DNA of 63,763 bases, filler included, from Folioceros fuciformis (taxonomy: Eukaryota): NCBI GenBank assembly GCA_049999805.1. It is 25 parts of 25 records of this genome, joined end to end, with 100 filler letters (N's around TTAATTAATTAA, not from the genome) between each part and the next. Parts side by side here need not be neighbours in the genome. Positions count along the whole stretch, not along the records: positions 41,091 to 49,476 come from JBNGIO010007038.1; 24 more parts are not named here. One strand, written 5' to 3'. The notes under the pieces are model-generated. The model did no database searches. It saw only the letters and a program-made list of their open reading frames with translations, and had not been told where the DNA came from. A program made the translations under genes and the position numbers. Below, one piece after another: positions 1 through 63,763 of the stretch. How positions within the stretch are numbered: the first letter of the stretch is position 1; each line of letters opens with the position of its first letter.

Positions 1-1
1 C

Positions 2-3000
2 ATTTGGAAGACAGCTGCGGAGAAGTATGGGGACAGAACCGCGCTGCTGGATCCTCATCGCACCCCTGCAACCACAGTGTCGTATAAGCAGGTACAGAAG
101 TTGTTTGTCGTGTTGGGGTGGGTTGGTCTTGGAGCAGTCGTGGAGACTGATGGTGTTGCTGTGTATGTGTGTAGTTGGAGCAAGCCATATTGGACTTTGC
201 GGAGGGGCTCAGGGTTTGCGGGATTCATCCGGATCAGCATGTGGCCCTTTTTGCAGACAACTCACATCGGTGGTTGATAGCTGACCAAGGTGTGTGTGTC
301 GGTTTGGAATGTGGAGAACGTGTGGTGGTGGAGAATTGTGTCTGATGGGCCCTGCTGTGCAGGCATCATGGCTGCGGGGGCTGCCAATGCTGTGAGGGGG
401 TCAAGGTCGTCCAACGATGAGCTCTTTCTCATTCTCGATCATTCTGACAGGTTGGTAAGTTGTTTCCTATCCGCCACTAGCCCAGGAGCAGGCTCGACCG
501 TTCTTTTTCCTTGACGCTTCTCTTCTTGCTCATCACATTTCGGGAGTTCGTACCATGGCAGCGTGGCGCTTGTTGTCGATAATCCAGAGCTGTTTAACAA
601 GCTAGGTCCACGATTGAAGACCGTGCAAAGACTGAGCTTTGTGGTGCTCCTGTGGGGAGAGAAGGAGGCTTTAACAGGAGCCGACTCTTTCCACATTCCC
701 ATCTATTCTTATTCTGAGATTATTGCTTCTGGGCGTACAAGCCGGCAAGCGCTTGCCGCGGCCAATCGTTCAGGTGCAAAACGAGTCCCGTTTGTCACGC
801 TGCTTAGCTGTGGCCAATCCGTTGTCTGAATGCCTTTGGTTTCCAATTCGCAGGAGTTCAAAATGATGTCATGCGTCCTGATGATGTTGCGACCATTGTC
901 TACACCAGTGGAACCACTGGGAATCCCAAGGGAGTCATGCTCACGCACGGGAACCTGTTGCATCAGGTACAAGTTGCTTCTGTTCACGAGATGTCGGGAG
1001 CCCCGGGCTCACAGCAATATCCAGGTGACTTGGAGCTGTGTAGACCCTGGACCTGACTGTGTGCCTTGGATTTGCTTGCCAGGTCGTCCATTTGCATCAT
1101 GTTCTTCAGCCAGGTCCCGGAGACAAGATTTTGAGCCTGCTTCCTCCTTGGCACATGTACGAGAGGGCAGCTGAGTACTTCATCCTTGCCAATGGTGTGG
1201 AGCAGGTGTACACAGTGGTGCCACGTTTGAAGGTGAGCCACTCGAAGCAGATGTTCAGAGTTGATGTTCATTTCGAACACCAGAGTTTGAGCTTAAGGTC
1301 TGGTGTTTTGCTGCAGGATGATCTGGCTTTCTATGCACCAGATTATTTCATTGCTGTTCCCCTTGTGTACGATATGCTATACAGGTAATCTCTCGACAGA
1401 CGAGCTACCCTCTTTAGACCATTAATTGGAGATTCTCTGCTCATAGATTGATGCCCCGATGGTTCTGTCTTGCTGGTGTGCATGCAGTGCAGTGCAGAAG
1501 AAGCTTGAAGCTGGCTCAGAGCTACGGAAGATGATTGCTCTTGGGCTCATCAGCATAAGCCTGAAGTACATGGACTGCAAGCGCATTTCTGAGGTTGAGA
1601 CCGTTCCTTTCCTGTCGTGGCAGCAAAATGCAGACCATTTCCACTCCTACTTACTGTCCTGTCTTTCGTAGGGAAGAGCATTGTCACAAGTAGCGGGGAC
1701 ACCGAATCCCCTTTTTGCAGCTGGGGAATGGACTAGGGCTGTAGCTATGGCCTATCTGTTGCTCCCACTACATGCGTTGGCGCAGAAACTTGTGTATACC
1801 AAAATTAGAGCAGCGCTCGGTATTAAGAAGGTGAGGTTCCACGTTGTCTTGTCTTCTTTGAGTTACAGGACCGCTTTGGGTTGATTTGGTTGTTGTTCAA
1901 CGATGCACAAGTGAACACTACGTGCGTGCGCTCCTTTCAGGTAGGCGTCAGTGGTGGTGGAAGCCTTGCAGGCCACATTGATAAGTTCTTCGAGGTCAGG
2001 ATGAGTGCCATTCGCTGGCTGCAGAATGTGCTATCTCTCTTTCCGGTACCTTGTAAGGATGAGAGTTTGCGTCTGCGTTGTCCGCAGGCTATCGGCATCA
2101 CAGTGGTGAATGGGTATGGTCTGACAGAGACTTCTCCCGTCCTCGCTGCGCGTGTCCCTGAGAACAACGTATGTTTTCAAGGGTGTTTCTCATTTGCATA
2201 TCCTACTGCTCCGGGAAGGCCCTTGTCCTCGTGAGTTACAACTTGTTGTTTATCAGGTTCTGGGTACGGTTGGGAAGCCTCTGCCTTTCACAGAAATCAA
2301 AGTGGTGGATTCGGAAACTGGTAAGACTGTTGCCCCTGGCGTGAGGGGCACTGTGAAAGCTCGAGGCCCTCAACTTATGAAAGGCTACTACAAGGTAGAG
2401 CATGTGTCTTTGCGGCAGCACTTTCAGGAATTGATAGAAGGAAGGAGCATTGTGGTTTTGATGGCTTGCATCTTTTATGCGCAGAACCCCCTTGCAACGA
2501 GTAAGGCAATTGACGAAGACGGTTGGTTTGACACGGGTGACCTAGGATGGCTGGCTCCTGAATCCCAATCTGGTTCAGCTCGGAACTGCGGCGGCACACT
2601 GGTCTTGGATGGTCGAGCGAAGGATACCATTGTGCTTTCGACAGGTAGAACGTGTTGGAAAATCATGCGATAATTTTGCATACTGCCGCATTCTGATCTC
2701 CTGACCTACATGCGTAGGTGAGAATGTGGAACCAACACAGATCGAAGAGACAGCGATGCAGAGCAAATTGGTTCATCAGATAATGGTTGTGGGGCAGGTG
2801 GGCTGATGTCATGGTACCCTTCCATCTCCAAAGATGACCAAATTTCCCTTCCAGCAAGAGATGTTTCTGCTAACACTTGGAAACGCAGGATCAACGTCGG
2901 CTGGGTGCGTTGGTTGTTGTGAACAAGGAGGAGCTGGAACGGGTGAAATCGAAGCTCAGCAAGTCTGCAGAATCATCAGAACCAAGCCAGGATGACCTCC

Positions 3001-3362
3001 GAGTACTTGTCAGAAGTGAAATAAACAAGTTGTAAGTCACGTCTTATCTAATTGCCCCCAAGGAGTCTTAGCACAGCCTTCATAATTCCTGACACCGCTG
3101 TTTCTGGCCAGCTTGAGAGATGGGAGCTTCACCCTTGGAACTGTAGCTCTCCTTGAAGATTCATTCACGGTAAGGACCTGTTTCAGTCTCTCGTTTCGCG
3201 ATTCATGCAATTGCTATGAGGAAGATGACGTGTGATCTCTTCTCTGTTCATGTTCAGATCGAGAATGGGCTCTTGACACCAACTTTGAAAATCCGGAGGG
3301 AAGCTGTAACAGCCCAGTACAAAGACACGATCAGTGCTCTGTTCAAGCAGATGAAAATCTGA
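2..3362 (+). CDS. AAE16: Long-chain acyl-activating enzyme, AAE15/AAE16 type (plastid acyl-ACP/CoA synthetase); multi-exon, 5'-partial
   Basis: Spliced exons give [50 protein letters not shown], the AMP-binding motif [57 protein letters not shown] and [14 protein letters not shown]. Many short GT-AG introns; TGA at 3360-3362. Confidence 0.9.
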
Positions 3363-4309
3363 TTGATTGGTCCACTACCCGACTTACGCAAGTGCATATG
3401 AATCCCGAGCTCAGTGTGAAGCTACTACTCACACTATCCACGACAAAACATAAGTTATTGTCTACTCGTCATCGTTAAGAGAAAAAAAAATTTAGTCTGC
3501 CAACGAAGGCAATGGACTGAAAGCTTGTACAGGTGGTCTTTTTCTTCCGCTCTAGTTGTACCAACAATTTCGGACTGTATCCCGTGGTGTAAACACAATT
3601 GATGTGATTTCATACATACATCTGTAATACGCGAGATTCTTGAGTTGTGTTCTTTTCTCACTCCGCTGTCCGAACCGTGTTCTTCTTCTTGTGACAAAGT
3701 TTGCGAATCTGCTGAGGATGATAAAAGTGTCTCACATTCTTGTTACCTGCTTGAACTCTTTGCTCTGTTGAAGATGAAAGCTTCCACGGCCGTCACGGGT
3801 TTGAGATGGCTGAATTGCGTAACTGTGACATTGCATTTCCCAAGCCCTAAATTCGTTTATTTCTTGGTTTGAACTATCCTGCCGGTCTCGCTCTGTACCT
3901 CGTTCGGGACGGACATCTGGTGTTTGCCGAGATCTGACAAGATACTTTCGAAATTGTGGCTGCTTCAGCCATCAACTTCGGGATATCTAATCAAATCTCA
4001 ACAAGAAGGCTTGTGCAAGCTCAACCAGAGCCTCGATGCAGCAGACCGGTAAGGTAATGCCTTGAAGGAGGAGATAGAGAATCAAATATGTGTGGTGAGA
4101 CACGACGTGGAGACGAGACTGCAACTGAGACAGATCGGGTCGAGCATGATTTGCAACAAGAGCACGGTGAAAATGAACAACTGAACGATGACTTTGGACA
4201 GAAGAGGGAAGACCTGCGCAAGGCATTATCGGATGCTTAGGTGGAGAATGATGAAACAAACGCTAGGAGAAGAAGCAAACTGTTCTGCTGGGGAAAGAGA
4301 GGTCATAGT

Positions 4310-4409
4310 NNNNNNNNNNNNNNNNNNNNNNNNNNNNNNNNNNNNNNNNNNNNTTAATTAATTAANNNNNNNNNNNNNNNNNNNNNNNNNNNNNNNNNNN
4401 NNNNNNNNN
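4310..4409. other. Artificial contig linker (44 N + TTAATTAATTAA + 44 N), first of 24
   Basis: The same 100-bp linker, with stops in all six frames, also starts at 9924, 12128, 14635, 16027, 18000, 20264, 22302, 23751, 29926, 31933, 33242, 35594, 36883, 38453, 40991, 49477, 52320, 54066, 56099, 57980, 59254, 60891 and 62295. Confidence 0.98.
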
Positions 4410-6354
4410 CATTGATCAAGGGCACGATAGCGGGGGGAGGTGTCATCCCTCACATCCATAAGTCCCTCATCAACAAGTCGTCGAAGAAGGACTGAAGTGA
4501 GTGGGAAATGTTCAAGATCTAGCATGCTTTGGTCGTGTGAAGTATTTTTAGGGGAACCTGTGCGTCGTCGTTTGCGGTTCCCCTTTCCAATTTCGGTGAC
4601 GGAAAGTTTAGGCTCACTAGGATTTGCAGAGGGGCGTCGTTACCCAATGGCATCGAGGCTTTTCAAGATCCCCGAACTTTTAACTAGAACTGCCCGGACA
4701 CGTTTCTGTCTAGCCCTTGAGCTTGAAGGTTCCAATGGTTTGTATGCTACCTGTCTACTTGAGATCCCTGGTCCCCTCCGTACAGGGTCCAGAGGGCTTC
4801 AGAGTCAGATACTTCAGCTGATGCTCGCTGCGTCCTCCTACCGAGTATCAGATGACACTTTCACTTGTATTTGCCAACCGCTTCGATAACAAACTCTTGC
4901 GGAATCCAGATATTTTGCTTCATATATATGCGTAACGACTTTGCTGTGTGCCGCATCGCAAGCCTGGCAATCTTGTGTCTAAAAAGTAGAGCATCAATCA
5001 CAACCGCAGGGTGTGTAAAAGGAGGGCTTTGTGACATGGTCGGCCGTGGAAAGCACCTGTCACAGTGCCAAGCAAAGCAAAACAGAGGTGGCAACTGTAC
5101 ATAAGCAGTCGACAGTGCTCCGATGACACAAGGCGGCCACAAATCCAACCATTCGGACTCGGAATACACCGAACTTGCAGCAATGGATAGCAGAATTCAC
5201 AATCACTCGTCGAATTTAGAAAACCCCAGTGCAAAGCTGCAGCAATGGAAAGCAACGGTCACAATCCCATGAGTCGGAATTACAGGTTCCTGGTGCAACT
5301 TGCTTGCGGTAGAATCACATGCTCCCGGTGGAACTTGCTTGCAGTGGTAGACAGTGGTCATGATCTCAACTACTCGGAATTGGAGGAGCCCGGTGGATGT
5401 TGAAGCCTGCCATTAAGCAAGCAGCAGTCACAATCCCAACCAGTAGGATCCTACATGAGCAACCGGATGAAGAATGTTCCTAGTGGACTATGATCACAGT
5501 GGTGAACAATTCCAGGCTGCCCGAATCACAAGACCGGAGTTGTTGCAACAGCTTCTGAGACATGTGCTTTGCTCAGAGTGCAACAGCTGCTTAGCTTTGC
5601 CACTTCTTGTAGCAGCTTTTCAGCTGTGCCAGTGACTGCAACACCTTCTTAGCTGTGCAGTGCAAAGAGAGCTTCACCGATTTTCTGCAGGCTTTGCAGG
5701 CAGGAGAAACCTGAGGGGGCCAGAATCCGGACAGTTCACAATCACATCTTGCCGGAATCAAAGGACCGAGGTTATTTCAACTGCTTGTGAGCTGTGCTAG
5801 CTATGGTACCACCTTCTTGGCTACCTGTGCTTTCACATTCTATTCTGCCTGGTTTCTAGCAGCCTTGTGTACAGCTCCGTATTACAAAATCTGTCTGCTT
5901 GGTGAACAGTGTTATATCCCACCGTTATACAACACCATGTATATCTGTTTTTAATTTACTCAATTTTAAATCTCATCATGTTGAGTTCAGCTAATTTCTC
6001 ACTTAGGACCTGAACAAGCATCGAACATCCTCTTCTTCTCATGGAGGACGGAGAAAGCCTTTCAAAGACGACAAGAAAGCGAAGCGGGAGTGATGGGGAG
6101 AGACACGAACCTGTCACCGTCTCCGGTCTGGTCTAGAAGGAAACAGTCCTACACAAGTCACCTCAAGCCAGGTAACCGTAGACGGATATAGTAAGATTAC
6201 AAAGCGTTCACTGGCCAGTTTACTTCACCGTCTCTGACATCGTCGAGTATTTTCTGGTGAGAAACAGTACAGTCTCCGCTGCATTGTCATCACCCAGCTG
6301 TGATGAAGCTTATCCAAATCTGATTAGATCTGAACTCAAAGCAGTACGTTGATC

Positions 6355-6380
6355 CGTGCCGTGCCGTGCCGTGCCGTGCC
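6355..6380. repeat. (CGTGC)n pentanucleotide microsatellite
   Basis: About five consecutive CGTGC units. Confidence 0.85.
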
Positions 6381-7208
6381 CTCTTCAACCTCTCGATCCA
6401 TGCGTTTTGCGTAATAGTATCCACCGGCTCCATGCTGCCCTCCAAAGCTAAAAGCAGTAGAGATCCGGAGCAGAACGCAAGGTAGCTGTCAGGAGGCGGA
6501 ACCGGAGCAACCGCATGTAATCACACAGCCGGGGGTCTCATCGGGAAACATGCACAGTGTGATTCCTGGTAGAACACGATGACACGAGGTCGCTTAAATT
6601 AAGCCACGCCGTCGCCGGAGTACCTTAAAAGATGGACAACGACTCCATGCCCAGGACCCAGGACCCAGAACACAGAACCCAGAACCCAGCACTCCGCCTG
6701 AGTCCCAGTAGGTGAAGAAAATCGCAACAGGTAGTCTGGCGCGCCAACTCCACGGCACCAACCGCAAAACGATGCGCAACGGCGCCAAAGTGCTGCACTA
6801 CTGTTGCTGTCGTCCTCCAGGCATCAGACGCATTTCGGGCTGGCTACGAATCACGTCCCATCCCTGTGCCTGGGATGGGCTCTTCCATCCTCCCATTTCC
6901 TCTGATTCAGTGACAAAAGGTGATGGCAATGGAGCAGGCTCTTTTGCTCGGCTCAGCTCCTGTGGAGAGCGACAGGGTGGACAAGACCTGCAATGAAGAA
7001 AGTTGCATCGTACAGGTCTCATCGTAGAGAAATTGGGTAGCTGAAGTAAATGCTCAAAAGCAGGTGGGATGCTCGAGTGGTCGTTTAAAGGGCGCCCCAG
7101 CAACACGCAATCCCTGCCTCGCAGATTGTCATGAGCGGAGTGGAACCGAGGATGGTAGCCTGCAAAACCCAGTGCGTGATTCAAACTCGACCCTTCAGAG
7201 AAAATAAA

Positions 7209-9297
7209 ATGGTGCCCTCTAAGAGCTCACTCCTGCCTGAAGCATGGGGCCTGATGGCGGTGCTCGTGGGGATCATCAGCTGGGGATCGGCAGCCCCGAT
7301 GCCTGCTCCGGACTTCGCTCTGTGCCAGCCGGGGTACTTCTACCCGCTGAATGTTTCTGTGGAATGCTGCCCTGTGCTGCCCCAGAGAAAGGTGAAATCT
7401 TTTACCTTCGAGGAATACGGAGGGAAGCAGAGGAGACTCCGAGTGCGCAGGCCCGCGCATCGCCTGGACGCAGCGTACTGGGAGAAGTACAACCGAGCCT
7501 ACCAGCTGCTGCAGGAGCTGCCGGACGACGACCCTCGCTCACACGTGCAGCAGAGATTCGTCCACTGCGCGTACTGCGATGCCACCTTCCCAATGCCTTG
7601 GGGCAGCGGGGATCCGACCACCCCGTTCGTGAATCCCACTGCCCTGTATCCCAACGAGACTCTGCAAGTGCACTACGGCTGGCTCCTGTTCCCCTGGCAC
7701 CGCTGGTTCCTCTACTTCCACGAGAGAATACTCGCATCTTTGCTGGGGGATGAGGATTTTGCTCTCCCCTTCTGGAACTGGGACAACCAGAATGTGGAGC
7801 CCGGGTTTCACTGGGCTCCCAGTATGATGCCACAAGGATACGTGTCCGGGGAGTATCCCTTCCTGGCCAAGGCCAACCGCAGCGAAATGCACCAGCCGCC
7901 GGCTGTGGTGGACCTGAGGTTCAATCCCTTCCATGTGCAGCTGCCTTTGCCTGCGCTCTCAGATGATGAAATTCGGGAAAGCAACCTTGCCATACTGCAT
8001 CAGGTAGAATGACTTGGAAGGAATGTGTGCTGGTATGTCACATGGTTGCGGATGCTTTCTGAGACGCTGTCTGTTGCGATTGTTGGATGTGGTTCAGGCC
8101 TTTGTGAATGGAGCCACCACGGCGGATCTCTTCCTAGGAAGGCCCGTTCGAGCAGGAGATGCGACGCGGGACATCAGCTCAGGAGGGCAGGGGCTGCCCG
8201 AGGCTGGGCCACATGACGTTGTTCATCTGTGGACGGGCAGCGAGAAAGTCAGATATTTGGCGGACATGGGTACCTTCTTCTACTCGGCAAGAGATCCCAT
8301 GTTCTTCGCCCATCACGGCAACCTGGACCGCATCTGGAATGTGTGGAAGGAGCTGGGAGGGTGGAGGCGAGACCCCGAAGATCCCGACTTTCTCCAAACC
8401 GAATTCGTTTTCTACGACGAGAACAAGGACCTGGTGAAGGTGCGAGTTGGCGACGGCCTTGATACCTGGAAGCTCGGCTACACCTACGAGGAGGTGCAGA
8501 ATCATGCATACCATTCCAGTCTCCGTCCTTGATAAATCTCAGTCTGCAGCAGAGGTGCCATAAATGCTATAATTCCTTCCATCATTCCCCAGACCCCAAT
8601 TTGAAGAGCCAGGCTGCAGGTCGCTGACGGAGATGCCCGGTGGATTTCCTTCAACGCCACTCCTTGCTCCGATTTCAAGACGCCCCGACAGAAGGAGGAG
8701 TTCGTTGACAGCCTGCCTGAATGGAAAGACGTGAAGAAGCAGGACAAGCACCGAGGGCGGACTAGCTACTGGAGCGAGGTTCCCCTGACCGTGAGAGTGA
8801 AGAGGCCAAAGCGAAGACACCGCAGTGAGACCAAGACTTCTCTCTCCCACACTAGCAGAGCCATTGAAGTCGCTTCCTGCAATCGCTTGAGCTAACCTGG
8901 TCTCACATGTTGCGAACCACGGCTGCCACCTGCAGGTGAAATCAAAGACGAAGCGTTGATACTGGAAGGAGTTCAAGTGGACTGGAGCAAGGCCGCTCAC
9001 TTCCAGGTGTTCCTCATGCTGGCAAACGCGAGCTCCAGCGCCGATTGTAGGGTGACTTGTGCTGAGTTCACTGGCCTGTTCACCACTGTGCCCCGCACGA
9101 TGTACCAGGAGTTGTATCGCCACAAGAGAGTCACCTTCAAGCTGGGAATCGGGAACAAACTAAAGCAGCTGGCTGCCACCCACCTCTCACAAGTTGCGGT
9201 CACCATTCTTCCAGGACGACAGCACTACAGCTCCTTCCGAGATGCATCCCCGCTGAGAATCAGCAGAATCAAGATCCGGCATGAAACGTTGTCGTGA
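7209..9297 (+). CDS. PPO: Polyphenol oxidase (type-3 copper, tyrosinase/catechol oxidase); 4 exons, signal-peptide type
   Basis: Exons ~7209-8003, 8098-8493, 8620-8824 and 8936-9297. CuA: HCAYC...QVHYGWLLFPWHRWFLYFHERIL. CuB: EAGPHDVVH...RDPMFFAHHGNLDRIW. DWL-like region (DPDFLQTEFVFYDEN) and KFDV-like region (AHFQVFL). Hydrophobic N-terminus. Confidence 0.93.
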
Positions 9298-10023
9298 TAG
9301 CACAAACAGCGATGGTCGAGACGGAACTCTCAGGTGGGCGGCTCCTATTTCTCGGGCCCAGTTCGCTAACTAAATTACATACATATATGATAGCAAGCTA
9401 GATTATTCATCACCAGTCACGTGATTCGAACCCAGACCATTTATGTCCTAGAGCTCACCGACAGAACCAAGACGACAAACCGGCAACGATTTAAACTTCC
9501 AGTTTTCATTTGCAGCCGTACCCAGTCCCGAATCGGGTCTCCTACTCATGTAGTGTTGTTTCATGTGAGACGGCTACGCACGATGTGTGCTCACGAATCT
9601 TCGACTCCAAGGACCGTGATCTGTCTTTGCTTGTTGTGGAGACGGAGTCGGCCACGTAATGCGGTGCGGGAAACGGGGAATACTGATGCGCCGAATCTGG
9701 ATGAACGTCCATTACGGGGACGGCGGTTGGACGGTCCCGTTTCCCGTTTTGTGACAGGGAAACTAAAAGACGAAATGCGGAGGTAGCGTGTCGTGCTGCA
9801 GCCGCACTATAAGATCCGCGACAAATGGCATCACGGCAGCCGCACCAGAGATAATCTAGGCCGGGCGCCAGGCGCCCGGTCTAGAAGCTACCACGAAAGG
9901 TGAGAGAAAGTGAGTGGGCGTGGNNNNNNNNNNNNNNNNNNNNNNNNNNNNNNNNNNNNNNNNNNNNTTAATTAATTAANNNNNNNNNNNNNNNNNNNNN
10001 NNNNNNNNNNNNNNNNNNNNNNN

Positions 10024-10868
10024 ATCGATATAATTCAGTATTATTGCCAGCAACTCGAAATATGTATCATGCTCTAAGACATGAATATCTAGATAATTTG
10101 ATCTCTCTCACTATTCCTATGAATGGAGATGTGGTGCAAACAAGTAGTGGAATACCATCACAAGCAACTTTTCGTTCAGATGTGTCAGAAGTTATGGCTG
10201 AAATTGTTGATTTCCTCTATTCCATTGATGGAAAATTCATGGTCAATATATATCCATTTTTTGCCAATCTGTATGATCCTAATTTTCCCCTTCCTTATGC
10301 ATTTTTTAATGGGAATGCCAATGTTAATGGATATTCAAATGCTCTCATTGCAATGTACGATATGGTTGTCGCTGCATTAAGACAGATAAACTTTGGCGAT
10401 ATGGAAATCATATTAGGTGAAACAGGATGGCCAACATCCGATGGTCCCAATACAAATATTAGCAATGCACAAAGGTTTAATCAAGGGTTTTGCAAATTTT
10501 TAAATAGTAAAGTGGGTACTCCCTTGCAACCCAACAAGTCTATACAAGGCTATTTATTTGGACTAGTCGATGAAGACCTAAAATCAACTGCACCAGGTTT
10601 GTTTGAGCACTCATGGGGATTGGCTTATATAAATGGTACTCCCAAATACCCTCTGCATTGTGGTGTCCACAAACATAAAAGAAGATCTCATTCTTCTCAT
10701 AAGCCTAGTTCTAGTCATGCTCTTTTGCCAAATGATTATAATTATAGCTCACTACCACTCAATGATGCTCTTGCACCAAATGCGTCGGACGCGAAACGAT
10801 ATGCTGAAAAATTAGCTATTTCATTATGCCTTTGTGTTGTGGCTCTTTTCGGCATGCTTTTTTTGTGA
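10024..10868 (+). CDS. Glycoside hydrolase family 17 beta-1,3-glucanase, 5'-partial, probable GPI-anchor/TM tail
   Basis: FMVNIYPFF, MEIILGETGWPT (nucleophile Glu) and YLFGLVDEDLK...FEHSWGL...GTPKYPL. C-terminal hydrophobic stretch LAISLCLCVVALFGMLFL; no X8 domain. Confidence 0.9.
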
Positions 10869-11539
10869 TCCATGTGTGTTACAGCATGTTCGATTCTAAG
10901 ACTTGCAACAAAGCTCGTCTACAATGCATATAGGCATGGAGGAGAGTAATACTAAGAATAGGGACAAAAGAGAAAGTTACATTCGAACAAAATAAGTAAG
11001 ACTTTTCATCTCACTAAGTTAATGAGAAAAAAATCTTACTTATTTTAGTAGTTAGAATATGATAGAAGGTGTTACAAAGCTCTTTTAAATAAAGAGTTCA
11101 GTTGTTACTTTTGTTTTTGGATTTTGGTGATCCGTGGATCCAAGGGATGGTGAGAGGTTTCTCTCCACTCTACAAAGTCAATAAAGTATATGGATGGTCT
11201 TGTCTAGAGTCTGGGCAAAGTTGCAGTATAGTTATTTGGAGTCCGTGCAGAGCTAGTTTAAAGGGAATTAAGATGGAGTTTGAGAGCTTGCAAAGGCACA
11301 TACTAAGGGAAGTAGTTTTACTAACCATTATTCAGAAACTTGTTATTGAATAAATCTAGATTGCAATAATAATTTTGAATATTATGGGACATAACTTCAC
11401 CTATAGTAGGATTTGTTCCATTTGAAACAAATTTGTAAGCCAAATGTTAGAGAATATCGGGCTCAAATCTTTGGACTACTTTGTTTCAACATGTGCATGG
11501 TGCTTTTGCGGACATGTTTGCCGAAAGACCAAAGCAAGT

Positions 11540-11800
11540 GATGAAGAGGAGGAAGAAGAAGGGTGTGCCTAGCTAACATTGGCTAATCCTTGACTTCAGG
11601 CTGCTAGCATGATATGATGGTCCATCTTGCATGGCACGCACATGGGCGCGCCACGTAGCGCGGTAGGTTTTGTATCCTCTAAACCCACTGTATCGTCATA
11701 TTGTTCCCGATGTGATTGCATCGTGAAGAGTGCATGGAAAGACGATTGCGAGAATGACCATTGACCGTTTGGATTTAGAGCAAAACTCCATTTGTGTGGA
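11540..11800. repeat. Dispersed repeat shared with ~50295-50720
   Basis: Shared colinear blocks: GAAGAGGA..GAAGAAGGG, TAGCATG.TATGATGGT, TAGGTTTTGTATC, ATGTGATTGCATCGTGA.GAGTGC and ACCGTTTGGATTTAGA.CAAAAC. Confidence 0.7.
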
Positions 11801-12227
11801 CATACATATGCGTGTAGATTGTTCTACGAGTAGGAGGATTGAGGCTTGGGCAAATGAAACGGAATGAACAAATTGCTTGTAAAAGGATTTGCAAGCGACT
11901 CATTGAGCTTGGTTTCAATACAAGATATGCTTACACCTGGCCTCAATCTTCTTGCTTGGAAGACGAAATCCTAAGAGGAGGATAGAGGCCAAGCATGAGT
12001 AGGAGGATTGGGAGCAGGTTGCAATCCTTACGAGGGCCATTGTGCAAGCAAGAAGAAGGAGGCTTGGCCTTAATCCTCCTATGCACGGAAACTTAGAAAA
12101 CATGAGCAAGAGGTTCACGAGTAGAAGNNNNNNNNNNNNNNNNNNNNNNNNNNNNNNNNNNNNNNNNNNNNTTAATTAATTAANNNNNNNNNNNNNNNNN
12201 NNNNNNNNNNNNNNNNNNNNNNNNNNN

Positions 12228-13112
12228 TTCCGAGACGAGTACGCGCTGAATTACCTGATCGGGACGCTGCGGAAGGCGCATGTGGCGCTGCTGAACGGGA
12301 TCGTAATGGGCGGGGGCAACGGGCTGTCCATGCTGGGGAGCTTTAGGGTGGCGACGGAGAAGACGGTATTCGCCATGCCGGAGACCGCACTGGGGCTCCA
12401 CCCGGACGTGGGGGCGAGCTACTTCCTCTCAAGGCTCCCGGGGCATTTCGCGGAGTACCTGGGGCTGACGGGGGATCGGCTGGACGGAGCGGATTTGCTG
12501 CACTGCGGGCTGGCCACGCACTTCGTGCCGTCTCAGCGGCTGCCGTGGCTGGAGGAGAGGCTAGGAGGGTTAGAGAGGGTGGACGCGGACGTGTTGAGTA
12601 CGGCCATCAATGAGTTTTGCGATGCAGTGTTCGTCGGGCTGCAGAGCCCGTGGCATCTGGTGCGGCGGGAGACCATCAACCGGTGCTTCTCGAAGGGGAG
12701 CATGGAGGAGATTCTGGCTGCGTTGGAAGGGGAGGCCCAGGAGCGTGGCGGGGGGGACGAGTGGTTGCAGTCCACCATCGCGAAGCTTCGGAAGGCCTCC
12801 CCTACCAGCCTGAAGGTCACTCTGAGGTCCATCCGGGAAGGGAGGCAGCAGTCGCTGCATCAGTGCCTGGCAAAGGAGTTCCGTCTGAGCTCCCGATTCA
12901 TGGAGGGGAAGGTGTCATCGGACTTCTACGAGGGCTGTAGGGCCATCTTGGTGGACAAGGACAACGCTCCCAAATGGGAGCCCAGCAGACTGGAGGACGT
13001 GACCGAGGACGCTGTAAACGCGTTTTTCCTTCCCCTGGAAAAGGAGCTGGAGCTGCCAGTGGAGGAGCGGGAACCGCAGTTTGTGGCTGGTCAGAGAAAG
13101 TCACGCCTGTGA
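12228..13112 (+). CDS. CHY1: 3-hydroxyisobutyryl-CoA hydrolase (CHY1-like, crotonase fold), peroxisomal; 5'-partial, no introns in visible part
   Basis: FRDEYALNYLIG...NGIVMGGGNG, TVFAMPETALGLHPDVGASYFLSRLPG, ASPTSLKVTLRSIREGR and DFYEGCRAILVDKDNAPKW. C-terminal PTS1 -SRL. Confidence 0.9.
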   Translation, partial: FRDEYALNYLIGTLRKAHVALLNGIVMGGGNGLSMLGSFRVATEKTVFAMPETALGLHPDVGASYFLSRLPGHFAEYLGLTGDRLDGADLLHCGLATHFVPSQRLPWLEERLGGLERVDADVLSTAINEFCDAVFVGLQSPWHLVRRETINRCFSKGSMEEILAALEGEAQERGGGDEWLQSTIAKLRKASPTSLKVTLRSIREGRQQSLHQCLAKEFRLSSRFMEGKVSSDFYEGCRAILVDKDNAPKWEPSRLEDVTEDAVNAFFLPLEKELELPVEEREPQFVAGQRKSRL

Positions 13113-14199
13113 TAATTGAGAGCAGGAGGTCCAACTCAGTCCTGTACTTCCTGGCCGAGATTGCGGACCCTCCAGCTCCCGCTGCCCTAGTACAGTAGCT
13201 GCAGTCTGTGACAGGAGAAGTCCCTGACAGGCACAAGTATTTTAGAAAAACGGCGGCATCGCTTATCCCAAGACTAATGTGCTCCATAGATTGAGCAATA
13301 AGTGTAGTATCCTACGTGATACGTGGCTTGCGAGCATGGATGGAGTGACAGAAGGCGTCACCATGCCCCCTCTCGGATTGCTGTTGGCTGTCATGCCACC
13401 GTAGGAAATGACTTAGTCGGAAATGTAGTCATTTTTTTGGGGGTGATACTCCGCCAGCAGATTCGATGAATTCGGAGACACAAGGGATATGCGTTTGGGA
13501 TGTACATAACTTGGCCAGCGGAAATTCAGAGTTGTTTTCGGAAGGTGCTCAGGAAATTCGGACAATCCAAATTCTTTTGGATGGAACTTGAATGGATGGA
13601 ACTCGAACAAAGCGAGAGTGTCAAGTCAAATCCTCAGCCGTCACTACACGGTCAGCTTCCAAAGATAGAAACAGGGCACAATCGCGCGCTGCGCAGACTC
13701 ACGGCATTCACGGAGATCTGTATAAATGCAGTGACTAGTCCTGCAAGGAAATCGCGGGGCAACACCAACTTACGTCTCCTGCTACATACTAAAGACAGCT
13801 GCAAATCGTAGATTGAAGACTGATCTTGTGCCGAGTGAGATATATGCCGGGAGGCGCAGACTGCTGTCGGCTGCAGTTGTGCTTCTGAATTGGGCGATGG
13901 CAAGGAGAAGGCGAGACACACTAAACTTCACGTTCAATGTATAAATGATCTGCCAAACAAACAAACACGGACGAGGCCGAGGCCGAGGCCGAGGTCGAGG
14001 CCGAATGGGCACACAGCAGTCGCAGGTTCTAGACAGGGATACAAACAGTCTCAGACTGTCGGTGCGCGGGTGCGTGGAGGTGTGGCAGTCGGACTCCCAT
14101 CCACCGGCGCAACGCCAGCGAGAGACAATTCACAAGTGTCACGGCACAGCAAGGCAAGGCAAGACAGGGCAAATGCGACGCAGCAGTCGTCAAGTCTAG

Positions 14200-14634
14200 C
14201 TAGGCATGCGTGGATCCGGAGAGGCTCTTGTGCAAGCAGCTCTGCACGTAGAAGGTGAGCAAGCGACGCGCGTCCGGAGACGGCTTGGCGCCCTGGCGCA
14301 GCCTCGCAAGGAGATTGCAGACGAGAGGCGTGCAGAAATCGGTGGCCTCCGGATGGCCCCGGAAGTCTAGCAGCAGGGCCCAGGCGAGGCCCGGGCCGAG
14401 CGAGCCGCTGGTCTCCCCTCTGAGATGCCACCTCTCCTGGCGCGACTTGATGTGCTGGCGCAGCGGCGAGCGCACGCGGGCGAGCGAAATGCTGCCCCGG
14501 CGGGTGTTCCAGTAGCGTTCCGCCTGTTGGGTGCTGATGTGCGGATGGCAGTCGAAGAGCGATCGTGCGCCGCCCCGGGCTCGTTGATCTTGTCGCGCTT
14601 CCAGCGCAGCTGCGGCGTGAGGCCCTGGTGCGGG
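14200..14634 (-). CDS. Hypothetical protein, C-terminal fragment
   Basis: GC-rich frame open from the contig end to a TAG at 14200 (…LFDCHPHISTQQAERYWN…WALLLDFRGHPEATDFCTPLVCNLL…). No recognised domain. Confidence 0.3.
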   Translation of the reverse strand, partial: PAPGPHAAAALEARQDQRARGGARSLFDCHPHISTQQAERYWNTRRGSISLARVRSPLRQHIKSRQERWHLRGETSGSLGPGLAWALLLDFRGHPEATDFCTPLVCNLLARLRQGAKPSPDARRLLTFYVQSCLHKSLSGSTHA

Positions 14635-14765
14635 NNNNNNNNNNNNNNNNNNNNNNNNNNNNNNNNNNNNNNNNNNNNTTAATTAATTAANNNNNNNNNN
14701 NNNNNNNNNNNNNNNNNNNNNNNNNNNNNNNNNNAGGTGGAATCACATTTTGTCTCCTGTGACAG

Positions 14766-15231
14766 ACACCGAAGGATTACTTTGAGATCAAAGCAAAGTT
14801 GACGGAGGTTTGTGATGTTTTTCTTCGCTATGCTTGCTGGTTGGTACTTCCCCATCGAGAAGCTTACGGGTTTGACATGCAACAATTCCCATGTTGATGG
14901 TCCTTCAGGCAAGGGCTGCACTGACTTCACTTTCGGAAGAGAGAAATGCTGCCGTGCAGCTGACCCAGCGCTTGCAGCAGGACATGGTACACGCTCGCTG
15001 GCATTCATTGTGTTTTTGTGTTACTCGAAGGTCCATCAATTCACTTTTAATTGTTGTATTGCACAGACACAACTGGTGGCGAATATGGACTCTAGAAAGC
15101 ATGCAAGCAAAGGATCTGGTGATGGGACTCAGTCTTCACTTGCTGTTGCACAGAAGCAAACCGGTTTCCCATTTTTTGTTGTGCTCTTGGGTATCCTGCT
15201 GGGTATCTTTGTGGGATACCTGTTCGCATAG
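14766..15231 (+). CDS. VAP27: VAP27-like vesicle-associated protein, last three exons (coiled coil + tail anchor)
   Basis: Exons TPKDYFEIKAKLTE / ARAALTSLSEERNAAVQLTQRLQQDM / ...GFPFFVVLLGILLGIFVGYLFA*, typical of the plant VAP C-terminus. Confidence 0.75.
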
Positions 15232-16126
15232 CTGTCATGAGTACGAGCTAAACTAAAATAATTTGGCTTTACCTCTAGGTTGCATCTGGTCATGGGTTAG
15301 CTCTATCAGCCTGTGGTGTAATCCTTGTCCCGAGTGCATGTTGAAGTTGGAGAGAGTTTTCTGGGATTTGTCCAGTCCAGATTGAGTTCTTCCTAATCCT
15401 TGGCTGGTTGTCACTCAATTGTGGCAAGGTCAGCTCCTGCCAGCATATGTAAGCTTGATTAGCAGCAGTGGTTCACCTGTAGGAGAAGTAGATAAAAGGG
15501 GACGTATGGGGAACAATGGTTGTCTGTCCTCTCACCCTTTCATGTCCCAATCAGCATGGAGTACGTAGATCGTAGGCCCCTTGTTTTGGCTTGCCCTAGC
15601 CTTGTCTCTATAGTTAGTTGTAATTTGATGTCGTAGATGGTGGCGATAACCCTGAACCCCCTGTTTTCTTAAGAGGTGTTGCTTACTCACTTTTGTTCCG
15701 CCAGAGTTGTGTGACCATTTCGGAAATATTCTGCAGGCAAGATCCACTTGTACTATACCAGTCAAGCCAAACATTGTTCCACTTTCGTGTTGGTGTTTTG
15801 TTTTCTGGCTTTTCCCGTGTTCGGTTCTGCCGTCCTTGCCCTGGCTGGAGCTCACCGCCCTGCCCGGTGAAGAGATGAGGATCTCATCCTGATTCTCATC
15901 CTCCATCCTCCTCCGGATTCCCTTCCACCCCCTTGTCGAAATCAGCTCCTGGTTGGCGACCCCCTCGGAGAATCAGCTTGTGTCAGAATGCAACCACAAG
16001 ATTGGTCACAAGCCTATGGTGCCTACNNNNNNNNNNNNNNNNNNNNNNNNNNNNNNNNNNNNNNNNNNNNTTAATTAATTAANNNNNNNNNNNNNNNNNN
16101 NNNNNNNNNNNNNNNNNNNNNNNNNN

Positions 16127-16212
16127 TGCCTCATATGGTCAATGCCTCATAGGGTCAATGCCTCATAAGGTCAATGCCTCTTAGGGTCAATGCCTCATAG
16201 GGTCAATGCCTC
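16127..16212. repeat. 16-bp tandem repeat (ATAGGGTCAATGCCTC), ~5 copies, truncated by the contig end
   Basis: 16-bp periodicity read directly from the sequence. Confidence 0.9.
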
Positions 16213-16521
16213 GCACTATGCCTATTACTTAGGCTCAGCCAAGTAGTATCCATTTAGTGTTAAAAGTCTTAGAAGCATCTGCTCCTTGCTCCTCGTTTTG
16301 CACCTTATAACCCTAGTAATAGTGCACCCTATCATAATCCAACATTTTCTCCACAAAAAAAAGGCTTGGCCTTTTACATTGCAACCAACCAAGTTGCAAG
16401 AGTAGACAAAAGGTGCAAGGGCAAAGTATGACGAATTCTCTATTTATCTGTGTGACGCTGTGCATTTCTCATTGAGAAACTTAAGATAAAGGTTTTAGGG
16501 CACTCACTAAAACCAATGGAT

Positions 16522-16578
16522 GGGTTTAGGGTTTAGGGTTTAGGGTTTAGGGGTTAGGGGTAAACCCTAAACCCTAAA
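16522..16578. repeat. Interstitial plant telomeric repeats in inverted arrangement: (TTTAGGG)n followed by (CCCTAAA)n
   Basis: GGGTTTAGGGTTTAGGGTTTAGGGTTTAGGGGTTAGGGG directly followed by TAAACCCTAAACCCTAAA. Confidence 0.9.
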
Positions 16579-16764
16579 GAAAGAAAAATAATAAACGACA
16601 ATACATCTTCATATATTTTATGAATTTTATAAAACTTGAAATAATAATAATACAAGAAGAAAAAAAAACTTACGATCGACTGTTTACATTCGTCTATCTA
16701 AAGAAGTACATGAGTTTAAGCTATATATGTATGAGAGGACCCTTAGTTCATTTCAACACCACAA

Positions 16765-17915
16765 ATGTTTGATGTGAGGAACATTATGGCTAAGAAAACT
16801 ATGGATGAGATTTTCCCCCTACAGGAAATACTTGGGTATACTTTCCAAGATGCGGTTCTTGTGCATAGAACTTTCTATGAACCACAGAACCGAGACAATA
16901 CCAAGGTACGTTAGTATTTGTCACTTTCATTTGTGACATCATTATTATTATATTACTCTTGAAGCACTTATGTCTTTGAATGATTGCAGTTGCTTAAGCG
17001 ATTTGAGTTTGTGGGCGATTTCGTGTTGAGTTTCTTAATCTCTATATTCTTCTTCGATCAATTCCGTACTGAAGATTCTGGTGTGTTAACTGATATGCGA
17101 GCAGCAGCTGTGAATAATGGCCACTTGGCTACTCTTTGTGTGCAACAAGGTATTACTAGATGCTTTAAAGGTGTGCAAGCTTCAATGTGTTGCAAATTGC
17201 CTATTTGTTTGGAGTTATAATGAATGTATTAACGATCTTGACCATGCTACTGTTTTCTACATGTGTAGGTCTTGCTCAATGCTTTCGTCGTAGATTTCCA
17301 GATTATAATGGACTTGTGGAACAACTTTCTATTCCAGCACAAGATCCTGATGAGGCAAAAGATCATGTACCATGGGGCACAATGAAACGACAACATGTAT
17401 GTACTCTTTTGTTTCCTCTCATGATCTCACCTTGTATTATGGATGATGTATACGTATGTTCAAGTCATTCTTTAGAGTCTTAACATGGGTTCTGTATACA
17501 TATTGCTTGTTTAATTGCACGTAGCAGGTTTTCTAATATTTATTATTTTTTATGATATTTATAGATTTTTGCAAACTATTATGAAAGTATCATTGGAGTT
17601 GTATACATGGACAGTAACTACAACCTTGAAGAAGTGAAAAGGGTTATCAAACCACTTTACTCACGAATAGAGAAGTTCGATCCACGGAACTTGCCACAAA
17701 ATCCAGTTCGCAGGGCTCAAGAGATATGTCAACAAAAAGGTCTTTCGTTGCAGGTAGAGTTTGAACTTTTGGGTGATGGAACTACCAAGGCTAAAGGAAA
17801 AGTTGTGACAATGGATGACAATACCCACATTCTAATGCGTGAGGAATCTAATCCTCATATCGGTAAGAAAACAGCAAGGATAAATCTAGCGGAATGTATC
17901 CTACCAAAACTAAAG
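16765..17915 (+). CDS. RNase III domain + dsRNA-binding domain protein (RTL-like / Dicer C-terminus-like); 4 visible exons
   Basis: Exons 16765(or 16801)-16905, 16990-17149, 17269-17396 and 17565-17915. They give LQEILGYTFQD, KRFEFVGDFVL (RNase III signature), LTDMRAAAVNN, FANYYESIIGVVYMDS and the dsRBD NPVRRAQEICQQKGL...KKTARINLAECIL. Confidence 0.85.
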
Positions 17916-18330
17916 GTACTTGCATTTTTTTTATTTTTTAGGGTTTTATTTTTGTAGGGTTTTATCTTTTTAGGGTTTTATCTTTTTAGGGTTTTATGTN
18001 NNNNNNNNNNNNNNNNNNNNNNNNNNNNNNNNNNNNNNNNNNNTTAATTAATTAANNNNNNNNNNNNNNNNNNNNNNNNNNNNNNNNNNNNNNNNNNNNC
18101 TCGTCTGTGGAGTCCGCGGTTCGCTTCGCTGTCGTGGACCTGTTTGGTACTTGGTTGTTATCAATTCTGTCAGGTGTTAGGAAGGGACTGTCGATACTGT
18201 GCCTTTTGTGGTCGGGGAAAGCACGGGGTTTTTGGTCTTGCATTTTGGATCAGTTTTGAGGAATCAGTGGTTTTGGAGCCTTTCCGTCGTGGTTCTCTTG
18301 AGGTTGACCGCTGTGTTTGTCCCTTGGCAG

Positions 18331-19569
18331 ATGGGTTGACGAAGTAGTGCCTGACGCTCCCTGGGTGATCAATCAGGAGTTCCTGGATAAACACCGAATC
18401 GATTATGTTGCACATGACGCCCTTCCGTATGTCTCGCAAGCCTCTGTTGTCTGATGCACCAGGAGTCTTGTTATAGTGAGTTGCTGTTTCTGGTAGAGAT
18501 TTGTGTGACAGCAAATGTTCTGTGGTATTGCAGTTATGCTGACACTAGCGGCGCTGGCAAGGATGTATATGAATTTGTGAGTAGTTGTAATGCTTCAGTG
18601 TTTTGGAGCTTTCTTGCAGCATTCTGTGGGTGCTTTGGGTCTGTCACAGGAACTAATTCTTTTTGCAGGTGAAAGCTGCAGGGAGGTTTAAAGAGACAAA
18701 GAGGACGGATGGTATCTCCACCTCAGATCTCATCATGAGGATTGTCAAGGACTACAATGAGTATGTCATGCGTAACTTGGCTCGTGGATATACAAGAAAG
18801 GAATTGGGAGTCAGCTATGTGAAGGTCAGCATGTACATCTAGATTTGGGCTTCTTCTGGGCGTGTAGTAGCCTATCCACTTGATAGTAACACCATGACCT
18901 CGACCTTACATTTGGCTCTCTTTGATGCATTTGTTCTCTTCTTCTCTTAGGAGAAGCAACTGAGAGTGAACATGGGAATCACGAAACTGCGACAAAAAGT
19001 GAAAGAGCAACAAGAACGGGTTGGCCGGAAGGTTTCCTTTGTTCCCAGTGCATTGTGGCATCATCTAGGACAAACCTTTCGTACAGAACTTTCTTACTTT
19101 TTTGTCTGAAACTGCTTTGTTGTAAACCGCGTTTTGGTTTCTGTCGTGGGTGCAGCTTAAGACTGTGGCTAAAACGGCGGGTGAGCACCATGGGGAGTGG
19201 GTAGAAAACGCGGATCGATGGGTCATTGGCTTTTTGGAGAAGTTCGAGCAAGGCTTTTATCTAATGGTAAGTCACGTCCTAAAGACGATTGTTTTCTCAG
19301 AGAGGCGTTTGAAGGAGTGTGCGGTTTGTGGAGCAGCATGTGGAGAGGTGATCAGGGAGACATGAATGGAAGCTGATGTCGTTCCCCTGTTTGCTTTGTA
19401 CCGTGTGCAGGAAAATGCAATCAAGACTCAAATTCAGAAAGGCTTGATGAGGCCTGAAACAAAGAACAGGACAAGCTCCAGAAATAAGCTGCTTCCAAAC
19501 TCAGGACATGTGAAAGGGAGCGAGAGTTCATTGCACGGCTCCAAACGAGGTGTTATGGCAGCTCTCTAA
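18331..19569 (+). CDS. CCT1: CTP:phosphocholine cytidylyltransferase, 3' exons
   Basis: [78 protein letters not shown] and [17 protein letters not shown]. Confidence 0.92.
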
Positions 19570-20363
19570 CTTCTTGAATGACCTAGTTTCAGGAGGTGAG
19601 CCACCTTGCATGACGTCCCCGAGTTAGTTGCCACTGAGATGTCACTGTTAAGGTGTATGCCGATGCTAATTTTTTCCTCCGTCATTCAATAAAGACCCCG
19701 CAACCCGTCCAAGAGACCTCGGTTCTTGACCAATTGTCAAAGTAAATTAGGCTTGAGAAAAGTGGAGGCTTTAGTTTAGATGTAGGGTAGCTAGTCGGGG
19801 GGCCTGTCCATTCCTTCCACGGCCAGGCCTCGTCTTACCCTCCCTCACCCTGGCCTACTCCAAACCTTATGTACAAGTACCTCGTCACTTTTTGTGGGCA
19901 ATTATAATTTTGAACGATAACACCCTCATGGTTCATTGTAGATTGTTCGTGAGGCTTCTTGAGACTTGTCGTGATGTGGAACGATGGAGGAAAGCACGAC
20001 ACTCAACGACACCGGTCGACTTTGTCTGGCACTCCGAACTGGAGTCCTCAAGACTGTGACGACACTGGGTCCTCCCCCCCTATTTTGGTCTAGACGGTAA
20101 ACCACTTTCAGTTTCTTGAGATGGTTCTCTGGATATGGACAGGTGGTTCGGGCAACATGGCTTGGGCGTTGGGTGGGTAGTACAGCTGGCTGACACTAGT
20201 TTAGTAACTCCCTCACTGCAGGCTGGATTCACATCTATCTATGCTAGAGCCTGGGTTGCACTGNNNNNNNNNNNNNNNNNNNNNNNNNNNNNNNNNNNNN
20301 NNNNNNNTTAATTAATTAANNNNNNNNNNNNNNNNNNNNNNNNNNNNNNNNNNNNNNNNNNNN

Positions 20364-20795
20364 CCGTCCTCACCCAAGGTTCCTCCGCCGGACTACGACA
20401 AAGACATGCCGAAATTGCCCGGAGACGAGCCTGACTTCTGGGAGGGAGAGAAGTGGGACTGGCTGGGCTTCACCTTAGAGTATTTTTGGGCATTTGGGAT
20501 CGTGTTCGCGGTGAGCCTCTCCACAATCCAGTCACAGTGCGTGCTCCCCTGCTGCATCTGCTGTGATGTTCACAAGTCCATGGCTGACGACGTAGGTTTT
20601 GGTTGTTTATGTGTTTGGCAGCTGGTTGCATGTGGAGTGGCTGTGAGAACGTACAACAACGGGGCCACTGACTTCAAGCAAACCCCAGTCTACAAGGAAG
20701 CCATGGAGGCCCAAGGAGGCTACTCAGACGACTTCGAGTCATCATCCCCAGGCTTTGCAGATAGCCCTGCAGAGGCTCCTGCTCTTGAGGACTAA
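20364..20795 (+). CDS. Conserved plant small membrane protein (probably plastid), last two exons, function unknown
   Basis: LPGDEPDFWEGEKWDWLGFTLEYFWAFGIVFA / LVACGVAVRTYNNGATDFKQTPVYKEA...EAPALED*. One TM helix; intron ~20511-20621. Confidence 0.7.
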   Translation, partial: PSSPKVPPPDYDKDMPKLPGDEPDFWEGEKWDWLGFTLEYFWAFGIVFAVSLSTIQSQCVLPCCICCDVHKSMADDVGFGCLCVWQLVACGVAVRTYNNGATDFKQTPVYKEAMEAQGGYSDDFESSSPGFADSPAEAPALED

Positions 20796-22401
20796 CATGC
20801 TCTGCTTGAGCTCTCGTTGTCCACGAGCTCCACGACCGCCAAGTCCTAACTTTTGGTTGGGGTTGTGTCCAGGAGCTCCACGTCTAGTTCCTTGTGTAAT
20901 ATCGTTATGTAAGCTTTCGGGCTCTTGGGATCGTTTTTGCAACAACCAGAGGGACCTTCACCATCTGTTTTGCTTGGCTGTTCCTCAGTCTTGGGCTCCA
21001 CTGCCGGGACAATGTCTTTGGAACGACAGGATTCCTTCCTCGACCCTCTCACCACCCTATGTACGTATCCACATGGTTGAATCTGTACATCAGATGAAGG
21101 ACCCCCTAGCCGAGCTGATCCTTCTCGAGGAAGTCGACTGTGCAGGAGGGGGGACTGTAGGCTCCGGATTCCGTTCTTCGGATATATCAAGTTCTGCAAT
21201 ACTTTTCTGAGGTCGTGAGACCTCAAATAGACGCCGGTGGGCTGTACGAGGCTGAGTCACAATGATGGGCGCTCGTGGGTTGGTCAGGGGTGTGGTGCCT
21301 TATGGCTTTGTTGCATCCCTGGCTGTCTGTTGTGACTCCTCCCTGTCTTAGCCCTCTCACCAGGCTTTATCTTTATCTTTCTTTGTGTCACCTGAATAAA
21401 TGGAGGAATTTCGTGATACACATATGACTTTCATTGCACCAGCAAAAGACAACCAATCTCTTCCTATCTTGTTGCAACTTGTGATGCCTGTAAGAAGTAA
21501 AGCTCCCTTCCCTTCTAAAGATCAACTTGATACGTTCTACTTCTAAGTATAACAAACATCAAGCGATGCTTCAACACAAGATAAACTACTTACTTACCAG
21601 ATTTGTTAGGCATAGATGACCTCAGATTATATGTGTGCAAGTTTTCTGGGACATAATCTGGGTCATCATCGCCATCCCTTGTAATATCTTCCAACGGTGT
21701 ACTGATAGTCTCCTTCATAAATGTGTCTGCCTCAAGTCATTCATGTGATATTAGTACCTAATTCAATATGATCTTTTTAAATTAATGACGAGCCATGCAT
21801 CAACTTCTTGTCCTTTACCAAATTGCTGTTTCAATTTTGTTGTCTCCTTGCTTACTTTATGTACTAGCTCCAAGTTGAGATCTAACTTGTTCCTGTAAAT
21901 TTATTTTAAAATTTTTAACTTCACTTCAGTAACATATGAACTCAATAATATATCTATAAATTCACAAAATAAAGATTCTTACTTAGAAGTTTTAGACAAA
22001 ATAATAAAAATAATAACATAAATAGCAATACTCAAACATCTCAAGCCATATATTAACAAAGTTATTTTTGTAGTAAAAATTTTTCCCCAAATCTTGTTTC
22101 TTTGGGAAGTGAGCCACCAATCGAACAGGAAAGTACCCACATGTACTGAAATACATATATAAATTGTTATGTATGCAAATATTCTCACACAAAATATAAC
22201 ACATCTTATGTCAAAGATTGCATATTTGTAAAAAAATATAATATATAAATACATCCACCTAATTATTTTTACTACATCTTATACAACAATAAATATAATC
22301 CNNNNNNNNNNNNNNNNNNNNNNNNNNNNNNNNNNNNNNNNNNNNTTAATTAATTAANNNNNNNNNNNNNNNNNNNNNNNNNNNNNNNNNNNNNNNNNNN
22401 N

Positions 22402-22955
22402 GGATAATCATCCCACACCTTCTGCATCTCCAAAAACTTGTTCACCATCCGGTTGTGGTAGCCCCTGAGGTGGTGGTAGTGCTCTTTCCTCTGCAAATAC
22501 TTCAACCCCTCCCTGTACCGCGCCACGCGGGGATGACAAAGCCCCCCTTTCATTCTATCCATAAAGTCCTGCAACGGGCTCCCGAAATGAAAGTTTTCTC
22601 CAGCAAACAGCTCCTTAAGCGTGCTCTTAAAGCTTTGCTCGTCAAGGTCTGGGAGAAACGCGCACAGGCTTTCCCGTTCCTCCTCCGAGAGACAGAAGTT
22701 CCATGTGTCCAGGTTCAGGATACTCTTCAAATCCGGAAGGTCGAGCAGCTCAACAGGAACAGCGCAAATCTCTTCCCCCAGTTGACATATCTCGGTACCC
22801 TTCTCCGTGAATTCCGAGTCATCGGACAAATCTGAATCAACCAGCGCCTTTCCCGTGGTCCTGGCCCTCTGCCTCAGAGGCACTTCATCGTCAGTCGACG
22901 ACCCTGAACATGGACTGGCAGCAGTGGCTTTGGAGGTGCTCCCCAGAATCTTCAT
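22402..22955 (-). CDS. NFRKB: NFRKB-like INO80 subunit, N-terminal DEUBAD domain (3'-truncated by contig end)
   Basis: PVELLDLPDLKSILNLDTWNFCLSEEERESLCAFLPDLD...KELFAGENFHFGSPL...GGLCHPRV...HYHHLRGYHNRMV. Confidence 0.88.
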
Positions 22956-23550
22956 TGCAATAACCCTGGTGACGGAGATCACACAACCTTGATCGCCCAG
23001 ACTACCTCACACCTTGGCCGCACAGAAAATCACCCATGCTAGTGAGCCGCAAGCACGAATTGCGCATTCTGCGCCATCAAACCCAAGCAAGCTGCCTCCC
23101 AGCCCCCGAGTGATGCACGACACTCTCACCAGGAAGCCAGCACGTCATCGATACATGATAAACCTGCTACCTGCCACGCTTCGCCTGCAGCTCGATAGGA
23201 ACTTGGCGAATTTCAATCGTAAACGTACCCTAAAACCCCATTCTCTCAATTCTTTCCGCCCGATCCATTTAAACACCTTTACGAAGCTTTAACACTGCCA
23301 ACATCAACAGCACGCTTTTTATAGGAATACGTTAAGATTATTACACCATTTTAGATTATTTTTTATTATTGAAAAAATGATTGGAAAGTCCTACATACGG
23401 AAGACGAACAATGCCAGCAGATGGGAGGAACTACTCCAAAAGATTAGAGGAACAACCCGAGCAGGGCCAGTACTAGCCCTTCCAACAACAATATCATTAT
23501 GTAGAACACCAACATGCGTATCTACTACTAGTGCTGAAGAAGGGCTTTTC

Positions 23551-23750
23551 TTGTTGCTGTTGTCTAAAAAGTGTGTTGGCCAGGCGAAGGAGCCACCAAT
23601 GTTGAAGAATCCGCTTGACTTGTTGCTGTTGTCTCAAAAGTGTGTTGGTCAGCCGAAGGAGCCACCAATGCTGAAGAATCCGCTTGACTTGTTGCTGTTC
23701 TAAAAACTGTGTTGGCCAGCCGAAGGAGCCACCAATGTTGAAGAATCCGC
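23551..23750. repeat. 69-bp minisatellite, ~3 copies, running into the contig end
   Basis: Units start at 23551, 23620 and 23689 (TTGTTGCTGTTGTCT...GAAGAATCCGCTTGAC). Confidence 0.92.
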
Positions 23751-25113
23751 NNNNNNNNNNNNNNNNNNNNNNNNNNNNNNNNNNNNNNNNNNNNTTAATT
23801 AATTAANNNNNNNNNNNNNNNNNNNNNNNNNNNNNNNNNNNNNNNNNNNNAATATATATAGTTATTTGTTTTATGGATATTAGGTCATGTTGTTTTAACA
23901 AGGCTTGTTCTTAATTTCTTCCATTTTTTAATCCGCAAAAGCTTACCTCCCTCTCTTACTTGGGGAAAGAGCAATTCTTTAGATTCTAGTTTGTGTGGTT
24001 TAGGGTATAGGGTAATGCAAACAAATTGCACTTTGTAGATCTACTCATCTTGTAGCAATAGGATTCCCCTTGAGATGATTTTGGGACTTATCGGACTCAT
24101 AACCAGATTGAATGTTCGGGACTTATAGTAGGTTACTAGGAGGAGTGCTGGAGATGTTGATATCACAAACTACAACATTGTTTTGGAAGATGGTGTTCCA
24201 ATATTCTTGTGGGGAATCGTGTTCCCTAACCATGGATGGAGTAGAGAAAGAAATCTATGGTATGATTTCCTTGCAAAATATCTCAATTCCACAAAAAGAC
24301 AGAATATCATAATATGCCAAATGTAACCATAAATGGATAACACCTACTACACCTCTTCTTGCACTGGGTAGGACATAAATTATGTAGCCAATGGAAAGTG
24401 TAGAGGAAGAGGAAGAAGAATTCTAGTAGAGAACACTACTAAGGACAGAGTTGGCCATGAAAGAAAAACAAAAGGGAACAGCACTGTCGTATTAAGAGGT
24501 TGTCCAAGGGATCCAAACCACTGAAAATGTGAGTGGGTCAGCCCTTCTAAGTTAAGGAAAACACTCCAACCTAAAATAACATGGGGCTTCCACTTTAAAA
24601 GAATCTTGACGAGAGGAGCAAACCATTGTGGTTGTACCCGATTCTGCAGTGCGATGCTTTTTTTAGGAGAGCAAACATTTTACAGGGTTATCCTCGCCAA
24701 TCAGAGGGGGATGAAGGTGATCATCGTGATGGAACAGCATCTGTACCTGTCCTGCATTTGCTCCCGACCTCGTTGTTTGCAACTAGGCCGTGCTTAAGAT
24801 GTCGGAGGTGCAGCAGTGATTTGCGCACACCATGAATCCTCAGTCGGAGATCATTGCAAGCTCGTTGAATGTAGGTTGGAGTCTCCCACGCTGTCTGTTG
24901 GGCAGGGGGACGCTGTGGGCTCGCAGAGGGAGGAGAACTGTGGGGTTTTCGTTGTCGGACCCGGCGTAGATTTGCCACTTTCAGCTCACGCACACTCATT
25001 GGTGCCATTCGTTTCACGCTTCTGTGGGCAGTGAGTGGCCCAAGGCTAGGGTTTGAGATCCCCTGCCGATGAGCAAGACCGTTGGAGTGTGTTAGCATCG
25101 TGTTGCGTCGAAC

Positions 25114-26514
25114 ATGGCTGGGTCGACGGAGCATGAAGTTAGCCAGGTGAGCTTGCACAAGCTCGATCAGAGCGCAGGATCTGCCAGTGTATCCGGAGTT
25201 GAATCATGTAATTGCTAGGTTGGGCAGGTTGACGAGCTCTCTTTTTGCCAGCAGGTGGACACAGAGTGCACAGAAAAGGGCTATGAGGCGGACTGCTGGG
25301 GCTGTGGACAGCATTTGCGCTTGGCAGTCGTCACCCCTGTCTTTAAATGTGCGTGGTGTGGGGCTATCTCTTTCGTGAAAAATAATCCACGCAAGCCGAG
25401 GAGCTGGAGATCCAAGCTGAGAAGCGTGAGAGACCGTCTGCTCGTGATTGCTGTACTTGTCCTCATTCTGTCGATTATTTGTGAGTCCATGCCACCTGTT
25501 CCTTGCTGGCTGTAGACTGCAATCATAGCCGTGCTGCCATCTTCTCTCACAGCGTTTTTGTGTGATGCCGATTCTCAGCTTAAACTCCCGGGCTACTTCA
25601 TGCAGGTGGTGGAGTTTGGGCAGTATTTCCTGTCATCTTCTCCTCGTTCTCCTTGGTTCTTGTGCTGCACTCTGTCTTCACGTGTGCCCTATCTTTCAAT
25701 GTCCTATTCAATTTCGTGCTGGCTGCATCTCAACCAGCAGGCCCCCCTGCTCGTATAGCATGGGGTAAAGTAGGGGATGTCGTTCCAGGATCGTTGGAGG
25801 GCTACAGATATTGTGTTCCTTGTGCAAGTCCAAAGCCACCCAGAGTGCACCATTGCAGCACATGCGCTTGCTGCGTAGTTGATATGGACCATCACTGTCC
25901 CTTTGTAAGTATTCCTTCTCAGATCACTCTCTCAACCAGAATCATGTGCCACTGCTTTTCCTCTTTGCCTAAAGTGACACGCTCCTGAAGTTGAATTGCC
26001 GCAGATTGGAAACTGTGTGGGAGCTGGGAATCATCGCCATTTTCTTCTTTTCTTGTTCTTCACATGTATCAGCACTGTGTACGTCTTTCTTATGGCAGTA
26101 TATGCTGGCATCCGAGTATGGCCAACGATGATACGCCTCCGGGAGCGACCTTTGCTAACTGAGATGGGGTGGCAAAGGGGTGGTGCAATTCTGGCTAGTT
26201 TGTTGAGGGCATTGGTCTCGAGTCAGTTTGAGGTATCGGTCAGAGCCATAGCACTCATCAAACTTGTCATTGCCAGTCTCTCTGTCCTTCTAGGAGTAGG
26301 AGTTCTTCTGTATCAACAGCTCTCTATGCTGTACGATGGGAACGGTTACATAGACTCAATGCAGACGACTTGGACCCAAGGAGTCTTGAGGGGAGTGGCA
26401 GTGACCAAGGGTTGGGTTAATCTGAGGAAGGTCTTTGGCAATGGGAATCCGGCATTCTGGATAGCACCTAAACTGCATGCCCACACTGATCCGCATTCCC
26501 GGAAATCTTTGTGA
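25114..26514 (+). CDS. PAT11: DHHC protein S-acyltransferase, PAT11-like
   Basis: MAGSTEHEVSQ / CWGCG...PVFKCAWCGAI / YCVPCASPKPPRVHHCSTCACCVVDMDHHCPF / IGNCVGAGNHRHFLLFLF. Four exons with GT-AG introns. Confidence 0.88.
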
Positions 26515-27064
26515 CACTATAATATAATTCATCCTGTAACAACTACTTCCAATCCCAATTTTGGGGCACAGTTGATTCTCATGGCTTGGAGATGACTTAA
26601 TCCGTGCACACACCGACGGGGAGATTGCCCATTACCACTGCTAAAACCAGCACCGAGGTAAGTTTTCCTCTCAGCAAGTGCTCTTGGCACCTTGCTTGGT
26701 GTCCAAATGGGCGATCCACGGTCTGAACGTAAAACGCATGATCTCGAACTCGCAAGCTCAGCAACCTGTTATTCTTTTAGTGCTTAAACATAAAAAATCA
26801 AAGGTAGGTTCCCCCTGATTCGATTGACGTAGCAATCGCATCGCTCAGTACAGAAGCCCCGCAGCGAGGATCGTTTACGTGAGGCCTCTACTGCACCTCT
26901 GCCAAAACATGAGAAGGAAAGGTTTTAGTCCAAACACGGCAAAGATTCGAATGTTTTGTAAGGAAACAGATACACGAGAACAGCACCTTACCGATCACTT
27001 CTCAGCACAGTTGTCAACTCAGCTTATGACTAAAAGCAGAAAACCGGGCTACGAGGACAAAGTC

Positions 27065-29925
27065 TCAGTCTATTTCAACATGAAACATGGCATGAGCAGC
27101 CTGTGCCGCTTCCTCGTCGTAAAAATTTTCATGTGGCGGCAGATGATTCGCATCCCAAGCATGATCAGATGTGAATGTGCTGTCCCAGGGCATGTGTTGG
27201 ATAGGCAGATTCAGAGGCGGTGGCCGGATTGAAGCAGGAAGCTCCATGTAGGGTAACATGTCGTCACGGGCTGATGCATTCAAAGCTGGCCCAAGAACAC
27301 GCGGACTCGTCAGGGAGCTCCTCTTGTTGTACACAAGATCAGAATACAAGGAAGATGGATCTCCCTGTTCTCCAAGACCATCGGGAGAATGAACGTCTGC
27401 TCCAAGACTATTCCCGTTCGTGTCAATATCTCCCCCACAGGGAGACCCGGTTTCAAAATTCAACCCAAGATCCACGTTTTCGATACCATCTTTCTTGGGC
27501 TTCTTCCATCGTTTAGTAGATGATGTTCCATCATCTTCAAAATCCTCCTCGTCCCTGTCTGTGTGAAGATACACCCAGAGCTTCTTATCACCATCAAATC
27601 GCACACATGGGTCCCTCTCATAATGCAGACGATCCAGTGCTCCACTCACAACCTGGTTCACCTGAGCGTCAGAAACTTCCTCCATAATATACTGCGAATC
27701 ACGAATGAGAGCACAAACATCAGCCCTGGTCCCTATGCTCGCTGGCAGTCTAGCTGCAGCATCCCTAACGAGGCACAGGATTGTCACATGGGGAGGCCTA
27801 TCTGGCTTCAACATGAAGTGATCCCGTGGTTTCGAGGTTGGCTTGCCACCGCCTCTTCTCAGAGGTGCAACCACAGCCTTTCCCCCATCTGAGCGGGTGT
27901 AGGAAAATGGCCTGTCAGGAAGCAGATAACGCATAGATTCTTCTCGATGGAAGTATGCTTTCATGTCCTCTGAAGTTGGAGGAATAGTCACCAAGCTCTT
28001 CTGTGCCTTAAAATCTTTGAATCTTTCCTTCTCATCGACCCCTGCACAAACGGGAGCGGGCGGTTGGATTGGCCACCGAACAAACAGCTGTTGTATCTCT
28101 TGACCATGTTTCAGCCATGCGGCTAGCATGTCCTCCAGCTTCAGAAGGGTTTTAGGCGAAATGCCCCAGTCTTCTGCTGAAGTCGGAATCTCTCTAGGTT
28201 GTTCAGTGAGCCCAACACCAGGTGATGGTCCAACCCAACACCAACCCCTCCTCTTCGTGTCAAACCCAACAAGAGGTTTCCAGCCCTTTACTCCTTGGGG
28301 AGCTGCCCTGGAAGATAGGACTTTGATTGATCCACGCACAAGATTCTGCATAGAATCTACACCACACATGCGTGCATCCCCAGGATTTGCTTCAACTCTT
28401 CTCACAATCTCAGCAAATGGGATTGCAGGTAGCTCAGGTTCTGCTTCTTTCTTGTCAAGTTCCATCTCCATTAGATCTGAACCTCTATCCACCGAATCCG
28501 GCTCCCGTTCAGCGTACCCATTCAGAGCAGCCTCTGCACCCTGCACATTGTAGAACACGTTTCAAGATTATTTCTCCTGATGACGAACAAACGCATGGAT
28601 CTGCTAACATTGTTCAGGATACAGACTTACCTGTGTGGCATCAATTTGATCCAAGCACTGCCCATCTGCTGTCATCATGGGAGGCGCATTGAGATTGAAA
28701 CTCTGCTTGCCCCCTCCATCTTTTGGCTCACCCTCGGTGCTGACAGGACCTACTTCTTCCTGCTGGTATGGTACTAGCAACGCAACCCTGACTGCAGATA
28801 ACAGGTGAATAATAGAGAAGGAAAATGTGGATGCAAGTGTGGGCGGTACAGGAATGGACGGTTTTTTAGACGACTTGGTTGAAGAGCCCGGTGTTGTCTT
28901 CTCCTTTGAAGGTCCAACGGTGGGTGATAAATCAGGGGCTGATGTCTGGTCCTTATCCGCCTTCGCCCTCTTCTTGCTGGCCCTTCTCTTCAGAGCTTTC
29001 AATTGCATTTCGTCCTCAACTTTCTCACCTACATCAAGATCCCTACCCTCTTCCATATCAACAAAATCCGTTCCACCTGCAAGCTCCTTCTCGGTGGTGG
29101 CAGCAGGCTTCTTCCTCTTCGGAGCCTTCTTCTTGCTCTTAGAGGGATCTGGTAAGGCATTCAAACTCTTGAATGCTTCCTCATCGCCCGTCTCCTCGTC
29201 CTTCAAATTTTCTACATCCGCAAAACTCTCATCCTCCTGTACATACTTCAACTCATCAAGCTGTATACCTTTCCCCCTTCTTAACAGTTTGGATTCCTTC
29301 GACGCCTTCTCTCCGGCCTTCTTGACCGAACCCTTCTTTGATTTTTCTCCCAATTCAAACCCTTCTTGAGGTCCCTTGCTTCGAGGTTTCCTAATCTCGC
29401 CAACACCTTGGCCCTTCTTAGCAGGTCTCCTCTTCTCTGGTTTTGCTTCAGTCATTGGAGCCTCACGTTTAGCTGGACTATCGACGCCGCTTAGCTCCTC
29501 AAAATCTCTTCCTTGCGGTTCTACATCATCATCGGCCTCATCAGCTTGGATGTCTACTTCCACTTCTTGCTCCTGATCCAGTGACCTGTCCTCTTCGAAG
29601 ATTGCTACTGCCTGCAAGCTCTTAAAACTCTCCCCATTCTCCTCAGAAACGGATCTGTGAGGCTTTTTCCGCTTCTTCGATTCTGCAGGAATAGCTGCTC
29701 TCTTCCTTTTCTCTCCTGTAATCTTTGAGCGAGGCTTCTTCACTTCCACAACCTCTTCTCTCTCCTCTATTGGAACGGCAACCTCAGCGGGGGTACCGTC
29801 GGGATCTAGTCTAACTATATCTGCCTTCGACTGGGACAAAGTTCCCTTCTCCTTCACATTGCCTTTAGGAAGGCCTCTTTGAACAACCTTCAGCAACCCC
29901 TTAGGCTTGTAGACTGGCACTGGTT
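27065..29925 (-). CDS. NFRKB: NFRKB-like INO80 subunit, central and C-terminal part (winged helix); 5'-truncated, one 90-bp intron (28541-28630)
   Basis: TFSFSIIHLLSAVRVALL, EIVRRVEANPGDARM, KPTSKPRDHFMLKPDRPPHVTILCLVRDAAARLPASIGTRADVC and ALDRLHYERDPCV. Confidence 0.92.
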
Positions 29926-30025
29926 NNNNNNNNNNNNNNNNNNNNNNNNNNNNNNNNNNNNNNNNNNNNTTAATTAATTAANNNNNNNNNNNNNNNNNNN
30001 NNNNNNNNNNNNNNNNNNNNNNNNN

Positions 30026-31932
30026 CTCCCGCAGGAGCCAGAGGGAGAGCTCAAGGTGGACCTAACGGGACACAAAGAGGAAGTGAGCTTCTGAGGATGC
30101 CATGGCTGTGAGCTCTCTTTATAGGTGGGAGGGGGAGGAGAGGTGCTAGAGGTAGGGTGCGGGAGTCTGCAAGTACGGCCCTGTAACATCCATCTTCAGC
30201 TTCTGTTAATCATCACCTATCGCTATCATCATCACCAAAAACCTGGCGTGATATATTCCAGTCCGCCACTTTCTACGTGCATGTCCACGTGTCTGCAGGT
30301 GGTCACGAATAAAAAGTCAGGGAAAATGGCACTGAGCAACACATCACAGTGCACTTTGGAACCAGACTCCAAGTCGGCCGAAAGGAGAACGCGCATCCAT
30401 GGCGAGAAAAGTTGTAGTTACCTTGCCATGGGGGTAAGACGTGATCGTCCAAATATGCTTTTGACTCGTACCCAAGTGTGAGATCATGAAGCTTGCGCTC
30501 CACATGCAGATCCTCCGTTCCTCCACAAGATTTGAGCACAGCAGTAAAAAGAGGCTGAGGAATATGACAGCGTGCCTGCGTCCAGCTACCTTCCAGTATT
30601 CTTACCTTAAATTGCTGACATTGTTGCTCTCCGTTCCCGATGTTACGGCGCCCCCGGGATTACTTCGTATTTTGCAGGCTTGCCAGAATCCGGGGAGCTC
30701 GCCTTTTATTAAAACAAAGTAATAAGGTACACAAGGGCAGTCCTACCTCCTAGCAATCGCCCACAAGAAAGAAACACCTTGACTGCCGAGCTTCTGGAGA
30801 TCTCCTGGAGCTCTACACTCTGGTTCTGCTCCGGATCCAGATGCTGATTATGCATGTATGTGCCATGCATACACAATCAAGAGCTGAAACAGTAGCAAAA
30901 GCTTCGTCCTCGAGACGCCTAACCAGATACTCGCATCGAAAGACGCAGCTCCCCAGGGCATAGCCTCTATAACGTGGGCTGTTGTGTTGCCTCACCAGGC
31001 CGATGACGTGAAGGTGATGGGTGCAAGCGGCAGGCAGGGGATTAGCCGGGGGCACAGGTAAGGGAGCGTTGGAGGAGCCGCTTCAGCACACCCGTGTTCT
31101 GTACCACACCAGCAGCCAGCCTCATCGTCGCTACCACAGGCCTTCAAAAATGGCGAAGAAAAGGACGAGGGCGCTCCACACACCTTCAAAAATGCTCCAG
31201 GGCTTTCAGAACATCCCGGGACCTCATGCCCTGCACACGCGTGCGTATAAGGACACATTAGCCAAGCCAATGTGCTTACAAACCAAGCTTCTGGCATTCT
31301 CCAAGCAATTGCAAGCAAACAAGCAGACGGAATGGTGGGAGGTGCCAAGCTCCGCTTCGCTGTATTGTCCGCAAAACAAAACTGAGGAGCAAAGGGAATT
31401 TGCTTAGGTTTGTTAGCTTGGCGGCAGCGCAGCAATGTTCAGGTCGCCGTGATTGCAAACCCTGCGCCGTGTCCAGGTCAAGAGAGTGCCAAAAAAGCAG
31501 TGGAACACCGCAGCTGACGTTCTTGCCCACCCGCAACTCGTACCATGCCGGGACAGGGGCGAAGAGCCCACGAGGAGGCATGGTAGAGGAGGAATTGCGG
31601 GTGGACAAGAACGTGAGCTATGGATCTAGGAATTTCAAATGCTTAGGTAGGTGCCCGGGGGTCAAGAGCTCGGGCAAACGCAGGCAAGACCTGGGGCAAG
31701 GCATGGATAGGGGGTGCAAGAGCTCGAAAGAGGTGGGTTTAGGGTCAAGAACCCAGGCAAAGCAGGAGCTCGACCAGGGCCGTACTTGCAGACTCCCGCA
31801 CCCTACCTCTAGCACCTCTCCTCCCCCTCCCACCTATAAAGAGAGCTCACAGCCATGGCATCCTCAGAAGCTCACTTCCTCTTTGTGTCCCGTTAGGTCC
31901 ACCTTGAGCTCTCCCTCTGGCTCCTGCGGGAG
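30026..31932. repeat. Contig bounded by a perfect 158-bp inverted repeat (30026-30183 / 31775-31932)
   Basis: The two ends are exact reverse complements. Each arm contains CCTATAAA facing outward. Confidence 0.93.
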
Positions 31933-32032
31933 NNNNNNNNNNNNNNNNNNNNNNNNNNNNNNNNNNNNNNNNNNNNTTAATTAATTAANNNNNNNNNNNN
32001 NNNNNNNNNNNNNNNNNNNNNNNNNNNNNNNN

Positions 32033-33241
32033 TCCACCCAGGCTCACACCGCGTCGCACTAACCGGCCCCGGCCCCGGCCCCGGCCAAGTCTGTCTCTCT
32101 CTCCTCCTCCCTTTTTCTACTCACCTTCCTGCATCGCCAGACGTGTCTTCCAAAACAAATTTTCTTTAATCCTTTTTTTTTCCCTTGTCTTAACTTTTAT
32201 CGCGGCTCGGCTCGGCTGGGCTCGGATAGGCTAGGCTCGGGTCGTATGGAATCGACTGCATAAATATTTTACTTTCGCTCTCTTTTTTTCTTTCTTTCTT
32301 TTCGTACGTCCGAACGGACAATACATTCCACATAAGTACTTCCTCTTTCCTCCTCTTTCCTTCTTGTTGTTGTATGTGGCAGGGGAAGGAAGTTGCCGGG
32401 CAGGTGAGGCCAGGCTGGTTGCTGGTCCCAGGCCCGGGGCGGAGGCAAAACCGATACGATTCGTCCCAATCCAATCCGCAATCCGGCGCTTGAGCGGGCA
32501 GCGGGCAACGGGCAGCGGGCAGCGGGCACGGGTACGGGCACGGGCACGGGCGTCTTTCCGGTGATGCTGATGGAGATGCTGCGGCAGGAAGCGGCACGCA
32601 GTGTGGAATAGAGTATCCCGTTTGTTCCGTTACGCCATGTCATCACCACCTGCTAGTGTCACTCCTCACATACGGACAACTGGATACCGTATGTATGTCC
32701 ATACACATGTATGTGTGAATGTGGTTACTGTACATATCCAGCGAGTCGAGTCGAGTCGAGTCGAGTCGAGGTGTTCCTGGAGTGGACTCCATTTCAGGCC
32801 ATATATATCTCATCTCGGAGGTACATCACACACTTAACTTGGTTGGTTGGGACTGGAATGTGTATGGGAAACGCGAGGCATCGGCATCCCGCGTCTCGCA
32901 TCGCGAATAACGCTGCAGGACTGAGGACCCGGTCCGGCACATGAATTGTTGTTGTGTGTCCGTGGAAAGATGAGAGACCGCCCATGCCATGCCGCAGTTT
33001 GTATGCGACACCAGCACAGCAACAGCAACAGCAACTTGGCCTGTCTCTCACCAGGCCTGGCCAGCTCCAATCTGGTCCCACTGCGTCGTCCGGCACACAC
33101 ACGCGTACGGGTCCGGCCCTGCAGCCGCCCCCCCCCGCATGCACCTTCCGTGCCTCTGCGTGCGTGCTACGCGCGTACGGCAGTACTGGGCCGCCCTCTT
33201 TCCCCCTTGCTGTCACATGAAACCTGTCCCGAACTCCCCAC
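32033..33241. repeat. Microsatellite-rich GC-rich non-coding contig
   Basis: Runs of CCGGCC, GGCTC, GAGTC, CGGGCA, CAGCAA and TCTT. Confidence 0.75.
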
Positions 33242-33342
33242 NNNNNNNNNNNNNNNNNNNNNNNNNNNNNNNNNNNNNNNNNNNNTTAATTAATTAANNN
33301 NNNNNNNNNNNNNNNNNNNNNNNNNNNNNNNNNNNNNNNNNC

Positions 33343-33672
33343 GCCAGCCCCACCGACTACTACGATCTCAGCAACGTGGATGCCTACACCATCGGCCTGG
33401 AGATCCAGCCCATCGACAGCGGCTGCGGCGCGCCCTCCTGCACCATCTCTGACATCCGTGGCTTCTGCACCTCCAACAACCAGCTCATCAGCCTGCCCAC
33501 GGGGGCTCTGGTTTGCGTCAACACCGATGGCTCCGCCGGGATCGGCCCCACCGACGGCACCCGGGAGTTCAAGTCTGCGTGCCCGAGTTCCTACAGCTAC
33601 AACTATGACGACGCCACCTCCACCTTCGCCTGCGGCCATGGCACCAACTACAACGTCATCTTCTGCCCCTGA
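33343..33672 (+). CDS. Thaumatin-like protein (PR-5), C-terminal part
   Basis: DYYDLSNVDAYTIGLEIQP, FKSACPSSYSYNYDDATSTFAC and NYNVIFCP*. Confidence 0.9.
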   Translation, partial: ASPTDYYDLSNVDAYTIGLEIQPIDSGCGAPSCTISDIRGFCTSNNQLISLPTGALVCVNTDGSAGIGPTDGTREFKSACPSSYSYNYDDATSTFACGHGTNYNVIFCP

Positions 33673-35969
33673 TTCCATCTTCGTCCCGATCCGGGCTACC
33701 TTGCGCACCTTCCACACATCGCACTCCACCCACCTCGCCTCGTCGCGCTTCCTTCCAATGTCCCCTCCTCATAAAACATACATAAACCGCGTACCTAAGT
33801 ATCTTTGTTAAGTAGCCATCAAATAAGGCTGGGAATAAAGTTTACAAGGTTGAGGAACTCTCCTCCGTATACCACACCTTTTTAACTACACCTAAACATC
33901 TAAAGGTGTTTGAAATGAAAGTTGTAATCAACTTTGGAACAACTTCACTTGACGGTTAGGCGCTAGCCTTGGCCTTGGAGTCCTTCTAATCCAGGCTCCC
34001 TCCTTTTAGGAGGTTTGGAGAAGTTCCCTCAAGTGTTTTGGTCTTCAAATACAGGATTAAAGTTGGGTTACATCAATATCCCTTAAACACTACTTGCAGC
34101 TAGCTCACACTCCTCTTCTTCATTGAATGGAAATTTTACTACTCAAGGCCTCACAATGAAGAACTCTATTGTCATGAGACACCATGAATTGAGGAAATCA
34201 GTATAGTATGGGGAGCACCAAAATAATTAAGGGGCAAGAAAGGAAAACTATCTCTTCTATCTAGCTGAGAACTAAAAGTAAACGTTCTCTTTCTCTTTGT
34301 CTAAAGTCAATGACCCAATGTGGCTTAGCACATGGAAGAAGGAATGCTTTTCACACTCTCTAAAGGCTAGGAAGAAATGGTGTGTGTTTTTACAACAAAG
34401 ATGATGGGAACCCTTTGAATTGATGCACTTATGACTTCCTCACAATTCACATGTGTAGGCTCTACAAGAAACCTATGGAATTTCTTATGAAAAAAACACT
34501 GAACAAAATAAGAGTAGTTATGTTTAACTCATACAAATGAACTAGTACATAAGAAGAATTTTGTCCATTCATAAGTTGTGCTTATATTTAGTGCTGTTGA
34601 ACACAAGGATGTAGTTGAAGCAAGTACTTTGCTTTAGGGTTTAGATGAATTTGAGCTGTGAAAGAGTACATCATACATGAAGCTCAAAACTTTGATGAGC
34701 ACACAGCTAAAATGAATATACTATCTATGCTTTACACATCTAATTTGCTCATCATGTAAGCATCTTTCTAATCCCTTAATGCAATGTAATCATCAATGCA
34801 AGTTAAATAATGCTTTTGCTTGTTAGTTCATCTACTGTGATCTTTTATTTTGGATATATATTTTTTGATAAAAAGATGTTTTGTTAGGTGTGAATCAACC
34901 TTCTCCTTCAGTGCATTTGCTAGGAACCTATGAGCCTACAATGAGCAATGTTGGTGTTGCTTCTATATATGGCCCCCGATCAATCGGATCTCTTCCTTTG
35001 AAATTTTCCAAGACTGATTTTCCAGCTACATTGCCAGCTACAAGTTGCAATGCCACTTCCTCAAGAAATGCATTTCCCTATTCGCAATCTTGCTTATGTA
35101 TGCACCACTAAGTTAGCCTTGTTTAGGAAAAGGAAGATATATTCTTGTTGTTTTTTTATCATCAACATGCAATTTCCAGAAGCATTAATTACATAGAGCA
35201 AGATACTGAAGATTACACTAAAACATACTAGGGTGGGTTAGCAAAGCTGAAAGATTTCAAAAGCAAATGTCATTTCATCTCCATGTTTCGAATGATTTGT
35301 GGGTTTGTTTCTGTGTGCAATTTCAGTTGATGGTACTAGAACTGGAATCAAGGCACCTAAAGTTCCTGACCTCCCTTCGCCTAGGGATGTGAGTGTTGCA
35401 ATTTCTTCCATGGAAGTAGAGTTTTCATTTTGGTACAAAGTGGAATGCACATGTTTGCTAACCCAATAGATTGATTTTTTTTTTTTTTTGTTCTTCTTCT
35501 GGTATCAAATATAGAGGATGTCTTCAAGAGAACAATGTGAAGCCTTCAATGCTGATTCATTTAGGCAAGAAGCACACACTTCAGAGATAGATGNNNNNNN
35601 NNNNNNNNNNNNNNNNNNNNNNNNNNNNNNNNNNNNNTTAATTAATTAANNNNNNNNNNNNNNNNNNNNNNNNNNNNNNNNNNNNNNNNNNNNGTTGGAT
35701 AGCCTAGAGTATCACAATTGGATGTGATAACTTGTTAATAATGACAATTAATACACATTTTTTTCTCGTATAAAATTAATCGTATAATAATTTGTGATAC
35801 ATTTGAATTAATATATTATTATTATTATTCATTGTACTTATCAAGTCCATCGTTTCCATAAAAGGATTGTGTGAAAGCCATATATCTTGAAGGAAATGAA
35901 TGTAAGCAAAATGAAAGTCATGCCTTATAAGACAAGACAAAGTATGTGCATGAGAAAATAGATGTATAC

Positions 35970-36833
35970 CTCTTGAAAGGATTTTAATGTGACCCTCAAT
36001 AACCGTCCATGATACTGCTTATCAGCATCGCGCATTTCATGCCATTTGCTCCAAAACAATCCTTGACACCATCCTTTTTGAAAAAAGTTTGCTTTAGCAA
36101 CAAGAAACGTTTTCTGTTCCAAGATTTGTCGTCTGTCTTGAAGGACTCTCAAGCTCCAATACGAAAAAGCCTTTTGTTTGACATGCTTTTTGTAGTGAGA
36201 TAATGCTTTTTCTAATATTCCTCTGTACAAAAACATCTTCTACTTTCATTGGCCTTCTCAAATACAAGAGGGCCAAGAATAGAGTCAATCATCTTAAAAA
36301 CCACACAAAAGACCAATGCCAATGCCAATGCCAATGCCAATGCCAATGCCAATACCAATGCCAATGCCAATGCCATGTTTAATTCCAGAAAGTAAATAAA
36401 ATAAAAATAAAAATCATATTAAGGACAATACTTACTGGGCAATTTGTAGAAGAATGCACCACGGTCTCCAACCATAGAAATACATTTTAGCTTTACATGA
36501 ATGTAAACATGCTAGCTCCCATTGTAGTAAAAACAACTCTTGCTTTTTTTTGTTCTCCAATAGTTTCTGGTAAATCAAATTTATATCAATATTCAAGATA
36601 TGTAGCTCTATAGTATGTTTTCAAATATTTTAACCTGATATTTATTCACTGTTGCTTCACGTCGCAACTCTAGCTCAGCTTGACGCTGTAGTCTTTTTAG
36701 TTGCATTTGCAATTCCAATTTACTTTTTTTTTCTTCCTATTTTTCATGAATTCGTATTTATAAGGTAAAAAATAAAATAAAAATCTTATACCTTGTCTAG
36801 TTGGCTATGCAATAGATTACTTTCTACTTCTCT
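35970..36833 (-). CDS. Coiled-coil + Sfi1-type repeat protein (CCDC191/Sfi1-like), internal exons
   Basis: In-frame spliced exons REVESNLLHSQLDK / EEKKSKLELQMQLKRLQRQAELELRRE / ELACLHSCKAKMYFYGWRPW / KALSHYKKHVKQKAFSYW...ADKQYHGRLLRVTLKSFQ, with an A-x7-LL-x3-F/L-x2-W-like pattern. Confidence 0.6.
36312..36375. repeat. (GCCAAT)n hexanucleotide microsatellite, intronic
   Basis: About 10 tandem units. Confidence 0.9.
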
Positions 36834-37389
36834 CTATTAACATATCCTTCCACAAAATGGCATGTGGTATTATTTCCTTACANNNNNNNNNNNNNNNNNN
36901 NNNNNNNNNNNNNNNNNNNNNNNNNNTTAATTAATTAANNNNNNNNNNNNNNNNNNNNNNNNNNNNNNNNNNNNNNNNNNNNACTTAAACCCCCTTGCCT
37001 CCTCTCCTTCCACCCTCTTCACGGTCGTGGAGCGCTCTCCTTGCTACCGTTGCCTGGCTTTTCTCTTCCTTGCGCCACGGCTATGCCTAGCCCGAGCTGC
37101 AACCTCACCTCCTGATTCCGGCGGGAAGGAAGGGGATGCTTTTCTGCTACTCCTACCTCTCTTCTCTTTCCTTCCTCTTATTTTTCGACCTCTCTTCTAA
37201 CTAGCTAGCTCCGCATCCGTCTCTTCCTCCTTCTTCTCCCCCTGTCCTGCTCTTGCAGCAGCTACAGCAGCCTAGGCGCCGCCTCCTTTGCTGCAAGGGA
37301 AAGGGAGGGCAGCTCGCGGGAGATAATCCCACCCAGCCTCAGCGCCCCGGAGCGGAGCTGCCTGCCCGCACCCTGCCCTTCTCCGGAAC

Positions 37390-38452
37390 ATGGGCGCCAA
37401 CAAAATTGCGAATGGAGGCGGTCTGGTGCAGCTCGCCTCCGCTACCCTCCTCTCCGACTGCGTCGTGGTCGAGCCCGCTGCTGCAGCCGGGGACGAGCCC
37501 CGCACCACCTACTCTACCGTGTACCGGAAGGGGCAGGGGCTTCGTGGAGGAGGAGGACAAGCGCAACACGCACAAGCACAAGCTAATGGCAAGAGTGGCT
37601 CCGCAACCGAGAGACCTGGCGAAACGGGAGAGAGCAAAGTCAACGGTATCGCTATGGGAACCACTGCTTCTGCTCATGTTTACGACGACCGGGAACGCCT
37701 TGGTGCTACTCTTGGTCTCCAGTTCCACCTGCCTGATCGGGAGCCTCCTCCTGCTCACCAGGGAGCACCAACCACGACGCTAGGAGCAGCAGCCACGACG
37801 GCGGCGGCACCAACCCACCTGGGAGAAGCAGCATCAACGCCAGCAACAGCAGCAGCACCAGTAGAGGCGGCGGCGGCGGCGGCGGTAGCTGCTGCCGCGG
37901 TACAGGTGGTAGAGGAGGACCACGGAATTTCCGAACCCAAGCCTGAGACGGAGCAACAGCAACAGCAGCTGCAACCCAGTGACAGAGATAGGGACATGCG
38001 TCCCCCGGCACTCATTGTTCCAGACAGCGGATCTCATGCAGACACAGATGCAGACGCAGACACAGACACAGACGCAGACACGGAGGAGCACACGGAGCAG
38101 GAGCCGGATCCGGATTTCGCAGCTCAGGAGGATGGACTGGACCAAGCGGCGGAGCAGGGGGCCGACAATTTGTTAGCTTCCAGCCCTTCCCCTGTGTTGC
38201 CGGCGTCGCTCGCCGGTTCCCCAGGAGCGGGGAGGAGGCTGAATCCGCACGCTCCAGAATTCACGCCCTCCTCTTCCCCGCTCCATTCCCCTGTGTTTGG
38301 GCATGGGGTGTTTCCCGTGGGCTGCATGCCCTTCTTGTTCTCGGAATTCGGCAGCTCCACTGGCATTCCTGTCTACACCAATGGACCTGCCATCGTCTTC
38401 GAGCCTAGTCAGGACGTGCCTCTACCTGTAATGAGCACGGCCACCATGCCCG
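37390..38452 (+). CDS. Low-complexity protein with PAM2 (PABP-interacting) motif, 3'-truncated; possibly LARP6/CID-type
   Basis: 354-codon open frame after a CT-rich leader. Ala/Gln/Asp-Thr repeats and RRLNPHAPEFTP (PAM2 consensus LNxxAxEFxP). Confidence 0.7.
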
Positions 38453-38552
38453 NNNNNNNNNNNNNNNNNNNNNNNNNNNNNNNNNNNNNNNNNNNNTTAA
38501 TTAATTAANNNNNNNNNNNNNNNNNNNNNNNNNNNNNNNNNNNNNNNNNNNN

Positions 38553-40990
38553 ATTAACCCCCCTCGGTTAGTTACAGCATATCCGATTCTCATGTAGTTG
38601 TGTGTACACCAAAAATGTTTTTAGGCAGCGGCAGGCCTGGCATGGCCTGCCCCGGCCTGGCCTGCCCCGGCTTGGCCTGTTTCTCTATCTCTCTCTCTTG
38701 GTGTCTTTCCTTCTTTCTTTCTTTCTTTGTTTCTTTGTTTCTCTTTCTTTGTTTCTCTTGTTTGTTTTCTTTTCTTTTCTTTCTTCCTTTCTGTCTTTGT
38801 TTCTTTCTTTCTTTCTTTGTTAGTTTTCCTCTTTGCTTCTCTCTCTCTCTCTACGAATGCGGAGGATGGCAGACGCAGCAGACGGCCTGCTATGACGGTC
38901 GCCTGAAAAAGGGGGTCTACTCCTGCCTGGACTGCCTGCCACCAGCCTGCCGCTGCGCCTGCGCGGCCTGCGCCAATAAGTAACGGAATTCCGCCTGCCG
39001 CTGGCAGCTCGCCGGCTCCGTCCGACTTCTCTTCAAGGCCAGGCCGGGCCGGTCTGGACTGGAGTGGAGTGGAGTGGAGTGGAGTGGAGTGGACTGGACT
39101 GGACTGTCCCATTCCCGGACCCATCCCCAGACCGAGCCCGAGCCCGAACCGGAACCCCGGCTCCGGCTCCGACTCCGGCGCCAAGTGCCAGCAGCGCGGT
39201 GGCCCTCATTCGCCCGCGCCAGAATCTTTCTGCGCCGTCACGTGCTGCGGCGGCTGACATGGTCACACGTGCCCTCGCATGTCCCTCATGTCCATGCACT
39301 ACATCATTATGACCGGTGTAGAGTCCGTCAAATTTAAGCGGGGACTGTGTGAAGCCAGGGTCCAGGCCGGCTCGGCTCGGCTCGGCTCCGCCTCCGCCTC
39401 CGCCTGCGCCTGCGCCTCCAGCCTTCCAGGTTTTACGATGTTTGTGCATCAGCAACAAATATTTACACGCATAATGCGCGATAGTGTGCCGACAGACACG
39501 CAGAGGGCATCCATGAGCGCTGTTCCGACACCGGCCTGGCCTGACCCTGGACTGGACTGAACTTGACTGCCCCCTTGTATTAGCTAGCACTCTCATATTC
39601 ACTCACCACCCACTCAGCCACTGGTCTGGTTTGCTGTGGTCCGGTGGAGGGCACTGCCCTGACTCGTGTTTGGTACATAAGTATCGTATCTAGGGGAGGG
39701 CAGGCCAGGCCAGGCCCGGGCAGCCTGTGATAGCATTCGGCCAGGCTTCTCTTCTCTTCCCTTGTGTTGTGTTTTGTGTTGTGTTTTGCGTCCGACATGA
39801 GATGCCATGACATGACATGAATTTGGACAGCGACGCCTTCGCATCCCCCTCGTCTAGTCTAGTCGCTTCATGTCTGTTGTAGGCTGGCTGGTTGGCTGCC
39901 TGCCTGCCTGCCTGCCCCAGCAGTACACGCATAGCACGACACCACTCCATGTGTACCGTTACGTAGCACCAGCGTCATGTACTCTACACTCAATCGGCTG
40001 TCAGGCGACCGTATGTATGCGTATGCGTATGCGTAGGCAGCAGGAAAACTCACCCCTTTCCCTTTCCCTTTCCCCTTCCCTCGGGCCTGGGCCCGGGCCC
40101 GGGCCCTGGCTCTGGCCCTGGCTCTGGCTCTGGCTCTGGCCCTGGCCCTGGCTCTGGCGGTCCGTGATTAGAGGCGGCGGGTGGGACCCGACGGCAGCAA
40201 AGATTCTCGTTACGCCAGGCTCAGGGCCCCTCATCAGGCGCTCAGGCTCAGGCCCGGGCCCAGGCCCAGGCCCCAGGCCGCGGGGTTCAGACTACTAATG
40301 CATATACTGTCAGAGCAGAGCACAGCAGCAGCAGAGTGAAAGAAAAGAAGCAGCAGCAGACTCCAGGCCGGGGCAAAACCCAGAGCGCGCAGGTCAGGTC
40401 AGGTCAGGTCTGGTCAGATCAGGTCAGATCAGATCAGGTCAGGTCAGGTAAGGCCAGGCCAGGCCAGGCCAGGCCAGGCCAGGCCCGGCCCAGCCCTGGT
40501 TCCAAGCCAGGGTTTGAGTTTTTCAACGACGGCCGTTGTGTGACGACGTGCCATTATTTCTGCCCCCGGAGCATATTTTTTTTCACCTTTCTCGCATTTC
40601 TTTAAAGTGCGCTTGCCCTTTGCCTGTACGGCCAGCCCAGCATATATTCCATCACTCATTTACTAAGCATCAGCCTTGTTTTTCGGGCATTCCTTACCTG
40701 GCCTGGCCTGGCACATTTTTGAAAAAAAAACAACAAAACCCACAACCAAAACAAAACAAGCCAACCCAAACCCAAACCCAAGCCCAACCAAACAAGTCCA
40801 GCGAGCAGCGGGCGCAGGCGCCTAGGCATCTTTCGTGGCCTGCCATTGCCAGGGCACCCAGGCAGCCGGGCAGCCAAGAGGGTGGTGAGTCAGAAGGGCT
40901 GGGCTGCACCTGCCATCATCCATCCGTCCGGGAGACTCCACTCCCCATTTACAATCCCTCAAGTTGCAGCAAACCACCCGACCCCCGCCC
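38553..40990. repeat. Microsatellite mosaic contig (non-coding)
   Basis: TC/TTTC pyrimidine tract at 38680-38853. Runs of GGAGT, GGACT, GGCTC, CAGGT/CAGAT, AGGCC, CTGGCT, GGCCCA and CGTATG. Confidence 0.8.
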
Positions 40991-41758
40991 NNNNNNNNNN
41001 NNNNNNNNNNNNNNNNNNNNNNNNNNNNNNNNNNTTAATTAATTAANNNNNNNNNNNNNNNNNNNNNNNNNNNNNNNNNNNNNNNNNNNNTCATTGTGCA
41101 TATTTTCCCCTCTGACTTAGTAGATAGATTTGTCTCCTGTTTTTCCATGAAGTCTCCTCCTGGCTTTTTATCCAAGCCTCAATGAAGACGTTTCTAATAC
41201 CTAGTTAAAATCCAGAGTACATTACTACATGCTGAGGCATTTGCTACGAGTGAGAAATGGTCAGCTGTAGGGATTGAAGCACTGCAGCCCGAAATACCCA
41301 CCGCCCATAACAATGCAGCCCAAGAATGGGTGCCAATTCTCAACTCTGTGCAAGACCCCTGCAAAGACGATCACGTAAGGTTGAACGCTCACACTTTCGA
41401 GACAACAATCTGAATAATACACTTAAAAAAAAAATCTAGAATTCAGTTTTGAGATAATTCAGGTAACAGCCGTAACCAGTCGGTCCGGCGTTAAAAGGAG
41501 TGCTGCAACAGGTTACGAATACCGTGATCGTCGTTTTGTCCTCCATGAGCGAGGAAGTCTGTAAGTGACCAGGACATGCCACTGTTGCAGCACATGCACC
41601 CGTGCAACCATAACCTTCATGATCTCCAGCCTCAATTGTGAGAAGTATGTACCTGCGACAGTAACAAGAGTCAGTGCCAGGGAACTGCCCAGTGAGCAAG
41701 CCTCGGGCTGCTGTAGTTACAGAACATGCACAAAGCATTGCTTCTCACCATACCTTCA

Positions 41759-41897
41759 AATTTATCTGCTGCAGGCAGGTCTCGAGTTTGGTTCGGCAGT
41801 CCTTCCTTGAAGAAGATCAAACACCTCAAGTTCATCTGCTGCAGGCAGCTCTCGAGATGGGCTTGGCAGTCCGTCCTTGAAGAACATCAAATACCTA
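41759..41897. repeat. ~70-bp imperfect direct duplication downstream of the PPR gene
   Basis: ATCTGCTGCAGGCAG.TCTCGAG...GGCAGTCC.TCCTTGAAGAA.ATCAAA.ACCT occurs twice in tandem. Confidence 0.8.
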
Positions 41898-41964
41898 TGC
41901 GCGAGATACTCAAGTCACTTCAATGCGGGATTCCCCCATCTAGAAATGACTTCGCGCAGGGCTC

Positions 41965-44064
41965 TCAGTGTCGATCCCTACATGAACAAGAACCATCCAG
42001 GAATCGATGCACTCGATGTGCGTCTCTCACAATGACCTCTCTCTTCTCCAGACGTGACATGATCTTGGTGCTACTGTGGCAGTCATTGCACATGCGGAGA
42101 TTCTTAGTAACTAGCAAAGTTGTGCCATCTGGCGTGTTCATCAAACCAAACGCCAAAGCCAGTTTCTCCGCATGACCACACAGAGAGTCTTCCTTCTCTT
42201 GCTCAGACAATGACTTCAATACAAGCTGTACTTGTGGCACATGGCCTCCTTCCTCCTTCAACCTCGTATTCACACTCCTTAGCTTGGGGGAGATATCAGA
42301 TCTCTCTTCTCCCACAGTGAACTCGTGCACCTCATTCTTCACTTCGATGCAAGCCTTGGCAGGTTTTTTCGCAGCTCCTGCAGACTTTCTCAAGTTTTCT
42401 ATCCTGTCCACTTCATCCCACCTGCCTGCACTAGCATATATGTTTCCTAACAGCACATACGAACTTGCATTCCCAGGTTCCAATTGCACTACGTGGTCAA
42501 AGCATCGCTGTCCACGCTGTACATCACCATGGGTTTTGCAAGCACTCAGCAAAGCTTTCCAGCCCACAACATCGTTCTCAAATGAGGTACTTTGCAGCAT
42601 ACTTTCAGCTTCATCCAGACGGCCTGAGCGTCCAAGAAGATCCACCATGCAGCTATAGTGATGATCGGTGGGCACAATGCCATACTCTTCCACCATCAAC
42701 CTGAAGTACCGCTGGCCCTCATGCACCAGACCCGCATGGCTGCACGCCACAAAGAGGCAGATAAAAGTGGTATCATCTGGCAGAATGTTTTGCGCAAGCA
42801 TGTCTTCGAATAGCCGAATCGCCCTGTGACCCTCGCTATGTTCAGCATATCCATTCAGCATTGCCGTCCATGTCAACAAGTTCCTTGTCCGTAATCTATC
42901 AAATAACTTGCGGGCATCTTCTAGACTCCCGCATTTGGAGTACATATCCACCAGGCTGCTCCCGACACACACTTGGGACTCCAGACCTCGTTCACGAATC
43001 TCGGCATGAAGCTGTTTGCCCTGCTGCAGAGCTCCCACGCTCGCACACGCTTTCAAGAGGCACACAAATGTAACGTTATCTGCCGGAATCATGCCTTCCT
43101 GTTGCATACTTGCATACAAAGCGAGGGCATCCTGACCGAGCCCCTGCTCCATATACCCTGCGATCATGGCAGTCCATGTCACCACATCTCTCCTTCCCAG
43201 ACTCGTGAACACCATGCGTGCAGCCTCCAAATCCCCACACTTAGCATACATGGTCACTAGGCTGTTGGCAACGAACACATCCCCCTCCAGATCACTAGCC
43301 AAGACACGAGCATGCACCTCCTTACCAGACGCCAAATCCTGTGCTGCGGCACAAGCCTTCAAGACTGCCACAAATATCCTGTCATCTGGCCTAACTGCGG
43401 AATCCATCATCTGTCGATATAGCTGTATGGCCTGCGTAGCTTGCCCGTGCCGAGCATGCGCCAAAATAATGGTGGCCCACATATGGGGGTTGGGGGCAGT
43501 CACTTTGGCGAAGACCTGCACACAATCTGTCAGCTTGCCATGAGAAGCATACATGCCCATGATGTGGTTGGCCAGGAAGGCGTTAGACTCGTACCCGCTC
43601 TTCACAGCAAGGGCATGCACACGTGCTCCAAGAGTCAGATCATTGTACGTCATGCATCTCCTGAGACAAGTATAGAAGAAGGAGGTGTGGACATCTGGGG
43701 AACGCTGCACCAGACGCTCCAAGGCCTCCACAGCCTCCCTGAGCGGCAGAGTTTCAAACATGGAGACATAATTGGCTATGCCGGGGAGAGAGCCAATTCC
43801 GACGTCCATGGCCATCCGGCCAAAGTAGACATGTCTTTCGGCGAGCCGGTTGTCCCACCGTTGAGGAGGATGTTGGCAGGAGAGGTCCCGTCGCTCTTTC
43901 TCCGATGTCTGTGCAACCACGAGTGAGTTCCCTCCGAAACGCAGCCTGGCTCCTGGACTCCTGTGAACCCGGAATCCTGCCTGCTCTCCATGTACCCCAA
44001 GCCTGCACCGTACCGAGCATCGACAATCACACTGATGTGTCCACCTCGACTGCAGCCGCTCCAT
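41965..44064 (-). CDS. PLS-class PPR protein with E1-E2 and KP-type DYW domain ending in DRH (candidate U-to-C organellar RNA editing factor)
   Basis: Intronless; about 11 PLS motifs. KKPAKACIEV, HAEKLA, KNLRMCNDCH and C-terminus GSCSCRDRH*. Start is either ATG 44064 or ATG 43815. Confidence 0.93.
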   Translation of the reverse strand: MERLQSRWTHQCDCRCSVRCRLGVHGEQAGFRVHRSPGARLRFGGNSLVVAQTSEKERRDLSCQHPPQRWDNRLAERHVYFGRMAMDVGIGSLPGIANYVSMFETLPLREAVEALERLVQRSPDVHTSFFYTCLRRCMTYNDLTLGARVHALAVKSGYESNAFLANHIMGMYASHGKLTDCVQVFAKVTAPNPHMWATIILAHARHGQATQAIQLYRQMMDSAVRPDDRIFVAVLKACAAAQDLASGKEVHARVLASDLEGDVFVANSLVTMYAKCGDLEAARMVFTSLGRRDVVTWTAMIAGYMEQGLGQDALALYASMQQEGMIPADNVTFVCLLKACASVGALQQGKQLHAEIRERGLESQVCVGSSLVDMYSKCGSLEDARKLFDRLRTRNLLTWTAMLNGYAEHSEGHRAIRLFEDMLAQNILPDDTTFICLFVACSHAGLVHEGQRYFRLMVEEYGIVPTDHHYSCMVDLLGRSGRLDEAESMLQSTSFENDVVGWKALLSACKTHGDVQRGQRCFDHVVQLEPGNASSYVLLGNIYASAGRWDEVDRIENLRKSAGAAKKPAKACIEVKNEVHEFTVGEERSDISPKLRSVNTRLKEEGGHVPQVQLVLKSLSEQEKEDSLCGHAEKLALAFGLMNTPDGTTLLVTKNLRMCNDCHSSTKIMSRLEKREVIVRDAHRVHRFLDGSCSCRDRH

Positions 44065-45080
44065 ATTCTCGGACCGTGCCAATGAGCATCTGGCGAGCTA
44101 TAAGATGCAATAAACCCTTGCCAATCTGCGACCCCCTTGAAAATTTTAGTAGGAGCCGGAAGATCCGCAGTTTCGATATCGTATTGAACCCCAACGTCCA
44201 AGGTCTACTCATGATGAACACGGACAGCGAGCACGACAGAGTATGACTCTTATCTACATACTTGCATCTGAGCCAGAACCCCAGGGTTTCCACAAAGAGC
44301 AAGCTGAAAACGGTGCATTCAATGCTAACACAATGTGCTGATCGACTCTTTAGCACCTGTTCTGGCGCATTCTCGGTGTTAACCACAGAGCTGCCAGAAC
44401 GAACTGTCGCTGTGGCTGACATAGATCTCGTTCCTTCACTCTAATTCAATCTCCTCAGATTCCACATCCCACCGACATCTTTCGTTGATCTCATCAGCAA
44501 AAATGCTAGAAGCTACAGCATCAGGCTTTCCACCTTCCTCTTGCAATTGTCTGCAGTGCTTCTCTCCTATGAGCTTTGGTGTGCGTGTTTTCAATACATA
44601 GCTAGTGCACGTACTAATTGGTAGCGCAAGAGAATCTGTTATATACATTTCAAATACCATCGATGGAGTAATGTATTAAACAGTAGCGTGGTGAGCAAAT
44701 GAACCATTAACATGGGCGGCTGAGGTTGTTAAACGGCCCGTTTAGGCTATGGTGGCGCCCCTAACCGACACCTCAATTGCGCACAGCCGGGTAGTTTGAG
44801 GTGGTGGGAAATCATGCACGTTGCCACCGTTGATGCATGCTTGAAGTGGTCTCCTGCCCACATCGTTCCCAGTATGACAGATAACTCCTTCACCAAGAGG
44901 TCAAAAGAGAAGGGCAAGAGCCTGCAAACCATCTCACTTCCTCTCCGTACTCGCAAACCAACTCCTGGGGCTGCAAATCCGACTATTGGTGGATGAAGAC
45001 CACCACAGCAAAGTTAGCTCCACAGACTTAAGCTAGTGGAAAACAGGAAACAGAGATGAATCGTGATAAGTCACCACATG

Positions 45081-45902
45081 CTACACCAGCTGACTTCCCG
45101 AGAGTGTCGATGGAACGTTCATTCCCCAACTGTCCACTGAGGTGGCAGAAACCATACCAATTGCTGGAATTGAGGAATTTGAGACAGATTCTATCTCTAA
45201 AAATGGCATGTCAAAAGAGGTAGTCCGCTTCAAACTCAGCACAAATCCAATGGCAAGCCAACCCGCTAGACTGATAGCCCAGTAAATGCTGACGCCCCGG
45301 ATAAAGTTCCAGGCTATCAAATAACCAACTATAATCCCTGACAAGTGTCCCAAAAAGCTTGCTTGCGGCACGAAAATGGAGGTGAAAACCAGCGATTCGA
45401 AAGGTGCAAAACTGATGGGCAAAGAAAGCAGCCCGAATATGTCAAGTTTCGAAGAAGGCTGCTTGACAGCAAGAATGGTCATCCATCCAAATACCACGCA
45501 AGAGTATCCAACTGCTGTCACCCTCCGATACGAATCCAACTTTGCCCGGTGAATAAGAACATGGTACATGCCCAGCACTAGCAATCCCGAGAGAATTAGC
45601 AGCATAAGTGTGTATTGCATATAATATGCAACCCCTAAGCCATATTCTCCCTTGCTCTCCACCACTCCGAGACTCCACAAAGCACTCATGTTGAAGATGA
45701 GATGCAGGAAACTGATGTGGGAAAACGCATGGGTGAGAAGCCGCCAGTGCTGCCCATCTGTGATGACTGCATCATAGATCAACCCCACATCACCATAGCT
45801 CACGTTCTTCTGCTGAATATAAACCCATACTGAGCTACAGATTCCTATAAGAATGCTGGTCGCTGGCTTCTCTACGATATCGTATATGAGAAGCCGCCCC
45901 AT
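45081..45902 (-). CDS. RBL13: Rhomboid-like protein 13
   Basis: [37 protein letters not shown], catalytic VGYSCVVFG and SFLGHLSGI. Single exon. Confidence 0.92.
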
Positions 45903-46829
45903 AGAACTATGCCGTATGTTCGAGAAAATTTCAGGATGCGCTCGAAGATATCAACGGCAAATTCTAACGACTGCTGAATCTGCTGTCCAAAAGGGGGAAG
46001 AGCAGCAAAATGGGTGCAAGCCACGATCCCCCAACCCGGAGCTGCATCCTTGGATTCGCCATCCCCAAGCCCGTGATGTCTGATGATGACGGCTACCTTC
46101 CATCTGCTCGCGTTCTTGGCACCTACACCTTCCACCAGGTACCTTGAACCCTATACATCTAACCACCTTCACCTCGTGCTTTCTGAGAATGCAATGCCAA
46201 ACCTTCTTGAAGAATGACCACCTAAAGAGCACAAACATGGCTATAATCACAACAAGAATACATGAACAGGTTCTGGAACTCAATGAACTCTAGGCCGCAA
46301 TTTGCATACCGCGCTACCTATACCTGAGAATTTGCAGCATGCTACCTTTCTGTTCTAAACCCACCACAAACCTAAATCGGAGAGGTAGCACCACTAAGGA
46401 AAGAGATTATGCATGCTCAGCGCAAAAGAGACCTACCCTTTTGTTGTTGATTTACCTCCGGTGCAGGAGCACCGTGCTGGGAGCCCAGCCCTCCACTTAC
46501 AGTACCTTACAAGCATGAAGGTCTGCGGTATCCTTGTGTCGCTGCCTCTCTCCCTCCTCCTCCATCACGCGCCATTGGTTCGCAAACCCTACAAAATTTA
46601 CGTCTAGAGCCACGTGCCATAATTTCTGCCTGATGTCCACGAAGAGGCGCGTCGTTTGGCGACCGGATTTATAGCTCCTGTGAGCATAAGAAGGTTGTGG
46701 ACTCATCAGTAGGTGAGGTGCAGCAGTACTTCTTTCCGCCATTCAACGATCACCACCCAGGAGGGTGATCGATATGTCCCGGTAAGCGATGATCCAATAC
46801 TGTGGCGGGCGGTTCGTTTTTTGAGTAGT

Positions 46830-48965
46830 ATGGCTCGATTCCTTGCAGCTGCTGGTGCACGGCCCTCCACAGGCAGCTTCCTTGCCCTGTCCCCGCCTGT
46901 CCGAACTGCGGCCCCACGAACTGCCTGCGTGCTTCGTTCAGAGTGGGTTGGTCACGGCCAAGGCACTCTGCATTTTGCATTGCGTAACACAACGGCGGAC
47001 TGTCGGCGGCCGGGTATATCAAGATTGCCGCATTTGGGGCTGCGGCTGCCCTTCCACCGTGTGCGGCGTGGAGGGGGAGTCAGAAATGCGGGTACAGCTA
47101 CGCAAGCCGGAGGTGGGGCAGGTGTGCTTCGAGACTCCAAGACCAAGGTGCAACCGAGATCTGTAGGCAATGCTAGAAAGGACAAGGATCTCAAAAAGGG
47201 ATCGCAGCCCAAGTACACTAAAGCAGCCCGTCGGTTCTACAATGAGAATTTCAGGGAACCTCAGCGGCTTGGTAAAGCTCTGGCAGCAGCTGGAGGTAAT
47301 CCCTTCATCGCCACCGGTTTCGTTGTTCTTCACGGATGTTCTCCAACGGTAACTTGACCTGAGAACGAAATGCAGTGGCTTCGAGAAGGGCTAGTGAAGA
47401 GCTCATTTTTGAGGGCCGTGTAACGGTGAATGGGAATGTCTGTAAGCTTCCCCAGGTATCTCACTTTCAGCGGACTCTTTCGTGGGGTTGTGAAAGTTCA
47501 TGGTCTGTTGATACATACATCTGTATCTCAGACCATGATACTCAGGCATGGAATGATCAGGTAACATGCCTTCTGACGATACTGGAATCAGACAACAGTG
47601 AATCCTCTGAAAGACGTCATCTACGTTGATGGGAACTCTTTGCCGAAGAAGATGGCACCTAAGATGTACTTTGCACTAAACAAGCCAAAGGGGTACGCGT
47701 ATATGCTTCTCACAGTCAGGAAATCTGCTGGTCACTCGGTTCATCATGCCTTCTCAGATGCAGGATGTGTAGGTGACCATTGGACACACTCTCTCGGCAT
47801 GTACTATTTTGCAGCTACATCTGCTCAAATGACACAGCCGACTCCAAGCCGGTGCTCTCTCTCTTTGAAGAGTATTTTCGGATTTGGGTATGTGACGAGT
47901 TAGATGCTTCTCGCCTGACGCCAGTTAGTGGAAGGGGTGACAAATTGAAGTGATGCATGGGCTTTCTTCTCAGGCTCAAAGAAATCCTGGACTGCCAAAA
48001 CCTCGTCTTTTCACATCGGGCCGTCTTGATGTGGCTACGTCTGGTTTGCTTATTGTGACCAATGATGGTGAGTGTGTTCCTACGTGCAGGAATCATTTCG
48101 TACATCGTGTGAAATGTTATCCTTTTACCTCCATTCAGCTTATGATTTAGAGGTAAAATTCTGCAGGAGAGTTCGCAAACAAGGTTTCTCATCCGTCCTC
48201 TGGGCTCACGAAAGAGTAAGATGATCTCACAGACTTCCATTCTATTTCACAATGTTATGGAAGAACAAGCTCTACTTTCGAGGATTGGCCTGATAAGCGT
48301 GGTGTTGGTCAGGTACATTGTGACTACAAACAGTAAGGTGAGCAAACGGCAGCTTCAAACAATTGCGGAGGGAACTCTGGTCCAGGATGTGATGTGCACT
48401 CCAGTTTCTGTTGCTGTGCTTGAAGGACATTCTGGGCAACGACTTCGCATTGTTGTACGTTTGGCATGTCTTAGTCTCCAATGCCCACATGCCATAACTG
48501 CTGCTCTTCTGTGCCAGTACTAAGTTACAATCTTCTCAACAGGTGTCTGAAGGGCGAAATCACGAAGTCCGTCATCTTGTGGAAAATGCAGGCTTGAAAG
48601 TTAGAGTCCTGGCGAATTTGCATACGGCTTTTCCCTTAAGCCCGCGTTTGAATCCTTAAATGAATAAGTGTTATCACATTTGTATCTGGCAGGTTGAGGC
48701 GTTGAAGCGTGTACGTGTCGGCGGACTTCGTCTTTCCCGAAAACTGGGGTAGGTTTGAGCCAGTTAGAATCGCCAGGACAGGAGGCAGCATCAGATCAGC
48801 AAATTGACGGGTTCGAGCATGCTTTTTTTCTGCCTTGCCTCAATGCTGTGTCATGTTGCTACGTGCAGAGTCGGGAAGTTTGAGGAGCTGACTGAAAGCC
48901 AAGCCAAGAAGGTACTCGACAAGAATGTCCAAGCCCAGGCATCTCAAGTGCCGCCCTTGGTTTAA
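46830..48965 (+). CDS. SVR1: Chloroplast rRNA pseudouridine synthase (RsuA/RluB family, SVR1-like), multi-exon
   Basis: Transit-peptide-like N-terminus. S4 domain PQRLGKALAAAGVASRRASEELIFEGRVTVNG, YFALNKPKGYICS, catalytic GRLDVATSGLLIVTNDG, and EGRNHEVR. TAA at 48963-48965. Confidence 0.9.
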
Positions 48966-49277
48966 CATCATGTGTTGGTGACTTAAGACTCCCTTTTGAG
49001 GGAAAGCGAGAAGACTTGAGCCGCATGGTTCTGAATCCGCAGTGTGTCGTTTTAATTGTAAAATTCAATTTTAGGTCTTTTATAGATCTCCAGATTAAGG
49101 AAATTATTTCCTCTAGTCCTGCTGGGTCGGTCCTATTGTGCGAACTTCTGTGGTTGAAGAAAGTAACATTCGAATCGCTATAGCATGTTTAATATATGGT
49201 CGACCACATTTGCCTCACAATTCATTTGCGTTGTCCTCCGGGACACGGGAGTTCTTTGTTTGCGGAGGTGCACCAGG

Positions 49278-49470
49278 ATGGTGCTGCTGTCGTCGAACGA
49301 GGGCATTGAGGACAAGGCATTTTTGGTGACAGGAGGAGCTGGATTCGTGGGCGCGGCCCTTTGTCTGGAACTTGTCCGCCGGGGTGCTTCAAAGGTTACG
49401 TCCCTGGACTTGTCCAAGACCTCGTCTTGGCTTCCTAAGCTTCGTGCTCACGGCGTGGTGTGCATCACCG
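49278..49470 (+). CDS. SDR42E1-like / 3-beta-hydroxysteroid dehydrogenase family, first exon
   Basis: MVLLSSNEGIEDKAFLVTGGAGFVGAALCLELVRRGA (Rossmann TGGxGxxG motif), followed by a GT donor. Confidence 0.85.
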
Positions 49471-49869
49471 GTAATGNNNNNNNNNNNNNNNNNNNNNNNN
49501 NNNNNNNNNNNNNNNNNNNNTTAATTAATTAANNNNNNNNNNNNNNNNNNNNNNNNNNNNNNNNNNNNNNNNNNNNCTTAAAGTCCTTACTACTTGCTCA
49601 AGGTTTAGATCATCAAAAGAAAAATGATTACAAGTCAAGTCTCACTACAAAACTATGCAAAAGGGTTAAAAACGATCAAAATGAATCTTTTATACATAAT
49701 AAAATCCAAAAGAAGTAAAAATAAGAAAGAAAACCTATAAAACCTTGAAGCCATGGCGGGCACAAGTGCACGCAATTGCCTAAAAAAACGGGATTTTCAG
49801 GTTTTCGGTATTTTTTAGGATTTTTTTGACTAGTATGTGCTTAAAATATGTGTTAGCTATTTAATCAAG

Positions 49870-50010
49870 CGCACTTGTGCACGTTAGTGTGGTCATGGTG
49901 CACACTCGTGCACACCAACCGAGTCATGGCGCACATTTGTGCGTACCAACCGAGTCATGGCTTGCAGAAATACATAGCAACTCGGTCATGGTGCACACTT
50001 GTGAGAATGG
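49870..50010. repeat. Degenerate ~31-bp tandem repeats (GTCATGG..GCACA..TGTGC..ACCAACCGA), TE subterminal-like
   Basis: GTCATGG recurs near 49893, 49923, 49954 and 49985. Confidence 0.65.
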
Positions 50011-50749
50011 GTTTGCTCAAAGCAAGAACTTGTGTGCGGTGATTTGCTCCTAGGCCAGACTTTTGTGCAACAATTGGTTCTTAGCGAGGACTTGAAAATG
50101 CCACTTGGCTTCCAACCCGCACTTCTAGATACCAATAGATTGATTTAAAATCTCCTAAACGTGGGAAGATAAAACGATTATGAAACTCTATGATTCGAAT
50201 CCATAGCCCCTTGATCAACCGTTTTTGGAGTCATTTAAGGTTGTTTCAATATCTTGAACATCACTTCAATATCTCTTCAACACTCAATACTGAAGCAGAA
50301 GAGGAAGAAGGGAGGTGCTCGACTAGCAATGTCTTGGAATTGCTTTGAGTTCTATAGCATGTTATGATGGTTTTATGTGCATAGCGCACACTTGGGCGCA
50401 CCATGCCTCATAGTGGGCACGTACTTGTGCGCGCCATGAAAGCCTCTAGGTTTTGTATCTTTGAGACCTGTTGTTTGAAAGTAATAACACACTCGAAGAA
50501 AATCAGGGTTTCTGGGAACAAAGATTATGAATGGCCATTCAAAATCATATGTGGACATAAATCTAATACATTCGTGCCCCATCATATCGTTCATGATGTG
50601 ATTGCATCGTGATGAGTGCTTGTTGTCTTCATTTTGCAACTTACAAGAACTCGCAAAAACCAAGTGCAATGTCTGGAATGGTCATTTACCGTTTGGATTT
50701 AGAACAAAACCTCATTTCTATGGACAAGCCGAACTATTTCAAACGGCGT

Positions 50750-51400
50750 TACATGCATAATTGCCTGAAACTTGGCAGTGTATGGGGTGACACCATTGGG
50801 AACAATTCTGTGGCCCAGGTACATCACAATGCTCATGCAAAACTCGCACTTGGCTGGGTGGCATGTAAGTTGTGCGTGCCGTAGCCTTACAAGTAGGTCA
50901 TCTAGGTGCACTAGATGATCCTCAAAGTTCATGTTACAATGTAGCACATGAGATGGTTGGCTCCAACTAGCACTATGTATATGATGCGCTGGAAGGTCAC
51001 CGGCGCATTCTTGAATGCAAAGGGCATCACCTGTCATTCCCATAGCCGTTGAGAGCCATGGATGGTTGTCTTCTTGATATCGTCAGCTGCCACTGGGACC
51101 TGGTTAAACCCATGTCGTTGGTCCAACATGGAGAAGAACACAGATTGTCCAATACGGTCAAAGATCTCCTCTGGTGTTGGCATTAGATACCGATCCTGGG
51201 CAGGTACTATGTTGATGGGCTTGTAATCATCACATATGCTCTTCTCAGTCCACATACCCTACCTATCCTTTTTGGGTGGCATCACGGTGGCAACAACGTA
51301 GTCACTATTAAAGGGATGTATCAGGCCTGCCTCATATAGTTCCTTGCATCTTGCATTCATCATGTCCCATCTTACTCAACTTGTACCGTCACATGTATAT
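50750..51400 (-). mobile_element. Degenerate Ty3/Gypsy reverse transcriptase fragment
   Basis: DYKPIN...DRYLMPTPEEIFDRIGQSVFFSMLD..HGFNQV...DIKKTT, MPFAFKNAP and FEDHLVHL...HPAKCEF...YLGHRI, with stops and frameshifts. Confidence 0.88.
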
Positions 51401-51499
51401 AGGCTCTTGGGTGGTAAGGTTGATATTAATTTAGAATAATTACTCTTTTGATGTGTTGTCCTAAACTATTCATTTCTACCACACCCACTCAACACTTCA

Positions 51500-51810
51500 A
51501 TTGTATTCCCTTAAACCAAGCATCTTGCTAAACCTAGCATGCTTGTCTAAACTCAAGCCTTTAGTGAAGATATCTGTCGGCATGTCTTCTATTGGACGAT
51601 ACTCCACTTGTACCTCCTTTTCTCCCTAATAAAGTGTTGCTTCACCTCAATGTGCTTTGTCCTTCCATGAAATGTAGCATTCTTGGTTAAGAAGATGGAA
51701 CTTTGATTGTCATTGAAGATTGTTGTCGGCTCACTTTGTTTGTAGCCCAACTCTTCTAATAGACCATGCAAGCATATTGCTTCCATGGCTACATAGCATA
51801 CTATCATCAT
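51500..51810 (-). mobile_element. Degenerate Ty1/Copia RNase H fragment
   Basis: EAICLHGLLEELG...PTTIFNDNQSSIFLTKNATFHGRTKHIEVKQHFIRE, then DIFTKGL. Confidence 0.85.
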
Positions 51811-52718
51811 ACTGAAAGTGAGCTTAAGGGTGGATAAGCCACGAAAAACAATTAACCTTTAAACCAATTAGTTTAGGATAAAGCTATTCAAATATCGACA
51901 ACTAGTAAATGCTAAATGGTAATTAGTAAACACCAAACGATAACTAGAGGACAAAAATCAAGGCATGCTTGCAGCTGCTTTATTGAAGCCCGTGGGCTCA
52001 CATCGAGAATGTGAGCCTACCCGGATGGTTATGACTCAAAGAGGCAAGCCCCGCACCAGAATCGCCAACACCAACCATGGCTGCCATACTAAACCCTGAA
52101 GATGGAGACAAAGGCGATATGTCGTTAAAGTTGCACCGAGGGAGAGTGCCCGTTGCTATCTTAGAAACTCAAGTACTTTCGTTTTTCCAGCTAGATATGG
52201 GCTTAAGGGTTGCAAGAATTGATGTTTATGTGTGTGGAGTGGAACTTGCATCCAAGAACCACCAAGGGCCACACTTCCCCTTGTTATCGTCGTAGTACTA
52301 GGATTCGCTCCCAAGGGAGNNNNNNNNNNNNNNNNNNNNNNNNNNNNNNNNNNNNNNNNNNNNTTAATTAATTAANNNNNNNNNNNNNNNNNNNNNNNNN
52401 NNNNNNNNNNNNNNNNNNNCATGTGTATACACGGGCAGTCAGTAAGGGAGCGAGACAAGACTCAAACCCAGCCCTAACAACCAGTTACGTGTTGTATGTC
52501 GTCTTAGATACTCGCAATTGGACGCGATTGGCTTAAGCTCGTCCGGTGATCCCGTGGCAAGAGGCGCATGGTTGCCACGGTAGTGGCTCATAAGGCGAGC
52601 AGCAGTACGGGCCAGTTTTCACACTCCACAGCATTAGCAGCAGCGGAGCCGAAAGCAGCAGAGCGAGCGACGAGGACGAAGAGGAGCAGGGCGCAGAAGA
52701 GCAGGCAGGCAGGCAGGG

Positions 52719-53684
52719 ATGGGGATCAAGGAGACGGAGGAAGGAGGGATGCGGGTTCTGCAACCCTCACGGCGGGCCGGGCTGCTCAGTGCAGTAGCTT
52801 TGCTGGTGTGGCTGGGGGGCATTCACCTGAATTTCGTAATCTTGTTGGTGGCGGTGGCGTACCTGCCCAGCGCCATGGGCTGGGCCATGCTGGCCCTGCT
52901 GGTGCTGCTCACGGTGGCGCCAATCGCCCCTGATTGGGAACCAGGACAGCGGCTTGCGCGCTTCATCAGCGACTACGCCCCCGCGCACTTCCCCATCAAG
53001 GTGGTGATGGAGGAGGAAGGCGCGTTCGACCCGTCCCGGGCGTACGTGATCGCGGCAGAGCCGCACAGCGTGCTGCCCATCGGGATCGTGGTCCTGACTT
53101 CGCACTCGGGCTTCCTCCCCTTCACCAACATCCGGTGCCTAGCTTCGTCCGCCGTCTTCTACACCCCGGTGGTCCGGCACGTGTGGTCGTGGCTGGGCCT
53201 GGTGCCCGCCACCAAATCCCACTTCCGCCGTCTCCTGTCCGCGGGCACGTCGTGCATCATAGTCCCCGGCGGAGTGCGCGAGTGCCTCTACATGGAGCGC
53301 GGCTACGAGGTGCTCTACCTCAAGCAGAGGTTCGGCTTCGTGCGCTTCGCCATCGAGACGGGCGCGCCCCTGGTGCCCGCCTTCTGCTTCGGCCAATCCA
53401 GCGTGTACCGGTGGTGGAAGCCCAGCGGGGCTCTGTACGACCGCCTGTCGCGCGCCATCGGCTTCACGCCCCTCATGTTCTGGGGCATCCTGGGCTCGCC
53501 CATCCCCTACCGCACTCCCATGTACTTCGTGGTCGGGAAGCCCATCCCCGTGGACAGGGTGGCTTCTCCGTCGCGCGACCAGGTGGCCGCCGTCCACCAG
53601 CAGTACCTCGAGGCCATTCGCCGTCTGTTTGACAAGTACAAGGCCACCGCTGGCCACCAGGACACGCAGCTCCACATTTACTGA
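52719..53684 (+). CDS. DGAT2: Diacylglycerol O-acyltransferase 2 (DAGAT family), intronless, complete
   Basis: Two N-terminal TM helices, EPHSVLP, IIVPGGVRE, RFGFVRFAIETGAPLVPAFCFGQ and VVGKPIPV. Confidence 0.92.
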   Translation: MGIKETEEGGMRVLQPSRRAGLLSAVALLVWLGGIHLNFVILLVAVAYLPSAMGWAMLALLVLLTVAPIAPDWEPGQRLARFISDYAPAHFPIKVVMEEEGAFDPSRAYVIAAEPHSVLPIGIVVLTSHSGFLPFTNIRCLASSAVFYTPVVRHVWSWLGLVPATKSHFRRLLSAGTSCIIVPGGVRECLYMERGYEVLYLKQRFGFVRFAIETGAPLVPAFCFGQSSVYRWWKPSGALYDRLSRAIGFTPLMFWGILGSPIPYRTPMYFVVGKPIPVDRVASPSRDQVAAVHQQYLEAIRRLFDKYKATAGHQDTQLHIY

Positions 53685-56255
53685 CAATCCACTACTTCTC
53701 TTCCCTCCCCCTCCCGTGCATACCTCTTTCCTTCCGTAGACATGTAATACACTCGGCTCCGCAGTCACCGCCTACCTCTCCCCCTTCCATCAATTCACCG
53801 AGCCCGTCGGGGTCTCTAAAAATTTTGGCGGGAAGCTTCGGTAGAAAAGAGCAAGGGAAATGTGGAACGCTTGCTTTTGGTGGCCTTCTACTCGAGAGGG
53901 TTGTATGGATCACGAAGATTCTTTCATGTATGATTCTTGAGCAAACGAGAACAGCAATGTTGGGCCCTTGTTCCAGCGCTGTGCGGACAAAGTCGATGAT
54001 TTTGCTGCCGTGCGTGTGTCCCTGGACCTAGGAGCTGGCTTTCACGATGTGACGATATGGTAGGGNNNNNNNNNNNNNNNNNNNNNNNNNNNNNNNNNNN
54101 NNNNNNNNNTTAATTAATTAANNNNNNNNNNNNNNNNNNNNNNNNNNNNNNNNNNNNNNNNNNNNGCTGGAAGGTACATGAAATAAGCAAGATGCAATGA
54201 ACAGATATCCTCTCCATCAAGGTGAATGTCTAGCAATCTTTGGAGAGCTTGTTCTCTATATGCATAAATGTGGTTGATTAAGATCAGTATAATTTGCATA
54301 ATCTTCTTTATAGTATGAATCTTGATGAAGTCAAGGAGTTCCTATTGTTTGACAATATCTTGTTCATGTTGTAGAGGACTACTTGATTAAATATGAAAGT
54401 GATTCATTCAAAGTTAGTTCTTGCTTGTTCCATGCTTTGTTCTTAGTTTTCCAACTACATCACATGAATGGAAGTGTTGAGTATAATACATTTGTAAAGA
54501 AGATGACTCATTCACAAACGAGGAGCTCAGATTCCGACGAGCCAGTAATGCTTTCCAACCTCCGATGTTTACACCCTCTTTAGCAGGCTTGAATGCGTTG
54601 CATCTACTTTGTTGTGAATCCTTGTCTTCCAAGTCTTTTTGCAAAAGATTTGTAGGAAAGGTAGCCATCTTGTCTCAGAATGCGAGTTCAAGATTATGGT
54701 GAACTAATCTACAATATAGTATTGTAGTATGAAATAGAACCCTAGAACCTAGAAATTGGCATGTCAGATAGACCACCCATGTAGTGGTCAAACAAGTGCA
54801 AGTTGTGGGCTGTGCATAAATGTTGCTAGCAAGCGTAGTTGGTGATGGGTTCTTGTAATCTAATTCGTTGAGCCAAGAAAAGTGACCGGGAAGCAAGTCT
54901 CTTGCTTTTGAGCTGTCTGCCTTTTCAGATTCGTGTCATGCAAGTCATTGTACTCTGCAACAGAGGCCTGCAACCACACAACTTTACTGAAAGAGAAGGA
55001 CACTTATTGGAGTAAAGGAAAGGACGTGGTAAGGAGTGAGGACAAGCCTGCCCGTCTGGCTGATACAAACCCAACCCGTGGGCTACTCCTTCTAGACCCG
55101 TGCACCCAAGCTGTCCTCGTGCTGGCAGGTTACACCTAGCTTCCTGCCTTCTCCATAGCTTGCATTCGGACAACCCTACAGATATGCATTGTTGAAACCT
55201 TCCTGCCCGAGGGAAAGTGAGTTCATATGGAACGGTGGTACCTAACCTAACCTAACCTGACAGAAAGAAAGCTTAGTCCTCCTTCCCACCTGCCTTCACT
55301 GCAGCTTCATCTAGTGTGTCATGTTTGAATAAAAGTGCCCTCAGCAAACCTGAACTTCATCAAGATTGTATTGTGCGAATGTGAGGTGGATGAATTCTGA
55401 AACATTATTTGAAAGAAAAAAGAACAACAAAAATTGTCATGGGTGTGAGACTATGGGCGTGGCATTAACTCTGCAGATGGGAACCCGAGTGGGCGGGCTA
55501 TGCAATGAAGGGCCAACAGAAGCGATGGAAAACGTATCCTGAGACAGGACGTGAGTAGCGGCAAGGGAAGCGCGCGGCGCTGAGCTGGGGTTGGGGGTTT
55601 AATTTACAAGTCGTGATTGGAGAGAGGGATGATGACCGGGAGATACCGGAAGTCCCGGTCGACAGAAAGTCCAAAAATGGGTCTGCTCCGCGCGCTGCTC
55701 TGCTCTGAGCTGCGCTGCGCTGCCCTTCGCTGCTCTGTGCTGCTCTGCTCTGCGCTGCTCTGTTGTGTTGTCTGCACTGCTCTCCTCTCTCCCCGCCTTC
55801 AAGTTCGCGCTCTCCTCATGTGCTCGACTCTGCGCGAGGAGGAGGTGCAGGCCTGATTGCCTCCTCTCTCCTCCGACCTCCGGGCGCTCCTTTTGTGCGC
55901 GTTCCAGCTTTTTCATGCTTCCTCCTTCCGGAGCTCTCAATTGTGCTGCGCGGCCTCCAGCACTTCCACCCGCTGTTCCTCGAGCTGCCGCACTTCCTGC
56001 TCTCCCTCTCGCTCCCGCTCCCGCCCTGAGAGGTGAGGGCGCACCACCCGTGGGCTCGGATGCGCAGGGCTCGCTGCCCCTCGCCTCCGCGCTGCCCANN
56101 NNNNNNNNNNNNNNNNNNNNNNNNNNNNNNNNNNNNNNNNNNTTAATTAATTAANNNNNNNNNNNNNNNNNNNNNNNNNNNNNNNNNNNNNNNNNNNNCT
56201 GTAGATGATGGCCCCAGCTTGAGAGGCCACAAGAGTCTGGAAGGCGGGCGACGCT

Positions 56256-57937
56256 ATGAGTTTTTTCAAAAAATTGAAGGGCCGGAAGGATCTGGAGGAC
56301 GCGAACGATGGAAACATGAGACCCAGGTCTAAGTCATGGCCATGTCTCGATGTTCCACCCGGTCGTAAGGGCTGCCCTGACTGCCGGCGGCGGGGTGCAT
56401 GCAGGAGGACGGCTGCTATGGCATGTGTCCCATTCCTCTCCTCCTCCGAGGCGGAACCCTCGGGGAAGGTGGAGCTCCAGGTAGCCTTGTCTCCTGCCGG
56501 AAGCATGGATCGTCTTGAGGCGTTGAGGGAAGCGGAGCTTTTGCACAGCTTGAGGGACGAGTTGGCAGGGGCATCGGGGATGCTCCCGGCGGAATCCAGC
56601 AGACACATGGATGCTGAGTACGTCGAGAATATCTTGCAGCAGAACCTTGCTTTGCGCAACAACTTTGAGAGGGTACTTGCGCCACTCTCCTGTGTGACTG
56701 GTCGGCCTGACGGTTTTACAGTGCTCACGAGCTCTTGACATTTCTCTCTGCCTGTCATTGCAGCTCAAGGAGCTATTTCTGCTGCTTGCGGATGTTAACA
56801 ACGAGTTGGAGGAGGAACTGGTGCAGGTTCAAGAGTGCAAAGTACTATTCTAGAAGCCTTCTCCACACCTTGGTGTCAAGAATCTGAGTAAGTCCAGGTC
56901 TGGCTAGGCTGTGCACTCGTGTCCCAGTTAATCTAGTTCATGCTGGATGCCTAAAGAGTGGAATGCCTGTGTTACCAGGAGGAAGCCAGAGATAGCTGGA
57001 ATGACCTCCAATGTGTACAACAGAAAATGGATGACCAGGTACTGGTTCAAGTGAAATCTATGATGTGTCCCGCTTCCCTCAACGTATCATTACCCTTTTA
57101 TGTCTCGGGTTTGCGGTGTCATCTGCGTTTGACAGGTGGGAGTTTTGTTTGACAGGCTCGGGCTCATGCCCACGAGGTTAGTGCATGGGAGAAAAAGTGC
57201 GAGCAGGCCAACTGTATGGACATCAGTCATTGTCTACTGTGTTAAGTGTGTCTAGCTTGAAGAACGTCCCTACGCGCACCTCAGACGTAGCACAAAACCA
57301 AGAAGCAGTCGTGTGCACCAATTGATTGCAGCCTCAATAGGCGAGACACTGGCGAGGACTAAGGAGTTGGAGAAGGAGATTGCACATCTGAAGATGGAAA
57401 ACAAGGATCTCATGGACAAGTCGGAGAGCCTACGGTAGCTCCTTTTGAAAACGGGTCTCTCATGAGCTGCATGGCTAATAAGGGCTGACAGCTATTGGCA
57501 AACCCTGACATGGCTAAGGACTGCTGACAGAAGGGAGAAGGATCAAGCAGTTATTGAAAGGCATGCAATGGAGTTGGAACATGCAAAAGAAATTGTTGCC
57601 CTGAAGTTGGAGGACAAAACTTGTCGCCAACAAGCAGGTGACCTCACTCAGAAGGTTGGCATAAGAACTGGAAAGATGTCTGCTTAATCTGTCACCAAGG
57701 ACAGCTTGATGGCCCAACTCTGACTTGTTTGGACCACAAGTGGTACGGAACTCGTTGTTGATGCATGTGACTGCGCTTTGCTTGCAGTGCATGTATTTGC
57801 AATCGCAGCTTGACAGTGCTGTAGCATCGGGGGCAGCTGCCCACGAACATTTTCTTAGCTTGATATATCAAAAGGATGCAGCTATTGCCAACTTGGAAGA
57901 AACAAGGCACACACTCGAGTTAGTGGAGTCCAATTAG
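56256..57937 (+). CDS. Uncharacterised coiled-coil protein, ~7 exons
   Basis: In-frame GT-AG spliced exons: ...ENILQQNLALRNNFER / LKELFLLLADVNNELEEELVQ / EEARDSWNDLQ... / TKELEKEIAHLKMENKDL / ...QKDAAIANLEETRHTLELVESN*. Confidence 0.6.
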
Positions 57938-58079
57938 GGAATGGCTCTAGTCGCGTTTGCTGAGTTCATGTGCTGTATTNNNNNNNNNNNNNNNNNNNNN
58001 NNNNNNNNNNNNNNNNNNNNNNNTTAATTAATTAANNNNNNNNNNNNNNNNNNNNNNNNNNNNNNNNNNNNNNNNNNNN

Positions 58080-59253
58080 GAGGTATCTTAAGGGTACCAG
58101 AAACTATGGACTTCGATATCGCAAAGGTCCAACAGTCAAGACTCTGTTTCTGCAAGGCTACACAGATGCTGACTGGGGAGGTGATCCAGACACACGAAGG
58201 TTAGTGTCTGCTTACTGTTTCACTCTTGCTGGAGCGGCAATTTCCTGGTAGTCGAAGAAGCAGACCTTCGTCAGCACCTCCACAATAGAAGCTAAGTACG
58301 AAGCAGCTGCAGAGAGCTGCAAGGAGGCTGTTGCTAATCGCAGGCTCCTGGCTGATATTTCTCAAGAGCAGACTGAACCAATGCCAGTGTACTGCAACAA
58401 CCAGTCGGCACTACTTCTGGCCAGTAATCCTGTTTACCACGCACGTACAAAGCACATAGATCTGCATCTTCATTATGTTAGATAGTCTGTTACACGTAGA
58501 GAGGTTGCACTTATCTACGTGCCCATAGATGCAAATTATGCAGACCTGGTTACAAAACCATTAAGCCGAGAACGGCATGAGTCTCATGTCTAGAGCTTAG
58601 GGATGATAGACACCACACCGCTCCTGGCACATGCTCTGAAGCCAAGTTAGGTCAGTCCGTGTCATAGTCTAATTCTGACCAATTCATGTAGGTGCTAGGT
58701 CTAGAGTCGGGTTTCCATAGAGAGCTTTCACACCCAGAGTCGCTGCCAGAAGTCATGTAGGTGCATTCCCGCAAGTACCCTGACATCTGGAAGACCTGCA
58801 ATTCCGTAACTGCAAATTACAAGCACTTTGTATCAAGCCACAGAAGCGGATCTTGCTAACATTCCAGACAATGGAGAAAGGAGAACCACTCACCTTTAGC
58901 ATCAGCTCAGAAGTGTCCTGGTCTCGATACTGGTTTAGAGGGCCAACGGCAGTCGGCTTCCAGCCACCACAGAAAACACGAGAGCAACATCGCGAGCAAG
59001 CTGTCGTAGGCAGTAATCAAAGTCGGCGCGAAATTAGGTTAGAAAACATGCGTCTAAGAGGGAGTGTCAAGGGCCTAAGTGTTTGGGCCTTAGGCATTAA
59101 GTAGCCGCATATCATAACCTAAACCTAACCGCCACCAGGACCAACCGCTGCCGGGTATGACGGTTGAGCCAAGGGACACATCCCTAGACTTGGATGTGTC
59201 CGCTGACCCTTATGTATCGCACTACTCTTCCGTCAGTTCCTCCAGAACTGCCT
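58080..59253 (+). mobile_element. Ty1/Copia 3' end: disrupted RT/RNase H, 3' UTR, polypurine tract and start of the 3' LTR
   Basis: RYLKGT..YGL, GYTDADWGGDPDTR, HARTKHIDL and ADLVTKPL, with in-frame TAGs at 58249, 58483 and 58591. AAGAGGGAG (59056-59064) is followed by TGTCAA at 59065. Confidence 0.9.
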
Positions 59254-60023
59254 NNNNNNNNNNNNNNNNNNNNNNNNNNNNNNNNNNNNNNNNNNNNTTA
59301 ATTAATTAANNNNNNNNNNNNNNNNNNNNNNNNNNNNNNNNNNNNNNNNNNNNTACGCGCGTATGCTTGTATGGATGTGCGAGGGCTTTTATTTCCTTCA
59401 CTCTGCGAGTATACGGTCCTGGGTAGTCGTGATGGAGACGATGACTGTGGGAATGTACTACGTGGTTGGCGGAGCGGATGAGGCGTTGGCGTGACAAGCA
59501 ACCGCCGAGGGTTCGAAATCGTGTTACGCCAGTGCTTGATGATGAGCACCACTCAGCAACAACGTCCCCGCTGACAGGGATTGGAGGTCGGCTTACTTGG
59601 TAAAGCCAAGCAAGCAGCCATGATAGTGCTCCGGATAGGCAACGGCCTCAGACGGGCCGGACCGCCCGCGGGTGGGAAATGATCGGCCCATATCGGGCCG
59701 CTTACTGCATCAGCGTACGGCGTGCTTCCTGGCCGTGAGATGCGCTGCAAGCAGCGATCGGGCCGTGACAGGCGTCACATGGCCGTCGAGGTCGGGGGAT
59801 GCTGTGAGCGGTTCTTTGTGGACAGAGGAGAGAGAAAGGGTCCACAGCGCGAGGTCCCGAGGAAGGACCTTTGCTGCCGTCGTACGACGGTGGCTCTGTG
59901 CCACCTTCGTTGCCTGCTTCCGCTGTTACATGGAGTGCGGATAGACGATGCCGCCGCTGCATTAAAAGCGTCCCAAGTTAGGGTTCGTGCCAAGTGAAGT
60001 GAAGGCTAGGGAAGAGGTAGTTT

Positions 60024-60890
60024 TTATTCCTTGTGATTGTGTCCAGGACATGGAACGACCTTAGAGTAGTCTGGGGGACACTGAACTGCTTTGGTTTGCG
60101 GAGGTTCCCAGCCGCACTTATAACACGGTGGAATGCCTCCAGGGAAGTCTAACATCCAGCCATTAAGAGGACCTAGTCCTCTTCTATCCACGAGTACCAC
60201 ACATCGCATTTCAGCATTTTTGAAAGGGGTGTGTAGTACTTGTTGAACTGCTGGTGAGCAATCTTGTGGGAAAAGGCTGAGAAGGTGTCTCAAAAATCCA
60301 GTATGACTCACTACAGCAATTCTTGCTTCATCTCTAGCGAGCAACCACTGTAAGAACGTTGTTGCACGAGCGTTGCATTCCTCATCTGTTTCCTTCTCGG
60401 TGGTTTTTAGCAATGGGTCTACATCTGCAATTACACTTGCAAAGTTGATTGCAGGGAAGGCGAGTTTTGATTCTGAGATAGGTCTTCTAGTGTCACAAGG
60501 ATGAAGCTGGTAAAACTCTCTGCAAAGGTCAGTAGCTACAAATGGGGGACAGGCATTGCTAGACACAGGGGCATGTGTGACACCTCCAATGTCAGGTAGC
60601 ATTAAGGGAAGATTATTATCTCCCTCCATGATATCACCCCCTCCAAAGGATCCCACTGCTGTTTGCATTGTTCTTGTCAAAGGAGAGGTGATGACTACCT
60701 CTATAGAGTAGAGGAGACATTTATCTAAAATGTGTTGTCGCAAGCCAGCAACCTGTTGCCACCCTAATGGTGTAAGACTTGCATCCAAATATTCACAAGA
60801 GGCATATGCATTGGAATCTCTTTCCAATGCAGCATTGTGAAAACCTTGAGCATGTCTTACAAGGTATAAAGTTTTACTTCTGCATAGAGG
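60024..60890 (-). CDS. Phosphoglycerate mutase-like histidine phosphatase, 5'-partial, no introns in visible part
   Basis: KTLYLVRHAQGFHN, DASLTPLGWQQ, ITSPLTRTMQTA, HPCDTRR and IAVVSHTGFL. Confidence 0.9.
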   Translation of the reverse strand, partial: PLCRSKTLYLVRHAQGFHNAALERDSNAYASCEYLDASLTPLGWQQVAGLRQHILDKCLLYSIEVVITSPLTRTMQTAVGSFGGGDIMEGDNNLPLMLPDIGGVTHAPVSSNACPPFVATDLCREFYQLHPCDTRRPISESKLAFPAINFASVIADVDPLLKTTEKETDEECNARATTFLQWLLARDEARIAVVSHTGFLRHLLSLFPQDCSPAVQQVLHTPFKNAEMRCVVLVDRRGLGPLNGWMLDFPGGIPPCYKCGWEPPQTKAVQCPPDYSKVVPCPGHNHKE

Positions 60891-61919
60891 NNNNNNNNNN
60901 NNNNNNNNNNNNNNNNNNNNNNNNNNNNNNNNNNTTAATTAATTAANNNNNNNNNNNNNNNNNNNNNNNNNNNNNNNNNNNNNNNNNNNNTCTTCAAAGA
61001 AGGGGGTGTTGACCTAGACTTTGAGATGTTGGAAAGTAGGTTTTGCTATTCATGCATTGTCTTGGATGTTGATTTTATCTTCATCTTTACCCCACCAATA
61101 GAGTGATCCTCAATTTTGATAGGTATCAACCATTAAAAAGATGTTAAGAAATCATCTGGATCTATTTGTGGATAATTTTCTTTTAAATATCTGCGAATGC
61201 TTTCTTTGCTCCTAAAGCTCTTCCTCCTATCCCCTCTCTTGTAAAATGCTCGTGGAGCGATTACAGATCTAATCCCCCAACATGGATTACGCTTTTAAGG
61301 CTTACCAAAAACTTTCTATGTCCATACATCCTTAGGACCTGGCTAAGGCATTGGAGCATATGACCACCCATATCTCGACTCTTTTCCTCTAACGTGTCGG
61401 GCTAGGAAAATCATCCGGAAGACGCTGAGGTGGAGTACTTATAACATCTTTAAATGAGTTATTTATCTTAGAATTTGACAACTCAGAGTATGAAGAATCA
61501 ACTTGAGTTGCGTTACCTTCTAAACCCTTTAAGGTTAATGACTTTGTCATTTTGATTGAACAAAAATATGTTGGGCACCTAAGATTCCCCTTGTGTTTGT
61601 TATGTGTGTGAGAACAATTATCTAGGACTATGAAGCTAACCTATTTATATAAAAATATGAGGTACCAAAAAGTATAATTCCTTTCCTTGAATTATCTACT
61701 AACTAGTGGAAATTTAGGGCAGGTTTCGTTTAGCCCTAAATTATATTATTATACAACTAGCTACTTAGGGCACGGTTGAGTTATTAGTCATTAGTCGTGA
61801 CCTGTCATAGACGGTCACGACCCATAGATAAGCAATGTGACGGTTTGTCACATGAACCTTTTAAACATTTTGCCTCCGGCGCTATAATTTAATCTTACAC
61901 AATGCTTGTAAATTCTCTA

Positions 61920-61931
61920 TGGTATCAGAGC
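61920..61931 (+). mobile_element. LTR retrotransposon primer binding site (tRNA-iMet), probably with a degraded 5' LTR upstream and gag downstream
   Basis: TGGTATCAGAGC, the canonical plant Met-tRNA PBS. Confidence 0.65.
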
Positions 61932-62394
61932 TCGCATCTTCAACCTCTACAGGAGTGAGCATGTCAGAATGTTGAATAACTAATAGGCTATTTGCAAAGC
62001 ATGCATGCTGCCTTTTGGAGAGGATGGTTAGCACGTATTGCTGTTTTTTGACACAAAAACTTACAATGTCTAATGGTATGGTGAGAAGCGTCAAAACACC
62101 TCAGCCTACAAATGCGTGCCTACAATTACAGGAAATTGCACAACTTAGAGATTTGTCTCTCATCCCTGGAAACAACATGGCCTAGACGTCAAAATCACAG
62201 AAGACGTAGAAATGACTCCCAATTCAGGCCTCACTTTAAATGGAGGGTTTCTCAGTTTCAAACTGAATCGTCTCTATCTCTGATTGTGTTCCAGNNNNNN
62301 NNNNNNNNNNNNNNNNNNNNNNNNNNNNNNNNNNNNNNTTAATTAATTAANNNNNNNNNNNNNNNNNNNNNNNNNNNNNNNNNNNNNNNNNNNN

Positions 62395-63206
62395 TTAAAC
62401 GTTTTCACTTGGACGGTTCTAAACCTATTTCCACGCCTTCTGCAGCTGGGGTAAAACTTACTGTTGATCATTCTTCTCAAACTTCTTCTGATGTGCTTCT
62501 CATAGAGATAGTTCCCTACGCAGAAGCCGTGGGCTGTCTCATTTTTCTGGCTAACTGGACAAGACCAGACATCAGTTATTCAGTGAGCATAGTATCCCAA
62601 TTTCTCAAAAATCCTGGCAAGGCTCACTAGTCTGCTGTAAAGCGAATCTACAGATACTTGAAAGGAACTTTGACCTATGGTTTGCATTACACATCAAGCG
62701 GACAGAGGGAGTTTACACTTACAGCATTTTCTGATGCTGATTGGGCTGCTGATTCGGACTCTCGACGCAGTCTGTCCACTTATGTTTTTCTCCTGGCTTC
62801 TGGTGTTGTGAACTGGTCATGCAAAAAGCAAACTTCTTTGGCTCTTTCGTCTACAGAAGCTGAATATAAGTCGCTCACTAATACTTGCAAGGAGTTAGAG
62901 TGGGAAAGACAGTTCGTAGCAGCAATTCACTTACATCAGCCAGGCCCAACTTTACTTCACTGCGATAACATGTCTGCAATTGCGTTAGTTTCCAATCCAC
63001 GGTTCCACGCTCGTACCAAACATATCGAGCTTTATTATCATTATATAAGAGACGTGGTAGAACGAGGCATAGCTATTGTTCAGTACATCAGCACAGATTT
63101 TAATACAGCTGATATTATGACCAAAGCTCTGCCACAGTCAAAACACTACCAGCATCTCGCAGCAATGGGGCTAAGAGAGTTTTCACTACCCTTATTTAAG
63201 ACATGA
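62395..63206 (+). mobile_element. Ty1/Copia pol (RT C-terminus + RNase H) with one premature stop
   Basis: PYAEAVGCLIFL..WTRPDISYSV, H*SAVKRIYRYLKGT, FSDADWAAD, SSTEAEY, CDNMSAI, HARTKHIE and ADIMTKAL. Confidence 0.93.
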
Positions 63207-63313
63207 GTATACTTCTGTGAGCTACCTGCAGTCTGCAGCTAAGGATCCTGGTTTCTTCTAGAGTTGTAGGTACTTTGGAAGGTTTCCAGGCTTTTCTCCT
63301 TCACCTGCAGGTG

Positions 63314-63763
63314 TCACAAGCTATCCTGGTCACACTCAGTGGATGAAACGTAGCTGCAGAATTTAATCGTGGGTGTGTCCGTCATACTGTATCCCAGTTG
63401 CTCTAGTTTTTCGATTATAGCCGTCAGCTCGTCCAGTGTAAGAGGGAGGTCAAAACCACAGTTCTCAGGTGTTGTAGACAGCATGTCTCTGAGCTCCAAA
63501 ACTTTTGTTCGTGCTGTCTCCATGGCTGCCTGAGTTTCTTCACACTTTAAAGCCGTCCTGCGCAGATGGCGTAATAGCTCCAAGTCAGCCTTTCGGAGCA
63601 TTGCCATTTCTGCTTGAATTGCTTCCCGTCTTGCAGATTCAGCCGAATTGCTTGGAGAGTGCGATCGAGTCTTCTTCTCCTTGGAGCTGTTGTCTGCTTC
63701 AGTGGTGATGCAGCTTTCTTCAGCATATGCTTGTGGTGGCGTCCGTCCTGTCTGGGCTGTCAG
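63314..63763 (-). CDS. Antisense coiled-coil ORF downstream of Copia pol, open to the window end
   Basis: 149 sense codons (…RREAIQAEMAMLRKADLELLRHLRRTALKCEETQAAMETARTKVLELRDML…), converging on pol. Confidence 0.45.
   Translation of the reverse strand: MTAQTGRTPPQAYAEESCITTEADNSSKEKKTRSHSPSNSAESARREAIQAEMAMLRKADLELLRHLRRTALKCEETQAAMETARTKVLELRDMLSTTPENCGFDLPLTLDELTAIIEKLEQLGYSMTDTPTIKFCSYVSSTECDQDSL

What the first reader, a model, noticed from the sequence alone, without database searches (positions are those of the whole stretch)
41965..44064. PPR protein with a KP/DRH-type deaminase domain: candidate reverse (U-to-C) RNA editing enzyme
Seen: an intact, intronless PLS-E1-E2-DYW gene whose domain departs from canonical C-to-U editors. 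It has KKPAKACIEV in place of the K.PG.SWIE box, a short segment after it, HAEKLA instead of HSEKLA, an intact CxxC (MCNDCH), and a C-terminal DRH instead of DYW. Known: this KP clade (DRH/GRP termini) is found in hornworts, ferns and some lycophytes, the lineages with U-to-C editing, and KP-type domains are implicated in U-to-C conversion. The chemistry and natural targets are poorly resolved. Inference: this is a natural U-to-C factor, or possibly a bidirectional one, and the host is most likely a hornwort. The class is already described; this member's target is probably not.
Basis: partly seen in the sequence, partly recalled or inferred. Interest (0 to 1): 0.8.

Follow-up and report, generated by a model that had tools for sequence, protein, structure and literature searches.

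The report
Hornwort-type DYW:KP editing-factor gene
This is an intact, transcribed plant gene for an RNA-binding repeat protein whose enzyme domain belongs to the known variant class linked to "reverse" U-to-C editing of organelle RNA; it is an ordinary member of a large known family, and its target and actual activity remain untested.

Summary
Window 41965-44064 (minus strand) is an uninterrupted 699-codon ORF. It encodes a degenerate P motif, L1-S1, (P1-L1-S1)x2, P2-L2-S2, E1, E2 and a 133-residue DYW-type domain. The domain carries every DYW:KP signature. It has a KPAKAC box instead of PGxSW, lacks 4 residues where PG-type domains hold xHP, and has HAE, M92 and a DRH end. Both zinc sites, Glu67 and Lys88 are intact.

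In ML trees the domain separates from canonical PG/DYW domains (100/99) and nests in a DRH/GRP clade (96/93). The split holds with the signature columns removed.

The window is 25 unrelated contigs joined by N linkers, so only 41091-49476 is true context. On that contig the neighbour's introns are spliced out in RNA-run contigs. The PPR ORF is covered by identical RNA contigs with no intron. A related organism holds a syntenic copy about 94% identical. The neighbouring RBL13 gene groups with bryophytes, not ferns, which fits a hornwort.

Verdict: a new member of a known kind. U-to-C activity is inferred, not shown. The only DRH-based designer protein was not among the active ones. Interest is modest.

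The parts
41965..44064 (-). Complete intronless coding sequence, 699 codons plus a TGA stop, of a PLS-E1-E2-DYW:KP pentatricopeptide repeat protein
43816..44064 (-). N-terminal 83 residues before the next Met residues (84, 86). Arginine-rich with net charge +8. Presumed organelle-targeting presequence (inferred, not predicted by a tool)
   Evidence: R+K 16, D+E 8; Met at 1, 84, 86, 102
42571..43779 (-). PPR tract, residues 96-498: degenerate P, L1-S1, (P1-L1-S1)x2, P2-L2-S2. The fifth/last residues of the P and S motifs are S1 N/N, P1 A/D, S1 N/D, P1 T/D, S1 S/N, P2 T/D, S2 S/D
   Evidence: register against 9kfx_A and PLS9-PPR
42367..42570 (-). E1 (residues 499-532) and E2 (533-566) PPR-like motifs
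   Evidence: (E_motif 4.2e-15)
41968..42366 (-). DYW:KP deaminase-like domain, 133 residues (567-699)
42340..42366 (-). KP box (KPAKACIEV, residues 567-575) in place of the PG box, followed by a stretch 4 residues shorter than in PG-type domains
42166..42174 (-). HAE (residues 631-633; domain H65, A66, E67): the zinc-binding His and catalytic Glu, with Ala where PG-type domains have Ser
42103..42105 (-). Lys88 of the domain (residue 654), the lysine shown to be essential for U-to-C activity in designer KP proteins
   Evidence: PMC11845758 passages. Invariant in 41 of 41 aligned rows
42076..42090 (-). CNDCH (residues 659-663; domain C93, C96, H97), preceded by the KP-typical M92
41968..41976 (-). 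C-terminal DRH triplet in place of DYW
41756..41896 (-). 70-nt unit repeated 2.0 times (85% matches) in the 3' untranslated region, just after the stop codon
41751..44209 (-). Extent covered by identical contigs of the RNA run X3 (41751-42085, 42243-43182, 43165-44209, 0 differences). X3 depth falls to 2.1 in the bin 44171-44450 while the DNA run X1 stays at 11.8
   Evidence: tables 2 and 8

Best explanation
This is a nuclear gene of a land plant, most likely a hornwort. It encodes a site-specific organellar RNA editing factor of the PLS-E1-E2-DYW:KP class, DRH subtype.

Proposed mechanism, with each step marked:
1. The arginine-rich N-terminus imports the protein into the mitochondrion or plastid (inferred).
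2. The 11-12 PPR motifs bind a single-stranded RNA stretch, one motif per nucleotide, with S2 opposite position -4 from the edited base. The alignment rule is recalled knowledge. The code is taken from PMC12733224 section 2.2.
3. The P and S motifs read 5'-C(-13), U(-10), G(-9), A(-7), G(-6), G(-4)-3'. This is inferred from the fifth and last residues.
4. The C-terminal zinc-dependent deaminase-like domain then converts the target uridine into cytidine. By analogy with designer KP proteins, Lys88 attacks C4 of the uracil to form a Schiff-base intermediate.

Shown here: the gene is intact, it is transcribed without introns, it belongs to the KP clade, and all catalytic and zinc residues are conserved. 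Not shown: organelle import, the target site, and the direction of catalysis.
For: Architecture and motifs.

KP signatures at every diagnostic position:
- a KP box in place of the PG box
- the 4-residue gap at the xHP stretch
- HAE and M92
- a 133-residue domain with a DRH end

Clade membership:
- The split between PG and KP-plus-mixed rows is supported at 100/99 in the careful tree of 71 rows. The window lies in a 19-row DRH/GRP clade at 96/93.
- The quick tree of 97 rows gives 99.
- With signature columns removed, 114 columns are kept and support is 97.
- In the representative-based tree of 84 rows, the 11 HAE rows split from the other 73 at 97.

Fold: the AF2 model has pLDDT 90.7. Foldseek gives 9kfx_A at TMq 0.90 and rmsd 1.6, and then the OTP86 and DYW1 DYW domains. 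These chains are sequence relatives, so this is not independent evidence.

Residue conservation: H65, E67, K88, C93, C96, H97, H120, C127 and C129 are invariant in 41 of 41 aligned rows.

Expression and structure:
- Identical X3 RNA-run contigs cover the ORF.
- The neighbour's six GT..AG introns are spliced out only in X3 and X5.
- Intergenic depth in X3 drops to 2.1.

Conservation:
- Organism B holds a collinear RBL13-PPR arrangement.
- One of its RNA contigs spans 714 nt of the ORF with 40 substitutions and 0 gaps.

Literature:
- KP domains occur only in hornworts, lycophytes and ferns (PMC13386178 passages; PMC9478123 passages).
- Designer KP2, KP3 and KP6 perform U-to-C editing, and this needs HxE, CxxC and Lys88 (PMC9478123 section 7; PMC11845758 passages; PMC11332814 passages).
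Against: No activity or target was tested here or could be.
- The DRH-based designer KP1 was not among the 3 of 7 designs active in E. coli. No DRH-type domain has printed evidence of U-to-C activity in the papers I could search.
- At the eight positions where substitutions biased KP6, the window has four of five U-to-C-raising states (C6, T17, A116, V119; Q47 is neither state). It also has all three C-to-U-raising states (G64, V113, H133).
- Lys88 is also invariant in the 52 PG rows, so it does not discriminate between the classes.
- The PG rows in my trees are mostly seed-plant or unnamed. No PG-type domain known to come from a hornwort was available as a same-lineage control.
- No ortholog exists in the protein databases. 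The best identity over the PPR tract is 56%.
- The predicted RNA motif has only about six informative positions, too few to name a target.
Confidence: 0.7

Rival explanations
1. The protein is an active editing factor, but its DRH-type domain works as a C-to-U deaminase or in both directions. The KP signature alone does not fix the direction.
For: - KP6 edits in both directions in human cells, and single substitutions toward the KP consensus switch it (PMC11845758 section 5 and passages).
- The window domain carries G64, V113 and H133, the three states that pushed KP6 toward C-to-U. These are fixed or common in its clade: G64 in 22 of 22 rows, V113 in 22 of 22, H133 in 15 of 22.
- The DRH-based KP1 showed no U-to-C activity in E. 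coli.
Against: - The domain also carries C6, T17, A116 and V119, which pushed KP6 toward U-to-C.
- GRP-type KP2 and KP3, which lie inside the same DRH/GRP clade in my trees, edited U-to-C and showed no C-to-U activity in E. coli.
- KP proteins were reported to match U-to-C sites by the PPR code. I know this only as cited in PMC9478123; the original paper was not held.
Confidence: 0.17
2. The gene is a redundant or decaying paralog of a very large family. It is intact by chance and has no editing site that depends on it.
For: - The family is huge. Hundreds of partial paralog contigs pile up on the DYW region and on the S1/P1 junction in all four runs, with depth up to 3759.
- The first P motif is degenerate.
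- Q47 is a minority state in its clade, 2 of 22 rows.
- No ortholog was found in the protein databases.
Against: - The ORF is open for 699 codons with every catalytic and zinc residue kept.
- It is transcribed.
- A syntenic copy in organism B aligns over 714 nt with 40 substitutions and no gap. Of the 6 substitutions listed there, 4 fall on third codon positions by my count, which is a very small sample.
Confidence: 0.08
3. The protein is an RNA-binding factor without catalysis, for example a stabiliser or a helper that recruits another enzyme. The DYW:KP domain would serve only structurally.
For: Nothing specific to this gene. Catalytically inert or truncated PLS proteins that act with partner deaminases are known in seed plants (recalled, e.g. 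DYW1 as a trans-acting domain; 7w86 appears).
Against: All residues needed for catalysis are intact. The domain is complete at 133 residues and models with high confidence.
Confidence: 0.05

Closest known systems
Hornwort DYW:KP proteins of the DRH subtype (described by Gerke et al. 2020 and Gutmann et al. 2020 as cited in PMC9478123; the basis of designer KP1)
   Same: - PLS-E1-E2 architecture.
- KP box, missing xHP stretch, HAE, M92, 133-residue domain and DRH terminus.
- Clusters with other DRH-ended domains; the nearest is P0002 at 86% identity in the domain.
   Different: - It is a distinct paralog. The PPR tract is at most 56% identical to any database protein, so its RNA target should be its own.
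- Q47 is found where the clade mostly has E.
- No activity is known for any DRH-type protein. KP1 was not among the active designs.
Designer KP2 and KP3 (GRP type) and KP6 (fern type) U-to-C editors
   Same: - The catalytic set HxE, CxxC and Lys88 is the same.
- The overall design of three PLS triplets plus P2-L2-S2-E1-E2-DYW is nearly the same (PMC12733224 passages).
- GRP-ended domains nest within the same clade as the window.
   Different: - Those are consensus-designed proteins aimed at an Arabidopsis rpoA site. This is a natural gene.
- The terminus is DRH, not GRP or a fern-type end.
- Relative to KP6 it differs at all eight direction-biasing positions.
Canonical DYW:PG C-to-U editing factors (e.g. 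OTP86, DYW1, moss PPR56/65; synthetic PPR-DYW 9kfx)
   Same: - Same fold: 9kfx_A TMq 0.90; OTP86 and DYW1 hits.
- Same zinc ligands, Glu and Lys.
- Same PLS-E1-E2 RNA-binding scaffold.
   Different: - PG box replaced by a KP box.
- 4-residue deletion at the xHP stretch.
- Ser to Ala in HxE, and DYW replaced by DRH.
- Separated in the tree at 100/99.

Membership tests
PLS-class PPR editing factor (PLS-E1-E2-DYW architecture) | Alternating P, L and S motifs ending in P2-L2-S2 | tested here: met
   Parse. Alignment to synthetic PLS-DYW 9kfx_A (E 1.3e-215) and PLS9-PPR 5iww. Pfam PPR families.
PLS-class PPR editing factor (PLS-E1-E2-DYW architecture) | E1 and E2 motifs between S2 and the DYW domain | tested here: met
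   Pfam E_motif 4.2e-15, residues 512-573. Colinear with E1 and E2 of 9kfx_A.
DYW deaminase domain (PF14432) | HxE...CxxC catalytic zinc site and second zinc site (H, H, CxC) | tested here: met
   H65, E67, C93, C96, H97, H120, C127 and C129 are present and invariant in 41 of 41 rows. Pfam 1.4e-34 against a cutoff of 24 bits.
DYW deaminase domain (PF14432) | Cytidine-deaminase-like fold with the DYW-specific additions | tested here: met
   AF2 model pLDDT 90.7 and pTM 0.80. Foldseek gives 9kfx_A TMq 0.90, and 7o4e, 7o4f and 7w86 at E 1e-9 to 1e-10. This is a predicted model, and the hits are sequence relatives.
DYW:KP subgroup | Lys-Pro (KPAxA-type) box in place of the PG box | tested here: met
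   KPAKAC at domain positions 1-6. The clade has K1 in 20 of 22 rows, P2 in 19 of 22 and A3 in 19 of 22. PG rows have G3 in 44 of 52 and S5 in 46 of 52.
DYW:KP subgroup | Domain of 132-133 residues lacking the xHP stretch | tested here: met
   133 residues. 4-residue gap against PG chains. Criterion from PMC9478123 and PMC11845758 passages.
DYW:KP subgroup | HAE instead of HSE, and Met before the CxxC | tested here: met
   A66 and M92. PG rows have S66 in 52 of 52.
DYW:KP subgroup | Non-DYW terminus (DRH or GRP in hornworts) | tested here: met
   DRH.
DYW:KP subgroup | Phylogenetic placement with KP rather than PG domains | tested here: met
   Caveat: no PG domain known to come from a hornwort was in the sample.
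DYW:KP subgroup | Host belongs to hornworts, lycophytes or ferns | tested here: inconclusive
   Organism names were coded. In the neighbour RBL13 tree, the window plus one unnamed row (100/96) is sister to the moss clade (98/96), on the side holding liverworts and a lycophyte and away from ferns and seed plants (98/94). This is compatible with a hornwort, but it is a single gene.
DYW:KP subgroup | U-to-C editing activity dependent on HxE, CxxC and Lys88 | not testable with these tools
   The residues are present. Activity needs a bench assay.
DYW:KP subgroup | PPR code matches the sequence upstream of a U-to-C site in the host organelles | not testable with these tools
   No organelle genome or editome of the host was available (no tRNA or organelle contig in the window).

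The most novel reading that the evidence does not exclude
DRH-type KP domains, the commonest type among the window domain's close relatives sampled here, may not behave like the GRP-type and fern-type designer editors. They naturally combine the residues that pushed KP6 toward U-to-C (C6, T17, A116, V119) with those that pushed it toward C-to-U (G64, V113, H133), and the only DRH-based design was not among the active ones. This compact, expressed natural protein could therefore be bidirectional, or depend on a host cofactor or amine donor that the heterologous systems lack. Finding that factor would address the unresolved chemistry of U-to-C editing.
Probability: 0.15. Interest if true: 0.65.

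Novelty: new member of a known kind. Interest (0 to 1): 0.3.

Why it matters
U-to-C RNA editing is chemically unusual. In the papers I could search it has been shown only with consensus-designed KP proteins, and I found no natural KP factor paired with its site there. The two founding papers were not readable, and Gerke 2020 is cited as matching KP proteins to U-to-C sites by the PPR code.

This gene is a clean natural candidate for such a test:
- It is short, with three PLS triplets, like the designer scaffolds.
- It is intact and intronless.
- It is transcribed.
- A syntenic copy exists in a related organism.

It is also only one of very many similar paralogs, so its value is as a convenient test case rather than a discovery. 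The practical point for the scan is that the window is a concatenation of contigs, so gene-neighbourhood arguments must stay within 41091-49476.

Tried and rejected
- No whole genome is held for this window, so paralog counts and organelle sequences could not be taken from the genome.
- Earlier scan notes: nothing by place or by words.
- Gerke et al. 2020 is not held. I did not try Gutmann et al. 2020. Both are known to me only through citing passages. Their supplements, which list candidate factor-site pairs, may bear on the target.
- Ortholog search with the PPR tract (3681 proteins at E<=1e-30 among 8000 scored, 120 listed). Long repeat proteins dominate. A re-ranking by BLAST gave at most 56% identity. 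These are paralogs only.
- The look-up of sequencing runs listed no holder on record as RNA. X3 and X5 were flagged only as guessed RNA. I treat them as RNA because they alone carry the six GT..AG joints.
- Joints inside the ORF (e.g. 42130 to 43165, 42198 to 43091, 43071 to 43153) lack GT..AG, have sides of 21-40 nt, and occur in DNA runs too. I rejected them as introns. They are cross-matches among paralogous PPR repeats.
- The stretch 42086-42242 is not covered by a listed identical contig of X1 or X3 (table 8, which is truncated). I draw no conclusion from this.
- Retrogene hallmark: no A-rich tract after the 3' end was seen by eye.
- Organelle DNA among the other 24 contigs: no tRNA genes. 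The Pfam scan of 29 long ORFs shows nuclear-type plant genes and no second PPR-DYW gene.
- Target prediction: the code gives about six informative positions. By my rough estimate that would match tens of places in two organelle genomes by chance, so no target is proposed.
- Targeting prediction: no tool was available. Only composition was computed.
Full report
**What is there.** Window 41965-44064 on the minus strand is an open frame of 699 codons, from an ATG to a TGA stop. The stop-to-stop frame is only 11 codons longer. Pfam finds PPR families at E 1e-43 to 1e-44, the E motif at 4.2e-15, and the DYW deaminase family PF14432 at 1.4e-34 over 91 of 93 profile positions. A full-length comparison with solved structures aligns the protein colinearly with a synthetic PLS-type PPR-DYW editor (9kfx_A, E 1.3e-215) and fixes the repeat register.

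Counting motif lengths back from the C-terminus gives this layout:
- a degenerate P motif, residues 96-126
- L1-S1
- two P1-L1-S1 triplets
- P2-L2-S2
- E1 (499-532) and E2 (533-566)
- a 133-residue C-terminal domain (567-699)

The first 83 residues are arginine-rich (R+K 16, D+E 8) and precede the next methionines at 84 and 86. I read them as an organelle presequence, but no targeting predictor was available.

**The domain is KP-type.** They are diagnostic when compared with 22 rows of the nearest clade, 7 fern KP rows and 52 PG rows.
- The box reads KPAKAC where PG domains have xPGxSW.
- Alignments to PG-type chains open a 4-residue gap where these carry the xHP stretch. The domain is therefore 133 rather than 136 residues long.
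- The zinc site reads HAE. PG rows have S at that place in 52 of 52.
- Met precedes CNDCH.
- The protein ends in DRH.

These are the criteria given for DYW:KP in PMC9478123 (passages), PMC11332814 (passages) and PMC11845758 (passages). H65, E67, K88, C93, C96, H97, H120, C127 and C129 are invariant in 41 of 41 aligned rows. An AlphaFold2 model of E2 plus the domain has pLDDT 90.7. It superposes on 9kfx_A at TMq 0.90 and rmsd 1.6 A, and then on the OTP86 and DYW1 DYW domains. These are sequence relatives, so the fold match adds little independent weight.

**Phylogeny.** The C-terminal 200 residues found 309 proteins at E<=0.001 among 984 candidates, of which 120 were listed. With the query, that makes 121 domains: 43 with the KP signature, 75 with the PG signature and 3 mixed.
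- *Quick tree, 97 rows.* I dropped 3 partial domains and 21 near-duplicate PG rows. PG and KP-plus-mixed rows separate at SH-aLRT 99.
- *Signature columns removed.* Taking out the box, the indel region, the HxE middle residue, the Met and the last triplet still gave 97.
- *Careful tree, 71 rows* (42 KP, 3 mixed, 26 PG). The split has 100/99 support. The window lies in a 19-row clade of DRH- and GRP-ended domains (96/93) inside a 22-row clade (99/92).
- *Named fern domains.* The Adiantum and Ceratopteris domains form a separate KP clade at 98.
- *Exhaustive search of 1.84 billion representatives.* It found 2548 domains at E<=0.001, 1660 at E<=1e-10 and 47 at E<=1e-30. Among the best 150, 98 are HSE with a DYW-like end and 14 are HAE with another end. 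In a tree of 84 of them, the 11 HAE rows, the window among them, split from the other 73 at 97. A 51-row PG-dominated clade has 98.

One caveat remains: no PG domain known to come from a hornwort was available, so a lineage effect is not fully excluded.

**True context, expression and host.** The window is not one locus. Twenty-four linkers of 44 N, TTAATTAATTAA and 44 N join 25 contigs with GC from 0.32 to 0.61. The gene lies on the contig 41091-49476. That contig also holds three other genes:
- an RBL13-type rhomboid gene, 45081-45950 on the minus strand
- a multi-exon gene with an S4 domain on the plus strand
- the start of a 3-beta-HSD/epimerase-like gene

No whole genome is held, and run and organism names are coded. 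I laid four runs on the contig.
- X3 and X5 carry six GT..AG joints between 47691 and 48868. The DNA runs X1 and X4 lack them. So X3 and X5 contain RNA, and the contig is genomic.
- X3 contigs identical to the window cover 41751-42085, 42243-43182 and 43165-44209. No GT..AG joint falls in the ORF.
- X3 depth falls to 2.1 upstream of 44210 while X1 stays at 11.8.

The gene is therefore transcribed and intronless.

Organism B (X4, X5) holds the same RBL13-PPR arrangement. One of its RNA contigs covers 714 nt of the ORF with 40 substitutions and no gap. Depth spikes over the DYW region and the S1/P1 junction, with hundreds of partial contigs, show a very large paralog family in both organisms.

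The RBL13 protein is 64-69% identical to named orthologs from mosses, liverworts, a lycophyte, ferns and seed plants alike. In a careful 30-row tree:
- RBL13 pairs with one unnamed row (100/96).
- That pair is sister to the moss clade (98/96).
- It sits on the side of the tree that holds liverworts, away from ferns and seed plants (98/94).

[quoted passage not shown] Together with the tree, this makes a hornwort the most likely host, at about 0.85 in my estimate.

**How it most likely works.** The code in PMC12733224 (section 2.2) reads as follows:
- Asn at position 5 selects pyrimidines and Ser/Thr selects purines.
- A last-position Asp selects U or G, and Asn selects C or A.

With S2 placed opposite -4 (recalled rule, consistent with E1 at -3), the P and S motifs read C at -13, U at -10, G at -9, A at -7, G at -6 and G at -4. 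The A/D motif at -12 and the L motifs are uninformative. Six positions are too few to name a target without the host editome.

Catalysis is inferred from the designer proteins. U-to-C editing by KP2, KP3 and KP6 needs HxE and CxxC (PMC9478123 section 7) and Lys88 (PMC11845758). A Schiff base between the lysine and C4 of uracil has been proposed (PMC11332814).

**What tempers the inference.** Only 3 of 7 designs were active, and the DRH-based KP1 was not among them. In KP6, substitutions toward the KP consensus raised U-to-C in five cases (L6C, V17T, D47E, D116A, I119V) and raised C-to-U in three (E64G, L113V, F133H) (PMC11845758 section 5).

The window domain has C6, T17, A116 and V119, but also G64, V113 and H133, and it has Q at 47. 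These states are typical of its clade: G64 in 22 of 22 rows, V113 in 22 of 22, A116 in 19 of 22, V119 in 20 of 22, C6 in 14 of 22, T17 in 14 of 22 and H133 in 15 of 22. Only Q47 is rare, at 2 of 22. My position numbering is anchored on K88, M92 and the 133-residue length.

So the direction of catalysis of DRH-type domains is not settled by sequence. Three full-text searches found no paper that tests a natural KP protein. The library lacks many subscription papers, including the two founding studies.

**Verdict.** This is a new member of a known kind, one of many paralogs, with an unknown target and untested activity. It is a convenient natural test case for U-to-C editing, not a surprise.

Noticed in passing
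window 4310-62394 (24 linker sites, e.g. 40991-41090 and 49477-49576): The window is a concatenation of 25 separate contigs (1.2-8.4 kb, GC 0.32-0.61). They are joined by 44 N + TTAATTAATTAA + 44 N linkers, so adjacency across linkers is not genomic context.
   Followed up: yes
window 45081-45950 (-): Single-exon RHOMBOID-like protein 13 ortholog directly upstream of the PPR gene on the same strand (Pfam Rhomboid 2.6e-25). It is 64-69% identical to named land-plant orthologs and 80% to one unnamed protein. The adjacency is conserved in organism B.
   Followed up: yes
window ~46700-48900 (+): Multi-exon gene with an S4 RNA-binding domain (a pseudouridine-synthase-like reading by eye). Six GT..AG introns of 86-122 nt are confirmed by spliced RNA-run contigs (47691-47814, 47886-47973, 48066-48166, 48215-48313, 48454-48543, 48747-48868).
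   Followed up: partly
window 49167-49476 (+): First exon of a 3-beta-hydroxysteroid dehydrogenase / NAD-epimerase-like gene, cut off by the end of the contig.
   Followed up: no
window 41756-41896: A 70-nt unit repeated 2.0 times (85% matches) in the 3' untranslated region of the PPR gene. Its significance is unknown.
   Followed up: partly
window 30026-31932: This contig has perfect 158-nt terminal inverted repeats (30026-30183 and 31775-31932). It is either a fold-back assembly artefact or a terminal-inverted-repeat element.
   Followed up: partly
window 16127-17999: A low-GC contig (0.37) that begins and ends in short tandem repeats. The end reads as a repeated unit of about 16 nt that contains TTTAGGG.
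   Followed up: no
window 12228-13109 (+) and 52638-53681 (+): Long uninterrupted ORFs on high-GC contigs (0.59-0.61): an ECH_2 enoyl-CoA hydratase-like ORF (1e-99) and a DAGAT diacylglycerol acyltransferase (4.6e-59). Their composition differs from the PPR contig. Whether they come from the same organism was not checked.
   Followed up: no
window 7089-8529 (+): A plant-type polyphenol oxidase (Tyrosinase plus PPO1_DWL domains) split over two adjoining frames. This suggests an intron or a frame shift.
   Followed up: no
window 41931-42210 and 43051-43330: Hundreds of partial contigs from all four runs pile up here, with summed depth up to 3759. Loose ends cluster at 43153 and 43187-43191. These nucleotide stretches are shared by a very large PLS/DYW paralog family in organisms A and B.
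   Followed up: partly
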